Part shown: piece by piece, positions 1-64,000 of the stretch | Position numbering within the stretch: the first letter of the stretch is position 1 | Layout of the letters: the number at the start of each line of letters is the position of its first letter | Origin: a bacterium | GTDB taxonomy: Bacteria; Patescibacteriota; Microgenomatia; UBA8517 | Length of the DNA stretch: 64,000 nt | Direction: 5' to 3' | NCBI GenBank assembly: GCA_030583725.1 | Contig: CP129472.1 | Coordinates: 465,902-529,901 of the forward strand | The notes under the pieces: generated by a model | What the model was told of the DNA's origin: nothing | The model's input: only the letters and a program-made list of their open reading frames with translations | The model's database searches: none | Program-made: the position numbers and the translations under genes

Positions 1-2943
1 TTATCCTCGACCATATGGGTCAGCTTTAGAATATAACCAACACCAACCACCGTATCTTCCTTAAATTCCTCACCGGTTCTACCATCAATTAACCTGGCCT
101 TACCATTTACTGGCAAGTTGGCTTTTTTAAGTTCATTTACCAAGTCATTCTCTGTAATATGATCAAATACTGGAAATGCTCCTCTTTCGTTATTCTTATG
201 AAGTGCCAAACCAAAGTGGGCCTCTAAAAGCTGTCCCAAGTTCATACGAGAAAGAATTGAAAGTGGAGAAATAATCACATCAACTGGTGTACCATCAGAA
301 AGATACGGCATATCAGATACGGACATTATTTTTGCAATGACACCCTTGTTACCATGTCTTCCTGCAATTTTGTCTCCCACAGTAATTTTTCTTATTTGAG
401 CTACTTTAACTATAATCTTCTCAATAACTCCAGGGCCCAAGTCATCACCCTTACTTCGGCTCAAAATATTTACACCAACCACAATACCTTTCTCTCCGTG
501 AGGAACACGAAGTGAAGTATCTCTAACTTCTCGTGCCTTTTCGCCAAAGATGGCCCTTAACAACCTCTCTTCTGACGTTAATTCAGTTTCACCCTTTGGT
601 GCAATTTTACCAACTAAGATATCATTTGGCCCAACTTCGGCACCAATTACAACGATTCCATCATCAGCCAAATTTGAAAGTTCAGATTCAGAAACATTTG
701 GAATATCCTTTGTTCTTTCTTCTGCTCCTAATTTTGTGTCCACTACCTCAGCATCATATTCCTCGATATGGATTGAGGTTAATAAGTCTTCTTTAACTAA
801 CCTCTCAGAAATTAAGATTGCGTCCTCAAATCCATAACCCCCAAAGGATGTATAGGCCACCATTAAGTTTCGACCAAGTGCCAATTCTCCGTCCTGACTA
901 GCGGGTCCATCGACCAGCAAATCTCCCTCGTTAACTTTGTCACCCGGTTTAACAACTACACGTTGATTGTAGCAGGTTGAATGAGCTGTTTTCTTAAATT
1001 TAACAAGTGAATAAACTTCTTTTTTGCCGTTTTCAATAATTTCAATATCTTCGTTGTTACTAATTTTTTCAAGATCCTCGATGGAGACCTTTTTATCCAG
1101 TTTTATTACTATTTTTTCATTGTCTGCATATTCAACAATACCACTATGCCTTGCCAAAATGTTTCTAATCATTGCTTTTGAAATCTCGGATTCCATGCCA
1201 GTTCCAACAACTGGAGCATCAGGTGCAACCAGTGGCACAGCCTGACATTGCATGTTAGAACCCATCAATGCCCTGTTTCCTTCATCGTGAGCCAAGAATG
1301 GAATTAATGAGGCAGAGGTACCCACCAACTGCCTTGGTGTAATATCTATGTAGTCAACTAAACTTGATGGACCTTCAACAAAGTTACCCATATGTCTTAG
1401 TGGAACTCTGGCGTCAGTTATATATCCATCTTTATCAATACCCACTCCTGAATGGGTAATATTATAAGTTTCTTCATCATCAGCCGTTAAGTAAACGATT
1501 TCATCTAGAATTTTTACCTTTTTACCTTTTTTTTCTACTTTTCTATAAGGTGATTCCAAAAATCCAAACTCATTAACTTTTGCATACAATGATAAATATG
1601 TGACCAAACCAATATTAGGACCCTCTGGGGACCTGACAGGATCTAACCTTCCGTATTGGGAAGAGTTTACGTCTCTAATTGAGAAGGATGCTCTTTCTTT
1701 ATTTATTCCACCAGAACCTAAAACAGAAACTCTTCTTAGATTATCAACTTCAGAAAGTGGGTTTGTGTCATCTAGAATTGTTGACAATTGATTACTTCTA
1801 AAAAATTCATTAAGTGATGAAATTAGTGGTCTGGCGTTAATTAAATTCGAAGGGAGTGGCCTGTCGTCAGCTGATATCAAGCTCATTTTCTCTTTAACTG
1901 ACCTCTCAAGCCTTAATAGTCCTATACGAAATGCGTTAACAGAAACCAACTCTCCAACTCTTCTTAATCTTCGATTTGAAAGATGGTCAATATCATCAAC
2001 TCTTCCTGTACCATTTTGTAAACCAATTAAATACGTAAGTGAAGCAGTGATATCTTTCAAGGTTAGAACGTTTGCAGACTTGTCAGTCCTTGAAAGAGGC
2101 AGTCTTTTTCCTATTTTGTATCTACCTACCTCACCTAAGTCATATCTTCTCTTGTCTAAAAACATATTCTCGAATAAATTTGTGGCGTTTTCAATTAAAA
2201 CAGGTTCACCAGGTCTTAATTTTCTATATATCTCAAGAAGTGCGTCATCTTTTCCTTTTGTGGCATCCTTTGCAAGTGTTGCCTCTATGTATTTATGATC
2301 TTTATCTATATCTACTTCTTTAAAGAAATTGATTATTTCATTTTCACTCTCTAACCCTAAAGCTTTCAAAAATACTGTTGCAAGAACTTTTTTTCTTCTA
2401 TCGATTCTTGCATATATCAAATCATTTTTGTTTGCCTCAAATTCAAGCCATGAACCATGGAGTGGTCTTACTTCTGCTTTGTGTAATAATCTACCTGAAG
2501 TTGGGTCTGCCTCTGCAGAAAAATAAATTCCAGGACTTCTGACAATTTGGTTAATAACAGCTCTCTCAATACCGTTTATGATAAATGTACCCCTAACAGT
2601 CATCTGTGGTAGTTCACCTAAAAACACTTCTTGGCTGACTTCTTTACCTGTTCTTTTATTAATTAATGTGGCTGTAATTTTTAATGGAGTTGCATATGTT
2701 AATCCTTTTTCTTGGGCATAACTTGCAGTGATTGAGGGTTTACCAAGTGAATAATCACCCAACGCTAATTGCCAATTCTTGCCAGTAAAGTCGTCGATCG
2801 GAGATATTGCTTGAAGTTCTTCACCTACACCTTTTTTTAAAAACCAATCCCAAGATTCTCTTTGAACTAATGTCAAATCAAGTTTAGGAAGGTTTTTTTC
2901 TACTTTCCCAAAATTTCGGCGCAAGTTAGTTTTTGATTTCATT
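1..2943 (-). CDS. rpoB: DNA-directed RNA polymerase beta subunit (partial, C-terminus beyond window start)
   Basis: Minus-strand translation from the ATG at 2943 begins MKSKTNLRRNFGKVEKNLPKLDLTLVQRESWDWFL. Near position 1 the same frame gives EDTVVGVGYILKLTHMVEDK, matching the conserved RpoB GYMYMLKLHHLVDDK region. The ORF has no stop inside the window, which is why it is missing from the ORF track. Confidence 0.9.
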
Positions 2944-2997
2944 AAGCTTAGGTGATAGGTGATACAAGATAAGCCTACGTAAGTAGACCTAATGGGG

Positions 2998-3025
2998 ATT
3001 ATATATAAATTTTGATAAGTGTCAA
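2998..3025 (-). promoter_or_regulatory. sigma70-like promoter for rpoB (TTGACA-16-TATAAT)
   Basis: Minus-strand reading: TTGACA (plus coordinates 3020-3025), a 16-nt spacer, then TATAAT (2998-3003). This sits about 50 nt upstream of the rpoB ATG and 11 nt past the mltG stop. Confidence 0.55.
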
Positions 3026-3035
3026 CAAGTAAAAA

Positions 3036-3989
3036 CTATCTTAAGTACCGATTAATATTTTGATTATGTTCATCTAGTGTTCTGGCATAATGAATCTTGC
3101 CACTATTGTCATGGATGTAATACCAGTATTCGCTCTCAACAGAATTAATTACAGCATTAATTGTAGACGCACCAGGATTTGCAATTGGTGCGGGGGGGAG
3201 TCCAAGATTCTTGTATGTATTAAAGGGTGACTCGATACCTTTATCTTGTGCATATGCAGGATCCCAATATTTATTGGTCAAGGATACATTTTTATATTTA
3301 ATATTATCTTTAGCATATTGCAGTGTTGCATCTATTTGTAACGGCCAACCGTTTTCTAATCTTTTATACAAAACTCCAGCAACTACTGGTTTTTCCTCAT
3401 TTGTAAACGTTTCTCTTTCCAAAAGGGAAGCCATGATAACCTGTTCTTTGGTTGCATTCTTTACTTTTTGGTCAAATGTTGTGGTTAATCTATTAACAAC
3501 CTGGGTAGCAGATGCTGACTTGGGAAATAAATAAGTATCGGGATAGAGATAACCTTCTTTACCTACGGTTAATCTTAAAAACTCGTCAATAAAATCTGTT
3601 TCCTTGTTTAAGACGATTGCAAACCTAATTGCAATTTCTTCACGTCTTAAACCCTCAGGAATAGTTACCCAAAATTCTGTCGGACCTTTCTTTAGTCTAT
3701 CAACCATTTCAACCAAACTTAGGTTTTGAGTAAGTTGGAACTCACCTGCTTGGATTTTATTTGTATTATTTGTCAGTTGCACATAGAACTTGAAAGCGAT
3801 ACCACTTCGTATAAGCTTGGCGCTTTCCAAGTTATTACCTATTTGGGCAACCGAAGAACCTTTGTTAATTAAAAAATCAACCTCACCACTATTATCAGAG
3901 ACTGGCAAAAGTAGACCCCTAAAGTAGAAAATAAAAACTGCAACAAGTACGAAAGGTAAAAGAATTACTGTAAGTAGTTTAAATTTCAT
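3036..3989 (-). CDS. mltG: endolytic murein transglycosylase MltG (YceG-like)
   Basis: Motifs YLYPDTYLF, LLERET and GLPPAPIANPG, plus an N-terminal transmembrane segment. The likely true start is the internal Met (MKFKLLTVILL); the track ORF extends to 4046. Confidence 0.8.
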   Translation of the reverse strand: MKFKLLTVILLPFVLVAVFIFYFRGLLLPVSDNSGEVDFLINKGSSVAQIGNNLESAKLIRSGIAFKFYVQLTNNTNKIQAGEFQLTQNLSLVEMVDRLKKGPTEFWVTIPEGLRREEIAIRFAIVLNKETDFIDEFLRLTVGKEGYLYPDTYLFPKSASATQVVNRLTTTFDQKVKNATKEQVIMASLLERETFTNEEKPVVAGVLYKRLENGWPLQIDATLQYAKDNIKYKNVSLTNKYWDPAYAQDKGIESPFNTYKNLGLPPAPIANPGASTINAVINSVESEYWYYIHDNSGKIHYARTLDEHNQNINRYLR

Positions 3990-4176
3990 TAAGAAGTGCA
4001 CGCCTATATTTTTTGGTTTTCTCATTATAAATATAAATCCTACCACACTTGCAAGTTACCATTGTCCCATACTTATGACTTTTACTTTCTGCGTTTGATA
4101 ATGAAACACCACAGCCAACACATTTGCCTTGTGACATTAACCAAGCCTGAATAGGAGCGATTACATTTTTAAGCAT
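3979..4176 (-). CDS. small zinc-ribbon protein (CxxC...CxC)
   Basis: The 65-aa ORF contains CVGCG and CKCG cysteine pairs. It sits between ruvX and mltG, like the small yrzB-type genes in the Firmicutes alaS-ruvX-mltG cluster. Confidence 0.4.
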   Translation of the reverse strand: MLKNVIAPIQAWLMSQGKCVGCGVSLSNAESKSHKYGTMVTCKCGRIYIYNEKTKKYRRALLNEI

Positions 4177-4534
4177 TGTCTAGATATGATTGTAACATAA
4201 TAGTTGCTGCAAATGCATCTTCCATCTCGCGTCGTTTTTTTCTACCCATACCCGATTGAATTGACATAACTTGGGCATCATGTGAACTTAGTGTTTCATC
4301 AAACGTTTCAGCTCTAAATTGTTTAGCAAACTCGTTTTGCTCCTTTGCCATTTCACCCTCTGAAATACCAACAACTACTTTTTCTATTTTTTGCTTTTCA
4401 ATTATCCTTTGAATGTGGGCAATCATTTTATCCCAATCTCTGTAGCGAATTACTTGATATGGTTCAGCAAGTTTGCCATCAGAAACAGCAAGACCTATTT
4501 TTCTTCTACCATAATCAATGCCTAAAAATTTCAT
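4169..4534 (-). CDS. ruvX: Holliday junction resolvase-like RuvX/YqgF
   Basis: The N-terminus FLGIDYGRRKIGLAVSD is the canonical YqgF/RuvX RNase H-fold motif. Length is 121 aa. Confidence 0.85.
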   Translation of the reverse strand: MKFLGIDYGRRKIGLAVSDGKLAEPYQVIRYRDWDKMIAHIQRIIEKQKIEKVVVGISEGEMAKEQNEFAKQFRAETFDETLSSHDAQVMSIQSGMGRKKRREMEDAFAATIMLQSYLDNA

Positions 4535-4554
4535 AATCTTTTTGTGGTTTGGTG

Positions 4555-5238
4555 TTAGCTTACCACTCTTGCCCTAACAATTAAACGTTTTGGATTTCTG
4601 GGGTCTCCTGGTGGGGTACAAGTTACCAGTGTTAAAAACGAATCAGAATTGTTTTGTTCTAAAATCTGAATGTCTGTTGGATATATTTCAAACAGTTCTT
4701 CAACTACAAAATCGTATGAAACACCATCAAATTTAACAAAAATCTGATCACCATTTTTTAAAGTAGGAAGTGTTGAGAATATCGCCATATAATTTTTAGG
4801 GTTATAGAAAATTGGTAGAATTGAATGACCGAAAATTACAGCATTGCCGTTTCTACCCGGCAGGGCTGTTCCAGGATACTGTACTAGGTGCTTGGACAAA
4901 TCTTCACCCCCGATTGCGACAATGGCATCTTCTATTTTTAGTTTCGGGATTGTAATTGTGTAAAAATCTACTTTTGACTCCTCAAAATCTTTTGTGTCAG
5001 CCGTAGGAAACCAGGTTGATGCTTTGGTATAGTCGGTGGGTTCTTTTGTTTCATCTTTTTTCTCTAATACTAAAGGGGATAGAAGGGTGGAATAAGATCT
5101 TGCATTGGTCAGTTGATAAACAACAATGGGCCAAATTGAAACAAACAATATAGTAAGCCCAAAAGCGCTTAATCCAAACGACAATAATTTAATAACTTTT
5201 CTTCTGTGACTAAAATTCATTTTTTTAAAGTAAATCAA
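4555..5238 (-). CDS. sortase (membrane-anchored cysteine transpeptidase)
   Basis: N-terminal transmembrane anchor. The TLVTCTP motif matches the sortase catalytic TLxTC signature, with a downstream Arg (RLIVRARV). Its stop abuts the start of the upstream gene (5238/5239). Confidence 0.75.
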   Translation of the reverse strand: MIYFKKMNFSHRRKVIKLLSFGLSAFGLTILFVSIWPIVVYQLTNARSYSTLLSPLVLEKKDETKEPTDYTKASTWFPTADTKDFEESKVDFYTITIPKLKIEDAIVAIGGEDLSKHLVQYPGTALPGRNGNAVIFGHSILPIFYNPKNYMAIFSTLPTLKNGDQIFVKFDGVSYDFVVEELFEIYPTDIQILEQNNSDSFLTLVTCTPPGDPRNPKRLIVRARVVS

Positions 5239-7302
5239 CTACTCTTCAACGGCAAAACTCACTGTCATTCTTTTGGGTATATGGGGAAGAGTTCCCAGCT
5301 TACCGGGGAATAACGGTTTTATTTTAAACTCTGCCTTAGTAAATCCTGTAATACTAGAGAAGTAGTCCTCGGCAAGTTCAGGGTATTTACCTGCTATTTT
5401 CTTTGCAATTTCACCCTCGTCTATGTCTGGTAACAGATTTGCCGTTACTCTTACATTAAAGAGGTCATCTTCAGCCATGATTTCGTATTCAATCTGATCA
5501 TCTTTTAGAACAAAATTCGTAGGAATCTTGTCATTTAGTATTTCTTTAGATTTGGCTAAGAGTTCATCTTTAGAAATGGATATAATTTTAACATCAAGTT
5601 TCAACGACAATTTGATAGATGTGGCCTCATCACCAACTTTATTACTAAACTGTTCGTCACGAGAAACAATTTCAACTGACGAGTCAATAAGTATCTGATT
5701 GGAATCAAGTTTTTGTGAAATTTGAGATTTTGCGTCATTTAGTAATTCTTCTGTTAACTCATCTAGTATTTTCTTTCTATCGCTTTCACTAACTGCCGAA
5801 ATTTGACGACTTGAACCACCACCAAAACCATCAAGGGAAATGGCATCAACCTCAGCTTTTGGATAATTCCCCACCTTAAATATCTCGTCTTTGGATATGT
5901 TATATTCTGAACCAATACTTCCCGCTTCCACCTCTATTTCTCCAGTTCCAGGATTTGATGGAGACAATGCACCAGAGATAGATGCTGAACTTAAAGTTAC
6001 AAATTTTAAATCTGACGAGGACAACAAAGTACTTCCCGCTGCTAAGTTGATAGGAAAGGCTGTGCCATTTTGAACCTTTACCTTACCTTTTGACTTTTCT
6101 CCAACAGTTTTTGTGCCAGTTGTAGAAATAGTTTTTTCACCACTGACGCTTATCTCATTTTCACTAGTCTTAATACTTGAATCTGACTGTATCTCTATAT
6201 TCTCCTCAATTTGTTTTGGTGAAACATATATGGTCACCACAGCTTTAGGTAAAAACCACCACAAAAGAAAACTTGCCACAACTAAAGTCAGGGCTCCGGA
6301 ACCCGCAACTACCAACATCTTGTTGTTTAAATTTAGTTTAGGCATTTTTATACTAGGCCTACTAAAAGTGGTTAGACCTTTAATTTTATTTTTTAAATCA
6401 GGAAGCTGTATTTTTTGGGTTATTGGAAGATCTGGTTCTTCTTTGACAAAACCCAACTCTTCAGCAGTCAGTTTATTAGGCTCTTGAATGTTTTCAACCT
6501 CTTCTGATTCCAAACTTTCAACAACTGTTTCATCAGGCAGTTGACTGTCTTCAACACCACCAACAGCCCCCAGTTCAGATCCACCAGCTAAGGCAACTGC
6601 AATTATCTTTTTCTCTGGGTCAAAAACTTCTATCTTTGGCGTATGGATAAACTTGCTTTGACCTACTTTTTCCCAATCCGAGTTGTTTAAAATTTCTTTA
6701 ACATCTTCTAGTTCTTGCTCTTTCTGGTTATACAAAACGATCCTAGAAGGAAAATTTTCAACTGTATCTTTTAATCTTGTGAGTCCTTCCATTAAATCAT
6801 CTTCCACCGAAACACTTCTTAAAACGTTTGTAACACCAGATAAAGTTCCCAAATTAAATATTGCAATTTCTATATTCTGGTCACTAAGTCCTAAGACTAA
6901 AGCATTAGTGTCGCCATGATCTTCACTTTTAAGAAAGTGGGAGATAGCTTCAGAAAGTACTACAAAACCAGAGGGAACAAGTGATAGCTTCTCACAAATT
7001 ACTTTTAACTCCTCAAGTTTTTCAGGTTTTATGTTTCCATCTTCTATCCAGTTGTTAGATAAACCGAATACCGTCCTACTGGGATCCATTGACTCTTCAG
7101 GTAAAAACTGTGAACAAGCGGATAGTGAAGTATCAATTGCTTCCAATAAATTGTCTTCCCAACGGGTTGGTGGAGATTTTGCGATAACTTCTACCTTACC
7201 ATCTTTTATTTGCCAGACGGCAGAAGTAATCCATTCCGGCTCAATTAAAAGAGCCCAAAAATTCTCTGTATTAGGTTTTTGTTTTTGAAGAAAGTCCAAC
7301 AT
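5239..7302 (-). CDS. hypothetical bitopic membrane protein (N-terminal cytoplasmic domain possibly FtsA/PilM-like, large S/T-rich ectodomain)
   Basis: 687 aa with a single transmembrane helix (MLVVAGSGALTLVVASFLLWWFL) near residue 340. The N-terminal roughly 250 aa (WALLIEPEWITSAVWQIKDGKVEVIAKSPP...) resemble the start of actin-fold FtsA/PilM-type proteins, but this assignment is tentative. The gene is tightly coupled to the sortase gene. Confidence 0.5.
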   Translation of the reverse strand: MLDFLQKQKPNTENFWALLIEPEWITSAVWQIKDGKVEVIAKSPPTRWEDNLLEAIDTSLSACSQFLPEESMDPSRTVFGLSNNWIEDGNIKPEKLEELKVICEKLSLVPSGFVVLSEAISHFLKSEDHGDTNALVLGLSDQNIEIAIFNLGTLSGVTNVLRSVSVEDDLMEGLTRLKDTVENFPSRIVLYNQKEQELEDVKEILNNSDWEKVGQSKFIHTPKIEVFDPEKKIIAVALAGGSELGAVGGVEDSQLPDETVVESLESEEVENIQEPNKLTAEELGFVKEEPDLPITQKIQLPDLKNKIKGLTTFSRPSIKMPKLNLNNKMLVVAGSGALTLVVASFLLWWFLPKAVVTIYVSPKQIEENIEIQSDSSIKTSENEISVSGEKTISTTGTKTVGEKSKGKVKVQNGTAFPINLAAGSTLLSSSDLKFVTLSSASISGALSPSNPGTGEIEVEAGSIGSEYNISKDEIFKVGNYPKAEVDAISLDGFGGGSSRQISAVSESDRKKILDELTEELLNDAKSQISQKLDSNQILIDSSVEIVSRDEQFSNKVGDEATSIKLSLKLDVKIISISKDELLAKSKEILNDKIPTNFVLKDDQIEYEIMAEDDLFNVRVTANLLPDIDEGEIAKKIAGKYPELAEDYFSSITGFTKAEFKIKPLFPGKLGTLPHIPKRMTVSFAVEE

Positions 7303-9001
7303 ATATTCTGATTACGCCGGAGCCAATTTTCTCCTGCTTAATCATTCTAACATTCCCAACAAGTTTTGTGCTAGTAACGTGAGGTCCACCACAAATTTCT
7401 CTTGAAAAATAGTCTTCATTTGAACCTATTGTGTACATTTTTACCTTTTCACCATATTTTTCAGCAAAAAAATGCAAGGCACCTTTTTCAATTGCATCTT
7501 CTGGAGTAGTCTCTATAAATGTAACAGGTAAGTCTTCATCAACCACACGATTGATTGTGTCAAAAACATTAGTTACCTGTTCCTCATTTAATTTTTCAGA
7601 ATATGAAAAGTCAAATCTAAGTCGGTCTTTCGTAATATGACTTCCTTTTTGAGAAACTACGTCACCCAAAACTTTACGAAGTGAGGAATGTAATAAATGT
7701 GTTGCTGTGTGTAATTTAGTTGTTTCTTCCGAAATGTCTTCAAGCCCACCTTTAAAAATTCCAGTTGAGAGACTTTTTGAAGCTGTTCTGTGTTTTTCAA
7801 ATTCATCACCAAATTCTTTTAAATCTACTTTTTGTCCTTTGTCGGTAAACAACTCAATCGTAAGTTCAAGTGGAAAACCATATGACTGATACAAGTCAAA
7901 AGCAATTTTACCTGTAATTTTTTTGACTTTTTTGATTTCTTTTAAACCATTATCCAGACTTACCTTAAACTTCTTTAATTCCTCCAAAATAACAGTATTC
8001 CTAATCACCTTGTCTACATCGGAAAATTTTATAGCCATTCTTCTTATTAGTCTTCTTAATATGTATCCGTGCATTTTATTTGAAGGAACTACACCAGCAT
8101 TAATTAATGCTTCTGATGCCCTTAAATGATCTGCAACTATTCTAAAATTCTTTTTCTCATCTTCATACTTTTTACCTGTAATTTTTTCCAACTTCATAAT
8201 TGTTGGCCAAAAGATATCAGTTTTAAAAACATCTGGGTCATTATTTAATGCAGCGGTTATTCTTTCCAGTCCACCACCGAAATCAACATTTTTTTGTGGA
8301 AGTTCTTCAAGACTTCCATCTTTCATCTTTTTGTACTGAATAAAGACTGAGTTACCAATTTCTAAAAACCTACCACAGTCACAATTTGGGTGGCATTTTT
8401 CACTTTTAAATTCACTATTTTCGTGTAATTTTAGCTTTTCTCCAAAGTCAAAAAATATTTCAGAGTCTGGTCCACCAATTTCACCTTCAGGCATTTCATC
8501 AGGTGTTCCGCTTCTACTCCACCAATTCTTTTTTACACCATATTCAAAAATGTGATTTTCAGAAACCCCCAGATCTTTCCAGATATTGAAACTTTCGGTG
8601 TCTTCTGGAACTGAGTCATTACCCTCAAAAACTGAAACATATAGCTTTGCTGGTGAAAGTTTTAATTCTTTTGTTAAAAATTCCCATACCCAAGGTAGCT
8701 GTTCCTCTTTAAAATAATCACCTAAACTCCAGTTGCCCAACATCTCAAAATAAGTGGTGTGTCTATTGTCCCCAACCTCTTCAATATCTTGAAGTCTAAT
8801 TGAAGGCTGGCTGTCAACTAGTCTGGTCCCGTCAGGATGTTTTTCTCCCATTAAATATGGAACTAGGGGTTGCATACCTGAACTTGTAAAAAGGGTTGTT
8901 GGATCTTTTTCTAAAACAAGTGGAGCAGGAGGAATTATTTTATGCCCCCTTTTTTCGAAGAAACGCAAATATTTTTCTCGGACTTGATTACTTGCAATCA
9001 T
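7271..9001 (-). CDS. alaS: alanyl-tRNA synthetase, short form lacking the C-Ala domain
   Basis: The N-terminus FFEKRGHKIIPPAPLV...DPTTLFTSSGMQ is the class II AlaRS catalytic core. The editing-domain HxxxH (HTATHLLH) and CGGPHV motifs are present. The protein ends after the editing domain at 576 aa. Confidence 0.9.
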   Translation of the reverse strand: MIASNQVREKYLRFFEKRGHKIIPPAPLVLEKDPTTLFTSSGMQPLVPYLMGEKHPDGTRLVDSQPSIRLQDIEEVGDNRHTTYFEMLGNWSLGDYFKEEQLPWVWEFLTKELKLSPAKLYVSVFEGNDSVPEDTESFNIWKDLGVSENHIFEYGVKKNWWSRSGTPDEMPEGEIGGPDSEIFFDFGEKLKLHENSEFKSEKCHPNCDCGRFLEIGNSVFIQYKKMKDGSLEELPQKNVDFGGGLERITAALNNDPDVFKTDIFWPTIMKLEKITGKKYEDEKKNFRIVADHLRASEALINAGVVPSNKMHGYILRRLIRRMAIKFSDVDKVIRNTVILEELKKFKVSLDNGLKEIKKVKKITGKIAFDLYQSYGFPLELTIELFTDKGQKVDLKEFGDEFEKHRTASKSLSTGIFKGGLEDISEETTKLHTATHLLHSSLRKVLGDVVSQKGSHITKDRLRFDFSYSEKLNEEQVTNVFDTINRVVDEDLPVTFIETTPEDAIEKGALHFFAEKYGEKVKMYTIGSNEDYFSREICGGPHVTSTKLVGNVRMIKQEKIGSGVIRIYVGLSSKTKT

Positions 9002-9023
9002 AAACTGAATTATATATCTAAAT

Positions 9024-9051
9024 TTGACACCTATCTAGCTGGGATTATAAT
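9024..9051 (+). promoter_or_regulatory. consensus sigma70 promoter (TTGACA-16-TATAAT) for small plus-strand ORF
   Basis: TTGACA at 9024-9029, a 16-nt spacer, TATAAT at 9046-9051. The first ATG (9063) lies about 12 nt downstream, so the transcript would be leaderless or nearly so. Confidence 0.55.
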
Positions 9052-9062
9052 AGTTGTATCAT

Positions 9063-9287
9063 ATGGAAACTTTAAAGGTACGTGGCATTATACTTAAAGA
9101 TGCAGCATACGCAAAGGCTTTGGAAGCTCAAGGCCTTATCAGCACCGAAGAACTTGAAAAAAAACTCCCAAATTTGGATCCTGGTACAATAGATTTGATA
9201 GGGGCGACCGATATGCGAAGGCGTAATTTACACAAGCCAATTATTCCTCAAGTAATACGTTTAATCCAGGGGTTTAGAAAAAAATAA
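9063..9287 (+). CDS. hypothetical small protein (74 aa from the first ATG)
   Basis: This is the only plus-strand ORF in a long minus-strand block and has a perfect promoter upstream. The track ORF starts at a TTG (9054) that lies inside the -10 region, so ATG 9063 is preferred. No recognisable domain. Confidence 0.35.
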   Translation: METLKVRGIILKDAAYAKALEAQGLISTEELEKKLPNLDPGTIDLIGATDMRRRNLHKPIIPQVIRLIQGFRKK

Positions 9288-9289
9288 AT

Positions 9290-9526
9290 CTATTCTTGTC
9301 CATGGGTAGTTATACTCTTATCTCTTTTAAACATTTCTGCAATTCCTGTTAATCTTTCAGGTCTTATGAGACCTCCACCCAAAACTGCATCTTCTAAAAT
9401 GGAGTTTAGTCTTTTGACTGATTTTCGTAAATCTAAAATTATAAAAACAACTTGTATACCAACTATCACCAACAAAACTGTTAAAGAGATAACTACTATA
9501 ACTAATAGTCTTTGTACTGAATCCAT
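9290..9526 (-). CDS. hypothetical small membrane protein
   Basis: 78 aa with an N-terminal hydrophobic helix (LLVIVVISLTVLLVIVGIQVVFIIL) and a charged C-terminus. Confidence 0.35.
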   Translation of the reverse strand: MDSVQRLLVIVVISLTVLLVIVGIQVVFIILDLRKSVKRLNSILEDAVLGGGLIRPERLTGIAEMFKRDKSITTHGQE

Positions 9527-9547
9527 ATTGTTATATTATACTATCGT

Positions 9548-10168
9548 TCATTCTACATTAATATTAACTATTTTTTCAGTTGTTTTTCCTGATCTTGAAA
9601 CAGCAATGAATTTTAAATTGTTGGTTTCAGGAGTTATCTGAAGTTCTGTTGCGAAATTGCCTTCTTGGTCAATTATTATTGGTTGGTTATTAATTGTTAA
9701 AAATACATCAGTTGTCGTTCTACCTGAAACTGAAACTTTATTATTTAAAACAACTCCATTATTTTTAGGAGAAAATATTTCTAAATTTGGTGGTTTTATA
9801 AATTTAAAATATTCAAAGCCCAAGTAACTTAAAACCATTAAGACCAATAACGTTACACCTAAACCAAAAGCGAGCTTTGGTGACCAAAAAAAATTGGTCT
9901 TAACGTCTGGTTTTGGATTAATTGGTAACTTTTGAGGCGGATAATCTCGTCTTAATATTGCATTGGCATTTTCTGGAGGAATGTCTAACATAATTGCCAA
10001 GTTTCTAACAAATCCTGAAACTACAGGAAATGCAGGTAATTTATCCCAAGCATTCTCTTCTATTAATTTTATAAACTCAATCTTAATCTTTGTCTCTCTT
10101 TCAATTTCACTTAAACTAATTTTTTTTAAGTTTCGAGCCGTTTTTAATATTTCCCCAATAGTGTTCAT
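9548..10168 (-). CDS. rodZ: RodZ-like cytoskeleton protein (XRE-type HTH plus transmembrane segment)
   Basis: The N-terminus IGEILKTARNLKKISLSEIERETKIKIEFIKLIEENAWDKLPAFPVVSGFVRNLA matches the RodZ helix-turn-helix domain. A single transmembrane segment is followed by an extracytoplasmic domain. Confidence 0.65.
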   Translation of the reverse strand: MNTIGEILKTARNLKKISLSEIERETKIKIEFIKLIEENAWDKLPAFPVVSGFVRNLAIMLDIPPENANAILRRDYPPQKLPINPKPDVKTNFFWSPKLAFGLGVTLLVLMVLSYLGFEYFKFIKPPNLEIFSPKNNGVVLNNKVSVSGRTTTDVFLTINNQPIIIDQEGNFATELQITPETNNLKFIAVSRSGKTTEKIVNINVE

Positions 10169-10186
10169 ATTTGTATAAAAAAACTT

Positions 10187-12277
10187 TTACTTACTAAATG
10201 AAGCCAAAAAGTCATCTGCATTTTTAATTAAAACTTCTCTCGGTTTTGATGAACCATCGGAGACTGCAACCACTCCAGCATCTTGAAGTTGGTCAATAAC
10301 ACGAGCAGCCCTAGCATATCCAATTGATAATTTTCTTTGCAATAAAGATGCAGACGCTCTATCGTATTGGCAAACCACCCTTACAGCTTCTGCAAAAAAG
10401 TCGTCTGTATCACCAGTTACACCTGGTACTGGAGCTTTTCCAGATTTGGTCATTGTTGTTACCTCTTCAGTATATTGAACAGGAACACCTTGATTTTTAA
10501 TAAAACTAACAAGACCTTTGATCTCAGCGTCATTTACAAAAGCACCCTGAATTCTTGCAGGTTTTGCCTGATCTGGTGGTAAATATAACATATCTCCCTT
10601 ACCTAATAGTTTTTCAGCACCTTGTGTATCTAATATAACCCTTGAATCAACTTGCGATGACACAGCAAACGCAATTCTAGTTGGAATGTTTGCTTTAATT
10701 AATCCCGTTATGACGTTAACCGACGGTCTTTGAGTTGCAAGTACCATATGTATTCCAACTGCACGACTCATTTGAGCAATTCTTGTAATTGCATCTTCAA
10801 CTTCAACTGGAGATAGAAGCATAATATCTGCCAACTCATCGATTAATAAAACAATGTAAGGTAGGGCTTGAAAGCCACTCATCTCATTATAACTATCTAT
10901 ATTTCTGGCCCCAGCCTGTGCAAACAACTTATATCTTCTGTCCATTTCTCTAGTTAGCCAACGAAGAGCTGATAAAACTTTATCTGAATCCACAATGACG
11001 GGGGACAATAAATGGGGTATTTCATTATAACCAGTTAGCTCAACCCTTTTAGGGTCAACCATAATAAATTTAACTTCAGACGGACTTGCCCTAAACAATA
11101 TTGATGCTAGAAAAGTGTTAACCGCAACAGATTTTCCAGAACCAGTTTGTCCTGCAATTAAAACGTGGGGCATTTTACCTATGTCTGCAATTACCGGCTT
11201 TCCTGAAACATCAAGGCCTAATGCAACTGTTAATTTTGATTTTCTATTATTCATCTCATCTGACTCTAAAATTCTCTTTAAAGGAACAAATTCTGGAGAT
11301 TTATTTGGAAGCTCTATACCAACCAAATTACGTCCTGGTATTGGAGCCTCGATTCTGATAGTCCCTGTTGGCGCAGAAAGTGCAAGTGCGAGGTCTCGCT
11401 CTAAAGCTGTAATTTTAGATAGCTTAGTACCAAGTGCAACTTGGATTGCATACTGTGTAACGGCAGGTCCCAAATTAACCTCTACAATGTTGGCTGAAAT
11501 TCCAAAAGATTCTAGTGTTTTTTCAATAATATCTGCATTTCCATTGATATCACCCCTATCAACCTTACCTAGAGCTTCATCAGATAATAAATCTAGGGAT
11601 GGATATTTCCAGATAGCATCTTCACCTTTAATGTTACTTACAATTTTTTCTTCTAGTGGTTCTTTTGGTGCTACTATATCTAGTTTTTCTGTAGAAGTTG
11701 AAACACTAGGACTGCTACCTGAAATTTTAAAGTCTTTTCTTGGCAGCATCTTACCCCCACCAGCAGAATTCTGTCCAAATATGTATGTTTTTATTGTGGA
11801 AAACATATGAGCCACATGTTTAAAAACTGCGTCAAATGAAGTATTAAACATAATTACAAAACCTGTGAGTAAAACTCCAAGAAAAATAATAATAGCTCCA
11901 ATCGGCGTAACTAAAGTAGAAACACCATCCCAAAAGACTAAACCCAAATTACCTGACCTCCCCATACCAGAAAGAGATAAAAACATTAACAACGAACCAA
12001 CAATGACATTGGGCTGTGAGATTGGAAGTTTTATTCTACTTAGTAAAAACGAAAAAGATAGAAATATAAAAGGCAAGAAAATTGTAGCAAAACCAAACAT
12101 CTCCATTATGATGTCGTTAAACCTTACAAGAACCAAACCACGCCTTGAAAAGGAAACTATGATAAGTAGAGCAACTGCAAGAAAAAATATTTGTGCAATT
12201 GTTGCAACAGTCTGAGGTTTAAGTTTTAGTTTATAAGCCCTCTTGTCTATCTTTCTCTTTTTGTGTTTCCTTGCCAT
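10187..12277 (-). CDS. ftsK: DNA translocase FtsK/SpoIIIE
   Basis: N-terminal transmembrane helices. Walker A motif GQTGSGKSVAVNT, an FtsK motor-domain signature (LLIDELADIM, VGIHMVLATQRPS) and a C-terminal gamma domain. Confidence 0.9.
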   Translation of the reverse strand: MARKHKKRKIDKRAYKLKLKPQTVATIAQIFFLAVALLIIVSFSRRGLVLVRFNDIIMEMFGFATIFLPFIFLSFSFLLSRIKLPISQPNVIVGSLLMFLSLSGMGRSGNLGLVFWDGVSTLVTPIGAIIIFLGVLLTGFVIMFNTSFDAVFKHVAHMFSTIKTYIFGQNSAGGGKMLPRKDFKISGSSPSVSTSTEKLDIVAPKEPLEEKIVSNIKGEDAIWKYPSLDLLSDEALGKVDRGDINGNADIIEKTLESFGISANIVEVNLGPAVTQYAIQVALGTKLSKITALERDLALALSAPTGTIRIEAPIPGRNLVGIELPNKSPEFVPLKRILESDEMNNRKSKLTVALGLDVSGKPVIADIGKMPHVLIAGQTGSGKSVAVNTFLASILFRASPSEVKFIMVDPKRVELTGYNEIPHLLSPVIVDSDKVLSALRWLTREMDRRYKLFAQAGARNIDSYNEMSGFQALPYIVLLIDELADIMLLSPVEVEDAITRIAQMSRAVGIHMVLATQRPSVNVITGLIKANIPTRIAFAVSSQVDSRVILDTQGAEKLLGKGDMLYLPPDQAKPARIQGAFVNDAEIKGLVSFIKNQGVPVQYTEEVTTMTKSGKAPVPGVTGDTDDFFAEAVRVVCQYDRASASLLQRKLSIGYARAARVIDQLQDAGVVAVSDGSSKPREVLIKNADDFLASFSK

Positions 12278-12329
12278 ATGATAATTACATCATATCAACT
12301 TTTACAATTTGTAGCTAGTTGAAAGATTA

Positions 12330-12623
12330 TTATTCTTTAGTGGAAGCACCTAATTTTTTTGCCAACCTTAGTAACCTCTTGGCTTTATTTTTTTCAAAAT
12401 CTCCAGCATTTGGTGCCTGGGCTTCTACTCCCTCGACAGACTTTATTACAACTTCCGCATCAGCAAGTTTTTTCTTCGCCTCACGCAAGGCGGCTTGCCT
12501 AATAACACCAATGATTTCATTTGGAGTTAGCTTTTCATCTGCTATGTGACTAACAAACTCACCTATCCCAACACCACTAAGATAGCCCAAAACCTTACTG
12601 CTAGGCACCTTCTCTTGTTTCAT
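12330..12623 (-). CDS. hypothetical protein
   Basis: 97-aa ORF between ftsK and rnj with a Lys/Ala-rich tail. No recognised motif. Confidence 0.35.
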   Translation of the reverse strand: MKQEKVPSSKVLGYLSGVGIGEFVSHIADEKLTPNEIIGVIRQAALREAKKKLADAEVVIKSVEGVEAQAPNAGDFEKNKAKRLLRLAKKLGASTKE

Positions 12624-12654
12624 GGGGCAATTTTAATCCAGAAGTCTATAACTG

Positions 12655-14298
12655 TCAAACTTCAACAACAATTGGAATAATCATAGGGCTTCGACCTGTT
12701 GTTTTGAAGAAATAACCTTCTAAAAATTTTATAGCGTCTTCTTTAATCTTTTTGGAGTTCAAATTACTGTGTGTTTTTAAGTGTTTCATCAGCCTTTGCA
12801 TTGCGTCATTTAAAAGCCCACCACTAATACCTTCAAACACAAATCCCTTAGTTACAATTTCTGGATTACCCAAGACCTTACCACTTTTAGTTGCTTTAAA
12901 AACTACAACTGCCATACCTTGCTTACCTAAAAGTGTTCTGTGTTCTAGGACAGTCTTTCCAATGTCCCCAATCCCCAAACCATGAACCATAACTTCTTTA
13001 ACTTTTACTTTTTGACCCCTTCTGGCTGTTCCATTTTCAAATTCTATAGAATCTCCAGGTTTTAATTTAAATACTTGAGATTTTTGCTTACCTGTTGAAA
13101 CTACAAGTTTTTCATATGAATGCATATGTTTTATAGTTCCACCTGTTGGTATAAAATATTTAGGTTTTGCTATATCAAAAAGCATTTTGATGTCTTCCTG
13201 TCCACCATGACCAGAAACATGTAAGCCTTCTTTTAAGTCATAATAGTGAACATCGACACCGCGGTCTATAAGTTCATCTATTATAAAATCTTGGCTCTCT
13301 TTTGAATAAGGTGGGGCAGGGTTTGCTGAAAAAATAAACATATCTCCATCAGAAATTGAAAATCTATCATCGTCGTCTGTAGCTAATCTGTAAACAGAAC
13401 TGCCAACTTGGCCATAACACCCAGCCACAATATATAATAGGTCTTTTGGATGCATTCTTTTGGCCTTTTTAAGATCTACAACTTGGCTATCCAAATATTT
13501 TAAATACCCAAGCTTATGTGCAGATTCTGTTTTTTGTTGAATAGATCTTCCAACAAAAACTACTTTTCTATTTAACTTAACTGCAACATTGATCATTTGT
13601 TGAAACCTGCCAATTGATGATGACATGGCACTCATAAATAGTGCGTTTTTGGCATTCTTAGCAATATTTAAAATTCTTTCTTCAACAGGAACAGCGCTTG
13701 GTGCAAATCCTGGTTCGTTTGACCCTAAACAATCAGAAATTAAACAAATCACATTACCCTCTGCAAGTTTTCTGGCCCTATCTAGGTCAAAAGAGTGACC
13801 GTCAACAGACTCTTGATCAATTTTGTGTTCAGGGACATGCATAATTTTCCCCTCTGGTGTTTCTATTGCAAAACCAACAGTGTCTGGAACCGAGTGAGTA
13901 ACTTTAAATGGAGATATCTTAAATGAACCTATTTGGAAAGTATCCATATCCGAATTGAAAGTATTGATTTTAAAGTCAGTAATTCTATTATCTCTAAATT
14001 TCTCTTTTAAAAATTCTGCAACCAGAGGAGCGCAGTAAATTGGTGCATTTACCTGTTTTAATAAAAATGGTAATGCTCCAATATGATCCTCATGGCCTTG
14101 AGACAAAACGATAGCTTTTAGTTTGTGTTTATTTTTAACAACATATGAAAAGTCTGGAATAACAAGGTCAACTCCAGGCATTTCTAAATCAGGAAAACCT
14201 ACACCACAATCAAGGATAAACATTTCATCCTTGTATTCGTAGACATTTAAGTTTTCTGTAACCCCTGTCGTTCCAGAGAGTGCTATGAAGCGTACCAT
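12655..14298 (-). CDS. rnj: ribonuclease J (metallo-beta-lactamase/beta-CASP)
   Basis: HEDHIGALP (the HxHxDH motif), the beta-CASP region and a C-terminal domain. Length is 547 aa. Confidence 0.85.
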   Translation of the reverse strand: MVRFIALSGTTGVTENLNVYEYKDEMFILDCGVGFPDLEMPGVDLVIPDFSYVVKNKHKLKAIVLSQGHEDHIGALPFLLKQVNAPIYCAPLVAEFLKEKFRDNRITDFKINTFNSDMDTFQIGSFKISPFKVTHSVPDTVGFAIETPEGKIMHVPEHKIDQESVDGHSFDLDRARKLAEGNVICLISDCLGSNEPGFAPSAVPVEERILNIAKNAKNALFMSAMSSSIGRFQQMINVAVKLNRKVVFVGRSIQQKTESAHKLGYLKYLDSQVVDLKKAKRMHPKDLLYIVAGCYGQVGSSVYRLATDDDDRFSISDGDMFIFSANPAPPYSKESQDFIIDELIDRGVDVHYYDLKEGLHVSGHGGQEDIKMLFDIAKPKYFIPTGGTIKHMHSYEKLVVSTGKQKSQVFKLKPGDSIEFENGTARRGQKVKVKEVMVHGLGIGDIGKTVLEHRTLLGKQGMAVVVFKATKSGKVLGNPEIVTKGFVFEGISGGLLNDAMQRLMKHLKTHSNLNSKKIKEDAIKFLEGYFFKTTGRSPMIIPIVVEV

Positions 14299-14324
14299 TT
14301 TTATAATTCTTAACCTATATCATA

Positions 14325-14924
14325 TCACGAAAAAATAATTATTCTTGTTAGAGTTTCTTTTAAAGCAAGAAAATCTTGTTTTTCTGCCTCTAGAATCTTC
14401 CCATTTCTTAAAGATGCTGCTGGATGATACATAGGTATAACAGTTATCTCTTTACTGTTCCACACAATATTGTGTTCTTTACCATGAACCTGAGATATGA
14501 ATACTTCAGGCAAAAACTTTGCCATGGAAAACCTGCCTAATGTAATTATCACTTTTGGGTCAATTATTTTAATAATCTCGTCTAAATACTTACCATAGCT
14601 TTCAATTTCATTAGGTAGTGGATCTCTGTTTTCTGGAGGTCTATGATGAACAATGTTTGTAATGAAAACTTTTTTTCGCTCGAGTCCTGCAAGTAATAGT
14701 AATTTATCCAACAATTTTCCCGCTTGACCAACGAAAGGCAAACCTTGTAGGTCTTCCTGTCTCCCTGGGCCCTCACCCACAAAAAGAATTTTTGCCTCAG
14801 TGTTCCCAGAACCAAAAACTAACTTATTTGCAATTTTTTTAAGTGGGAGGGTTTCATCCTTTTCCATTTCATCTTTAAGATTGTGGAGTTTTTTGTAATT
14901 ATTCATATTTAATACCAAAGTCAA
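14325..14924 (-). CDS. uracil-DNA glycosylase, family 4
   Basis: GEGPG and FVGQAGKLL motifs typical of family-4 UDG, plus an HPAASLRN-type C-terminal motif. Confidence 0.8.
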   Translation of the reverse strand: MTLVLNMNNYKKLHNLKDEMEKDETLPLKKIANKLVFGSGNTEAKILFVGEGPGRQEDLQGLPFVGQAGKLLDKLLLLAGLERKKVFITNIVHHRPPENRDPLPNEIESYGKYLDEIIKIIDPKVIITLGRFSMAKFLPEVFISQVHGKEHNIVWNSKEITVIPMYHPAASLRNGKILEAEKQDFLALKETLTRIIIFS

Positions 14925-15513
14925 TTAATTTTTCTTTGAAGTTAGTAAAGTTATCATACAGAAGTGTATTAAAACCCATTTTGCTTGCTTGAACTGTATT
15001 CTTTTCTCGATCATCTACGAATAAACTTTCCTCAGGGATTATCTTTGATCGATCTAATAATATTTGAAATATATCCTGATTTGGTTTTGAAACACCAACC
15101 TCACAAGAGGCAATAATCATTTCAAAAAAATTGTCTAGACCATATTTTTCCCTTTTAAACTCGTAACCCTCTTTGAATATGTTGGTTAAAGCAAGTATTT
15201 TGTATTTTCTCTTCAGATTCGGTAATATATCGTACGGTTCTAAAGTACGAGTCCTAGATTTGTATATTTTAAAAAGCTCTATCGACAAACCCCCATCTAC
15301 CTTTCCAGATATTTCTTTCTGAAAATTATCGTAAAACTGAAAAATTGTCATTCTTCCCTCTCCCACTTCGTGCCAGTATTTAACCCAAGCGTCATGAAGA
15401 ACTTGATCGGATACTCCATACCTTTCCTTTATTTCCTTATTATCAAACAAGACCCCAACGTCATCATCTGTTAGTACAACTCCACCAAAGTCAAGAACAA
15501 TATTTTTAATCAT
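14899..15513 (-). CDS. HAD-superfamily hydrolase
   Basis: The N-terminus IVLDFGGVVL is the HAD motif I DxG pattern. Length is 204 aa. Confidence 0.65.
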   Translation of the reverse strand: MIKNIVLDFGGVVLTDDDVGVLFDNKEIKERYGVSDQVLHDAWVKYWHEVGEGRMTIFQFYDNFQKEISGKVDGGLSIELFKIYKSRTRTLEPYDILPNLKRKYKILALTNIFKEGYEFKREKYGLDNFFEMIIASCEVGVSKPNQDIFQILLDRSKIIPEESLFVDDREKNTVQASKMGFNTLLYDNFTNFKEKLIDFGIKYE

Positions 15514-15935
15514 ATATTTATGAATTCTACCATTTTGGTTTTGGTATCAAAAATTGCAAAATTTATTCCATTTTCCAAAGCTCCAGGATTTATCATATTT
15601 CCTATCTGTCTTTGTTGATGGTTGTGTCCACAAAAAATAACATCAAATTTATCTTTATCTGTTTTTACTTTTTTAATATTATGGACTAAACCTATTTTAA
15701 TATTATCAATTTCAAGTTCTACAAATTCTTTAAAATCAAATCTTGGATCTATATCTGCATTACCCAAACAAGAATATAATGGAATACCACAATCTGTAAC
15801 TATTTTTATGCTGTCAAAGTTATACCAATCTCCAGTATGAATAACTGCAGAGGCATTAATTTTTTTTGCAAAGCCCATAACATGTTTTATATTTGCAATA
15901 TTTCCATGGGAGTCACCAATAATTAAAAGTTTCAC
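15510..15935 (-). CDS. metallophosphoesterase (YfcE-like)
   Basis: MKLLIIGDSHGN, GDWYN and GHNHQQ motifs of calcineurin-like phosphoesterases. Confidence 0.7.
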   Translation of the reverse strand: MKLLIIGDSHGNIANIKHVMGFAKKINASAVIHTGDWYNFDSIKIVTDCGIPLYSCLGNADIDPRFDFKEFVELEIDNIKIGLVHNIKKVKTDKDKFDVIFCGHNHQQRQIGNMINPGALENGINFAIFDTKTKMVEFINI

Positions 15936-15947
15936 AAAGTTATTCTA

Positions 15948-16997
15948 CTACAACGGAAGGAATTCTTTTACATTTGCAGTAGTGACATGAAATGTTGTTC
16001 CTTTTCCTTCAACAATTGCTCTTGCAACTTTTCTGACAACTCCGCCAATTGTTCTTTCCATTGTACGAATTCCAGCATCATATCCAAAAGGTCTGACTAG
16101 GTTTGCCCAAACTTCATCATCAATTTGTAGGGTTTCTGGGGTTAACCCTGCATCTTTTAAAGCTTTGGGGAAAACATATCTTTTTCCAATGGTTATTTTT
16201 TCTTCATCAGAATAGCTAGGCATCATAATTGGCTCAATTCTGTCCATAACTGCGGTTGAAATGTTTGTTGTATTGTTCGCTGTAGCTATAAAGATACACT
16301 CAGAAAGGTCAAATGGATAATCTATATAATGATCTGAAAACGCATGATTTTGCCCAGGGTCTAAAAGTTCAACCAACACACCCATAATAGAAGCTCTGCC
16401 CTGATCTGTTACCCTGTCAATTTCATCAAGAAGTATTACAGAGTTTTTAAATTGTGTATCTTTCATTGCTTTAATAATTTTTCCAGGTTCTGCTTCAGGA
16501 TGCATCTTGGACTGACCACGCAGGTCAAGAGGGTCTCCCATACCTCCAAATGGAATACGCGCTATTTTTCTTCCCAGGGCTTCAGCAATGGAAAAGGCAA
16601 TTGTTGTTTTTCCAGTACCTACAAGACCTACAAAGCAAAGAATTGGAGCACGATATATATCTTTTGCTTCTCCTTTTTCTTGTTTTAGTTTCATTACAGC
16701 CAAATATTCCAAAACCCTTGATTTAATATCTTCCAGACCATAGTGTTTTTCATCCAGGATTTTCTTGGCATTTACTAAATCTAAGTTGTCCTGTGATTTT
16801 TGAGTCCATGGCAGACTTGTAATCCAACCAATGTAACTATCCATTCTGTCATACTCAGGCAAGAATGTTGGAGAGTTAGTTAATTTTTTAAGTTGATCCA
16901 AACGTATAGAAACAGATTTTTTTAAATCTTCAGGTACAGAAGAACTGGCAACTTTAGTTGACAGAATATCAATTTCTTGAAAGGCAGTATCTGACAT
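15948..16997 (-). CDS. Lon-family AAA+ ATPase module without N-terminal or protease domains
   Basis: HYGLEDIKSRVLEYLAV..ILCFVGLVGTGKTT....LLDEIDRV aligns with the E. coli Lon ATPase (HYGLERVKDRILEYLAV..ILCLVGPPGVGKTS..LLDEIDKM). The ORF ends at the close of the AAA+ module. The next gene starts 12 nt later and is a phosphoesterase. Confidence 0.7.
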   Translation of the reverse strand: MSDTAFQEIDILSTKVASSSVPEDLKKSVSIRLDQLKKLTNSPTFLPEYDRMDSYIGWITSLPWTQKSQDNLDLVNAKKILDEKHYGLEDIKSRVLEYLAVMKLKQEKGEAKDIYRAPILCFVGLVGTGKTTIAFSIAEALGRKIARIPFGGMGDPLDLRGQSKMHPEAEPGKIIKAMKDTQFKNSVILLDEIDRVTDQGRASIMGVLVELLDPGQNHAFSDHYIDYPFDLSECIFIATANNTTNISTAVMDRIEPIMMPSYSDEEKITIGKRYVFPKALKDAGLTPETLQIDDEVWANLVRPFGYDAGIRTMERTIGGVVRKVARAIVEGKGTTFHVTTANVKEFLPL

Positions 16998-17072
16998 TAT
17001 TTAATTGTAACATTGAACCATAGAAAATTGAATGAGAATTGCAAATTGAAAGATTAAAAAATAGACGAAGTG

Positions 17073-19418
17073 TTATCTATCCCCGCCTTGATCAGTCTGA
17101 AAGTATCTTGAAGTTGGGAAATGAGGTCCACTGGATCTACCATTTTGGCCCCTGTCTCCACCTCTATCTACATTACCCCTGTCTCTGTTAAATCCACCAG
17201 TCCTTGGTCCTCTTGAAAATCCTCCTGATTGAGGTCTTCCACCTCTATCCCCACCACCTCTAAATCCTCCACTTTGTGGCCTTCCACCTCTGTCATTACC
17301 TCTATCCCCACCACTTCTTCTTTCTTCTTTTGGTTTGTCGGTTGCAGGATCCATTCTCATAGATAAATTTATTCTGCCCATTTCATCAACTTCTTTAACC
17401 CTGACTTGTACTTTTTGCCCAATTGTAACAACATCATTAGCGTCAGCTACATATCCTTCCGCCATATCTGAAACGTGAACCATTCCATCTTTTCCAGGTA
17501 AAATATTTACAAATGCTCCAAATGGCATAATTCTTACCACTTCACCTTCATAAATTTCACCAGATGTTGCCTCTTTACCCAATCCTTCAACATACTCAAT
17601 TGCCTTTGTAATTCCGTCTTTTTCAATCCCTGAAATTGCCACACTACCATCATCTTCAACATCAATGTGTGTCCCTGTATCTGCCATCAACTTCTTAATA
17701 GCTTTTCCTCCAGGACCAATTAATTCTCCAATCTTATCGACTGGAATTTTAACCATAGTAATCTTTGGTGCATACTTACTTACTTCAGCTCGAGGTTTAT
17801 CAATTGCAGAAACTACTGACTTGAGCATTTCTGCGCGTCCCGTTTTTGCCTGTTCAAGTGCCTTTTCTAAAATACTTGGTGTTAAAGTTAATGTTTTAAC
17901 ATCTAGTTGAATTGCAGTGATTCCTTTTTCTGTTCCAGCAACCTTAAAGTCCATATCGCCGTTAAAGTCCTCAATTCCCATAATGTCAGAGAGAATTGCA
18001 ACATCTTTTCCTTCAATAATTAAACCCATTGCAATTCCTGAAACAGGAGCCTTAATTGGAACTCCCGCATCCATTAAAGCTAGGGATGAACCACAAACAG
18101 ATGCCATTGAAGTTGAACCATTTGAACTCATAACTTCTGAAACAACACGAATTGCATATGGAAATACTTCTTCTGTTGGTAAAACCGGCATTAATGCTTT
18201 TTCAGCAAGAGCTCCATGACCTATTTCGCGTCTACCCACTCCACCAACTCTTCCCACTTCACCTGTAGTAAAAGGTGGCATTGAATAATGATGCATATAT
18301 CTTTTCTCTTGTTCACCTTCTGCCGTTTCTAGAAGTTGTCCCATCTGAGTTGAACCTAATGTAGCAATAGATAATACTTGTGTTTGACCTCTAGTAAATA
18401 GTCCTGAACCATGTGTTCTAGGTAAAAAACTGACCTCTGAGTTTAATTTTCTAATTTCTGTTAATTTTCTTCCGTCTGGTCTTATTCCTTTTTTCAAGAT
18501 TTGTTCCCTGATGTAATCTTTTTTAAGATGATCAATTATTTCAGTCACCCATTTTTTGTCTTCAATTTTTTCAAACTTTTCTGAAACTGCTTCAACTAAT
18601 AATTTAAACTCATCTGAAGATCCTTCATGGGTGGCCATATTTTTGACAAGTGCTGGTATCTGGTCTTTGACTAATTTCAATACTTCTTTTTCTAACTCTT
18701 TTGATGGTTTGTCTTCAACATAAGTATCTCTTGTAACCCCAACTTCTTTTGCAAAATCTTCAAGTGCAGAGTTAATTGTTTGAGCTTCATCAAATGCCAT
18801 TTTTACACCGTCAACAACTTGTTTTTCACTTACTTCTTTTGCTCCAGTTTCAATCATTAGAACTGCATCTTTAGTAGATGAAACAACTAAGTCTAAAATT
18901 GATTCTGAAAGTTCAGTATTTGTAGGATTTACAATGTATTTATCGTCTTTAAGCCCTAAATTAACAACCCCAACAGGACCAAGCCACGGAAGATTACTTG
19001 TGTGTACTGCGGCTGAAGCTGCAATAGCACCTACCATTGACGGCATATTTTCACCATCAACAGAAAGAACAGAAATAATTATCTGTACTTCTTTTTTATA
19101 AGTTTTTGGGAAGAGTGGTCTAATTGACCTATCAATAAGTCTTGCTACTAAAATTTCTTCATCTGTTGGTCGACCATCTCTTTTGACCCATCTTGATCCT
19201 TTAATTCTTCCACCTGCATATAATTTTTCTTGGTATTCAACAGATAATGGAAAATAATCTAGTTCTTGTTTTAATGGTGCTGATGTAACTGTTGCCAAAA
19301 CAACAGTCTCTCCCATTTTAACCAACACAGCACTATCCGCTTGTTCTGCTAGTACCCCTGTGGTTAATGTAATTTCTTTTCCACCTAATTTGAATGTCTT
19401 AACTAATCTTTTATTCAT
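17073..19418 (-). CDS. pnp: polynucleotide phosphorylase with C-terminal RGG/Gly-Arg-rich tail
   Basis: Two RNase PH domains, then KH and S1 domains. The last roughly 95 aa are Gly/Arg/Asp-rich (GGDRGNDRGGRPQSGGFRGGGDRGGRPQSGGF...). Confidence 0.9.
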   Translation of the reverse strand: MNKRLVKTFKLGGKEITLTTGVLAEQADSAVLVKMGETVVLATVTSAPLKQELDYFPLSVEYQEKLYAGGRIKGSRWVKRDGRPTDEEILVARLIDRSIRPLFPKTYKKEVQIIISVLSVDGENMPSMVGAIAASAAVHTSNLPWLGPVGVVNLGLKDDKYIVNPTNTELSESILDLVVSSTKDAVLMIETGAKEVSEKQVVDGVKMAFDEAQTINSALEDFAKEVGVTRDTYVEDKPSKELEKEVLKLVKDQIPALVKNMATHEGSSDEFKLLVEAVSEKFEKIEDKKWVTEIIDHLKKDYIREQILKKGIRPDGRKLTEIRKLNSEVSFLPRTHGSGLFTRGQTQVLSIATLGSTQMGQLLETAEGEQEKRYMHHYSMPPFTTGEVGRVGGVGRREIGHGALAEKALMPVLPTEEVFPYAIRVVSEVMSSNGSTSMASVCGSSLALMDAGVPIKAPVSGIAMGLIIEGKDVAILSDIMGIEDFNGDMDFKVAGTEKGITAIQLDVKTLTLTPSILEKALEQAKTGRAEMLKSVVSAIDKPRAEVSKYAPKITMVKIPVDKIGELIGPGGKAIKKLMADTGTHIDVEDDGSVAISGIEKDGITKAIEYVEGLGKEATSGEIYEGEVVRIMPFGAFVNILPGKDGMVHVSDMAEGYVADANDVVTIGQKVQVRVKEVDEMGRINLSMRMDPATDKPKEERRSGGDRGNDRGGRPQSGGFRGGGDRGGRPQSGGFSRGPRTGGFNRDRGNVDRGGDRGQNGRSSGPHFPTSRYFQTDQGGDR
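17076..17360 (-). repeat. tandem nucleotide/peptide repeats encoding the PNPase RGG tail
   Basis: The peptide DRGGRPQSGGF is duplicated. The nucleotide string ccttccacctct...atccccacc recurs. Confidence 0.5.
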
Positions 19419-19448
19419 TTAAACTATATTTTTCTCTAATTGAAGCTG

Positions 19449-19718
19449 TTACTTATTGAGACCAAGCTCTTTAATTAATGCTTTATATCTTATTTCGTCT
19501 TTCTTCGCCAAGTATGACAGAAGTCTTCTTCTTTTTGCAACCATTGAAAGTAAGCCACGTCTACTATGAACATCTTTTTTGTGTTCTTTTAAGTGTTCTG
19601 CAAGTTTGTTTATCTTGGTAGATAAAAGTGCAATTTGAATTTCTGGAGATCCAGTATCACCCTTTTCTCTTGCAAACTTTTTAATTAATTCTTTCTTCTC
19701 GTCAATTTTTAATGCCAT
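19449..19718 (-). CDS. rpsO: 30S ribosomal protein S15
   Basis: 89 aa with [26 protein letters not shown], the S15 signature. It lies immediately upstream of pnp, the classic rpsO-pnp pair. Confidence 0.9.
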
Positions 19719-19774
19719 ATTGTTCAGTCATGTATGGTCAAAGCATTATTGCCTCACCATCATCGAATATTTGT

Positions 19775-19803
19775 ATTATATCAGGCAAGTTTAGATTTTA
19801 CAA
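19775..19803 (-). promoter_or_regulatory. putative rpsO promoter (TTGTAA-17-TATAAT) with leader of about 60 nt
   Basis: Minus-strand reading: TTGTAA (plus coordinates 19798-19803), a 17-nt spacer, then TATAAT (19775-19780). Confidence 0.4.
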
Positions 19804-20017
19804 AGGGGAATTAAGATTTATATATAAGATTGCATACAATCTTGGCCTTTTTCTTAATCTCACTTATCACAAATTCTCTAATTGTAACTTGTGTAAACGG
19901 TTTGGATCCTGCTGGGGGCATTTGTTCCATTATTTTTAGGATCCACATCTCTTCGATATATGAAATGACCAGTAGATATTTCTACTTTTTCCCATTTGTT
20001 GTTTTCAGTTGTCATAA

Positions 20018-20947
20018 TTAACTTAAACTAGTTCCCGTAAAAATCTTTGGTTCAGACCATGCGGCTGGAATTTCTTGGTTTAATTCCATTTCTGCTTCTT
20101 CTGGTGTCATTTGTTTTCCTTTGGAGGCCTCTGCAAAAATAGGTTCTGGTGTCTTACTAATTGTTTGTACTTGAGCAAAAGGTTTATTTGGTATTGATCC
20201 ATTTGGATAATTTTTGGCAGGAATAATTTTTGGCATTCTTTTTCCACCAAGTTTAAGGAGTTCTGCAACAATTTCAAACGTCTCCGCTGTTACCTCACTA
20301 CTTTGAAAACCCTTACTTTGTTCTTCAATGCCGATAAGTAAGTTTGTGGCAATGTCTTGGTCAACTACTAATGCACTTTCTTTGATTAAACTAGCAACAA
20401 TTTCTGAAGTGGAAGATGCAGGCCTTGCATATGACAAAACAGACAAGTCACTTGAAGTTATTTCTAAAAGTCTTGTCCCTATATGAACCATTTTTGTCTT
20501 TTGTAACTCTTCTCTTTTTGTTTCTGGAAAGTGTGAGTCATTAGCCCCACCCATTAAAATTACTAGATCTCCAGATACTCCAGAATAGTCAACTTTAACC
20601 TGCTCTACTGTGGGAGAGTTAAAACCTGATTTTGGACTAATTGTTAACTTAAATTGTCCATTATTGATGTCATAACTAACTTTATCCACACTATTGGCAT
20701 CATAATTAACAAGGCTAATATCTAAGTTTTTACTACCTATATCTGAAGCTATTTTATCAACACCAACCAACCTTGAAAATTCTGCGGTCATTGGGGCAGA
20801 ACAGGCGATCACGGCCTTTTTACCAGAGGCATTGAGTGATAAATACAACGAAAGGGCACCTGAAACCTGATCTAAAAATGGTTTATTTGGCAACAAAATT
20901 AAAATTTCGTTGGCAGAAGTTATAAGTGAAGTAAAACTATTTTCCAT
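20018..20947 (-). CDS. DHH/DHHA1-family-like protein with degenerate catalytic motifs (NrnA-like position after infB)
   Basis: 309 aa. Motif-I-like LPNKPFLDQVSGALSLYLSL and GGANDSHF resemble the NrnA DHH motifs, but the canonical Asp/His residues are replaced. Confidence 0.4.
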   Translation of the reverse strand: MENSFTSLITSANEILILLPNKPFLDQVSGALSLYLSLNASGKKAVIACSAPMTAEFSRLVGVDKIASDIGSKNLDISLVNYDANSVDKVSYDINNGQFKLTISPKSGFNSPTVEQVKVDYSGVSGDLVILMGGANDSHFPETKREELQKTKMVHIGTRLLEITSSDLSVLSYARPASSTSEIVASLIKESALVVDQDIATNLLIGIEEQSKGFQSSEVTAETFEIVAELLKLGGKRMPKIIPAKNYPNGSIPNKPFAQVQTISKTPEPIFAEASKGKQMTPEEAEMELNQEIPAAWSEPKIFTGTSLS

Positions 20948-22328
20948 CTCTCTTTAGGGCTACTATAGCATCTCCTGCCTGAAAATCAAGTTGTGGAGCA
21001 AAGAATATTCCACATTCTTCCCCCTGTGATACGCCAGGAACCTCAATCTTTTGTTTTTTTATCGAAATAATTTTAACTTTTCCAATTTCTTTTTCATCCC
21101 TCATTAACCTCGTGTCAGACGTTTTTTCAATTCTTCCTGATAGGACCTTGCACCCTGCAACTCTTTTACCATCAAATGGAAAGTCAGCCAGAATTTGAGC
21201 CTTTCCTAACACCTCAACCATACCACTTTTTACAATGTCCGTCAGCCTTTGCAAAAGCTCGTAAATTACGTCAAACCTCTCCAACCTAACACCATCAAGT
21301 TCGGCTAACTTTTTAACACTTGATGAAATCTTACTTTCAAAAACATAGATTGATGCGCCATTTGCCTTCGCGTTTAACACATCTGACTCAGTAACATCAC
21401 CAACAGTTGATTCTATAACTGCAAATTCTTGTGGGATTGATGATACTAAAGCCTCCAATGACCCTGCATTATTTGCTTTTAAGTAAATAGGGGTTTTAGA
21501 TTTATCGATCTGACTCCTATGGTTTGAGGTTTCGTTATTTTTATTTACTTCTTTATCTGTTATTACAGCTCCAACTTCAGGCAAACCTTCAAAACCCAGA
21601 ATTCTTACGGGTTCACCAGGTAATACTTCCTTAACAGGTTTGTTTTTATCATCAAAAAGACCCTTAACCCTGCCTTTAGCCAAGTCTGAATAAATATCTT
21701 TACCAACACTTAATTTTCCATTTCTAACAACAGCTGAAACCATATTTCCACCCTTTTCTTTAGAGGTTTCTATGACCACTGCCTCTAATTCCATTTCACT
21801 ATCACCCTCAATAATACTCACTTCTGCTAGAAGATTGATTAAGTCCAATAAGTCAGTTAGTTTTTCATTTTTCTTTGCCGAAACCCCTATGTATGGAACT
21901 TGACCACCACGGCCTTCAAAGAAAATTCCTTCTTTTTCAAGTTCTGCTAAAGCTGTTTCAATTGTTGAAGTTGGTAGGTCAGTTTTTGTTAAAACTACGA
22001 TAAATGGAATTTTGGTTTCGTTAATTAAATCTATTGCTTCTTTGGTTTGAGGTTTAATTCCACCAGTTGAATCCAAAATTAAAAGTGCAATGTCAGCTAA
22101 TTTTGACCCACGAGATCTCATATTTGAAAAGACTGCATGACCTGGAGTGTCTATAAAGGTTATTTTTTTACCATCTTTAGTAGTAACGACAGAAGCACCG
22201 ATTGACTGAGTTATGCCACCAGCTTCTCCTGAAGTAACGTTGGTTTGTCTTAATGCATCAAGAAGTGAAGTCTTACCGTGATCTACGTGCCCCAAAACTA
22301 CTACTATTGGTTGTCTTTTTGTTTTCAT
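20937..22328 (-). CDS. infB: translation initiation factor IF-2, minimal form starting at the G domain
   Basis: The protein begins VVVLGHVDHGKTSLLDAL, which is the G1 motif. DTPGH, the NKxD-type motif TKTD and C-terminal beta-barrel domains are present. Length is 463 aa. Confidence 0.85.
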   Translation of the reverse strand: MKTKRQPIVVVLGHVDHGKTSLLDALRQTNVTSGEAGGITQSIGASVVTTKDGKKITFIDTPGHAVFSNMRSRGSKLADIALLILDSTGGIKPQTKEAIDLINETKIPFIVVLTKTDLPTSTIETALAELEKEGIFFEGRGGQVPYIGVSAKKNEKLTDLLDLINLLAEVSIIEGDSEMELEAVVIETSKEKGGNMVSAVVRNGKLSVGKDIYSDLAKGRVKGLFDDKNKPVKEVLPGEPVRILGFEGLPEVGAVITDKEVNKNNETSNHRSQIDKSKTPIYLKANNAGSLEALVSSIPQEFAVIESTVGDVTESDVLNAKANGASIYVFESKISSSVKKLAELDGVRLERFDVIYELLQRLTDIVKSGMVEVLGKAQILADFPFDGKRVAGCKVLSGRIEKTSDTRLMRDEKEIGKVKIISIKKQKIEVPGVSQGEECGIFFAPQLDFQAGDAIVALKRDGK

Positions 22329-22358
22329 ATATTTTTGTTCTTAAGCTACTTGTTTGTA

Positions 22359-23429
22359 TCATTCTTGTGATTTTTCAGGTAACTCATCTTCTAGTTTTTG
22401 ATCTGATTGTGTATCTTCAGTAACATTTTCTTTAATCTCTACACTATCTATTTCATTGATAGGTTCAGCGGGTGCTCCTAAAATTTCAATTTTATATCCA
22501 GTCAATTTACTAGCCAAACGTACATTCTGGCCATCTTTACCAATAGCTAGTGATAATTGGTCATCTGGAGCTGTAACTGTTGCTTCTAGAGTCTTTTTAG
22601 ATACTTTTACTTTCAAGTTCTCTGCAGGAGCCAAAGCTAATTTAATCAACTCTGCGGGATCATCATTCCATGGGATAACATCAACCCTTTCCCCACCCAG
22701 TTCATTGGTAACTGCTTGAACCCTAACACCCTTTTGACCAACACAACTTCCGACTGGATCAATTCCCGCTTGAGCTGAATAAACTGCAATTTTTGTTCTT
22801 ACTCCAGCTTCTCTTGAAATTAATTTTATTTCAACAGAGTTAGCACCAATTTCTGGAACCTCTCTTGCAAAGAGCTTAACTACGAACTGACTGTCACTAC
22901 GAGAAAGAATGATTTCCTTGCCCTTAATTGTTTCTCTGATGTCTTTAAGTAAAAAGGTAAGCCTTTGACCTAATGACAATCTTTCTGAAGGAACCCTTTC
23001 TTCTGCAGGCATGAAACCTTCTGTCCTACCAATATCAACTCTAACATTGGGACCATCAAAACGAAGTACAATCCCAGAGACTAATGAGCCAACTTTACCC
23101 GTGAATTCTTCCATAATTACTCCTCTTTCAGCTTCTCTAATTTTTTGATGAATTACTTGTTTTGCAGTTTGTGCAGCAATTCTTCCAAAACCAGGAGGGG
23201 TTACATCTTTCCCATCCACCAAAACTTTTGCACCACCATCCAAAGAATCGATTTGTGCGTCCATTACTACTTCTTCTGGGTATTCAATTCCAGCTTCTTT
23301 CTGATCACGTCTAAAAGCTGCAATTATTGCTTGTTTAATAGCATCTAGAATAACAGAAGCATCAAGCCCTCTTTCTTGAGCTATTGCCTTTAGAGCTTGG
23401 TTAAATTCTGTTCTTGGTTGATTATTCAT
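22359..23429 (-). CDS. nusA: transcription termination/antitermination factor NusA
   Basis: N-terminal domain, an S1 domain and two KH domains. The N-terminus FNQALKAIAQERGLDASVILDAIKQAI is typical of NusA. Confidence 0.85.
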   Translation of the reverse strand: MNNQPRTEFNQALKAIAQERGLDASVILDAIKQAIIAAFRRDQKEAGIEYPEEVVMDAQIDSLDGGAKVLVDGKDVTPPGFGRIAAQTAKQVIHQKIREAERGVIMEEFTGKVGSLVSGIVLRFDGPNVRVDIGRTEGFMPAEERVPSERLSLGQRLTFLLKDIRETIKGKEIILSRSDSQFVVKLFAREVPEIGANSVEIKLISREAGVRTKIAVYSAQAGIDPVGSCVGQKGVRVQAVTNELGGERVDVIPWNDDPAELIKLALAPAENLKVKVSKKTLEATVTAPDDQLSLAIGKDGQNVRLASKLTGYKIEILGAPAEPINEIDSVEIKENVTEDTQSDQKLEDELPEKSQE

Positions 23430-23462
23430 AGCTATTTTTTACTTGGTCAATTTTATATTTTA

Positions 23463-23487
23463 ACAAAAATGGCGGGTTATCCCCACC
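23463..23487 (-). terminator. intrinsic terminator after the Nudix gene, upstream of nusA
   Basis: Minus-strand RNA: GGUGGG-GAUAA-CCCGCC (a 6-bp GC stem with one G-U pair) followed by AUUUUUGUUA. Confidence 0.5.
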
Positions 23488-23554
23488 AGAATTGAAGTTT
23501 ACAACATCACGGAGATTTAATCAATCTAAAATTATGGATTTTATAGTTATTCTT

Positions 23555-24061
23555 CTATTGTAGATCAATTAATTTTCTTGCTTCCTCTAAAAAAGCCAGA
23601 TCACGCTGTTGTATAAACCAACCTTCGTAGTCTTTAGGTTTGTCATTTTTTAAAATCTTGATTGCTTCATCCAACGTAAACCATGACATTTCAAAACCTT
23701 CACTCACCTCACCTTTGTCAAAATGTGGTTTTCCTTTTTTAATAACTTTTCCAATGTAACAATATGAAGTTTGAAGTTGAAACCATTCAAATTTAGATCT
23801 ATATTCAGTAATCTTACCCAATTCTTTTTCAATCTTGGCCATACATCCTGATTCTTCATAAACTTCTCTGACTAAAGCTTCGGTCTTACTTTCTCCTTTT
23901 TCAATTCCACCCCCTGGTATTTTATGGTAATTCATCTTTGATGCAAAAACCACAGGAGTTAAACCGTTTTTATCCAACAAAACCGCCCTAACTGCAAATC
24001 TTTTCTTTACAGATTTACTTTTTAACAATGGTGCATCTTCAATATGTTTTATTAGTTTCAT
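23555..24061 (-). CDS. NUDIX hydrolase
   Basis: Nudix box GGGIEKGESKTEALVREVYEESG. Confidence 0.75.
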   Translation of the reverse strand: MKLIKHIEDAPLLKSKSVKKRFAVRAVLLDKNGLTPVVFASKMNYHKIPGGGIEKGESKTEALVREVYEESGCMAKIEKELGKITEYRSKFEWFQLQTSYCYIGKVIKKGKPHFDKGEVSEGFEMSWFTLDEAIKILKNDKPKDYEGWFIQQRDLAFLEEARKLIDLQ

Positions 24062-24095
24062 GATATTTTAGATAATATATTGGCCAAAAAGGAAA

Positions 24096-24998
24096 TTATA
24101 ATCCTTCTTCTTTCAAATCATCAATTATTCTTTTTTGTGTTCTGTTTAGTTTTTCTGGAACTAGTATATTTATTTTTACATATTGGTCACCTTTTTGTTT
24201 GTGATGTGGATTTGTAGCGCCTTGCCCCTTTAATCTAATCATTGTTCCAGATGCAGTCCCATTTCTTATTTTTATTTTTACTTCCTTATCAATAGTTGGA
24301 ACTTTAATAGTCCCACCCAAAACAGCCATTGAGTAGGGAATTGTTACATTTATATGGATATCATCCCCATCTCTTTCAAAAAATTCATGAGGTGTTACAT
24401 TTACTGATAAAGTAAAGTCGCCAAAGTTAATTTTTGTACCTTCATCAACTCCTGCAGGAATTTTAATTTTTCTTAATCTTCCCTCTATATCAAATTCTTT
24501 TTCTACACCCTTTACTGCTTCCATGAAAGTAAGCTTGACTGAATACCTTGGTATCTGTCTTACTCTTTGGCCACCAAAGGGGTTTCCACCACCAAAAAAA
24601 CTTTCAAAAATATCAAATGGGTCTCCAAAATCTACGTTACCAAAGGGGTTCCCACCCTGAGCACCGAAGGGCTGACCACCGCTTGACGACCAAGTATATG
24701 TAAATGGTGAACCTTGCCCTGCTCCCGCAAATGGATTTCCACCCCTTGACCCCATTCCACCTGGGGAAAATGCATCATGGCCATAGTTGTCATATGCACT
24801 CTTTTTATTAGAATCAGAAAGAACTTGATATGCTTCATTTATTTCTTTGAATTTTTTTTCTGCTTCTTCTTTGTCAGCACCTTGATGTCTATCAGGATGC
24901 CACTCCAAAGCTTTTTTTCTGTATGCATTTTTAATTTCTTGGCCACTGGAAGTTTTAGTTACTCCAAGTAAATCATAGTAATCATTTTTTGTAGCCAT
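24096..24998 (-). CDS. dnaJ: DnaJ-family co-chaperone lacking the zinc-finger domain (class B/CbpA-like)
   Basis: J domain (DYYDLLGV...HPD), a Gly/Phe-rich region and a C-terminal substrate-binding domain. No CxxCxGxG repeats. Confidence 0.8.
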
Positions 24999-25016
24999 TG
25001 GCTTATTCTACTCTAG

Positions 25017-25202
25017 CTAATTGAATTTAGGAAGGATTCTTAAAAAAAATTTCTTTATTTTTTCATCTAATGTGTATGCCGGATAACTTTCCATAAGAGT
25101 TGTGTAGTCAATATCCCCCGAAACCCACAACTTTAATTTATTTTTCCATATTATTCGTTGAGGGTCTTCTGGAACTAATTGTGCCTTAGTTTCTATCGTC
25201 AT
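25017..25202 (-). CDS. hypothetical 61-aa protein wedged between dnaK and dnaJ
   Basis: Its ATG overlaps the dnaK TGA stop (ATGA). The SD-like GAAGGGGAAG lies 9 nt upstream. The ORF ends 18 nt before dnaJ. Confidence 0.35.
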
Positions 25203-27112
25203 TCAACAACTTCCCCTTCTTCAACTTTTGAATCATTCTTTTTCTTCTTTTCATCGGTTTTTTCTTCCTCTTTTGGTTCTTCTGCCGCTGGCTGACCATC
25301 TCCTGCTGGTGGTGCTTGATTAGCATACATTGCTTGCCCTACTTCAGACAAAGTTTCTGAAAGTTCTTTTGTTTTTGCTTCTAAGTCCTCTTTTGATCCA
25401 GTTTCAAGAACCTCTTTTAGTGCTTTGATTTTTTCTTGTACTTTCTCTACTGCTTCCTTTGGAGCTTTGTCTCCTGCATCTTTAATTGCTTTTTCTGCCA
25501 TGACAATTGTTGAGTCTGCAGTATTTTTAGCTTTAATGGTTTCTGCTTTCTTTTCGTCTTCTGCCTTATTTTTCTCTGCATCTTCTTGTGCTTTTTTAAC
25601 TTCTTCATCTGTTAGCCCAACAGAACCTGTAATTTTAATATTTTGTGTTTTTCCAGTTGCTTTATCTTTTGCGGTTACTGTTAAAATTCCATTTGCATCG
25701 AGGTCAAACATAACTTCAATCTGTGGCACACCTCTTGGAGATGGTGGAATACCATCAAGTACAAATCTTCCAAGAGCTTTGTTGTCATTTGAAAGTGGTC
25801 TTTCTCCTTGGGTTATGTGAATTTCAACTTGTGTTTGATTATCAGCTGCAGTTGAGAAAACTTCAGTCTTTGATGTTGGGACAGTTGTGTTTCTTGGAAT
25901 CATTGGTGTTGCAACTCCACCCATTGTTTCAATAGCTAAAGTTAATGGAGTAACATCTAAAAGAAGGATATCTTTAACATCTCCAGCTAAAACTCCCGCT
26001 TGAATTGCAGCTCCAATTGCAACCACTTCATCAGGATTTACTGACTTGTTTGGTTCTTTACCAAAGAATTTCTTTACTTCTTCTTGAACTTTTGGCATTC
26101 TAGTCATTCCACCAACCATAATTACTTCATTAATGTCAGATGCTTTAAGACCTGCGTCTTTTAATGCATCTTCAACTGGTTTAATAGTTTTTTGGATTAG
26201 TTCTTCAACAATTGCTTCTAACTTTGCCCTTGTTAACTTCATTGTTAAATGAAGAGGTTGGCCATCTTTTTGAGTTATATATGGCTGATTAATTTCAATT
26301 TCCTCAGAAGCTGTTAATTCAATTTTTGCCTTTTCTGCAGCATCTCTTACTCTTTGTAGTGCTTGCTTATCAAGCCTTAAGTCCATTGAATTTTCTTTTT
26401 TGAATTCCTCTGCAATATAGTCAACTATCTTTTCGTCAAAATCATCACCACCTAAGTGTGTATCACCATTTGTGGATTTAACTTCAAAAACTCCATCTCC
26501 AAGCTCTAAAATAGAAATATCAAAAGTGCCACCTCCTAAATCATATACTGCTATCTTTTCTGCCTTTTTCTTGTCTAGGCCGTAAGCGAGCGCAGCCGCT
26601 GTAGGCTCATTGATTATTCTTTCTACTGTTAGTCCCGCGATTTCACCTGCTTGTTTTGTAGCTTGCCTTTGTGAATCATCGAAATATGCAGGGACTGTGA
26701 TAACTGCACGATCTACTGTTTCTCCCAAATACTTTTCTGCATCTTTTTTAAGTTTCATTAAAACACGAGCTGAAATTTCTTGTGGGGTATAGACTTTGCC
26801 ATCAATCTCAACGTCAGCCATACCACCTTTACCTGAAACGATTTTGTAAGAAACCATTTTTTGAGTTCTGGTAACTTCCTTGTCTTCAAACCTTCTACCC
26901 ATCAACCTCTTAACAGAAGAAATAGTGTTAGTTGGGTTTAGAATCATCTGACGCTTGGCAACATCACCAACTAAACCCTTTGCAATCTCAATTACTGAAG
27001 GTGTAGTATTTTTTCCAGTATCAGAAGCACTAATAACCTTAGGGCTACCACCCTCCATTACTGCTACACAACTATTTGTTGTTCCTAGATCTATACCGAT
27101 TATTTTTGACAT
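25199..27112 (-). CDS. dnaK: molecular chaperone DnaK (Hsp70)
   Basis: [22 protein letters not shown] and the rest of the full Hsp70 signature set. Acidic C-terminal tail. Confidence 0.95.
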
Positions 27113-27116
27113 ATTA

Positions 27117-27599
27117 TTATGCTTCCTCCTTCTTTATGAATTTAAAGACTTTTACTCTTGCATGTCTTACGGTAGTGCCGTCTTGGTATTTCCAACCAGA
27201 TTGCACAACTTCTGAGATACTATTATCGTCCAATTCTTTGTCAGTTTCAACTACCTCTGTCACCTCACTTGTTAATTCGTTAAATTGATCTCCAACTTGA
27301 ATTTTTATTTCTTCAAAACCTTCTTCTTTTGCTAAGGTTTCAAGCTGGCCAATAATTATTGATATGCCACCATCTTTGAGGTGTTCCTGTGCTTGTTTTA
27401 AGTTGTCAACTATTGGCAATATTTTAGTCATAAAAGAAATGCTTGACAGTTTATACATTGTACCCCTTTCTTCTTCCGTCCTCTTTTGTAAATTAGAATA
27501 GTCTGCCATTGCTCTCGCAAGTTGGTTCTTCATAGCATCAAACTCTTCATTATTTATCTTTTTATCATTTGTTTTTTTAGTATTCATTTTCTTAATCAT
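27117..27599 (-). CDS. grpE: nucleotide exchange factor GrpE
   Basis: Coiled-coil N-terminus and a C-terminal beta-domain. Position between hrcA and dnaK. Confidence 0.85.
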
Positions 27600-28318
27600 T
27601 GCATTATTTCCTCTAACATGTTTCTATAATATCTTATCATTGGTACAACCGTAGAATAAGACTGTCTTACAGGTCCAATTACTCCTATTGCGCCATTTTT
27701 ATTTTTAACCTTAAAATGAGCAGCAACAATCCCCACAGGTAAGTTTCTTAATCCCATATCTTCTGCAAACAAGACATCGTATGTCGTCTCAATTGGGAAC
27801 CTATTAAAGAAAAAGTCCATTAATACTTCATCCTCGTCAATAAAATCAAATAACGAGGTGCAAGATCTAACGTCACCAAACTCTGGATATGTAAAAATGT
27901 TTGAATAACCAGCCTGCCAAACAGAACCATCTTCAGTTGCAGCAATTGCCATACTACCTGTCCTATCTGCTAGAGAATGTGTTAGTTCGTCTAAAAATTT
28001 GTTTAAGTTTTCTCTTTCGTCCCAAACCTCTTCTTTGGCCTTAACTTCATCTGCTAAGCTCATTTGTTTTTCTTCCATCAACTGATCTACATAGAATTTC
28101 ATTGCTCCTGACGTTGGAATTCTTCCTGCTGAAGTGTGGGGTTGTTTTAAAAATCCAGACTTTGTAAGAAGATTCATCTCATTCCTAATGGTAGCGGGGG
28201 AAACACCTAGGTTATATTTTTTTTCTAACTGACTAGAACCAACAGGTTCTGCTGTCTCTATATACTCATCAATTAAAGCCTTTAGTATCTGTGTTTGCCT
28301 TGCACTAAGTGAGTTCAT
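27596..28318 (-). CDS. hrcA: heat-inducible transcription repressor HrcA (short form)
   Basis: The N-terminus LSARQTQILKALIDEYIETAEPVGSSQL is the HrcA winged-helix signature. A CIRCE operator lies immediately upstream. Confidence 0.8.
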   Translation of the reverse strand: MNSLSARQTQILKALIDEYIETAEPVGSSQLEKKYNLGVSPATIRNEMNLLTKSGFLKQPHTSAGRIPTSGAMKFYVDQLMEEKQMSLADEVKAKEEVWDERENLNKFLDELTHSLADRTGSMAIAATEDGSVWQAGYSNIFTYPEFGDVRSCTSLFDFIDEDEVLMDFFFNRFPIETTYDVLFAEDMGLRNLPVGIVAAHFKVKNKNGAIGVIGPVRQSYSTVVPMIRYYRNMLEEIMQ

Positions 28319-28319
28319 C

Positions 28320-28346
28320 TTAGCAGTAATATAACAAGAGTGCCAA
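28320..28346. promoter_or_regulatory. CIRCE-like HrcA operator (TTAGCAGTA-N9-GAGTGCCAA)
   Basis: Matches the CIRCE consensus TTAGCACTC-N9-GAGTGCTAA at 15 of 18 arm positions. It begins 2 nt upstream of the hrcA ATG. Confidence 0.6.
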
Positions 28347-28356
28347 CAGTTGTCAA
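28328..28356 (-). promoter_or_regulatory. sigma70 promoter for hrcA operon overlapping CIRCE (TTGACA-17-TATATT)
   Basis: Minus-strand reading: TTGACA (plus 28351-28356), a 17-nt spacer, TATATT (plus 28328-28333, inside the CIRCE spacer). The ATG lies 10 nt after the -10 box. Confidence 0.55.
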
Positions 28357-28360
28357 GAGG

Positions 28361-28759
28361 TTAATTTGGGTATATCAAGAGGTTTGGAATACGTGAGAAG
28401 TGGTTAGTGTTCCTTGTAATCAAAGTTATATTGTTAACCATTGCTGTTGCACCAATTATCAAATCAAAATCTTCAAGCCTTGTGCCCTTTTTCTCTAAGT
28501 CTATTTTTAAATCAAGAAATTTATCTGCAATTTTTAAATCAAGATCAAGTATTTTTATATCTAACTCAATTATAAAATTTGTAAATTGTTTAGTTGCCTT
28601 AGTGGGGTCTTTTAATTTTCTAATTCCATATGTTATTTCAGACCAATTGATAATGCTCATAAAAAGACCTTCTTTTGAAATACTAATGATTGAAGAAAGA
28701 TAATCACTTTTATTATTTAAGTGATCAATAATTACATCGCTATCAAGTAATAGCCCCAT
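28361..28759 (-). CDS. PIN-domain toxin (VapC-like)
   Basis: The N-terminus LLLDSDVIIDHL and the distribution of acidic residues fit a PIN fold. It lies immediately downstream of an antitoxin gene. Confidence 0.65.
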   Translation of the reverse strand: MGLLLDSDVIIDHLNNKSDYLSSIISISKEGLFMSIINWSEITYGIRKLKDPTKATKQFTNFIIELDIKILDLDLKIADKFLDLKIDLEKKGTRLEDFDLIIGATAMVNNITLITRNTNHFSRIPNLLIYPN

Positions 28760-28764
28760 CTTGT

Positions 28765-29037
28765 TTAATCAATAAAATTAAATTTTTTCCTAAAACTCTT
28801 TGCATTTTTTTCTATCACTTTTAATTCTTTTTTATCCCACACACCCGCATATTTAGCCATAATTTCAGATCTAGAAGGAGAACTTGTTGCTGGAGCCACC
28901 ACTTTAATAATTTTAATCATGGGTTTACCCATTTTTTCAACAATTATTTCATAATCGTTATAATAAGCGAGGTTCATCAACTCACCAAAATTCTTTCTAG
29001 CCTCATATGCAGATATTGTTTTTAAATTCTTCAACAT
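28765..29037 (-). CDS. Phd/YefM-family antitoxin
   Basis: ISAYEARKNFGELMNLAYYNDYEIIVEK matches the Phd/YefM N-terminal fold. A 5-nt gap separates it from the PIN gene. Confidence 0.6.
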   Translation of the reverse strand: MLKNLKTISAYEARKNFGELMNLAYYNDYEIIVEKMGKPMIKIIKVVAPATSSPSRSEIMAKYAGVWDKKELKVIEKNAKSFRKKFNFID

Positions 29038-29038
29038 A

Positions 29039-29066
29039 ACTAGTCAAATTGTACAATTTGACTAGT
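29039..29066. promoter_or_regulatory. 28-bp perfect palindrome, putative toxin-antitoxin operator
   Basis: ACTAGTCAAATTGT|ACAATTTGACTAGT begins 2 nt upstream of the antitoxin ATG. It overlaps the -10 box (TACAAT) of a TTGACA-17-TACAAT promoter; the -35 box is at plus 29071-29076. Confidence 0.6.
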
Positions 29067-29089
29067 TGGTTGTCAAGTATTTTTTAAAA

Positions 29090-30796
29090 TTAGGGAGTTA
29101 CTTCATCTGTCATTGCAGTTGAATATTTTTGACCCAAAACCATTCTGCGAAACAGGTTGATAAAAATATCCAGCTCTTTAGACTTCAAAATTTTTAAAGT
29201 TAGGATATAAACAATGGTACCAATTAGTCCTACTATTATGGTTAATATAAGTAAGTTAACTGCGTACCTAGTGTCTAATACAAACCGGTCAAAAGGAAGG
29301 TCAAGGTTCGTTATGAAAGACAACTTCTTAATCCAAACAGACTTATCAAAAAACTTCAAAATAAAATACATTGTAGAACCTGAAACTAACCCACCTATAA
29401 TTGATTTTAAAATTGGCAAATAGAGGGCTGTGTTTAAACCATTGTGAATTCGTCTAGTAATTAAAATGAAGAGAATAACAGATTGAATAATCATAGAAAT
29501 TGAAAAGGCTAAAGCCAAACTCCAAACAGGTAGTTTATAAACTATAACTAGGATGTAATTTAGTAAGATATTAAACAATAAAGTTACGACTGAGACCTTA
29601 ACTGGTGTTCTTGTATCACTCAATGCATAAAAACTTCTGGCCAAGATTGAATTGGCCGCTTGGGAAAAAATGCCAATTGCAAATGCAGAAACCACCAACG
29701 AAGTTTGAACTGTAGCATCCCAAGTAAAAATATCTGTTCCAAAAATCAATCGAACAACAGGAATTCTAGCAACAACCAAAAAAGCAACTATGGGCATCAT
29801 CAAAAACACCACTTGATTTAAAGTTTGATACAGAGTCTTTTTAAAAGCTGGGATGTCATCGGCCTGAGCTGAAAGGGTTGGGAGCGCCGCTTTGGCAATA
29901 GATGTACCAAATAGGCCCACAGGGAGAAGTTGGATTGAATTACCAAATGTAAAATACGTATAAGCAGGGACTGATATTAGAGATGCAAACGTAAGCTCAA
30001 CAAATTTAGCAACCTGCAAAAAAGAGACTTCAATAATTCTCGGTAGTGAAAGTCTGGCAATTTTTTTAACATCGTTTGTGATCTTTAAGCTTCTGCTGAA
30101 CCTAAATCCTAACTTATAGGCAAGTGGTAATTGAATTGAAAAATGCAAAATTGATCCCAAAACTACACCGATTGCTGGTGCATATAGACCATATTTATTT
30201 GAAAAAACCACAGTTGCTATAATTATTCCAAGATTGTAAAAAAGTGGCGCTAAGGCAGGTACAAAAAAACGTTTTGATGATTCTAAAACAGCAGTCAAGA
30301 CATAGGAGATAACAAAAAATCCCTGTGCTATAAATAAAATTCGCGCAAAGTTGGCAATTAAATTTTGGTCATCTGGACTAAAACCTGGAGTTAGCCATTT
30401 ATAAATTAAGGGAGCGAATATAACAACTATCGATGCAAGAGTCAAAAAGATAAGTCCTCCCCAATTAGCAACAACACCGGCAACTCTCCAAGCTCTACTT
30501 TTTGATATTTTTAATGTTTTTGTAAAAACTGGTATAAAAGCTGAAGCAAATGTGCCAAAAACCAAAACTTCAAATATTGTGTCTGGCAACCTAAAAGCTG
30601 CAAAGAACAAGCTCAAGTCTTGAGGCATAAAATAATGAGCCAACACTCTTTGGCGAACCAACCCCAAGAGTCTTGAAACAACAATCATTATCATGATTAA
30701 TGTTGCAGCAGATAAAACAGAGTTCTGTTGCTCAGTAAGCAATGATTTGAATTTATTGAAAAAGGATTTTAATTTTGTTGGGATTGTTAATTTCAT
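29090..30796 (-). CDS. murJ: lipid II flippase MurJ (MviN)
   Basis: 568 aa and polytopic. The N-terminus SRLLGLVRQRVLAHYFMPQDLSLFFAAFRLPDTIFEV is the MurJ signature. Confidence 0.85.
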   Translation of the reverse strand: MKLTIPTKLKSFFNKFKSLLTEQQNSVLSAATLIMIMIVVSRLLGLVRQRVLAHYFMPQDLSLFFAAFRLPDTIFEVLVFGTFASAFIPVFTKTLKISKSRAWRVAGVVANWGGLIFLTLASIVVIFAPLIYKWLTPGFSPDDQNLIANFARILFIAQGFFVISYVLTAVLESSKRFFVPALAPLFYNLGIIIATVVFSNKYGLYAPAIGVVLGSILHFSIQLPLAYKLGFRFSRSLKITNDVKKIARLSLPRIIEVSFLQVAKFVELTFASLISVPAYTYFTFGNSIQLLPVGLFGTSIAKAALPTLSAQADDIPAFKKTLYQTLNQVVFLMMPIVAFLVVARIPVVRLIFGTDIFTWDATVQTSLVVSAFAIGIFSQAANSILARSFYALSDTRTPVKVSVVTLLFNILLNYILVIVYKLPVWSLALAFSISMIIQSVILFILITRRIHNGLNTALYLPILKSIIGGLVSGSTMYFILKFFDKSVWIKKLSFITNLDLPFDRFVLDTRYAVNLLILTIIVGLIGTIVYILTLKILKSKELDIFINLFRRMVLGQKYSTAMTDEVTP

Positions 30797-30821
30797 TTTT
30801 TTTGATTATACTACCCACATG
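30785..30821. promoter_or_regulatory. back-to-back divergent promoters for murJ and rpsT in a 22-bp intergenic gap
   Basis: Plus strand: TTGTTA (30785-30790), a 16-nt spacer, TATACT (30807-30812), then the rpsT ATG at 30819. Minus strand: TATAAT lies 8 nt before the murJ ATG. Confidence 0.4.
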
Positions 30822-31085
30822 CCAGTAACAAAAACAGCCAAAAGAGCTTTGAGGGGTTCAAAGAGGAAAGAAATTGTTAATAAAATTACACTTTCTGGAC
30901 TTGAAATTGCTGTAAAAAAAGCAAAAAAGTCAAAGGATTTAAAGTCAATTCAGAAAGCTACTTCACTTACAGACCGAGCAGCAAAAGAAAACACCATTCA
31001 CAAAAATAAAGCTGGTCGAATTAAGTCACAACTTGCTAAGTTGATGCCAGCAAAACTTCAAACTCTTTCAAAAAAGAACAAATAA
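30819..31085 (+). CDS. rpsT: 30S ribosomal protein S20
   Basis: MPVTKTAKRALRGSKRKEIVNKI... is an S20-type basic N-terminus. Length is 88 aa counted from the internal Met of the track ORF. Confidence 0.8.
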   Translation: MPVTKTAKRALRGSKRKEIVNKITLSGLEIAVKKAKKSKDLKSIQKATSLTDRAAKENTIHKNKAGRIKSQLAKLMPAKLQTLSKKNK

Positions 31086-31100
31086 TGCTAAATTGGGTAT

Positions 31101-31664
31101 ATGCCCATTAATAAGTCCAAAATAATTAATTTACTTCCTAATGATGATTTTCAGAGTACTACTTTTGGTAGGATACTAAAATGGGCGCTGTCCTCGTTCC
31201 GATTTATGGTTATCGTCACTGAACTAATAGTGATGTCTGCATTTTTATCTAGATTTTGGCTAGACGCCAGAAACTCAGACCTGAATGAAGAACTAAATGT
31301 GAGCATGGCTCAAGTCAACGCATACCAAGATGTGGAGCAAGAATTTAGGCTTTATCAAAACCAGCTTCAGGTTGCAAATACTCTATATTTGGATGGAAAA
31401 AACAGTGAATTAATTCAAAAAATTACAAACGTACTTCCAAACGACTTAATTGTTTCATCTATACAACTAACTGGTGAGGACCTCCAAATTAAAGCGGTTT
31501 CTTTTTCAGAACAAGCTGTTGCCCAGTTTTTAGTAAATCTTGAGGGTCTTGAAATATTTGATAAGGTTGAATTATCTCAAGTGGCCTCGAGTATCGAAAA
31601 CAGCTTTGTCACCACGTTCACTATTAGTGCAAAGTACAAACAAAAAACAGGAGGGTTAAACTAA
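31101..31664 (+). CDS. pilN: type IV pilus assembly protein PilN-like
   Basis: The N-terminus INLLP is the PilN hallmark. A single transmembrane segment and a coiled-coil periplasmic domain follow. Confidence 0.65.
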   Translation: MPINKSKIINLLPNDDFQSTTFGRILKWALSSFRFMVIVTELIVMSAFLSRFWLDARNSDLNEELNVSMAQVNAYQDVEQEFRLYQNQLQVANTLYLDGKNSELIQKITNVLPNDLIVSSIQLTGEDLQIKAVSFSEQAVAQFLVNLEGLEIFDKVELSQVASSIENSFVTTFTISAKYKQKTGGLN

Positions 31665-31665
31665 T

Positions 31666-32331
31666 ATGGCACAAGGATGGAGGAGAGACTACTCAAGATA
31701 TAAGGGATTCTTTTTAAATATACTAAATATTTATAAATCCAAACCAACATTGATAGTATATTTGGAAATTATTCTGTCTTTAACAACAATTATAGTGTTT
31801 TCTATCTTTGCCATTAAACCTACGGTTTTGACCATAATTGAACTTAATAACGAAATAGGAAACAAAGAAAGTGTAATTGTCTCTCTAAACCAGAAGATTG
31901 GAAACCTAAAAACAGCATCTTTAGTTTTACAAAACCAGTCCTCAAGATTAAATTTAATTGATCAAGCCGTGCCAAAATCTGCAAACCTTGAAACAGTAAT
32001 TGATCAGGTGGAGAAATTGGCAGCTACCCATCAGGTAGGAATATTAAATATTGCTTCAACAGACTTGTTTCTCTCGGGTGCATCAAGCAAAAAGGCAAAG
32101 GCAGGAGATTTAAAAGCTTTACCTGGTGAAGTGAATGAGCTTAATTTAACAATTTCGGTGACAGGTAGCTATCAAGACCTTTTAAACTTTTTGAAATCTA
32201 TAGAAAACTTAAGACGTCCTATAAAAATAGATACCTTTGTCATCAATGCAACTAACTCATCTGATAGTACTAGGGTTATTGTATTGACACTTACAGGTAG
32301 ATTGCCATTTATCAATCAATCTAAAATATAA
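31666..32331 (+). CDS. pilO: PilO-like pilus assembly protein
   Basis: Bitopic protein with a coiled coil directly after pilN (2-nt gap). The PilO assignment rests on architecture and position. Confidence 0.5.
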   Translation: MAQGWRRDYSRYKGFFLNILNIYKSKPTLIVYLEIILSLTTIIVFSIFAIKPTVLTIIELNNEIGNKESVIVSLNQKIGNLKTASLVLQNQSSRLNLIDQAVPKSANLETVIDQVEKLAATHQVGILNIASTDLFLSGASSKKAKAGDLKALPGEVNELNLTISVTGSYQDLLNFLKSIENLRRPIKIDTFVINATNSSDSTRVIVLTLTGRLPFINQSKI

Positions 32332-32333
32332 AA

Positions 32334-32537
32334 ATGCAAAAAAGTAAATTACCAAGTCTAGTTATATTATTAATACTGACACTAATTACAGTTGTGTTCT
32401 GGATTGTGTTTACTGTTTATAGAACATACATCACAGATGACACCAATGTGAATGTTCCAAGAGAGGTACTACTCCCACTTTCACCAACCCTTAACGAAAG
32501 TACTATTGAAGTTTTGGAATCTAAAATATACCCTTAA
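32334..32537 (+). CDS. small membrane protein with KLPS N-terminal motif
   Basis: 67 aa with an N-terminal hydrophobic helix. The N-terminus MQKSKLPSLVILL resembles that of the next gene (MIKKYKLPTIIGIVVL). Confidence 0.35.
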   Translation: MQKSKLPSLVILLILTLITVVFWIVFTVYRTYITDDTNVNVPREVLLPLSPTLNESTIEVLESKIYP

Positions 32538-32542
32538 AAAGA

Positions 32543-33871
32543 ATGATTAAAAAGTATAAATTACCCACCATAATTGGCATTGTGGTTTTGATTTTTGGAA
32601 TTATTGCTGGAGTTTTTCTAATAAACTCAAGGCAAGTTTTTAAGTTAGGCGCAAACATAGATGCCATTCCTAAAAATGTTAGGTTTACAAACATAACTAA
32701 CTCAAGCTTCACTGTAACTTGGACTACAGATATTGAAAGCACTGGGTTTGTCAAATGGGGAACCAGTGAGCTAACTCTTAGTAAAGTGGCACTTGGCGAA
32801 GGAATTGGAAAAAACTTTGTCCACTCTGCCACAATAATGGGTATAAACCCAAACACAAAAATTTATTTAAAAATAAATTCTAACAGCAATGACTATGACA
32901 ATAATGGTATTCCTTGGCAAGAAACAACAGAAAATATTGTAACAACCTCAGACCAAAATTTAATTGCTTCAGGAAATATTTTAAAACCAGATGCATCAAC
33001 ACCCGCGGTTTCAATTGTTTATTTAACAATTAATGGAATCGTGCTTTCTGCTATTTCATCACAAGGAGGATCATATGTAATACCAATATCAACCTACATA
33101 TCAAACCTACCAGATACCACCCCCATTGAAATATCTGTTCAGGGTGGTCAAAACTCGCTAGCCCAAGCTGTAATTTACCCCAAATATATTAAATCTGTCC
33201 CAACCATTGTACTAGGAAGAACATATGATTTTAGAACTTTGCAAGAGGATATGTCAGGAAACTTACCAGAAAGTAATCTGACCGTTCCTGAGTCTGTAGA
33301 AGTTTCATCAAGATTTGAAGTTACAAAGTCAGAAACTACAAAAACTGTTGATAATGTCCTAGTTGAATCAATTGAAGAAGGGGAAATTATAACAACAGTT
33401 AATCCAGAATTCTTTGGTTCTGGACCAAAAAACACAGAAATTGAAGTAATCGTTGAATCAGAAATGCAATCACAAACAATTACCGTTTCTTCAAATGGAA
33501 GTTGGAAGTGGAGTCCTCCAAATGACCTAGCACCTGGAGAACATAAACTCACTGTTAAATGGAGAGACGCTTCTGGAATTTTAAGAACTATCACAAGAAC
33601 TTTTGTAGTTAGTGCAGCAGAAGGGCCTGCTTTTGAAGCAACACCATCGGCATCCTTAAGTCCTAGTCCAACATCTACAGCTATTGCTACAACTGTTGCA
33701 TCACCTACTGCCAGCTCATCATCAACGCCAATTTCAGCAACACCCACAGCAACACTTCCACCAACACCAGAAACTGGAAGCTTGACAGCTACCATTGGCT
33801 TATTCATAATGGGTATAGGAATACTTTTGTCATCTATTTTTATTTGGAACAAACAATATGCCCAAGGATAA
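32543..33871 (+). CDS. cell-surface protein: N-terminal signal/anchor, FN3-like domain, S/T/P-rich stalk, C-terminal PETG plus transmembrane sorting signal
   Basis: FTVTWTTD, a fibronectin-III-like strand. The C-terminus is ...SPSPTSTAIATTVASPTASSSSTPISATPTATLPPTPETGSLTATIGLFIMGIGILLSSIFIWNKQYAQG: a motif, a hydrophobic helix and a short basic tail. Confidence 0.6.
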   Translation: MIKKYKLPTIIGIVVLIFGIIAGVFLINSRQVFKLGANIDAIPKNVRFTNITNSSFTVTWTTDIESTGFVKWGTSELTLSKVALGEGIGKNFVHSATIMGINPNTKIYLKINSNSNDYDNNGIPWQETTENIVTTSDQNLIASGNILKPDASTPAVSIVYLTINGIVLSAISSQGGSYVIPISTYISNLPDTTPIEISVQGGQNSLAQAVIYPKYIKSVPTIVLGRTYDFRTLQEDMSGNLPESNLTVPESVEVSSRFEVTKSETTKTVDNVLVESIEEGEIITTVNPEFFGSGPKNTEIEVIVESEMQSQTITVSSNGSWKWSPPNDLAPGEHKLTVKWRDASGILRTITRTFVVSAAEGPAFEATPSASLSPSPTSTAIATTVASPTASSSSTPISATPTATLPPTPETGSLTATIGLFIMGIGILLSSIFIWNKQYAQG

Positions 33872-35039
33872 TAATCAAACTCAAAATCCACAGAATAATA
33901 CTGTACCAGTAGCTGATGATATGCCACCAGTAATGATTGAGGATACTTCCCCACCAATGGTTGATACAATTGGACAACCACCGATAAACAACACACCAAC
34001 ACCAACTGCATCTCCTACTACTGACACAGGTTCAGCAGCACCTAGTGATGATATTGTAATGCCATCAGTAGTAACCTCAGGACCAAATGCAAAAGGACCC
34101 TCTAAAAAATTTGGTGGGGGGAAAGTAATTGCAACAATTCTTGGTTTATTCCTCTTAATTGGGGGGGTTGGGGCAGGAACATATCTAGTCCAACAAAATC
34201 AAGATATTAGGGAAAAAGCGTCTTTAGAGTCTGAATATGAAGAGTGTAGAAGAGAAAGTGGAACCCAAGTGTGTAATTGTCGTGTCTACGGAAATTGTAC
34301 CAGACCAGATGCGCACACCGACCCACAAACACCATGGGTAACCGCACCACCTAGTGGGGGCAACACTGAATCCACTTGTCAGTCAAATGGTGGGTATTGG
34401 TGTGATGAAGTTAGTGAATATCCATCGAACAATCTAATACCTGGGTTTTGTAATACATCAGGCCAAACTTGTGGTAATGTTGCTGCCAGTTTAGGTTACA
34501 CAATTAGGATAGGTGAAGGTATGCCTGGCACGTATACTGGAGGATGGTACTGTAGAGTCGGAGTAAATGGATATACTGGAGGACCATGTTTGCAATCCAA
34601 TTCGGTTCCTGGATCATCTCCATACTCACAACCTCCAAATTGTTTCTGTGGAACCATACAGATTGATGGTGGTAATTATGACGGAACATATGTTAGTTCT
34701 TGTGGCTGTGACGACGATAGCGAACCACCAGCAACAACACCTTCAATAACTGCCAAATGCCAAGATGTAAAAGCATATGATGAAAAATGGGCACCATTAA
34801 CATCTGCGCAATTGTCTCAATTAAAAACTGGTGACGATGTTAACTTCTGTGTAACAGGATCTGCAAGTTCTGGATCATTTAATAAAGCTAGATTTACAAT
34901 TAACACTGTTCAACAAGCAGAAACAACAACAATTAGACCAACAAGCCCTGACTATTGCCAAAGTTACACAATTCCTGCTGGAGTTACAACCTTTAATGTG
35001 ACAGCTCAAATAAACCATACGTCATTGGGTTGGAAATAA
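33858..35039 (+). CDS. cysteine-rich extracytoplasmic protein with Pro/Thr-rich N-terminal region and single transmembrane segment
   Basis: 393 aa. The first 90 aa are P/T/N-rich, followed by a transmembrane segment (VIATILGLFLLIGGVGAGTYLV). About 19 Cys are spread over the ectodomain (CNCRVYGNC, CQSNGGYWC, CFCG, CGCDDD...). Confidence 0.55.
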   Translation: MPKDNNQTQNPQNNTVPVADDMPPVMIEDTSPPMVDTIGQPPINNTPTPTASPTTDTGSAAPSDDIVMPSVVTSGPNAKGPSKKFGGGKVIATILGLFLLIGGVGAGTYLVQQNQDIREKASLESEYEECRRESGTQVCNCRVYGNCTRPDAHTDPQTPWVTAPPSGGNTESTCQSNGGYWCDEVSEYPSNNLIPGFCNTSGQTCGNVAASLGYTIRIGEGMPGTYTGGWYCRVGVNGYTGGPCLQSNSVPGSSPYSQPPNCFCGTIQIDGGNYDGTYVSSCGCDDDSEPPATTPSITAKCQDVKAYDEKWAPLTSAQLSQLKTGDDVNFCVTGSASSGSFNKARFTINTVQQAETTTIRPTSPDYCQSYTIPAGVTTFNVTAQINHTSLGWK

Positions 35040-35052
35040 TAGTGATAAATAT

Positions 35053-35643
35053 ATGAAAAATAAATTTACAATGATAGGGATAGTCTTAACAACATTAATC
35101 TTAGCTGGTGTTGCCATATTTACAGCACTTAGACTATATGAAACAAGAGACACAGCTGTTGCACCAAACGTACCATCAAGTAGACCTGCTGCTCAAGTTC
35201 AGCCAACTGAGCAAGCATCAAGTTGTAATTTAAGTTTTACTATCCAAACGTCAACGGCTACACCTACAGCCACTGGGTCAGCAACACCAACTGCAACAGG
35301 ATCAGCAACTCCTACGGCTACTGCAACAGCAACTTCCACAGCAACCGCTACTGCTACAGCTTCACCTGTTCCACTATGTAATAGTAGTTGTACATCAAAC
35401 ACTCAGTGTCCAAGTGGCTTGATGTGTTACATCCCAAGTGGAGCAACAGCTGGAAATTGTAGAAACACTCAATGTCTATCATCAACCAACTGTGTTTGTT
35501 CTACAGTTACAGCCTCACCAAGTACTACTGCTACTACATCCTCAGAACCAACACTTCCAGAAGTTGGTACAACATGGCCAACAATACTTGGTACAGCTGT
35601 TGGAATATTAATCTTAATTGGAAGTTTGCTTCTAGCTTTATAA
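35053..35643 (+). CDS. surface protein: signal/anchor, TPTATGSA tandem repeats, Cys-rich module, C-terminal LPEVG plus hydrophobic helix
   Basis: The C-terminus is ...SEPTLPEVGTTWPTILGTAVGILILIGSLLLAL. There are 10 Cys in CxxxC-type spacing. The T/A/P-rich linker repeats. Confidence 0.55.
   Translation: MKNKFTMIGIVLTTLILAGVAIFTALRLYETRDTAVAPNVPSSRPAAQVQPTEQASSCNLSFTIQTSTATPTATGSATPTATGSATPTATATATSTATATATASPVPLCNSSCTSNTQCPSGLMCYIPSGATAGNCRNTQCLSSTNCVCSTVTASPSTTATTSSEPTLPEVGTTWPTILGTAVGILILIGSLLLAL
35256..35366 (+). repeat. in-frame tandem repeats encoding (TPTATGSA)n / TATA-rich linker
   Basis: acacctacagccactgggtcagca and acaccaactgcaacaggatcagca are repeated, followed by gctactgcaacagca variants. 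Confidence 0.5.
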
Positions 35644-35690
35644 CTTCTTGGATTTGTAAGATTCTAGTTCTTAAATTTGTTTCCTTACAA

Positions 35691-38096
35691 TTATCTCCAA
35701 GAGTTAAACCAATAATAACTTTCGTCTAGCCAAACTGGAATTCTTAATCCCGTCCAGTGAGGGTAAAAATAAATAAATAATATAAAACTAACCCCAAAGA
35801 AGTAAGGGATTATTTTGGGATAACGACGAAGAACAAATCCACTAGCGATAGCTAAAAATGGAATCGATGGGAGGTAGTGATATAAAAACATAATCCTAGG
35901 ACTGGCCAGCCAAGGAATAAAAAAAATCAAATAACTAAACACCACAAAACCCAACTTCTTGTTCTTTTCTATATATGAAATTGCAATTGATAAAATTATA
36001 GAAAATAGACCAAACCAAAAAACGATTGGGTTACCCAAGGCATAAATCTTTGCAACCTGGTCATCAATCACCTTTCCGTCATATAAATATAAAGGTCTTA
36101 CAAGTAAGGGCCAAGACCAAGCAGGTGACGTATAAGGGTGCTGGGCTTCAAGATTTGTATGGTACCACCACATTTGCTTTTGGACCTCAATAAATTGTCC
36201 CCAAGTGTGTCCAGTTTTAAACATCAAGCCATAACTTGCTACATAAATTGCCAGTGGAATAACCAAGAAAGAAAGATATGAATAAGAAATTTTCTTTCTA
36301 AACACAAAATGAGAAATAAATATAATTGGTAATGTATAAATAGCTGACCACTTAGAAGCAATTGCCAAACCAAAAACTACTGCTGACATAAAATTCCTAT
36401 TTTTTGCAAAAAGATATACGGACAACAACGAGAAGAACAATACATAGACATCATTCATTCCCATCCTGCTTAGGACTAAAGGCAAGCCTTCTAAACTAAA
36501 CACGCCAGCAGATAAAATACCAACCAGCCTGTCTTTGAAAATTAAGACAGACAATAAATATATTAAATAGATTGATAAAGTCCCCAATACTGCCTGAGGA
36601 ATTCTCCAACCAAAAGAATTTTCACCAAATAACTTCATTCCTAAAGTCATACCTAATTTTGAAAGAGGTGGATGTGTCCATTCATATGCAAATCCCTCGG
36701 GGTGTGGATTCCACCACTCCCAGGCTTTTGGGTCATTATGTAGTACTAATTTTGCCGTAAATGAATGATAAATCTCATCAAAGTACATTTCTTTAATGCT
36801 CCCCAGCGAATATATTCTCGAGGCAAAACTGAAAACTAAAATTATGACAAGTAAAATTTTGGTTTTTTTAACTGATATGTCTGATGTTTCAAACACTTTG
36901 GTAAAACTATTTCTTTTAAAATTAACATTCAAGCTATATTTAAATTTTTTAAAGATTGCGGTGATAGACAATAACAATAGTGAAATGTTGGTGACAATGA
37001 AAAACTTAATTAGAAAGGGATTAAATACTTCTTTAAAGTTTTTTGATATCCACTGAAAAGCATAGTATAAATTGGCAAGATAAGTTACAGACAACCCACC
37101 ATAAACAACAAGTAATATTGGTGCATTTACAGAGGCTACAACTAGGGGAGCAAAAACTGGCAATAAATGTCTTTCGTGAATTCTTGTTAGAAACAAAAAA
37201 GTAATAAGTAGAGAAAGACTCGCAATCAGGTATTCTCCATTTGCAGTTCTCTTTTTATAAACAACCAAGGTAACTAACGTAACCAAAATAATTGACACTC
37301 CCAAACCTATCCATACTGTTATATTATCCGGCCTCCAAAACCCAAAAAGACCCCAAAAAGAAAATGCATTTACTGAACCATATGGATACTGGCCAGATGA
37401 AATAGAGAATCTTTCCAAGATAAAATCAATTAGGTTGGACTTGTTGTTAAATGGTATAAACCCTAAGACAAAAACAGACAACCCCACGACAGAATAGTTA
37501 AGATATTCAACTAGTTTCTTTCTCTGAGTAATGAACAGGTACAAAATGGCGGGTAAAACAAAGGCTGCTTGTGGTTTGACTAAGGTACCCAGTGCTAAAG
37601 CAACTGCAGAGACAAACAGATTTTTTGAAAACATATATATAGCAAAAAGAGAGAATAGCGCAGTTAAACTATCAACTTGACCCCAAAGTGACGAGTTTGC
37701 AAAAACAGCTGGATTAAAAAGATATAGAGCTGATGCCATAAGAGCTATTTTTTTCCCCTTAATTTCATTTACTATTCTGTAGATTAGATAACCTGTTAAA
37801 ACGTCAGAAATAATGGCTGGAAACTTAAAAATAACAATTTGGAGTTCTGGTAAAAATAAATTTATCTTGGCTAGTAAAAACAAAACATAAAGGTAGCCAG
37901 GGAAATAATCGGACCAACTGTTATAAAAGTTTTTAAAACCTGAGTCTGACAAAGAGTTGCCCCAGGCAACAAAAGTTCCATAGTCTAATTCTAGTGTTCC
38001 GAAGTTGGCTAAAAAAATTCTAAAAACTAAAGCAGAAAAAAAGACCATTAAGATGTTAAAATCTAAAGAATGAAAGTAGTTTTTAAGTTTTTGCAT
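35691..38096 (-). CDS. polytopic GT-C glycosyltransferase, apparent fusion of two GT-C modules (C-terminal module PMT/GT39-like with DE motif)
   Basis: 801 aa with more than 20 predicted transmembrane helices. The second module starts near residue 405; YFDEIYH sits just after its first transmembrane segment, as in PMT/ArnT-type enzymes. Confidence 0.65.
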   Translation of the reverse strand: MQKLKNYFHSLDFNILMVFFSALVFRIFLANFGTLELDYGTFVAWGNSLSDSGFKNFYNSWSDYFPGYLYVLFLLAKINLFLPELQIVIFKFPAIISDVLTGYLIYRIVNEIKGKKIALMASALYLFNPAVFANSSLWGQVDSLTALFSLFAIYMFSKNLFVSAVALALGTLVKPQAAFVLPAILYLFITQRKKLVEYLNYSVVGLSVFVLGFIPFNNKSNLIDFILERFSISSGQYPYGSVNAFSFWGLFGFWRPDNITVWIGLGVSIILVTLVTLVVYKKRTANGEYLIASLSLLITFLFLTRIHERHLLPVFAPLVVASVNAPILLVVYGGLSVTYLANLYYAFQWISKNFKEVFNPFLIKFFIVTNISLLLLSITAIFKKFKYSLNVNFKRNSFTKVFETSDISVKKTKILLVIILVFSFASRIYSLGSIKEMYFDEIYHSFTAKLVLHNDPKAWEWWNPHPEGFAYEWTHPPLSKLGMTLGMKLFGENSFGWRIPQAVLGTLSIYLIYLLSVLIFKDRLVGILSAGVFSLEGLPLVLSRMGMNDVYVLFFSLLSVYLFAKNRNFMSAVVFGLAIASKWSAIYTLPIIFISHFVFRKKISYSYLSFLVIPLAIYVASYGLMFKTGHTWGQFIEVQKQMWWYHTNLEAQHPYTSPAWSWPLLVRPLYLYDGKVIDDQVAKIYALGNPIVFWFGLFSIILSIAISYIEKNKKLGFVVFSYLIFFIPWLASPRIMFLYHYLPSIPFLAIASGFVLRRYPKIIPYFFGVSFILFIYFYPHWTGLRIPVWLDESYYWFNSWR

Positions 38097-39233
38097 ATAT
38101 TAGTCCCTGTTTTACTTTTTATTGGAACTTTTCTAATTTATAAAAATATCTATTCTGAACCAAGAAACTGGTATGACCACTATTTATACCTAACAAAGTC
38201 AATTATCGTGGGTAAGGTGGACATACCTGACCTGCCATCATTTTATCACGACAAGATAGAATTTGAAGGTAGAAATTACATACCTTTCCCCCCAGGTGCA
38301 TCGTTTTTACTCGTTCCTTTTGTATTACTAAAAAACGATATAACACAACAAGTAGTCTCTATTTTAATAGGGGCATTAAATGTATCCCTAATTTATTTTC
38401 TGTTAATGCATTTTACATCAAGGATAAACTCAGTACTTCTTTCATTATTCTTTGCATTTGGCACAGTAGCTTTTTGGTCATCTATCGTTGGAACAACTTG
38501 GTTTTTTGCCCATACTGTTGCCATATTCTTTATTTTAATATCATTAATATTCCATTTTAAAAAGTTGCATTTTATTTCCGGAGTTTTTTTTGCACTTGCT
38601 GCTTTGACAAGAATACCAATTATCTTAGCTGGACTATTTTTCCTTCTGGAACTGCTTAAACAAAAAAAGAAACTTGCCATATTCTTACTTGGTGCTTTTG
38701 TTTTTGTACCCATCTATTTGGGATACAACTGGATGAGGTTTGGAAATGTTTTTGAGAACGGGTACAAGCAAGTATATCAGCAATACAAGGACTCTAGCTT
38801 AAAATATTCTACTGGAAACAACTTTGGTTACTTCAATATTAAAAATGTTCCACTTCATTTATATACCTTTCTAGTTATGCCCCCTGACGTAAAAATATTA
38901 GATGGAAACATAACCGATCTTAAACCCTCGCCATTTGGAATGGGTATCATTTTTACTTCACCTTTGTTATTACTTGTCTTGTGGCCCAAGTTTAAAAATA
39001 AGATTGAAAGAAGTTCATATCTTTCTGCAATATTATGTTCATTGCCAGGTTTGTTACATTACTCTCAAGGGTGGGTGCAATTTGGCTACAGGTTTGTTTT
39101 AGATTTTATTGTTTTTCTTATGATTGTCTTAAGTCTTCGTTTTAAATTAAATATTTTTAACCTTGCCCTAATTATTATTTCTGTTATCGTTAATTTTTGG
39201 GGAGTATTATGGGCAATTCAATTAGGTTGGTAA
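38070..39233 (+). CDS. GT-C-type membrane glycosyltransferase (paralog A)
   Basis: 387 aa and polytopic. The C-terminal QFGYRFVLDF motif is shared with the next gene. Confidence 0.55.
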   Translation: MKVVFKFLHILVPVLLFIGTFLIYKNIYSEPRNWYDHYLYLTKSIIVGKVDIPDLPSFYHDKIEFEGRNYIPFPPGASFLLVPFVLLKNDITQQVVSILIGALNVSLIYFLLMHFTSRINSVLLSLFFAFGTVAFWSSIVGTTWFFAHTVAIFFILISLIFHFKKLHFISGVFFALAALTRIPIILAGLFFLLELLKQKKKLAIFLLGAFVFVPIYLGYNWMRFGNVFENGYKQVYQQYKDSSLKYSTGNNFGYFNIKNVPLHLYTFLVMPPDVKILDGNITDLKPSPFGMGIIFTSPLLLLVLWPKFKNKIERSSYLSAILCSLPGLLHYSQGWVQFGYRFVLDFIVFLMIVLSLRFKLNIFNLALIIISVIVNFWGVLWAIQLGW

Positions 39234-40396
39234 TTATGCGTCATAGAATTAAGTTGATAATATTATTATTAGCAATTGGATTATTTATAATTTATCTTTT
39301 CACCTCAGGAGGGAACACACCATTTAACCACTTTGTGTTATTGGCTGATGCTTTTTTAAAGGGTAACTTTTTTGTTGAGGGCATATACCCTTGGATTGAA
39401 AAAGCACCACTTGATGAGTATAGGTTTTTTATAGTTAATCCACCAATGCCTGCAATTTTACTAATCCCGTTTGTCAAAATATGGAGTTTAAATTTCCCAC
39501 AGCATATTTTTGCACACATAATTGGGGTTTTACTTACTGTTTCCACGTTTTATATGTCGATGATAATTAAAAAAGATTTAAGACTTGCAATTTGGTCAGC
39601 AATATTAATCGGTTTGGGAAGTATTGTCTGGTTTCTTTCAAGCGTTGGATCTGTCTGGTACTTAGGCCAAATAACAATGGCCCTATTTCTAACCTTATTA
39701 ATAAATGAGGCCTTAGTTAAAAAAAGACCTATTGTTATGGGAATCTTGTTGGGATGTGCCTATTTATCAAGAGTTCATTTGATACTAACCTTTCCAATAT
39801 TTGCTTATATACTTTGGCAAAAAAATAAGAGGTTAAATTCAATTTTTTACTTTGGTTTGACTTTTTCATTATTTTTTTTCTTTGACATGTTTTACAACTT
39901 TAGTAGATATGGTTCGTTTTTCAACCAAGGATACTTTTTAATTCCAGGAACTGAAAATGAACCATGGTTTGCAAAAGGCATTATGCATCCAAGTTATATT
40001 TTGGAGGACTTAAAAATAGCGTTTTTGGCAATGCCAAAAGTTATAAGTGAATTCCCATACATTCGTCCTTCGTGGGCAGGTATGGCAATATGGCTTACTA
40101 CTCCAGCCTTTATTTTTGCCTTTGGTGCAAAATGGAAAGATTTAACCACCAAGCTATTTAGCCTAGCGATTCTTTTAATATTTATAGTAGTGGGAATCCA
40201 CGGAGGAACGGGGTTTGCCCAATTTGGATATAGATTTGCAGTAGATTTTTATCCCTTTCTAACCTTTCTAACTATTAAGGGTGTTGCAAATTATGATGGT
40301 CCCAAGAAAATCCACTGGATACTATTGTTCGTGGGTATACTAGTCAATTTTTGGGGAGTTGTTTGGATTAATAAGTTTGGGTGGGTTGGGTGGTAA
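39197..40396 (+). CDS. GT-C-type membrane glycosyltransferase (paralog B)
   Basis: 399 aa and polytopic. FAQFGYRFAVDF parallels the paralog A motif. The first-loop sequence IEKAPLDEYRFFIVNPPMPAILLIPF is similar to FEGRNYIPFPPGASFLLVPF in paralog A. Confidence 0.55.
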   Translation: MGSIMGNSIRLVIMRHRIKLIILLLAIGLFIIYLFTSGGNTPFNHFVLLADAFLKGNFFVEGIYPWIEKAPLDEYRFFIVNPPMPAILLIPFVKIWSLNFPQHIFAHIIGVLLTVSTFYMSMIIKKDLRLAIWSAILIGLGSIVWFLSSVGSVWYLGQITMALFLTLLINEALVKKRPIVMGILLGCAYLSRVHLILTFPIFAYILWQKNKRLNSIFYFGLTFSLFFFFDMFYNFSRYGSFFNQGYFLIPGTENEPWFAKGIMHPSYILEDLKIAFLAMPKVISEFPYIRPSWAGMAIWLTTPAFIFAFGAKWKDLTTKLFSLAILLIFIVVGIHGGTGFAQFGYRFAVDFYPFLTFLTIKGVANYDGPKKIHWILLFVGILVNFWGVVWINKFGWVGW

Positions 40397-41315
40397 CCAG
40401 AAGCTCTTGTTTAAGCCAATTTTGAAACTCTATCCAAGAACCAGATGAGGGCAGAAATACATATTGTCTATCATATCTTCTGTCATCCTGAGAAACAGTA
40501 AACATCTCTTCAGGTATGGATAAGAATTTGACGCTATCCCTTGCATCGTAGACAAATTTTATCAAAGCTATTGACCTATCAAAACTAATGTCGGTTTCAA
40601 GATGAGAGAGAACTGTATTATAGACACCCCGAACAACTTTAAAATCTAAAAATACTTTCCAAGATAACATTTTTTCTTTTATGGCTGATATTACATTTTG
40701 TTGTCTTTTTTCTCTGGCAAGCTCAGATCCCTCATCCAAAACTGCATTTCTACTTCTTACAAACTTTAGGGCAGTTTCACCATCCATAATTTGTTTTCCC
40801 TCAGTAAACTGCACTGTTTCGTATCTGCATGCGTAGGTACGATCTCCGTCACACAAATCATTTTCTTTGCCAGCAATCGGGTACTTTTCATCAACAAAAG
40901 ATTTATCAACATCAACCTCAATTCCACCCACTACGTCTATTAAATCCGTAAAGAGGGTAAAGTCTACGACTAGAAAATTGTCAGGAGTAAAACCCGTAAC
41001 CGACTTGACACTTTCTCCCGCCATTTCAAAACCACCATAGTGATAAGCAGTATTTAGTTTTGCTCTAATTGCAGTTATCCATATGTCTCGAGGTAAAGAC
41101 AAGACACCAACTGATTTATTATCACTATCAAAGTGGACCACCATTATTGTATCTGTCAAGTTGGGTGCAATATGTCCCTCACCTCCTTTACCTAGAATCA
41201 AAATTGTTTGATTGTCTGTTACTTTTGGTAGACTTTTAAAGGTAAAGTATCCAGCAAGGGTAGTTGAAACTACCATAATCAACAGAAATAGGAGAACAAA
41301 TTTAAAGACCCGCAT
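40368..41315 (-). CDS. LytR-CpsA-Psr (LCP) family glycopolymer phosphotransferase
   Basis: N-terminal transmembrane segment. ILILGKGG...DTIMVVHFD....LSLPRDIWI matches the LCP core. Confidence 0.75.
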   Translation of the reverse strand: MRVFKFVLLFLLIMVVSTTLAGYFTFKSLPKVTDNQTILILGKGGEGHIAPNLTDTIMVVHFDSDNKSVGVLSLPRDIWITAIRAKLNTAYHYGGFEMAGESVKSVTGFTPDNFLVVDFTLFTDLIDVVGGIEVDVDKSFVDEKYPIAGKENDLCDGDRTYACRYETVQFTEGKQIMDGETALKFVRSRNAVLDEGSELAREKRQQNVISAIKEKMLSWKVFLDFKVVRGVYNTVLSHLETDISFDRSIALIKFVYDARDSVKFLSIPEEMFTVSQDDRRYDRQYVFLPSSGSWIEFQNWLKQELLVTTQPTQTY

Positions 41316-41353
41316 GTTAATATTGTATTTGCTTAAAGTAAGATATACAAGTT

Positions 41354-43183
41354 ATGGATAATTTAAATAAACAGCAGATTGAGGCGGTGGAATATGTAAA
41401 CGGTCCACTATTGGTACTTGCTGGCGCAGGTTCAGGAAAGACCAAAGTTTTAACACATAGGGTAATACATTTAATTAACAAAAAACTTGTTAATCCAGAA
41501 AACTGTCTCCTTTTAACTTTTACCAACAAGGCCGCCAAAGAGATGAATGAAAGGATGGGTGATATTAATTTGGGGTTTGCTGGTACTTTTCATGGTTTTA
41601 GTGTTAGGGTTCTCCGAGCTGATGGTAAAGCCATTGGGATTGATCAAAACTTTTTAATATATGATGACAATGACCAAAAGGACTTGATTAAAGATATTGT
41701 TAATAAATTAAATATCAAGGATTCTGTTAAACCTGCTTCTATTCTTTACTCTATAAGTGAAATAAAAAACCAGATGCTTACTCCAAGCAGTTATGCAGAA
41801 ATTGCTGTTGGTGATTTTGGTAGAACAGTTGCAGATGTTTACTTTGAATATGAAAAAAAGTTAAAAGAAATAAATGCATTAGATTTTGATGATTTGTTAA
41901 TAAAAACAGTTTTGCTTTTTGAAGTTCCTGAAGTTATCAATAAGTGGAGAAATAGAATTAAACAAATATTTGTTGATGAATGGCAAGACACCAATAAAAT
42001 ACAGTATAGGCTAATTAGACTGTTGGACGGCAATAGGGGAATTGTTACTGCTGTGGGTGATAGTAGTCAATCGATTTACAGTTGGCGTGGCGCAGATTAT
42101 AGAAACATAAATCTATTAATTAAAGACTATCCCCAGATAAAAGTTGTTAATTTGGAGCAAAACTACCGCAGTACACAAAACATCTTGGAAGCTGCAAATT
42201 CTGTAATATCAAAAAACACCAGTCATCCAATTTTGAAACTTTGGACAGAAAAGGGATTGGGTGAAAAGATATCGATTTACTCCGCAAGGAGCGGTTTTGA
42301 TGAAGCAGAATACCTATCTCGAGAAATTACAAGAACTGTCAAGGTCGGTAAAAACAAATACTTAGACATTGCAGTTTTATATAGAACAAATGCACAATCC
42401 CGTGTCATAGAAGAAGCCTTGTTACATTCTGGAATTCCATACACATTAATCGGCGGTGTAAGGTTCTATGACCGAAAAGAAATTAAGGACATACTTTCAT
42501 ACCTTAGGTTAATTGCCAATCCTAAGGATATAGTTTCTCAAAAAAGAGCTCTGGCATTAGGCAAGCGTAGGTTTGAAAAATTTCAAAGTATTAATGTTGA
42601 TACAGAAACACATACAACTCTTGAAATAATGGATATTATCCTTGCAAAAACTGAGTACTTAACTAAGTTCAAGGAGGTTGACCCAGAAGACGCAGAACGT
42701 TTGGAAAACATAAAGGAGTTTAGATCTGTTGCCATTGAGTTTCCAAATATATATGACTTTTTGGAAAATACAGCCCTAGTCGAAGCTGGCTCAAACAAAA
42801 ATAGTAATAAAAATGCTATTACACTAATGACTCTTCACTCAGCAAAAGGTTTAGAATTTCCAATTGTTTTTATGGTTGGAATGGAAGAAGGATTGTTTCC
42901 TCATTCAAGATCACTTTGGGAAAAAGATCAAATGGAGGAAGAAAGAAGGCTTTGTTATGTTGGAATAACCAGAGCCAAAGAAGTACTATATATGACCTAT
43001 GCCAGTAAACGACTTTTTTACGGTGAAACATCTTCTAACTCACCAAGCAGGTTTTTGTCAGACATACCTGAAGAATTGTTAAATGGTAGAATCGAAACGG
43101 TTGCAGGAAATAGTGATAATGATTCACAAATCAGCGATAATGACCTTAATTTCGATGATATACTAGATAAGTATTTAAAATGA
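41354..43183 (+). CDS. UvrD/PcrA-family ATP-dependent DNA helicase (short)
   Basis: Walker A AGAGSGKTKVLT, motifs DEWQDTN and VGDSSQSIYSWRGA. Length is 609 aa. Confidence 0.85.
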   Translation: MDNLNKQQIEAVEYVNGPLLVLAGAGSGKTKVLTHRVIHLINKKLVNPENCLLLTFTNKAAKEMNERMGDINLGFAGTFHGFSVRVLRADGKAIGIDQNFLIYDDNDQKDLIKDIVNKLNIKDSVKPASILYSISEIKNQMLTPSSYAEIAVGDFGRTVADVYFEYEKKLKEINALDFDDLLIKTVLLFEVPEVINKWRNRIKQIFVDEWQDTNKIQYRLIRLLDGNRGIVTAVGDSSQSIYSWRGADYRNINLLIKDYPQIKVVNLEQNYRSTQNILEAANSVISKNTSHPILKLWTEKGLGEKISIYSARSGFDEAEYLSREITRTVKVGKNKYLDIAVLYRTNAQSRVIEEALLHSGIPYTLIGGVRFYDRKEIKDILSYLRLIANPKDIVSQKRALALGKRRFEKFQSINVDTETHTTLEIMDIILAKTEYLTKFKEVDPEDAERLENIKEFRSVAIEFPNIYDFLENTALVEAGSNKNSNKNAITLMTLHSAKGLEFPIVFMVGMEEGLFPHSRSLWEKDQMEEERRLCYVGITRAKEVLYMTYASKRLFYGETSSNSPSRFLSDIPEELLNGRIETVAGNSDNDSQISDNDLNFDDILDKYLK

Positions 43184-44079
43184 TGGACAAGCATCCACTA
43201 CAAACCAGAGAATGGGGAGAGTTTAGGAGAGAGTGGGGGAATATTGTTGAATTTTCAAAAGCTGGACTTATTATATTTAGTAAAATTCCACACACCAATT
43301 ACACAATTGGAACATTAATACGAGGAGAAAAACCCACAAAGACAGACTTGGACACAATTCAAAAAGAATCAGAAAAGCATAATGCCATCTTTGTAAAACT
43401 TGAGCCAAATGTGTTATGGGAAAAGAAACTAGAAAGCAGTTTTCGGGAGTGGGGACTTGTTCAAGGTAAAACACTATTTACCCCAACTTCTTTTTGGATA
43501 GATCTAAAATTAAGTGAAGATGAACTATTGAAGTCATTTACAAGTAAAACTAGGTATAACATAAGGTTGGCACAAAGATATGGCATAGAAGTCAAAATAG
43601 ACAACAGTGACGAGGCTTTTGAAAAATATTTAAAATTGACAGAAGAAACAAACAAAAGACAAGGATTTTACTCACACACACCAAAATATCACAAGCTAAT
43701 GTGGAAGCACTTAAAGAGAAGTGTTGCAAACTTAATGACTGCAACATACAACAACGAGATAGTTTCTACCTGGATTTTGTTTAACAACAAGGACTTCCTT
43801 TACTATCCATATGGGGCTTCAACTAATAAATACAAAGAGATTATGGCCAATAATCTAATGATGTGGGAGGCAATAAGGTTTGGTAAAGTCAAAGGTTTAA
43901 AAACGTTTGACTTGTGGGGCAGGGAAATTGGTACAGGCTTTACTAGATTTAAGGAAGGATATAACCCAAAAGTTGTTGAGTTTGTTGGTAGTTGGGACTT
44001 GGTGGTTAATAGACCAGTATATTTCCTATATAGAATCCTTGAAAAAATTAGATGGTTTATACTTCGCCTTAAAAAATGA
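43180..44079 (+). CDS. FemAB-family peptidyl-transferase (peptidoglycan interpeptide bridge formation), half-size
   Basis: N-terminus ...TREWGEFRREWG, and the FemAB-like central region YNIRLAQRYGIEV. 4-nt overlap with the neighbouring gene. Confidence 0.6.
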   Translation: MMDKHPLQTREWGEFRREWGNIVEFSKAGLIIFSKIPHTNYTIGTLIRGEKPTKTDLDTIQKESEKHNAIFVKLEPNVLWEKKLESSFREWGLVQGKTLFTPTSFWIDLKLSEDELLKSFTSKTRYNIRLAQRYGIEVKIDNSDEAFEKYLKLTEETNKRQGFYSHTPKYHKLMWKHLKRSVANLMTATYNNEIVSTWILFNNKDFLYYPYGASTNKYKEIMANNLMMWEAIRFGKVKGLKTFDLWGREIGTGFTRFKEGYNPKVVEFVGSWDLVVNRPVYFLYRILEKIRWFILRLKK

Positions 44080-44978
44080 TTGCTAAAAAACAATATCTTC
44101 AAGATATAAGACAATCAGAAAACTATGCAAGATACTTAGAATCACAAGGATGGATTGTAGAGAGAATAAACAATATTAACTATTTTATTAAAAAGATTCC
44201 ATTTTTAGGCTCAGTTTTGAAGATCCAAAGGCCTAAAAAGATTGATTTTGGGGTAATAACAAACATAGAAAAAAAATATAGAGTATTTCAAACAATAATT
44301 GAGCCCGATTTAGCCTTCACCAACAGCTTCGTTTCTTACCATAGTTTATTACTACAAAATAGATTTAGATTGTCAAAAAATCCATTTTTACCTTCAAAAA
44401 CTATACACATAGATTTAATACAAAGTAGAGACCAGATTTTCCGTAATTTTTCGAAAGATTGTAAATACTCAATCAGAAAAGGGGAGGGGTTAGAGATTAA
44501 AAAATGCTCAACCCCCGATGAAATTAAATCTTTTCATAATGCATGGAAAAAGTCTGCAAACTTTAACCGGTATGTACCAAGTATCGAGACGCTCGTAAAT
44601 TTAAACCGAAGTTTCCCACAATCCAAGTCTCTATTCCTTACGTCGCACAATAAATCTGGCAGTATTATAGGGGGAGCGATTTTCACGGTCTCTTTACACG
44701 GTGTATCTAACTATATCACACATTATTGGCAAGGTTTTACTAATAAGGAAGGACGCACTTCCCTCTCCCAGTACTCTCTTCTCTATCAAGGTATACTATG
44801 GGGTAAAAAGATGGGTTGTAAAGTTTTTGATTTTGAAGGTATATATGATGAGCGCTTCCCAAATAAATCATGGCTCGGCTTTACCCACTTTAAAAAACAG
44901 TTTGGTGGAAAAGAAGTCCTCTACCCTGGATGTTATAGCCGATTTCGGATATATAACTTATTTCGGTTTTGGAAATAA
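44076..44978 (+). CDS. FemAB-family paralog
   Basis: Second 300-aa protein with the same architecture, including YSIRKGEGLEIK, as an acyl-transferase-fold tandem partner. Confidence 0.5.
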   Translation: MIAKKQYLQDIRQSENYARYLESQGWIVERINNINYFIKKIPFLGSVLKIQRPKKIDFGVITNIEKKYRVFQTIIEPDLAFTNSFVSYHSLLLQNRFRLSKNPFLPSKTIHIDLIQSRDQIFRNFSKDCKYSIRKGEGLEIKKCSTPDEIKSFHNAWKKSANFNRYVPSIETLVNLNRSFPQSKSLFLTSHNKSGSIIGGAIFTVSLHGVSNYITHYWQGFTNKEGRTSLSQYSLLYQGILWGKKMGCKVFDFEGIYDERFPNKSWLGFTHFKKQFGGKEVLYPGCYSRFRIYNLFRFWK

Positions 44979-45009
44979 GGATATATACTAAATTCAGGCT
45001 ACCTAGCTC

Positions 45010-47877
45010 TTAATCCTTACCACAAAACATTGAATACTCACAACCTTGTTGGCAAAAATAGCCATTACTGCATTTGAAGTCACTACTTTCAATTTCTTTC
45101 TTTATTTCAAATATTTCACTTTTAACTTTTTCTATTTGTTCTTCTGTTCTGGTTGATGAAATTTTCTCTTGGTTATCAAAGTAATAGAGTGAAAGTATTA
45201 TGTCTTTCAAATCTTTTTTGTAATTTTCAGACATTGCCAAGGCATATATTGATAACTGTAGATTATTATCTACTTCTTTCTGTGTTGGCAATGTTGCTCC
45301 TGTTTTGTAATCTATTATTTCCAACTTCCCGTTGGGTAAGACGTCTACCCTATCAATTGTTCCTTTAATTTTTAAGTCATTAAACAACTTAAGTGTAAAT
45401 TTTTCTTCCAGTAATTCAGGTACAATATTTTTATTAAAAGAATTTTTAAAATATCCCAACAAATATCCTTTGCCTTTATTATAGAATTCTTCTTTATGTT
45501 TTTTGTTTAAAAAACCTTCTTCTATCCAGTTGTCTTTATATATTCTTAAAACATCACTCTTTGACACATCTAATCCATTTTTAACAGACGTATAGATATC
45601 TTTCAAGGTATTATGTATAGATAAACCAAAAGAGGCAGAAGCATTTTGAGGAGTGGGAATTTTATATATATATTTTAATTTATAATGAAGTGGGCAATTT
45701 TGAAACGTTTCAATGTGACTAACAGAAAGATACTCTACTTTATGAGATGGTTTTGGTGATAATTTCTCTATTACACTCTTTTTGGCATATGGCTCAAGTT
45801 TTTTTTCAGTCAAAATGTTGTCTATAGCCTCCAACTGAGGATAATCAAGCGCTTCTAATACAAATGGTGATATTTTCTTTTTTCTCTTGCCGTCGTTATA
45901 TAAATCACTATATGTTAGATAAAGTCTTTCTTTGGCCCGCGTCATACCAACATAGAAAAGTCTTCTTTCCTCCTGAATATGAAAATCTCCCGACGGTAGT
46001 TCTTCTTTAATCAAATCATCTGGTATCGGCAATATTTCTGATCTGTTTCTACTTGGGAATCTATCTGAAACCAGACTCACCATAAAAACCACAGGAAACT
46101 CTAAGCCTTTTGCTGAATGAACAGTTAGAATATTCACTGCGTTATTCTCTTGCCACTGGGTGTTTGAAACCTGAGGACTTTCTCCTACTTCTAATAGGAG
46201 CTTTATGTAGTCAACAACTTCATATAGTTTTGCTTTTGGGTTTTCATTCTCATACTCTTTAATTCTTTTGAAAAAAAGTGAAATGTTATTAGCTATTACG
46301 ACGTCCCCACTCTCAATTGTTTTTGCATATATGCCAACTTCATTAATAAACTCATATAAAATCTCTCCAGCTGATTTTGTATTTATGTCACTTAAATGTT
46401 TACTTATAAGTTCAGTAACTTTATTAAAATCCTTATCCTTTAATATTTCTTCAAAAAGTGATGTACTCTTTCTCTTCGATTGGCTCAAAAGAAGTGTCAA
46501 TTTGACAGGCTTAAAGTCAAATAGATTGCAGGTTAAAAGCCTAAACAAACTTCCCGTATCTTCGGGGTCATATAGCACTTTAAGGTAAGAAATTAGGTCA
46601 ACTATTTCCTGTCTTTCAAATAGTTTGCTTGGGCCTAAGAATTGATGTGGAATACCCATTCTTTCAAACTCTCTAATAAAAATATCGGCATGGTTGTTGG
46701 CACGGACTAAAATAGCAACATCTTTGTATAGAAGTTGTTGTTTACTATCACTTATTAATGTTTCAATTTCTTTTGCAACTGCCTCCGCCTCACTAGAATC
46801 TTGTTGAGTGTGGATGACTCTAATTTCCTTTCCCTTTGTACTCATTTTAGATACTAGCTTCTTGTCGATCTTTAACTTAGCCTCTAGTGTATATGGGTCG
46901 TTATTTTTGATAAGTCTATATGCTCCATCAAGTATCTTTTGTGTAGATCTGTAGTTTTCATTTAATGTAACTGTGGCTATGTTTTTAAAGTCCTCCTTAA
47001 ATTGCAGTATGTTAGATATAGAGGCGCCACGGAAGCGATAAATAGATTGATTATCATCGCCTACAACAGTTATATTTCTTGACTTCTGAACCAATTTTTT
47101 GACCAATTCATTTTGGGTATAATTAGTATCTTGATATTCGTCAACCAAAACATATTTAAACTTTTCCTGGTATTTAAGTAGTATGTTTGGTCTACTATTA
47201 AATAGCTCTAACGTCTTTGACACTAGATCTCCAAAATCAAACTTTGCACTTTTAAGTTTTAGTTCGCTGTACTCCATATAAACAGTCGCCAGTTCTATCC
47301 ACTTTTGTCCTTCTAGTCGTCCCACTTCATCTCCCTTAGTTTTTAATGCTTTTAATTTTGAGTTTGCCCATTTGAGGTATTCTGTTGGGCTAATTGCTTC
47401 GTCTTGCAATCTACCTATATGTCTTAATATTTCTTCAATAAACTTGTTCGGATTACCTAAAGGTTTAAAGTAGTCCAGACTAAAGTTAAATAAATTTCTC
47501 TTAAAAAGATCTATACTTTCTGCTGTGGTCATCAACTTATAATTTGTGGGGATGCCAATATGAAGTCCTTCTTGTCTTAAGATTTGATCACAAAAAGAAT
47601 GAAACGTTGTTATCCAGATATCACCATATGACAAAGGCATAATCTCGTCCACTCTGGTTTCCATCTCAAGGGCCGCCTTTTCAGTAAAAGTTAAGGCTAA
47701 AATTTCTTCAGGTTTTGCTAATCCTTTTTGAATTAAATACTTAATTCTTTCTGTTATAACCGTTGTTTTTCCTGTTCCTGCGCCAGCAATGATTAACAAA
47801 GGACCTTTTTTATGTTTTATTGCCCTAAGTTGATTTTTGTTTAACTTTTTCTCACGCATACAATGAGATTGTAACAC
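45010..47877 (-). CDS. UvrD-like helicase fused to C-terminal PD-(D/E)xK Cas4/AddB-like Fe-S nuclease domain
   Basis: Walker A AGAGTGKTTV, motifs DEYQDTN and VGDDNQSIYRFRGA. The C-terminus carries DRVD...DYKTG and a four-Cys cluster (CPLHY...CSNGYFCQQGC). Confidence 0.8.
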   Translation of the reverse strand: MLQSHCMREKKLNKNQLRAIKHKKGPLLIIAGAGTGKTTVITERIKYLIQKGLAKPEEILALTFTEKAALEMETRVDEIMPLSYGDIWITTFHSFCDQILRQEGLHIGIPTNYKLMTTAESIDLFKRNLFNFSLDYFKPLGNPNKFIEEILRHIGRLQDEAISPTEYLKWANSKLKALKTKGDEVGRLEGQKWIELATVYMEYSELKLKSAKFDFGDLVSKTLELFNSRPNILLKYQEKFKYVLVDEYQDTNYTQNELVKKLVQKSRNITVVGDDNQSIYRFRGASISNILQFKEDFKNIATVTLNENYRSTQKILDGAYRLIKNNDPYTLEAKLKIDKKLVSKMSTKGKEIRVIHTQQDSSEAEAVAKEIETLISDSKQQLLYKDVAILVRANNHADIFIREFERMGIPHQFLGPSKLFERQEIVDLISYLKVLYDPEDTGSLFRLLTCNLFDFKPVKLTLLLSQSKRKSTSLFEEILKDKDFNKVTELISKHLSDINTKSAGEILYEFINEVGIYAKTIESGDVVIANNISLFFKRIKEYENENPKAKLYEVVDYIKLLLEVGESPQVSNTQWQENNAVNILTVHSAKGLEFPVVFMVSLVSDRFPSRNRSEILPIPDDLIKEELPSGDFHIQEERRLFYVGMTRAKERLYLTYSDLYNDGKRKKKISPFVLEALDYPQLEAIDNILTEKKLEPYAKKSVIEKLSPKPSHKVEYLSVSHIETFQNCPLHYKLKYIYKIPTPQNASASFGLSIHNTLKDIYTSVKNGLDVSKSDVLRIYKDNWIEEGFLNKKHKEEFYNKGKGYLLGYFKNSFNKNIVPELLEEKFTLKLFNDLKIKGTIDRVDVLPNGKLEIIDYKTGATLPTQKEVDNNLQLSIYALAMSENYKKDLKDIILSLYYFDNQEKISSTRTEEQIEKVKSEIFEIKKEIESSDFKCSNGYFCQQGCEYSMFCGKD

Positions 47878-47908
47878 GAAGAAATAATTCCATCTTACAA
47901 AATATATT

Positions 47909-48466
47909 TTATTCTTTGCCCAAAACTGAACTCACTACATCTTTAGGCAATGAAACTGCTGACATAAGTGCTTTTCTGACCGAACCTCCGACTTCCGATC
48001 CAATTGCATCTGCTGTTTGCACAGCACTGACAACTGCAGCTTTCGTCCCTTCTGAAACGTCTTGACCTAAACCAGTCAAGCTTTCAACTACACCTTCAAT
48101 GGCAGAAACTGCAATTACTCCTGCATCTTCACCAAGATCACTTGCACCTTTAACTGCCCCAGACACTGCCTTAGCCCCTGCTGATATAACGTCACCACCT
48201 ACTTCTGACACTCCAGAAACTACTGATGAAACCGAGACCTTGGCAATACTCACCACTGCTACTCCCGTGTTTTGAACTGAAACCATTGCAGCTTCTACTA
48301 CATCAGAAGCACTATCTAAAGTTGTTGACCCCACTTCGGAAACATTTTTAAGTGTTCCAACAATTTGGTTTTTAACTGCATCACGAAGCGCTGTTACGAC
48401 ATCATCTGCACCTTTAATTGTTGCAACCAAAGTGTCCTTTAACTCTGTTACTACTTGAGAAATCAT
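47909..48466 (-). CDS. low-complexity Val/Ala/Ser/Gly-rich acidic protein built from ~22-residue repeats
   Basis: 185 aa with five to six repeats containing SEVGG...VSAV. Strong SD AAGGGGGTGA 8 nt upstream of the ATG. Locally GC-enriched coding sequence. Confidence 0.45.
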   Translation of the reverse strand: MISQVVTELKDTLVATIKGADDVVTALRDAVKNQIVGTLKNVSEVGSTTLDSASDVVEAAMVSVQNTGVAVVSIAKVSVSSVVSGVSEVGGDVISAGAKAVSGAVKGASDLGEDAGVIAVSAIEGVVESLTGLGQDVSEGTKAAVVSAVQTADAIGSEVGGSVRKALMSAVSLPKDVVSSVLGKE

Positions 48467-48542
48467 ATATAAATCACCCCCTTTGACATACTACCCACCT
48501 TAGCAATTTTTAAACACGTTTGTCAAACTTTTTTGGTAGAAG

Positions 48543-49469
48543 CTATGATAATTTGTTCTTGGTTACAGTTTCAAAATTCTGTGTATTCTCAATTTTATTT
48601 CCCAAATTAGTAAATGCTGAATACACATTGCTCATCATGTTTGTTGCATTTACTAAATGTTTTTGTAGTACCCCTAAATTTTCTTCTACTTTCCCATAGT
48701 CTTTTTTAATGGCGCGCAATGAAGATAATATTTCTTTTGCTTGTTTCTCTATCTTTTGACCCTCAAAGCTCATTAATATTGCTTTTATGTATGCATAAAA
48801 AGTGGTTGGAGACACAGGAAGTATTCTTTTTTCTCCTGCGTAATCAAAAAGGTTTTGGTTATTAACCACCTCATAATATACAGACTCACTAGGTATATAC
48901 ATTAGAGCGTAGTCTAGGGTTCCTTCATCAACTAGAATATATTTTTTTGAAATATCGTCTATATGTTTTCTAACATCTCTCTCAAAATCTTTCTCTGCTA
49001 GTTTTTTAGTTGACTCATCACCATCGCCCGACATTCTACGAAAGCTTTCCATTGGAAATTTTGAATCAACTGGTATTATGCCTGACGATGTTTTGATGGC
49101 AGCATCTACTTTTTCACCACTTTTGAATGTGTGTTGAAGCAAAAATGATGCCTGTGGTAAAAACTGCTTTAAGAGTTCTTTTAAAACTTGCTCCCCTATG
49201 TTACCTCTTAATTTAGGTGAGGAAAGAAATTGTTGTAGTTCCTTCATTCCCCTACCTATCTCACTAAACTCCCCTATGTTTCTTTGAACTCCGGCTATAA
49301 CTCTCGTTGCATTATCCAACCTTTGATTAAAACTGTCTGATTGTTTTTCAAGCCTTTGATTTGTCATCTTTAAGTATTCCAACAGTTCAGGTGAAGATTT
49401 AGGTTTTGTAACTAAAAAAAGGAGAAATAGAAGTACAATTAGTATTATAATCAAAAGTAGGGTTTCCAT
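48543..49469 (-). CDS. rmuC: DNA recombination protein RmuC
   Basis: N-terminal transmembrane segment and coiled coil. LRGNIGEQVLKELL and IIPVDSKFPMESF match RmuC family motifs. Confidence 0.75.
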   Translation of the reverse strand: METLLLIIILIVLLFLLFLVTKPKSSPELLEYLKMTNQRLEKQSDSFNQRLDNATRVIAGVQRNIGEFSEIGRGMKELQQFLSSPKLRGNIGEQVLKELLKQFLPQASFLLQHTFKSGEKVDAAIKTSSGIIPVDSKFPMESFRRMSGDGDESTKKLAEKDFERDVRKHIDDISKKYILVDEGTLDYALMYIPSESVYYEVVNNQNLFDYAGEKRILPVSPTTFYAYIKAILMSFEGQKIEKQAKEILSSLRAIKKDYGKVEENLGVLQKHLVNATNMMSNVYSAFTNLGNKIENTQNFETVTKNKLS

Positions 49470-49489
49470 ACTATAATTCTAATTTAGAA

Positions 49490-49825
49490 ATGAAGAAAGA
49501 GCAAAGAAATAAGTTAATACTAAAAAGAAAGAACTTCCTGCCAACTCTTGTTCTGATTTTCGTTTTACTGTTTTCTATTGCAGGACTTATCTACTTTACA
49601 GACCCTAGTCCTTTTTTAATCTTTCTTTTTTTTGTTTTGTTTTTCGCCTTTTCTTTTTTTGTGTTTGCCCTACTTCTTGCAAACACAAAAAGAGCAATTC
49701 TAATTTCAACCATTTTCACCATCTTTTTGTTGCTAATTTTTTATGGAGTTGGTAACATACTTAACCTTTTGTTGTTAATTGGCATAGGTGTAGTAGTTGA
49801 AATATATGCGCGTTTCAAAAAATGA
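49490..49825 (+). CDS. hypothetical small membrane protein
   Basis: 111 aa with three hydrophobic helices and a Phe-rich region. Confidence 0.3.
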   Translation: MKKEQRNKLILKRKNFLPTLVLIFVLLFSIAGLIYFTDPSPFLIFLFFVLFFAFSFFVFALLLANTKRAILISTIFTIFLLLIFYGVGNILNLLLLIGIGVVVEIYARFKK

Positions 49826-50168
49826 GTTAAATAAAAGTTTAAAGAAAGAGGTTATAAATACTTTCCTGCAAACCCTTGACGACCTCAAAAACAAGAGCGA
49901 AAAAGAAACCTTCCTGACGGACTTCTTTAATCAAAATGAGCTTGAAACTTACTCAAAGAGACTAGCTATTATTTACTGGCTTTCAAAAAAAAGAAGTTAT
50001 CAAAATATAAAAACAAATTTAAAAGTATCATCAGCAACCGTTGCAACAGTTGAAAAATTAATGAATAAAAAAGGTATAGAACTAGCAATTACAAAAATGG
50101 CAGCTGAAGAATGGGCAAATGTCTGGAGCGAAAAAATCAAAAGGCTGGGCACTAGGACTAGAAACTAG
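49797..50168 (+). CDS. YerC/YecD (TrpR-like) DNA-binding protein
   Basis: ...KRLAIIYWLSKKRSYQNIKTNLKVSSATVATVEK matches the TrpR-like HTH of the YerC/YecD family. Confidence 0.5.
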   Translation: MKYMRVSKNELNKSLKKEVINTFLQTLDDLKNKSEKETFLTDFFNQNELETYSKRLAIIYWLSKKRSYQNIKTNLKVSSATVATVEKLMNKKGIELAITKMAAEEWANVWSEKIKRLGTRTRN

Positions 50169-50182
50169 TATAATACCGTTAA

Positions 50183-51610
50183 ATGGACAAAAAATATTAC
50201 ATTACATGCGCAATCCCATACACCAATAGCAGACCCCACGTGGGACATGCCTTAGAATTTGTACAAGGTGACATTTTGGCTAGATACCATAGGCTCTTAG
50301 GAGAAAATGTTATTTTGCTTTCAGGTGGGGATGAAAATGCGTTAAAGAACGTTCAAGCAGCCGAAAATGCTGGTGTTCCCGTACAAGAATTTGTAGATAA
50401 AAACAACAAACTCTTTGAGGAACTCGTCACAAACCTAAACTGTAAATTTGATATATGGCAAAAAGGAAGTGATAAAGAAAAACACTTCCCTTCTTCTCAA
50501 AAACTTTGGCAATTATGCGACAAGGCCGGAGATATATATGAAAAAGAATATTCAGGTCTTTATTGTGTTGGTTGCGAAACATTCTACGAAAAGGAGGAGT
50601 TAAATGAAAACGGGGAATGTTTTGAACATATTGGTAAAAAACTTGAACAAGTAAAAGAAAAAAACTATTTCTTCAAGCTGTCAAAATACCAAGACAAGCT
50701 AATTAAACTAATTAAGAGTGATGAATTAAGAATTACTCCAATGGAGAGAAAAAACGAAGTTCTATCATTTCTTAAAGAACCGCTTCAAGACATTTCAATC
50801 TCAAGAAGCAATGAAAGGGCAAAAAATTGGGGTGTTCCTGTGCCAGACGATCCAAATCAAAAAATTTATGTTTGGTTTGATGCTTTGAACTTGTATCAAT
50901 CAGGTATCGGTTTTGGCTGGGATGAAGAAAAGTATAATAAATATTGGCCAGCAGATTGCCATGTAATAGGAAAAGGTATATCACGGTTTCACGCTGTCTA
51001 TTGGCCTGCGTTTTTAATGTCTGCAAATCTAGAATTACCAAGGGAGCTATTTATCCACGGCTATTTTACAATAAACGGACAAAAGATGAGTAAAACTTTA
51101 GGAAATGTAATTGACCCAAATGAAATGATTAAAAAATATGGCGCTGACGCACTGAGATATTATTTCTTGGCCAAATTCTCACCGTTTACAGATGGGGATT
51201 TCTCAGAAGAGAAGTTAAAAGATGTCTACAATGCCGATCTTGCAAATGGTTTAGGTAATCTAGTCTCTAGAGTTGCCAAACTTTGTGAAACTTCAAACTT
51301 TAGCTTTACATCAAAAGAAACAAATATCTACCCTGAAGTGTCAAAAGCTATTGAGGAATATAGGTTTGACGTTGCAATGAAATTTATTTTGGAAAAAGTA
51401 AGCCAAATAGATCAAGATATTAATAAAAGTGAGGTTTGGAAATTAAAAGGAATAGAACTTAAAAAGAAACTGCAATACTACCTAGAAGAGATTGCAGAAA
51501 TTGCATTAAACTTAAAACCATTTTTACCTGAAACTGTTGATAAAATTGTCAAAGTTTTTGGTGGTCCAGTAATTAAGATGCAGGAACCGTTATTCCCCAG
51601 AATCAAATAA
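50183..51610 (+). CDS. metG: methionyl-tRNA synthetase (short, catalytic plus anticodon-binding domains only)
   Basis: PYTNSRPHVGHALE is the HIGH-class motif. KMSKTLGNVIDP is the KMSKS motif. Confidence 0.85.
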   Translation: MDKKYYITCAIPYTNSRPHVGHALEFVQGDILARYHRLLGENVILLSGGDENALKNVQAAENAGVPVQEFVDKNNKLFEELVTNLNCKFDIWQKGSDKEKHFPSSQKLWQLCDKAGDIYEKEYSGLYCVGCETFYEKEELNENGECFEHIGKKLEQVKEKNYFFKLSKYQDKLIKLIKSDELRITPMERKNEVLSFLKEPLQDISISRSNERAKNWGVPVPDDPNQKIYVWFDALNLYQSGIGFGWDEEKYNKYWPADCHVIGKGISRFHAVYWPAFLMSANLELPRELFIHGYFTINGQKMSKTLGNVIDPNEMIKKYGADALRYYFLAKFSPFTDGDFSEEKLKDVYNADLANGLGNLVSRVAKLCETSNFSFTSKETNIYPEVSKAIEEYRFDVAMKFILEKVSQIDQDINKSEVWKLKGIELKKKLQYYLEEIAEIALNLKPFLPETVDKIVKVFGGPVIKMQEPLFPRIK

Positions 51611-51612
51611 CA

Positions 51613-53106
51613 ATGTTTAGAAAATGGATCATCAAAAATGAAAAAAAGGTCTTGAGATTTTTTGAGATTCTACCAGGATTTTTTTCTTGGAATATGATAC
51701 TTCTTCCCTACTGGGGAATATTTGTGTTTCCAAATGCTGTTGCATATTTTGTCCTTCTTTTTAACGTCTATTGGTTTTATCAGTCTTTTTTGATTGCTGT
51801 CACTTCTTTTATCTCACACACCAAAATTCAGGCATATATAAAGTATGACTGGGTAAGTGACTTGAAATCATTTCCAGACTGGGAAAAAGTACACAATGTA
51901 ATTATCATTCCTACTTACAAGGAACCTTTGCATATTCTAGAGAGGACTATAGATTCCTTGATTAAACAGACACTACCAACACAGATGTTAAGTGTTGTTA
52001 TCGCGATGGAACAAAAAGAAGAAAAAAAGGAGCGTGACTTAAAATTTAATACTCTTTACTCAAAGTTTGGTAAAAATTTTAAAAATTTTGTGCAGACAGT
52101 ACACAAATTAAAACATGGTGAAGTTATAGGAAAGGCATCAAATGAACGACACGCGGCTATTTGGTTCAAAAAACACCATCTGGGCAAAGACAAACTAGAT
52201 ATCAATTACTTAACAGTGACAAGTTGTGACGCAGATCACAAATATCATCCCAACCATTTTGCTTGTCTGTCATTCAAGTTTTTAGATTCTCCAACTAGGT
52301 ATAGACAATTTTGGCAACCGGCTGTAATGTTTTACAATAATATCTGGGAGTTGCCAGCAATCACAAGAGTTCCAAACACATTTGGTTCAATTTGGAATTT
52401 ATCACAACTTCCAAGAAAAGATAGGCTCATTAACGCCCAAAACTATTCCCTCTCATTTAAACTTCTGGACGAAGTTGGTTATTGGGATGCAAACAGAATT
52501 CCAGAGGATTGGGGTATTTTTTTCAAGGCTTACTACAAAGTTAAGGGAGGACTTGAGGTTGAACCAATTTACTTACCACTTCATGCTGATGCGGCACAGT
52601 CCACGTCTCATTGGAAAACCATGAAAAATCAATATGAACAATACAGAAGATGGGCATGGGGAACATCAGATGACTCTTGGATTATCAAAAACTATTTAGT
52701 GGATAGAGATATTCCCTTTTGGGATAAAACAACTAGGCTTATGCATGTTATTTGGTCACATTTTATGTGGCCTGTTAACTGGTTTATTATAACCATCGGA
52801 TTGACGTTACCGACACTAATTAATCCTGCTTTTGGTAGAACAGCACTTGGTTTTATGGTTCCAAAGCTCTCTTCCATAATACTAACCCTTTCACTTAGTT
52901 TTTTCTTTGTATTGTTTTTTGTTGATAATATTTATAAACCGAAAAGGCCTGAGGGGTTGTCAGTTTGGCGCTCTATTCTTGCTCCCTTTGAATTTATTTT
53001 GATGCCTATTGCGGGTTTCTTCTTTTCAGCTCTTCCAGGTCTTGACGCACACACAAGACTAATGCTTGGAAAATATATTGAGTACAAAGTAACAGAGAAG
53101 GTATAA
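51613..53106 (+). CDS. membrane-embedded processive GT2 glycosyltransferase (cellulose/chitin/hyaluronan-synthase-like)
   Basis: DxD motif (TSCDADHK), QYRRW, and transmembrane helices at both ends. Confidence 0.7.
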   Translation: MFRKWIIKNEKKVLRFFEILPGFFSWNMILLPYWGIFVFPNAVAYFVLLFNVYWFYQSFLIAVTSFISHTKIQAYIKYDWVSDLKSFPDWEKVHNVIIIPTYKEPLHILERTIDSLIKQTLPTQMLSVVIAMEQKEEKKERDLKFNTLYSKFGKNFKNFVQTVHKLKHGEVIGKASNERHAAIWFKKHHLGKDKLDINYLTVTSCDADHKYHPNHFACLSFKFLDSPTRYRQFWQPAVMFYNNIWELPAITRVPNTFGSIWNLSQLPRKDRLINAQNYSLSFKLLDEVGYWDANRIPEDWGIFFKAYYKVKGGLEVEPIYLPLHADAAQSTSHWKTMKNQYEQYRRWAWGTSDDSWIIKNYLVDRDIPFWDKTTRLMHVIWSHFMWPVNWFIITIGLTLPTLINPAFGRTALGFMVPKLSSIILTLSLSFFFVLFFVDNIYKPKRPEGLSVWRSILAPFEFILMPIAGFFFSALPGLDAHTRLMLGKYIEYKVTEKV

Positions 53107-53108
53107 AA

Positions 53109-54062
53109 CTAGTTTTTGTAATATTCAATTGTGTTCTTGAGGCCTTCTTCTAAATTAACTTTTGGTTCCCAACCTAAAATTTCTTTTGCCTTTGTTATGT
53201 CGGGGCATCTTTGCATTGGGTCGTCAGGTCTAAATTCTTTACTATGAATAACCTCCGAAGTAGAATTTGTTAATTCAATAACTTTTTTTGACAGATCACT
53301 GATTGTAAATTCGTCAGGATTGCCTAAATTAAATATTTCTCCTTTGGTGTCCTCGAAAAACATTGCCTTCTTAATACCATCAACTAAGTCGGTTACATAA
53401 CAAAAGGATCTTGTCTGGCTTCCATCACCATCAATCTTGATTTCTTCATTCTTCAATGCCCAGTTTATGAAATTACTTACCACCCTTCCGTCGTCTCTTT
53501 GCATATTTGGTCCATATGTATTAAATATTCTAACTATCCTTGCATCCAGATCATACTTATGTAAATAAACATAGACAGCAGTTTCTGCAAATCTTTTACT
53601 TTCATCGTAACAAGATCTTGGCCCAAATGTGTTTACATTCCCCCAATATGTTTCTTTTTGTGGATGCTCTAATGGGTCTCCATATATTTCAGACGTCGAG
53701 GCAATTAAAACTTTAGATTTTTGTTTACTCGCTAGATTCAAAATATTTAGAGTTCCTTGAGAATTAACCAAAAGTGTTTCTTCGGGGTGATTCTGATAGT
53801 CAATTGGTGAGGCCGGTGAGGCAAGATGGAAAATATAGTTAACATTTTCTAATTCTTCAATATTCTCTAAATGCTGACATATGTCAGCTTCAACAAATTC
53901 AAAGTTTGGATTTGAAAGCAGGTCTTCTATGTTTTTTTTGCTACCAGTAATTAGATTGTCAAAACAGGTAACTTGATACCCGTCTTCAAGTAGAGATTTA
54001 CATAGGTGTGACCCAATAAACCCGCACCCCCCAGTGACCAAGACCTTTTGTATATTATCCAT
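53109..54062 (-). CDS. UDP-glucuronate decarboxylase (UDP-xylose synthase, SDR family)
   Basis: VLVTGGCGFIGSHL and the NLITGSKKNIEDL...NFEFVEADI pattern, plus a YxxxK-type motif (YDESK), as in UXS/ArnA decarboxylases. Confidence 0.8.
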   Translation of the reverse strand: MDNIQKVLVTGGCGFIGSHLCKSLLEDGYQVTCFDNLITGSKKNIEDLLSNPNFEFVEADICQHLENIEELENVNYIFHLASPASPIDYQNHPEETLLVNSQGTLNILNLASKQKSKVLIASTSEIYGDPLEHPQKETYWGNVNTFGPRSCYDESKRFAETAVYVYLHKYDLDARIVRIFNTYGPNMQRDDGRVVSNFINWALKNEEIKIDGDGSQTRSFCYVTDLVDGIKKAMFFEDTKGEIFNLGNPDEFTISDLSKKVIELTNSTSEVIHSKEFRPDDPMQRCPDITKAKEILGWEPKVNLEEGLKNTIEYYKN

Positions 54063-54108
54063 ATATATTTGATTTTATAGTTTCTCTATTCAAGTTTGCT
54101 ACTTCGTA

Positions 54109-55668
54109 GTGAATCCTTCACCACCTGTAACTAAAATGTTTTGCATATGTTATGATTATAACAGTATGGCGATGTGGAACAAAATAATCCTACCGCTTTG
54201 GAACAAACTAATATCAATTATTGATACTCCCCTTTGGCTTGAGATTTTCTTTGTAGTTATTCTACTACTTAGAATCCCTTCATTTTTTGAACCATACTAT
54301 TACGGTGATGAAATGATTTACCTAACTCTTGGAGAAGGCGTTAGACAAGGAGTTGAGCTATACTCTGGTCTGCACGACAACAAACCACCACTACTCTATT
54401 TGACCGCTGCCATCTCAGGAAATCTTTTCGTTTTTAAAGTATTACTTGCTGGTTTTAACCTTCTTTCTATTTATCTATTTTGGAAATTAGTCAAAAACTT
54501 ATTCCCTCAAAAGGAAAGGCTTCACAAAATAGGTACAATTATATTTGGTATCTTCTCAACCCTGCCACTTCTTGAGGGTAATATAGCCAATGCAGAAAAC
54601 TTCATGATGGTACCAATATTACTTGCCTTTATATATGTATTTACTAAAAAGGACAACTTTAGGAATATGTTTTTAATAGGAATTCTCTTTTCCCTAGCTT
54701 CACTTTATAAAATTGTAGCTGCTTTTGACATAATGGGTTTAATAGCATTCTGGCTAATATTCACCAAAAAGGGTGACTTTATAAACTTATTTAAGAAAAT
54801 AATATACCTGTCTCTTGGTTTTTTGGTCCCAATACTTTTAACCTTTGCTTGGTACTACTTTAAAGGTGCATTTTCAGAATACCTAGTAGCTGCCTACTTA
54901 CAAAATTTTGGCTACTTAAGTAGTTGGAAAAGATCATCTGAAGAAATACCTTTTCTAGTTAAAAATGGTCCACTACTTATTCGGTTTGGATTAATGATTT
55001 TAGGATTTGTAGTTCTTTGGTTTTTAAGGAATAAACTTTCTAAGCAATTTGTTTTCGTTTCAAGTTGGTTGTTGGCAACTCTTTTTGCAGTATCTTTGTC
55101 TGAACGACCTTACCCACACTATTTTTTACAATCACTTGCCCCAACAACTATTCTTTTGGCCATGCTTTTTACTCTTAAAAGTATTGAGCAAAGTTTTACT
55201 ATTATCCCACTTACTTTGGCTTTTTTTGTTCCTTACTACTTTAAGTTTTGGTATTATCCTACAATTCCCTATTACGAAAGGTTTATAAAATTTGCAACCA
55301 TGCAAACTGAGAGGACCGAATATTTTAATCAATTTTCGAGTGAAGTTTCTAATAATTATAAGATTGCAGATTTTCTAACCAAATCAGCCTCTAAGGATGA
55401 TCGGGTCTTTGTCTGGAGCGGTGACTCAGCTGCCATATATTCACTATCAAGACGGCTTCCACCAACAAAATATGTAGCTGATTACCACTTTATGGACTTT
55501 TCAACCGAAGAAAGAACAATACTAGAACTCACAAACGCTATGCCTAAATTTGTAGTAATTACCCCAAACTCAAAACCGTTTAAATCTCTAGATGTGTTTT
55601 TGGACCAAAACTATTATATAATCTCTGAAGTTGGTTCATCACAAATATGGCTCTACTTGAACAAATAA
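54109..55668 (+). CDS. GT39/GT83-type GT-C glycosyltransferase (PMT/ArnT-like)
   Basis: Polytopic. YYGDEMIYL, a DE motif, sits in the first loop. The probable true start is the internal Met near 54169 (MAMWNK). Confidence 0.65.
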   Translation: MNPSPPVTKMFCICYDYNSMAMWNKIILPLWNKLISIIDTPLWLEIFFVVILLLRIPSFFEPYYYGDEMIYLTLGEGVRQGVELYSGLHDNKPPLLYLTAAISGNLFVFKVLLAGFNLLSIYLFWKLVKNLFPQKERLHKIGTIIFGIFSTLPLLEGNIANAENFMMVPILLAFIYVFTKKDNFRNMFLIGILFSLASLYKIVAAFDIMGLIAFWLIFTKKGDFINLFKKIIYLSLGFLVPILLTFAWYYFKGAFSEYLVAAYLQNFGYLSSWKRSSEEIPFLVKNGPLLIRFGLMILGFVVLWFLRNKLSKQFVFVSSWLLATLFAVSLSERPYPHYFLQSLAPTTILLAMLFTLKSIEQSFTIIPLTLAFFVPYYFKFWYYPTIPYYERFIKFATMQTERTEYFNQFSSEVSNNYKIADFLTKSASKDDRVFVWSGDSAAIYSLSRRLPPTKYVADYHFMDFSTEERTILELTNAMPKFVVITPNSKPFKSLDVFLDQNYYIISEVGSSQIWLYLNK

Positions 55669-56006
55669 AAGAAACTTCTGTCCCATTGAAGTCTCTTTTC
55701 GTGACTTCTTTCATTGTAAATTGTGTATTTATTCTTATTAGTCTAGTTTCGACTGTTATTCTTCCCCCCGAGATACCTCTCTTTTTTGGATTACCTAAAA
55801 GTACTAGCCAATTAGCTGCTAACTATATGATATTAGTCCCCTCGCTAATTTCAACTTTTTTGGTAACGGCAAACTTTATAATAGCATTAAAAGTTAGTGG
55901 CCAATATATTAAAAAGATATTAGCCTTTACCTCTGTTTCAGTTACTATTCTAAATGTGATTGCTACCTCCAAAATAGTATTTTTAGTTGGATCTTTTGCA
56001 AATTAA
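55647..56006 (+). CDS. small 4-transmembrane membrane protein (GtrA/SMR-like, possible lipid-linked sugar flippase subunit)
   Basis: 119 aa with four hydrophobic helices. It lies between the GT-C gene and the WecA-like gene. Assignment is by architecture only. Confidence 0.3.
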   Translation: MALLEQIKETSVPLKSLFVTSFIVNCVFILISLVSTVILPPEIPLFFGLPKSTSQLAANYMILVPSLISTFLVTANFIIALKVSGQYIKKILAFTSVSVTILNVIATSKIVFLVGSFAN

Positions 56007-57032
56007 ATGGGTACAATTAATCTTTTTTTTACACCCCTACTCACGGCTTTTTTAATATCAGCCTTAGTTACTCCTGTTGTAATTATATATGCCAAAAAAC
56101 TTGGTATTATGGATGACCCAAGAAAAACTAACCATCCAAAAGTAATCCACACGAAGCCAATCCCAAGAGGTGGGGGTATTCCAGTTTTTATCGCAATATT
56201 TATTGCTTCACTTATCTTTATTCCTATAGACAAACATATTGTCTCGATTTTAATCGGAGCGGGAATCGTTTTTGTGATGGGTCATCTTGATGATAAATAT
56301 AATTTAAATCCATATCTTAGATTGGCTTTGGGATTTTTGGCAGCCTACATTCCTGTATCTCAAGGTATTGGAATTAGTTTTTTAACTAACCCTTTTGGTG
56401 GCATTATTGACCTGTCTAACCCACTTTTTTCTAATGTATTCGCCCTTCTTTGGATTGTTTTTATGATGAATGTGGTCAATATGGGCGCCAAAGGAATTGA
56501 TGGCCAATTGTCAGGTGTAACAGTAATTTCTGCTTTAACCATAACCGCACTCTCGTTTTCCTACTTTACCGATACAACCCAATGGCCTGTTATTCTTTTA
56601 ACCGGCATCACCGCAGGTGCTTTTTTGGGTTTTTTTCTTTGGCACAAGTTTCCACAAAAAATTATGCCAGGGTATGGTGGTTCAACTCTGGCGGGATATA
56701 TGTTAGCCATAGCATCAATACTGTCAACAACTAAGGTGGGAACATTGATAGTAGTTTTAGGTGTACCCCTTATTGATACAGGGTACACAATAATGCGCAG
56801 AATAATGTCAGGAAAGTCTCCTGTTTGGGGTGACAGAGGGCATCTACACCACAGACTCCTAGACTATGGTTTAAGCAAGAAACAGGTTTCACAGGTTTAC
56901 TGGTCACTCACAGCGATACTTGGAATTCTGGCTCTCAATTTGAATAGCACATACAAGTTGTATACAATCATTGGTGTAATACTGGTTGTGGGCGGTTTAA
57001 TATTATTTTTAACCAGAAAGAAGAATGACTAA
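56007..57032 (+). CDS. polyprenyl-phosphate N-acetylhexosamine-1-phosphate transferase (WecA/TagO/MraY family)
   Basis: Motifs HLDDKYNL and NVVNMGAKGIDGQLSG (NxxNxxDGIDGL). Ten or more transmembrane helices. Confidence 0.75.
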   Translation: MGTINLFFTPLLTAFLISALVTPVVIIYAKKLGIMDDPRKTNHPKVIHTKPIPRGGGIPVFIAIFIASLIFIPIDKHIVSILIGAGIVFVMGHLDDKYNLNPYLRLALGFLAAYIPVSQGIGISFLTNPFGGIIDLSNPLFSNVFALLWIVFMMNVVNMGAKGIDGQLSGVTVISALTITALSFSYFTDTTQWPVILLTGITAGAFLGFFLWHKFPQKIMPGYGGSTLAGYMLAIASILSTTKVGTLIVVLGVPLIDTGYTIMRRIMSGKSPVWGDRGHLHHRLLDYGLSKKQVSQVYWSLTAILGILALNLNSTYKLYTIIGVILVVGGLILFLTRKKND

Positions 57033-57984
57033 CTTAATTTGGCAGGCGATGAACACAGCTAAAGAGGCTATAAGAGTGGCGAGGCCTATCCATTGGGTCA
57101 AAAATTTTGCGCTTTTTGCAGCTATTTTTTTAACAGGCACATTGTTTGAAAAGGGCTTGTTGGCAAATGTGATTATCTCATTTATCTCTTTCTCACTAGC
57201 CACCTCCGCAACATATATTTTTAACGACATAATGGATGCTAAAAGAGATGTTCTTCATCCTCACAAAAAGAATCGGCCAATAGCATCAGGAAAGTTACCT
57301 CTTAATTTGGCAATTTTTGAAATGCTAATCCTACTGTTTGTTTCTTTGGTTATAGCTGAAGCATTAAACCATTTGTTTTTTGTACTTTTGGTTTTCTACT
57401 TAAGTATGCAGGTCTTATACAGCTTAGGTTTGAAAAATATTCACGTAATTGATATTTTAATTATTGCCACGGGTTTTATTTTAAGGGTTTATGCAGGAGC
57501 CCTGGTAATAGATGCACATCTTTCCGTCTGGTTTTTGCTTTGTGTAGTCTCAGCCTCACTATTTTTGGCGGCAGGTAAAAGAAGGTCTGAAATAAATTTA
57601 TCCAATGCAGAAGATGGTAGAACACGCTTAAGTCTTTCTAAGTACTCGAGAGAGCTTCTAAACAGCTATGTAACAATGTTTGGTAATGCCACATGGATGA
57701 GTTGGGGTTTGTACACATTTTATGAAAGTCCAAGAGCTTCTCTGGACTTTTGGCTTTTATTGGCCGAGGTTTCAAAAGCAACAACTGTTAACAAGTTGAT
57801 GATGGCAACAATCCCTTTAGTAATTTTTGGCATTATGAGATACCAAGTTCTAATTTTTGAAGGTAAGTCAGAAGCTCCAGAAAAACTTTTCTTGTCAGAC
57901 AAGGCCCTCATCATTTCAATTAGTCTTTGGGTAGGATTTGTTTACTTCATCCTCTATTCAGGAGTATCAGTTAGGGGAATTTAG
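57025..57984 (+). CDS. UbiA-family prenyltransferase resembling decaprenyl-phosphate phosphoribosyltransferase (DPPR synthase)
   Basis: NDIMDAKRD matches the NDxxDxxxD motif. Polytopic and about 320 aa, the typical size of DPPR synthases. Confidence 0.65.
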   Translation: MTNLIWQAMNTAKEAIRVARPIHWVKNFALFAAIFLTGTLFEKGLLANVIISFISFSLATSATYIFNDIMDAKRDVLHPHKKNRPIASGKLPLNLAIFEMLILLFVSLVIAEALNHLFFVLLVFYLSMQVLYSLGLKNIHVIDILIIATGFILRVYAGALVIDAHLSVWFLLCVVSASLFLAAGKRRSEINLSNAEDGRTRLSLSKYSRELLNSYVTMFGNATWMSWGLYTFYESPRASLDFWLLLAEVSKATTVNKLMMATIPLVIFGIMRYQVLIFEGKSEAPEKLFLSDKALIISISLWVGFVYFILYSGVSVRGI

Positions 57985-58824
57985 CTTTGTCACAAATTCT
58001 GCACTAACCCAGCCTGCTTGCGATTCGCCTTCAGTGCCTACAAATTCTATTTTGTACCAAATTCCATTTTCATCTATTTCTAAAATTTCATACTCCTCAT
58101 CTGGCTTAACTTGTCCAATTTCTGGAAATCCTGTATTAGCTCCACTTCTGACCCTTAAAAATCCTATATCTGTTTGGTTAACCTTGATTTTACCTAGGCC
58201 CTCTATGTCTGTACTACCAGACAATTCTTCAATTATTTGTGACTCAACAACGTCTGATTTTGCAAGCTTAACTGAGGCTGTTAATTTGTATCCTGCATAG
58301 ACCCTAATTGGTAAAGACTTTTCAAGATATTTATCAGACGAAACAATTAAGTTGTGGTCCCCAGCTGGCATTTTTACACGTAGGGGTGTGTAACCAACAA
58401 TTTTATTGTCAACAATAACTTGTGCATTATCAGGTACAGACACAACCGTGATATATGACTCTGATCCTCCCAGTTTCTCAAATGAAACAACTACCCCACT
58501 TGAAAATTCCTCAACGTCTTTAAATGTTCTTTTGACAATTGTTCTTACTCCTGAAGTTAAGTTTATTTTGGTTTCATAGTCATCTAAAATAATCCCAGTA
58601 TCAATAGGTTTAACCCTTAAGGTTATTTCACCTGCACTTAAGTTTGCTTCGTATGGCGTTCTTCCCACCTCTTGTTCATTTATGTAAACAATAGACTCAG
58701 GATCAGCTTCAACTAGAATTCCTGACTCTTGATCTTTAAATAGACCCAAAAAAGACAACCCCCCATACCCAACAACTAATATACCTAAAAGCGCAAGGAA
58801 TATGCTTATCAATTTCTTTTTCAT
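57967..58824 (-). CDS. secreted/anchored protein with two PEGA domains and C-terminal SH3b domain
   Basis: Signal/anchor sequence and two PEGA-like repeats (VYINEQEVGRTPYEANLSAGEITLRV and VIVDNKIVGYTPLRVKMPAGDHNLIV). The C-terminus LRVRSGANTGFPEIGQVKPDEEYEILEIDENGIWYKIEF..GWVSAEFV is SH3b-like. Confidence 0.6.
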   Translation of the reverse strand: MKKKLISIFLALLGILVVGYGGLSFLGLFKDQESGILVEADPESIVYINEQEVGRTPYEANLSAGEITLRVKPIDTGIILDDYETKINLTSGVRTIVKRTFKDVEEFSSGVVVSFEKLGGSESYITVVSVPDNAQVIVDNKIVGYTPLRVKMPAGDHNLIVSSDKYLEKSLPIRVYAGYKLTASVKLAKSDVVESQIIEELSGSTDIEGLGKIKVNQTDIGFLRVRSGANTGFPEIGQVKPDEEYEILEIDENGIWYKIEFVGTEGESQAGWVSAEFVTKLNSPN

Positions 58825-58891
58825 TCATCTAATATTATCACGAGCCAAGCTCGTTACAAGTCTAGCTTCTTAATTATTTTTAAAAAAACAC

Positions 58892-58920
58892 TTGACAAAG
58901 AAAATTAAAATTATTATTAT
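58892..58920 (+). promoter_or_regulatory. sigma70 promoter for hsp20 (TTGACA-17-TATTAT)
   Basis: TTGACA at 58892-58897 and TATTAT at 58915-58920. Confidence 0.55.
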
Positions 58921-58924
58921 TTAC

Positions 58925-58951
58925 TTGGCACTCAGTTACATAGAGTGATAA
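58925..58951. promoter_or_regulatory. CIRCE element upstream of hsp20 (TTGGCACTC-N9-GAGTGATAA)
   Basis: Inverted repeat closely matching the CIRCE consensus. It lies between the -10 box and the AGGAGG RBS at 58962-58967. Confidence 0.65.
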
Positions 58952-58982
58952 TAGAAATGAAAGGAGGTGGTAATAAAAAAAT

Positions 58983-59357
58983 ATGCAACTTGTAAGATTT
59001 GAACCATTTAGAAGTTTATTAGACGATAGCTTTGCAATGCCTTCCTTGCAAAAAGGGCTTAAGATCCATGAGACTGATAAGTCCATTATTGTTGAGGCGG
59101 TTGTTGCAGGTGTACCCAAAAAGGACGTAGAAATTGATATTGAAGACGGTGTACTCACCATTAAAGCAGAAGTCAAAGAAGAGACAGAAACAAAGAATGA
59201 GTATAAGTCATCTTCATACCAATATTACTACACCACTGCACTATCAGGGGGTCAATGGGATAAGGCAGAAGCGGTTGTTAATGATGGAGTAGTTAAAATA
59301 GATATTCCAAAGACCGAAAGCTCAAGACCAAGAAAAATTACGGTCAAGGCTAATTAA
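58983..59357 (+). CDS. small heat shock protein Hsp20 (alpha-crystallin domain)
   Basis: IHETDKSIIVEAVVAGVPKKDVEIDIEDGVLTIKAE and VKIDIPK form an alpha-crystallin-domain signature. Confidence 0.85.
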   Translation: MQLVRFEPFRSLLDDSFAMPSLQKGLKIHETDKSIIVEAVVAGVPKKDVEIDIEDGVLTIKAEVKEETETKNEYKSSSYQYYYTTALSGGQWDKAEAVVNDGVVKIDIPKTESSRPRKITVKAN

Positions 59358-59360
59358 AGC

Positions 59361-59386
59361 GTAGCCATATGATACAATATGGCTAC
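59361..59386 (+). other. perfect 10-bp inverted repeat hairpin between hsp20 and tRNA-Cys
   Basis: GTAGCCATAT-gataca-ATATGGCTAC. It ends 1 nt before the first nucleotide of the tRNA, and no U-tract follows. Confidence 0.5.
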
Positions 59387-59387
59387 T

Positions 59388-59459
59388 GATCCGGTGGCCA
59401 AGTGGTAAGGCGAGAGTCTGCAAAACTCTTATTCGCGGGTTCGATTCCCGCCCGGATCT
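59388..59459 (+). tRNA. tRNA-Cys (anticodon GCA)
   Basis: Manual fold: acceptor GATCCGG/CCGGATC, U8, a 3-bp D stem with GG in the loop, anticodon stem AGAGT/ACTCT, anticodon loop CU-GCA-AA, T arm GCGGG-TTCGATT-CCCGC, discriminator U. CCA is not encoded. Confidence 0.85.
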
Positions 59460-59531
59460 CATTTTTATTTACTTTTAAAATACCCCATATTATTTGACTT
59501 TTGGGCTTTTCATATGTTAGAATAAGCACAT

Positions 59532-59563
59532 CTCGCAAGATTATTGCGGGATTTTTGTTTTTT
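59532..59563 (+). terminator. intrinsic terminator after tRNA-Cys
   Basis: RNA CUCGCAA-GAUUA-UUGCGGG (a 7-bp stem with one G-U pair) followed by AUUUUUGUUUUUU. Confidence 0.6.
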
Positions 59564-59579
59564 ACCCGAAGGGGGAAAT

Positions 59580-60257
59580 ATGCAAAAACTAACCCTACAT
59601 CTGCCTAATTATCGCCTTGCCGTGGAATATCGGCTAATTAAAAGGCGTAAATCTGCTTTGGATGAGCCTATCATCCCAACCCAAAAGAGGCTAAATATCA
59701 AATACCATGTTGGTGGCTACACACACAAGCTGTTTAGATACATCTTTGAGCACAAAACAGTTAAAAAGCTTCTAGGCACAAACATAGCCTTGATGCTTAT
59801 TGCATCCTCTTTCTTGCCTTCTGTTTCATATGGAGATATGACCGATGAGGCTGTTGTTTCTGTTCTTGAATCTAGTACACCCATACACACAACAGTTGCA
59901 ATACAAAATCCTGTTGAAAATATGAGAATTACACAAACTTATAAGTTTTTCCATCCAGCAATTGACTTAGATGGTGAAACTGGAGACCATATAAAGCCTA
60001 TTAAAAAGGGTCAAGTTGATACTGTAATTCATTCTACTGTTGGATATGGTAAACATATTATTATTGACCATGGTAGCAACTTAAAGTCTTTGTATGCCCA
60101 TTTATCCAAAATTAACGTTGTTGAAGGTCAGGAAGTAACAACTGACACAGTAATCGGTGAAATGGGAGCAACTGGAAGATCTTTTGGAGACCATTTACAT
60201 TTAGAAGTAAGAGATAGGGGTGTACCTATAAACCCACTTTCAGTCTTGCCGAGATAA
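59580..60257 (+). CDS. M23-family peptidoglycan metalloendopeptidase (LytM-like)
   Basis: HPAIDLDG, YGKHIIIDHG and GDHLHLEV form the M23 HxxxD/HxH zinc site. The start is set at ATG 59580, which has the AAGGGGGAAAT RBS; the track ORF begins upstream at a non-ATG codon. Confidence 0.8.
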   Translation: MQKLTLHLPNYRLAVEYRLIKRRKSALDEPIIPTQKRLNIKYHVGGYTHKLFRYIFEHKTVKKLLGTNIALMLIASSFLPSVSYGDMTDEAVVSVLESSTPIHTTVAIQNPVENMRITQTYKFFHPAIDLDGETGDHIKPIKKGQVDTVIHSTVGYGKHIIIDHGSNLKSLYAHLSKINVVEGQEVTTDTVIGEMGATGRSFGDHLHLEVRDRGVPINPLSVLPR

Positions 60258-60668
60258 ATGATCTTCAACTAGGGTTAACACTTGCTGAGAAATGGGGTGT
60301 TTACATAATTGTTTTGCCATTTTGAGACTGGTGCGTAAGTGCTTATTTCGCATCTCAACATTATTTAATTTACCTTCCCACTCCGTAACCAAAAATATAT
60401 GTCTAAAATTAACAGTATCTTTGTCCTCATTCCGAATAACTCCAATTTGTTCGAACTTCGTTGGTGTTGCTCCATATTCTTCGTTCATCTCACGCTTTAA
60501 CGCACTCACATATGTTTCGCCTTTTTCACAACTACCGCCTGGAACTATTGTGTAGCCAAAATACTTGTCCTTAGGTTCTATTCTTTCCTCTAATTGAATT
60601 TGACCATCCCAAATTACAAAAATTACACTGAACTTCTCTATTCTCAGTTTTTCTAGATTTTCCTTCAT
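60240..60668 (-). CDS. NUDIX hydrolase
   Basis: Nudix box GGSCEKGETYVSALKREMNEEYG. Confidence 0.7.
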   Translation of the reverse strand: MKENLEKLRIEKFSVIFVIWDGQIQLEERIEPKDKYFGYTIVPGGSCEKGETYVSALKREMNEEYGATPTKFEQIGVIRNEDKDTVNFRHIFLVTEWEGKLNNVEMRNKHLRTSLKMAKQLCKHPISQQVLTLVEDHLSRQD

Positions 60669-60689
60669 AGAAGGAAATGTACCACAAAA

Positions 60690-61295
60690 TTATCTATTTT
60701 CAAGTGATCTCCATAGATACCAACAGGCTAATGTTCTATAAGGCTTCCAGTTCTTTTCCGCAAAGTTTGCAGATTTTATCTTGTCCCATTTCTTGCCAGT
60801 TACTTTTTCAAAACCTTTTTTAATACCTAGATCATCTATTGGAAAGATGTCAGGTCGCCCAAGTGAAAACATTAAAAACATTTCTGCAGTCCATCTTCCA
60901 ATTCCTTTAACTTTAATTAATTCTGTTATTACCTCTTCATCAGTTAGTTTGTTCAAATTCATAATCCGTAATTCATTATTCATAATTCTATTTGAAAGAT
61001 CTTTCAAATATGTAGCTTTCTGCCACGACAAGCCACAGTCTCTTAATTCTTGATCAGTTTTGGATAATATACTTTCTGGAGTAACCTTAACAAGCAAAGT
61101 CTTAACTCTTCCAAATATTGTTTTTGCAGCCTTACCTGACAATTGTTGAGAGCAAATTGCATCAACCAAATCTTCAAAATATTTTAATTTTGAAATTGGT
61201 TTAATAGTACAACTTCCCCACTTTTTAACTAATGGCCCTATAAATTTGTCTTTTTGATGTTTGTTTTCAGCCTCTTCCCAAAGTTTATTTTTCAT
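60690..61295 (-). CDS. HhH-GPD DNA glycosylase (AlkA/3-methyladenine glycosylase II-like)
   Basis: LIKVKGIGRWTAEMFLMFSLGRPDIFPIDDLGI is the HhH-GPD motif with the catalytic Asp. Confidence 0.75.
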   Translation of the reverse strand: MKNKLWEEAENKHQKDKFIGPLVKKWGSCTIKPISKLKYFEDLVDAICSQQLSGKAAKTIFGRVKTLLVKVTPESILSKTDQELRDCGLSWQKATYLKDLSNRIMNNELRIMNLNKLTDEEVITELIKVKGIGRWTAEMFLMFSLGRPDIFPIDDLGIKKGFEKVTGKKWDKIKSANFAEKNWKPYRTLACWYLWRSLENR

Positions 61296-61635
61296 TTAAA
61301 ATTTTTTCTCCCAACGGGGACATGCTAGATATTATTTTAAACCCTGAAAGCATAATTGGGTTATCAACGATATAGACTGTTTCGTTATTGTAGTTAAAAA
61401 CTATTTTTTCGCCTTTTAAGTCAATTTCTTTTTTTAAAGAAAGAATTGTTTCATATTTTTGTCTTGTTAATTCTGCTGTGCCTTGTGAGTGAAACCTATC
61501 CCCAGCTTGAGAATGTGAAGTGAGCGCCGTTTGTGCTATTTCCTGCGCAGAGATCTTAGCCAATTCATAGTACTTCTTAGCTTTTGCAAGTTCTAAAATA
61601 ACAGATTCGTCTAGTTTATTAAAACAATTTCTCAT
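61285..61635 (-). CDS. mini GreA/GreB-family protein (C-terminal FKBP-like domain, short N-terminus)
   Basis: The C-terminus IVDNPIMLSGFKIISSMSPLGEKILNEK matches the GreA ISxxSPLGxALLGK motif. Total length is 116 aa. Confidence 0.5.
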   Translation of the reverse strand: MRNCFNKLDESVILELAKAKKYYELAKISAQEIAQTALTSHSQAGDRFHSQGTAELTRQKYETILSLKKEIDLKGEKIVFNYNNETVYIVDNPIMLSGFKIISSMSPLGEKILNEK

Positions 61636-61698
61636 TAAAAATTAACTTTATAAAACTGTCACAAAAAACTTAACTACTGATCAAAAGATTTGAAGAAA

Positions 61699-61959
61699 CT
61701 ATGGCTTAGTAATTTCCTGTCGTTTTCTAATGGCTTCAGCTTCAATTTGATCTTCCGTATATCCTACTTTTTTGGCAAGATCATACCATGTTTGTTCCCA
61801 ACGATTTCTTGGTACACCTATATCTGAAGCAATTTCAAGAAGCGCTTCTTCCAACGGATTCTTTTTAGTAGGGGGCTGCGGCCTTTTAAATTCAATTGTC
61901 ATAACAACTTTATATACCCACCAAACGACACTGTCAAGTTTGAAAATTGCAGATTGCAA
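61699..61959 (-). CDS. hypothetical small protein downstream of groEL
   Basis: 86-aa ORF, or 67 aa from the internal Met. No motif recognised. Confidence 0.3.
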   Translation of the reverse strand: MQSAIFKLDSVVWWVYKVVMTIEFKRPQPPTKKNPLEEALLEIASDIGVPRNRWEQTWYDLAKKVGYTEDQIEAEAIRKRQEITKP

Positions 61960-61982
61960 ATTGAAAATTCCACAAAGTGGGC

Positions 61983-63614
61983 TTAATAATCCATTCCCAT
62001 ACCACCTTGTGGCATTTGAGGAGCTGGGGTAACAGGCTCAGGTAGGCTTGTAACTAGCCCTTCAGTAGTCACTACAGTCTTTGCTACTGAAGCTGCGTTT
62101 TCTAGAGCTGATCTTGTTACTTTTACAGGATCAACTATTCCCATTTTTGTTAGTGATCCAAATTCACCTGTTAGGGCATTGTAGCCAAAATCTCTATCTT
62201 TTGAAGCAAGGATCTTCTTTAATACTTTGTCTTGATCATCTCCTGCGTTTTTAACTAACCATTTAAATGGTTCTTCAAGTGACTCAAAAACAATGTCTGC
62301 ACCTAATTTTTCATCTCCCTCAAGTTTTAGATTCTTAATTACTTCTCTTGACCTTAATATTGCTGTTTCTCCCCCTGGAACAATTCCTTCTTCAACAGCT
62401 GCCTTTGTGGCTCCAACTGCATCTTTTACTCTTTCTTTCTTTTCATTTAATTCTATCTCTGTCGCAGCACCAACATTAATTTGTGCAACTCCTCCAACTA
62501 ATTTTGCAAGTCTTTCTTGTAATTTTTCCTTGTCATAATCTGAATCACTTGCTTTAATTTGGGATTTTAAAAGATTTGACCTTTTACTGATTACGTCCTT
62601 GTCTCCTTTTCCTCCTATAATTCTTGCATTATCTTTATCTGCCCAAACTTTTTCAGCTTGTCCTAAATCTGTCATCTCAATTGATTCAAAATTCCTACCT
62701 GTATCTTCTGATATAACTGTTCCTCCTGTTAATACTGCAATATCTTCTAACATCTCTTTTCTTCTGTCACCAAATCCTGGAGCTTTAATAGCTAGAACAT
62801 TAAATGATCCTCTTAATTTATTTACAACTAATGTGGCTAGAGCTTCGCCTTCAATCTCATCTGCAATAATTACTAAGTTTTTGCTAACTTTTACAAATTT
62901 TTCTAAAAATGGTAGCAATTCTTGGATGGAAGTTATTTTTTTATCAGTCAATAATATATATGGATTTTCAATTTCTGATTCCATCTTGGCAGGATCTGTA
63001 ACAAAATATGGAGAAGCATAACCCTTGTCAAATTCCATACCTTCTTTGTATTCGATATCAATCGTAAAACCTTTACCCTCTTCAACTGTTACAACACCAT
63101 CACGGCCAACTTTATCCAAAGCTTCTGCAATCTTCTCACCAATCTCAGCGTCCCCAGCTGAAATTGTTGCAACTTGTTTTATTTCTTCGTGACTTTTAAT
63201 GGGCTTTGCAGCTTTTTTAAGATCTGCCACAACTGCAACAACTGCTTTTTCAATTCCTTTTTTAAGGATCATTGGATTACTTCCACTTTCATCAACCAAT
63301 TTCATACCTTTTGCGGTCATTACCTGAGCTAAAAGTGTTGAGGTTGTTGTTCCATCACCCGCATTGTCATTAGTTTTACTTGAAGCTTCTTTTACAAGTT
63401 GTGCACCCATATTTTCAAATGGATCTGGTAAATCAATTTCTTTTGCGACAGATACACCATCATGAACTATGTTTGGAGCTCCCCACTTTTTATCCAATGC
63501 AATGTTTCTTCCTTTGGGGCCAAGTGTTGTAACCACAGCTTTGGCAACCAAATCAATACCAACCATTAAGGCGGTCCTTGCGTCTTTCCCAAATTTTAAT
63601 TGTTTTGCAGCCAT
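61983..63614 (-). CDS. groL: chaperonin GroEL
   Basis: [13 protein letters not shown]...the full GroEL signature and a C-terminal GGM repeat (GGMGMDY). Confidence 0.95.
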
Positions 63615-63641
63615 AATATTATATATCCAAGTAACCGAAGT

Positions 63642-63944
63642 TCAGGCTTCGACAGCCAGAACATCGTCGAACTTCACAAATAAATATTCTTTGTTTTCGA
63701 TTTTGACTTCATTCCCACCCCATTTTTTATACAATACTGTTTCTCCTACTTTAGCTGGAGATTCTTTTTTACAGGAACCATCTTTACAATCACAAACTTC
63801 TGCTGAGCCCACAGCAATAACTTTACCCATTTGTGGTTTTTCTCCAGTTGTTTCTGGCAAATAAATACCCGATGAGGTTTTGACCTCTTTTTCTAGAGGT
63901 TCTATTAATAAATATCCTGAAGTTGGTTTTAAATTAACTTTCAT
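63642..63944 (-). CDS. groS: co-chaperonin GroES
   Basis: 100 aa with the mobile-loop and GroES signatures (LKPTSGYLLIEPLE...VGDTVLY-type). Confidence 0.9.
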   Translation of the reverse strand: MKVNLKPTSGYLLIEPLEKEVKTSSGIYLPETTGEKPQMGKVIAVGSAEVCDCKDGSCKKESPAKVGETVLYKKWGGNEVKIENKEYLFVKFDDVLAVEA

Positions 63945-63955
63945 ATTACTTCTCT

Positions 63956-64000
63956 ATTTTATGCATAGAATACGTTGTGTCAAGAGGCAATTTAGCAATA
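63956..64000 (-). promoter_or_regulatory. groES promoter (TTGACA-16-TAAAAT) with partial CIRCE arm at the window edge
   Basis: Minus-strand reading: TTGACA (plus 63978-63983), a 16-nt spacer, TAAAAT (plus 63956-63961), then the ATG 11 nt later. Plus-strand TTAGCAATA at 63992-64000 looks like a CIRCE half-site cut off by the end of the window. Confidence 0.4.

Follow-up and report, generated by a model that had tools for sequence, protein, structure and literature searches.

A conserved gene module of Microgenomates and Saccharibacteria that probably decorates an envelope glycan from a lipid-linked ribofuranose donor

Which surface structure could be built by a compact set of glycosyltransferase genes found in a small-genome Woesebacteria (CPR) bacterium? 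The set occupies positions 51613–57984 of the 64,000-nucleotide stretch of DNA analysed here (the window), precisely from the start of its first ORF to the stop of its last. A preliminary description had listed a processive GT2 synthase, a UDP-xylose synthase (UXS), a GT39/ArnT-like GT-C enzyme, a WecA-like initiator and a DPPR-synthase-like UbiA enzyme. The cluster is confirmed, and these five identities are correct at the family or fold level; the cluster also contains a gene for a 119-aa membrane protein that had been overlooked. The core of the module is an operon encoding the GT-C, the small membrane protein, a WecA-like transferase (PNPT) and the UbiA-family enzyme (PPPRS), and the synthase-like GT2 precedes it. 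Most likely, the cluster makes a lipid-linked ribose-type donor whose sugar is transferred, outside the membrane, onto a surface glycan.

Judged by its sequence, the UbiA-superfamily protein (57049–57984, + strand) is a DPPR-synthase-type enzyme, i.e., an Rv3806c-type polyprenyl-phosphate 5-phosphoribosyltransferase. Its ORF is open from 57025 (57025–57984, 319 aa), overlapping the PNPT stop by 8 nt, while the gene call on an identical contig points to 57049 as the likely true start. The protein passes the NCBIfam model NF008978 (228.6 bits, cut-off 207), stays under the 474-bit cut-off of NF008976, the equivalog model for Actinobacteria (165.8 bits), and is matched over its full length by M. 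tuberculosis Rv3806c (8j8j; E 3e-37, 94/277 identical, 34%). Ten of the 11 PRPP-contacting residues described for Rv3806c (PMC10994848) are identical, and the 11th is changed from Tyr to Phe, as it is in some mycobacteria. Residues R20, K26, Y64, N67, D71, K81, R84, Q129, Y132 and K137 correspond to Rv3806c PRPP/Mg contacts, and the ten identical PRPP contacts are conserved, nearly all invariantly, across 132 aligned homologues. Assignment as a MenA, UbiA or heme O synthase was ruled out, as those models give at most 50 bits vs 228.6. Polyprenyl-phosphoribose outside Actinobacteria had been presented as remarkable, a view that is now outdated: three-component PPPRS-type systems are widespread (Kelly et al., 2024; PMC11127046), PPPRS homologues occur on 96 plasmid records (Rhizobium, Lactococcus, Bacteroidota, haloarchaea and others) and the Woesebacteria proteins already bear the NCBI name "decaprenyl-phosphate phosphoribosyltransferase". 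Since such enzymes are widespread outside Actinobacteria, the find is not categorically new.

The gene immediately upstream of PPPRS (56007–57032, + strand, 341 aa) encodes a WecA/MraY-family transferase, more closely a WecA/TagO-like member of the polyprenyl-phosphate N-acetylhexosamine-1-phosphate transferase (PNPT) family. The proposal of a WecA-like initiator is borne out by the Pfam model Glycos_transf_4 (80.4 bits, cut-off 27) and by E. coli WecA (28% identity, E 7e-18), with which the GIDG and DRxH(L/I)HH motifs align; TIGR02380 (WecA) scores E 6e-28 and 98 bits, under its cut-off of 326, and the MraY model reaches 42 bits only. The conserved small membrane protein (55647–56006, + strand, 119 aa), recognised by synteny and motif, has about three predicted TM helices. 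Its gene shares 22 nt with the end of the GT-C gene and lies immediately upstream of PNPT in 79 of the 80 related loci. It carries the motif LPPxxPLFYG..G..QL...N; neither Pfam nor PDB gave a match, and the protein does not resemble GtrA or ArnE. In one Saccharibacteria locus (L080, 8009–9514) it is fused in frame with PNPT (HMM E 8e-16), an arrangement that suggests a subunit of PNPT and not a flippase.

At the head of the operon lies an enzyme of ArnT-like GT-C fold, GT-C1 (54166–55668, + strand). The ORF is open from a GTG at 54109 (54109–55668, 519 aa), and gene calling on the identical contig makes 54166 the likely true start. The AF2 model (pLDDT 88, pTM 0.87) ends in an extracytoplasmic alpha/beta domain, and its best 13 PDB matches are GT-C enzymes without exception: ArnT (5f15) ranks first (E 7e-7, TM 0.53), followed by STT3, DPY19, ALG9, AftA, AftB and AftD. 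Loop 1 contains two invariant stretches, Y65-G66-D67-E68 and D90-N91-K92-P93-P94. A generic eukaryote-type PMT was rejected as an identity for GT-C1, the fold being ArnT-like. Thus the GT-C fold with ArnT as closest structure stands, while the label GT39 finds no specific support. As the UbiA protein outscores the MenA, UbiA and heme O models and GT-C1 is ArnT-like rather than a generic PMT, neither of the groupings that the preliminary description had named as counter-evidence applies. GT-C1 showed no sequence relation to E. coli ArnT at the profile level, nor any to the membrane domains of two GT-C candidates from reference systems that were compared in full; a third such candidate matches GT-C1 only in a C-terminal domain of about 90 aa.

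In front of the operon, starting 2 nt past the MetRS gene, lies GT2x (51613–53106, + strand, 497 aa), a membrane-integrated GT2 with a cellulose/hyaluronan-synthase-like fold, in which a GT-A domain is set between two N-terminal TM helices and a C-terminal TM bundle. Nothing in Pfam exceeds its cut-off (Glycos_transf_2, 16.2 bits vs 23.3); in the AF2 model (pLDDT 70.6) the GT-A core is confident, and the best Foldseek matches are BcsA (4p00, E 3.7e-7), XlHAS1 and CvHAS (TM 0.41–0.44). In 50 homologues the DxD, ED and QxxRW motifs (D206xD208, E298-D299, Q343xxR346-W347) do not vary, and the family is a distinct one: of 1.84 billion clusters at 50% identity, only 2294 match it at E ≤ 1e-3. Fold and motifs agree with the synthase proposed earlier, whose processivity is putative.

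Between GT2x and GT-C1, on the strand opposite to the operon genes, lies a UDP-glucuronate decarboxylase of the SDR family (53109–54062, − strand, 317 aa). Its match to human UXS1 (4gll, 2b69; E 1e-95, 154/304 identical, 51%) identifies it as a true UDP-xylose synthase, as had been proposed, but not as a member of the core: a homologue is present in only 19 of the 80 loci, in 16 of them within the GT2x/GT-C slot, which also receives unrelated genes (PIN, NUDIX, a diversity-generating retroelement). UXS is therefore an accessory occupant of a variable slot. This bears on the possibility that GT-C1 uses another lipid donor, either a polyprenyl-phosphate hexose or, in an Arn-like manner, UDP-xylose from UXS loaded by the GT2, the PPPRS product serving a separate purpose and the operon linkage reflecting a shared polyprenyl-phosphate pool. 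ArnT is indeed the closest fold, and a UXS-like SDR, a GT2, a small membrane protein and a GT-C together resemble the arn operon; moreover, the window encodes another GT-C, a GT87+PMT fusion, which likewise needs a polyprenyl-phosphate sugar, and Daviesbacteria loci, which have no GT-C, still retain GT2x, the small protein, PNPT and UbiA. We nevertheless regard this possibility as unlikely, given that 61 of the 80 loci have no UXS, that GT2x combines a synthase-type architecture and QxxRW with no similarity to ArnC, that the small protein is unlike ArnE and that PPPRS is flanked by GT-C genes in unrelated phyla too.

The GT-C, small-protein, PNPT and UbiA genes overlap or abut on one strand, forming a tightly packed operon. 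The block is uninterrupted in 71 of the 80 loci and PNPT is next to UbiA in 79, so the clustering is not due to chance. The order is kept in Woesebacteria, Blackburnbacteria, Gottesmanbacteria, Daviesbacteria (with no GT-C in the locus) and Saccharibacteria, even where UbiA identity is 39–47%; in Gottesmanbacteria and Saccharibacteria a GT-C of a second family (PMT_2) occupies the same position. Median identity across loci is 69% for GT2x, the most conserved gene of the locus, and 62% for both PNPT and UbiA, vs 46% for the adjoining MetRS. Around the locus, MetRS, RmuC, a Trp-repressor-like gene, HSP20 and an M23 peptidase are likewise syntenic. This synteny, together with the entry of UXS and unrelated genes into the variable slot, could mean that the genes form no functional unit and are neighbours only through a housekeeping backbone running from MetRS to HSP20. 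We consider this very unlikely, since the four core genes are packed on one strand and have polyprenyl phosphate or its glycosylated forms as a common substrate, the small protein is fused to PNPT in one lineage, and the order persists across five CPR groups at low UbiA identity.

The nature of the pentose was approached through the epimerases. The search covered the window and the surroundings of the 80 loci (1.416 Mb of CPR sequence): DprE1-like probes gave zero matches and DprE2-like probes one weak unrelated match, while PPPRS probes on the same set found 81 of 81. Genes for a DprE1/DprE2-type epimerase, a phosphoribose phosphatase (HAD-IB or PAP2) or a GtrA/SMR-type flippase are absent from the window and from the surroundings of each of the 80 loci out to 10 kb; no FAD_binding_4-type protein came up when the whole window and the variable slot were scanned with Pfam, and PRPP synthase was not found within the window. 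An arabinose donor, which had been suggested alongside ribose, is therefore not indicated. A mycobacterial-type arabinan would require that the ribose lipid be epimerised by DprE1/DprE2-type enzymes encoded elsewhere, GT-C1 then building an arabinofuranosyl polymer or side chains on the WecA-primed glycan. With PNPT, GT2, PPPRS, GT-C and an LCP, the window does hold a gene set like that of arabinogalactan synthesis, the structural matches of GT-C1 include AftA, AftB and AftD, and pairs of FAD oxidoreductase and SDR are present at Bacteroidota and Rhizobium PPPRS loci. However, besides the negative probes and Pfam scans, ArnT outranks the Aft enzymes as a structural match, and in the survey of Kelly et al. 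(PMC11127046) the epimerases are in-cluster for every arabinofuranose system. On the sequence covered, an arabinan thus appears improbable. The guide of the same authors predicts ribofuranose where no epimerase is linked (PMC11127046).

Taken together, we favour, with slightly better than even confidence, an envelope-glycan module conserved in Microgenomates and Saccharibacteria, with a lipid-linked ribofuranose donor and transfer by a GT-C. At the cytoplasmic face, the UbiA-family enzyme, whose active site is conserved, would move 5-phosphoribose from PRPP onto polyprenyl phosphate; the 5-phosphate would be removed by an unlinked phosphatase and the lipid-linked ribofuranose then flipped. Outside the membrane, the ArnT-like GT-C would add the pentofuranose to an acceptor, the donor being assigned from the operon linkage with PPPRS and its sugar taken by default, for want of a linked epimerase, as ribofuranose. 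Where UXS is present, UDP-xylose may be an optional additional building block. This reading draws on the PPPRS identity, the ArnT-like fold, the operon packing, the synteny, the conservation of GT2x, PNPT and UbiA above that of MetRS, the missing epimerase and the GT-C genes found beside PPPRS in Lactococcus pLLF27D, Chondrinema and Rhizobium plasmids, as well as in Citrobacter O1/O2 (PMC11127046). Against it weigh the phosphatase and flippase, adjacent in the reference systems and not near the CPR loci; the small protein, which, being unlike GtrA or ArnE, is not a recognisable flippase; the Daviesbacteria loci lacking a GT-C; the lack of sequence relation of GT-C1 to ArnT or to the membrane domains of two reference GT-Cs; and the possibilities that its donor is another polyprenyl-phosphate sugar and that epimerases are encoded outside the sequence covered.

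The acceptor is most likely a glycan that the WecA-like PNPT starts on polyprenyl phosphate, the polymer of the synthase-like GT2, or both. An LCP (LytR-CpsA-Psr) ligase gene (40368–41315, − strand; Pfam LytR_cpsA_psr E 1.9e-36) lies unlinked, about 13 kb from the cluster; we infer a candidate for attaching the PNPT-primed polymer to peptidoglycan, which would be the final step. A membrane-anchored surface protein with two PEGA domains and SH3_3 (57967–58824, − strand; E 1.8e-16 and 6.3e-11) is encoded convergently and adjoins UbiA in 64 of the 80 loci; it is a possible wall-binding or acceptor protein. The acceptor could accordingly be a protein rather than a wall polymer, either this one or type IV pilins pentofuranosylated as by TfpW in Pseudomonas aeruginosa, whose pilin is cited in a passage of PMC11127046 as glycosylated by a PPPRS-dependent GT-C. 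The window carries the pilus assembly genes PilN and PilO, and pilin glycosylation is predicted in Saccharibacteria. We find a protein acceptor quite doubtful, as the pilus genes lie about 20 kb from the locus and have no conserved linkage to it, and the tight coupling to PNPT and a synthase-like GT2 favours a glycan. The distinct pentose-containing wall polymer of the preliminary description is plausible, as something we infer from these genes.

Among known systems, the three-component system of Citrobacter youngae O1/O2 (ORF15, PPPRS-PRP; ORF14, flippase; ORF12, GT-C/GT136; Kelly et al., 2024, PMC11127046) likewise places an Rv3806c-type enzyme, with shared NDxxDxxxD and K-R-x-x-E motifs, beside a GT-C whose closest solved relative is ArnT. 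The CPR locus differs from it in several ways: it lacks a HAD phosphatase, whether fused or adjacent, and a small flippase that could be recognised, its operon is fixed with PNPT and the 3-TM protein behind a synthase-like GT2, and it looks like a highly conserved core locus, not a serotype-diversifying accessory; apart from the ~90-aa C-terminal domain, its GT-C has no detectable sequence relation to those of other PPPRS loci. Further PPPRS loci for comparison are those of Lactococcus pLLF27D, which has an LCP ligase nearby, Chondrinema litorale and R. leguminosarum pR132503: their PPPRS are 31–34% identical, conserve nearly all checked catalytic and PRPP-contact residues and have GT-C genes adjacent, whereas their adjacent HAD-IB phosphatase and GtrA, and the FAD/SDR epimerases of two of the three, are absent from the CPR loci.

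The E. coli Arn system (arnBCADTEF), in which Ara4N is transferred from undecaprenyl phosphate to lipid A, resembles the CPR locus in the GT-C fold, in a UXS-like decarboxylase nearby and in the extracytoplasmic transfer of a lipid-linked pentose-type donor, predicted for CPR; it differs in that profile-level similarity to ArnT, ArnC and ArnE is absent and CPR donor synthesis would be PRPP-based, not UDP-sugar-based. The mycobacterial DPA/arabinogalactan locus (Rv3805c AftB, Rv3806c, Rv3807c, Rv3808c GlfT2), with DprE1/E2, WecA and Lcp1, similarly unites GT-C, GT2, PNPT initiator and LCP ligase in one genome, its Rv3806c being the 34% relative of the CPR UbiA. DprE1/E2 and a PAP2 phosphatase were not found near the CPR locus, however, its GT2 is of the membrane-embedded synthase type and not GlfT2-like, its GT-C is nearer to ArnT than to Aft/Emb enzymes, and its UbiA fails NF008976. 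The CPR gene arrangement differs from the known systems, while the chemistry itself is known from mycobacteria and several other bacteria, and the module is best read as a CPR form of the lipid-linked pentofuranose systems already described.

Six ORFs fill the segment 51613–57984 given in the preliminary description, whose ends coincide exactly with the start codon of the first ORF and the stop codon of the last. The window, which belongs to a Candidatus Woesebacteria (Microgenomates, CPR) genome, has a GC content of 35%. The ORFs encode a 497-aa GT2 enzyme (GT2x; 51613–53106, + strand), a 317-aa SDR protein (UXS; 53109–54062, − strand), a 519-aa GT-C protein (GT-C1; 54109–55668, + strand), a 119-aa membrane protein, hereafter the small protein (55647–56006, + strand), which the preliminary description did not include, a 341-aa WecA-like transferase (PNPT; 56007–57032, + strand) and a 319-aa UbiA-family protein (57025–57984, + strand). 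A public sequencing run yielded an identical contig, whose gene calls make 54166 and 57049 the likely true starts of GT-C1 and of the UbiA protein, respectively. The last four genes lie on the same strand and overlap or abut. A promoter and terminator scan of the region 49400–59600 yielded counts not exceeding the shuffled expectation, and the matches of an Rfam scan were limited to tRNA-Cys and one match embedded in a helicase gene. The latter (RF03531, "n00280", a C. difficile sRNA "included into helicase gene"; 42913–43008, + strand, 67.5 bits) sits within the UvrD helicase ORF at 41354–43183; it probably stems from conservation of the helicase's coding sequence and not from an sRNA. On balance, we regard it as probable that this locus uses a lipid-linked pentofuranose derived from PRPP, which a GT-C enzyme transfers outside the membrane onto a glycan made with PNPT and/or the GT2 enzyme.

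The best-supported assignment of the locus is that of the UbiA protein, whose sequence identifies it as an Rv3806c-type polyprenyl-phosphate phosphoribosyltransferase (DPPRS/PPPRS) of the UbiA superfamily. A search of solved structures aligned it over its full length (residues 11–304) with Rv3806c of M. tuberculosis (8j8j; E = 3e-37), the second-best PDB match being an archaeal DGGGP synthase (E = 2.5e-4). Among the NCBIfam models, it passes NF008978 ("decaprenyl-phosphate phosphoribosyltransferase"; 228.6 bits, cut-off 207), stays narrowly under the cut-off of NF008977 (225.4 bits, cut-off 234) and far under that of the actinobacterial NF008976 (165.8 bits, cut-off 474), while the models of heme O synthase, UbiA (4-hydroxybenzoate prenyltransferase), MqnP and chlorophyll synthase give at most 50 bits. 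The residues of Rv3806c contacting the Mg, pyrophosphate, ribose and 5-phosphate of PRPP have been enumerated; UbiA enzymes that transfer prenyl groups do not conserve the contacts to phosphoribose (PMC10994848). We compared R22, K28, Y70, N73, D77, K87, R90, Q135, Y138, K143 and Y157 of Rv3806c: by alignment, the first ten are identical in the UbiA protein (R20, K26, Y64, N67, D71, K81, R84, Q129, Y132 and K137), and Y157 is replaced by F151, a Phe that also occurs at this position in mycobacteria (PMC10994848). Across 132 aligned sequences, taking in CPR, Mycobacterium, Lactococcus, Chondrinema and Rhizobium, these positions are invariant except for Q129 (128/132), K137 (131/132) and F151 (129 F, 3 Y). 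The family scores, the Rv3806c match and the conserved PRPP contacts clearly set the protein apart from menaquinone and heme O synthases, and the earlier suggestion of a DPPR-synthase-like enzyme is thus upheld. With such an active site, the enzyme would make polyprenyl-phospho-ribose-5-phosphate from PRPP. The best genome matches to its gene are found in Woesebacteria and Microgenomates MAGs (57–78% protein identity), and NCBI already annotates the CPR homologues as DPPRS. The Woesebacteria-type locus is also present, at 57–75% protein identity, in many MAGs titled "uncultured Gammaproteobacteria bacterium" and in one titled "Alphaproteobacteria bacterium" (accessions CAZ... and CAY...), with full synteny (e.g., L002, L006, L009, L013, L015 and L017); the taxonomic labels of these records look wrong.

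The gene order was then compared across 80 CPR loci that contain a homologue of the UbiA gene, with flanks of at most 10 kb. PNPT and UbiA genes are adjacent in 79/80, and the four genes from GT-C through small protein and PNPT to UbiA form an uninterrupted block in 71/80. GT2x lies upstream, mostly directly after the MetRS gene, in 58 of the 67 loci extending far enough. In the window, MetRS (50183–51613 region) ends 2 nt ahead of the GT2x start, and since the adjacency of the two genes is maintained in 45 of the 56 loci having both in view, co-transcription of GT2x with this housekeeping gene is suggested. The median identity of GT2x (69%), PNPT (62%) and UbiA (62%) exceeds that of the adjacent MetRS (46%). 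An unlikely alternative is that the genes of the locus are merely syntenic neighbours; the recurrence of the four-gene block just described speaks against it. In the Daviesbacteria loci, GT2x is accompanied by small protein, PNPT and UbiA, and a GT-C is absent.

The space between the GT2x and GT-C genes is variable. UXS is found in 19/80 loci, 16 times in this slot, and is therefore an accessory gene, not the core member of the cluster that had been proposed. The slot can also hold another GT-C, which is ~440 aa long, belongs to a different family (PMT_2 above cut-off), is present in 34/80 loci (21 copies recovered from the slot itself) and is the sole GT-C of the Gottesmanbacteria and Saccharibacteria loci. 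Unrelated cargo includes PIN toxins, NUDIX and MazG hydrolases, RDD proteins, extra GT2 and Bac_transf genes and a diversity-generating retroelement (RVT_1 + bAvd), the slot being an insertion hot spot in, e.g., L025, L038, L045, L046, L058 and L067. As for the UXS protein, 154 of 304 residues (51%) are identical to human UXS1 (E = 1e-95), and ArnA, GalE and RmlB types score far weaker, ArnA/GalE-type by 50 orders of magnitude. Its similarity thus marks the SDR as a genuine UDP-xylose synthase, as previously proposed. That it epimerises the lipid-linked pentose, in the manner of C. youngae O2 ORF13, is unlikely because of this identity to a true UXS.

GT-C1 had been described as a GT39/ArnT-like enzyme. 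Its sequence finds no match among PDB chains, and a weak PTPS_related hit (21.6 bits, cut-off 26.4) is the sole Pfam signal. An AlphaFold model built from 47 homologues (pLDDT 88, pTM 0.87) gave GT-C enzymes as 13/13 of the best PDB matches, with ArnT first (E = 7e-7, TM 0.53), followed by STT3, DPY19, ALG9, AftA, ALG3, AftB, PIG-U and AftD. Past the first modelled TM helix, where the catalytic acidic residues of GT-C enzymes are situated (PMC11127046), loop 1 contains the invariant residues Y65-G66-D67-E68 and D90-N91-K92-P93-P94. Since ArnT is the top structural match but the 47-sequence profile reaches a probability of just 0.3% against E. coli ArnT in hhalign, the ArnT likeness of the predicted structure holds at the level of the fold. 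The GT39 part of the label is not supported: PMT and PMT_2 do not match GT-C1, a close homologue stays under the PMT_2 cut-off (25.6 bits, cut-off 26.1), and Pmt1/2 structures are missing among the top PDB matches. Membership in the ArnT (GT83) or PMT (GT39) family is accordingly not supported by the profiles. Given its fold and operon linkage, GT-C1 would move the pentofuranose onto an envelope acceptor. Less probably, it uses a different lipid-linked donor. With the GT-Cs of other PPPRS loci it shares solely a C-terminal domain (~90 aa in one Chondrinema GT-C, probability 79%). Elsewhere in the window, an 801-aa protein (35691–38096, − strand) combines an N-terminal GT87 unit (PimE-like polyprenyl-phosphate-mannose transferase) with a C-terminal PMT/PMT_2/PMT_4TMC unit, i.e., two GT-C units within one polypeptide, an arrangement implying that this small genome has another pathway based on a lipid-linked sugar.

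The pentofuranose is probably accepted by a glycan that PNPT starts and/or the synthase-like GT2x produces. PNPT matches Pfam Glycos_transf_4 (80.4 bits) and scores 98 bits on TIGR02380 (WecA; cut-off 326). Its identity to E. coli WecA is 28%, and the motifs GIDG and DRxH(L/I)HH align. These data bear out the WecA-like call at the family level and place PNPT closest to WecA, below the equivalog cut-off; formation of a HexNAc-1-phosphate primer would follow from the family. The small protein, present in 79/80 loci, is predicted to have ~3 TM helices and carries the motif LPPxxPLFYG..G..QL...N. Its profile finds no match among PDB chains and shows no similarity to the flippases GtrA of Rhizobium (probability 0.6%) or ArnE (0.2%), so both identities were rejected. 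In a Saccharibacteria locus (L080; 8009–9514 of CAZOPS010000001.1) an in-frame fusion joins it to the PNPT N-terminus (HMM E = 8e-16), which suggests that it is a PNPT subunit; the fusion was seen in one locus, where an assembly or frameshift artefact is possible.

GT2x gives nothing above cut-off in Pfam and no match in a sequence search of PDB chains. Its predicted model (pLDDT 70.6) has a confident GT-A core, which in the modelled topology is flanked by TM helices at the N- and C-terminal ends; confidence is low in the C-terminal TM region (pLDDT <50 at residues 393–424 and 459–497). The best structural matches are BcsA and hyaluronan synthases (E ~4e-7, TM 0.41–0.44), and the non-processive minimal relative PcManGT is also among the hits. 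The motifs D206xD208, E298-D299 and Q343xxR346-W347 are invariant. The model therefore agrees, in fold and motifs, with the GT2 synthase proposed initially and bears the hallmarks of membrane-integrated synthases of the BcsA, HAS and chitin/PNAG type, processivity being putative. An ArnC/GtrB-type polyprenyl-phosphate sugar synthase is not supported. The family is compact and unnamed (2294 clusters at 50% identity with E ≤ 1e-3 among 1.84 billion); a few members with names were checked and proved to come from unclassified "bacterium" MAGs or from Dojkabacteria, a CPR lineage, and the names of distant relatives carry no information.

In three-component systems, a polyprenyl phosphoribose synthase (Rv3806c-like protein plus HAD phosphatase) works with a small flippase and with a GT-C of family GT136, and alpha-pentofuranoses are attached outside the cytoplasm: ribofuranose by default, xylofuranose where there is the SDR epimerase it requires, and arabinofuranose where there is the required DprE1/E2 (Kelly et al., 2024; PMC11127046). 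Homologues of the UbiA protein occur in 96 plasmid records from many phyla, confirming the breadth of these systems described by Kelly et al. (PMC11127046); the chemistry is thus widespread, and its presence outside Actinobacteria is not the surprise it had seemed. Three annotated loci illustrate their canonical layout. In Lactococcus pLLF27D, genes for a hypothetical 533-aa protein, DPPRS, HAD-IB phosphatase and GtrA occur with LCP nearby; in Chondrinema, GT39 genes, DPPRS, an FAD oxidoreductase, an SDR and GT39; in Rhizobium, a HAD-UbiA fusion, GtrA, an FAD oxidoreductase, an SDR and two hypothetical proteins. The phosphatase, GtrA, FAD and SDR proteins of these loci, used as probes against the window and the 80 CPR loci (1.416 Mb), gave no relevant match, and the DPPRS probes gave 81/81. 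Neither the Lactococcus HAD-IB phosphatase nor GtrA, sought as a linked small flippase (SMR/EmrE-like or GtrA), thus has a match there; Pfam scans revealed no PAP2 or linked HAD protein, the sole HAD gene of the window (14899–15513) being 40 kb away. Unlinked phosphatase and putative flippase proteins would then bring polyprenyl-phospho-ribofuranose to the outer face. An arabinan pathway, a less likely reading, would need epimerases encoded elsewhere in the genome: a DprE1/DprE2 pair is found neither within the 64-kb window nor within 10 kb of the 80 related loci, and in Pfam scans of all sizeable window ORFs, PRPP synthase, PAP2 and enzymes of the DprE1/E2 type were all absent. On the lipid-linked pentose chemistry, as on the identities of the five genes it listed (the GT39 label excepted), the preliminary description was right; its observation is confirmed and its interpretation partly supported.

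About 10 kb from the locus, a second patch of wall genes (38070–41315 and 43180–44978) includes an LCP ligase (40368–41315), which could attach the glycan to peptidoglycan; Pfam-less ORFs of 387 and 399 aa adjoin the ligase, and two FemAB-family peptidyl transferases are near it. The regions 4555–7302 (− strand) and 29090–32331 contain a sortase with an adjoining 687-aa Pfam-less ORF, which may be its substrate, as well as MurJ and PilN/PilO, consistent with a monoderm-type envelope with type IV pili. Less probably, the acceptors are proteins such as pilins or the PEGA/SH3 surface protein that is the convergent neighbour in 64/80 loci; the coupling to PNPT and the synthase-like GT2 argues for a glycan acceptor.

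CPR/Patescibacteria form a very large, mostly uncultured share of bacterial diversity and live attached to host cells. Our literature search found nothing on their surface glycans, and the locus offers a concrete, testable handle on these. Because it is retained beside MetRS in ~0.8-Mb genomes and its enzymes are more conserved than MetRS, it is a strong candidate for a core envelope structure. A bold and rather improbable extension would be that the locus makes a wall glycopolymer unlike any yet described, near-essential and shared across CPR, primed by PNPT and its dedicated small subunit, extended by the CPR-specific GT2x and ribofuranosylated outside by the GT-C. Since no phosphatase is linked, what the GT-C adds to such a polymer might even be ribose-5-phosphate, and the decoration would then be anionic, as in teichoic acids; with or without the 5-phosphate, the donor would come straight from PRPP. 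For Saccharibacteria, where the homologous locus was seen in MAG L080, the predictions that follow from the locus itself are a PRPP-dependent lipid-linked pentose and pentofuranose in the wall.

A literature search returned no paper linking CPR with DPPRS or DprE1, or discussing such a system in CPR. The locus would extend PRPP-derived lipid-linked pentose chemistry to a new superphylum, in a new gene arrangement. The CPR locus has the GT-C fold in common with the three-component systems but lacks their linked phosphatase and small flippase; unlike the mycobacterial DPA/arabinan pathway, it is without linked DprE1/DprE2, and its GT-C1 resembles the ArnT family (GT83) in fold alone. It differs from the known systems in being coupled to PNPT, in having no linked phosphatase, flippase or epimerase, and in its CPR-specific synthase-like GT2 and small partner protein.
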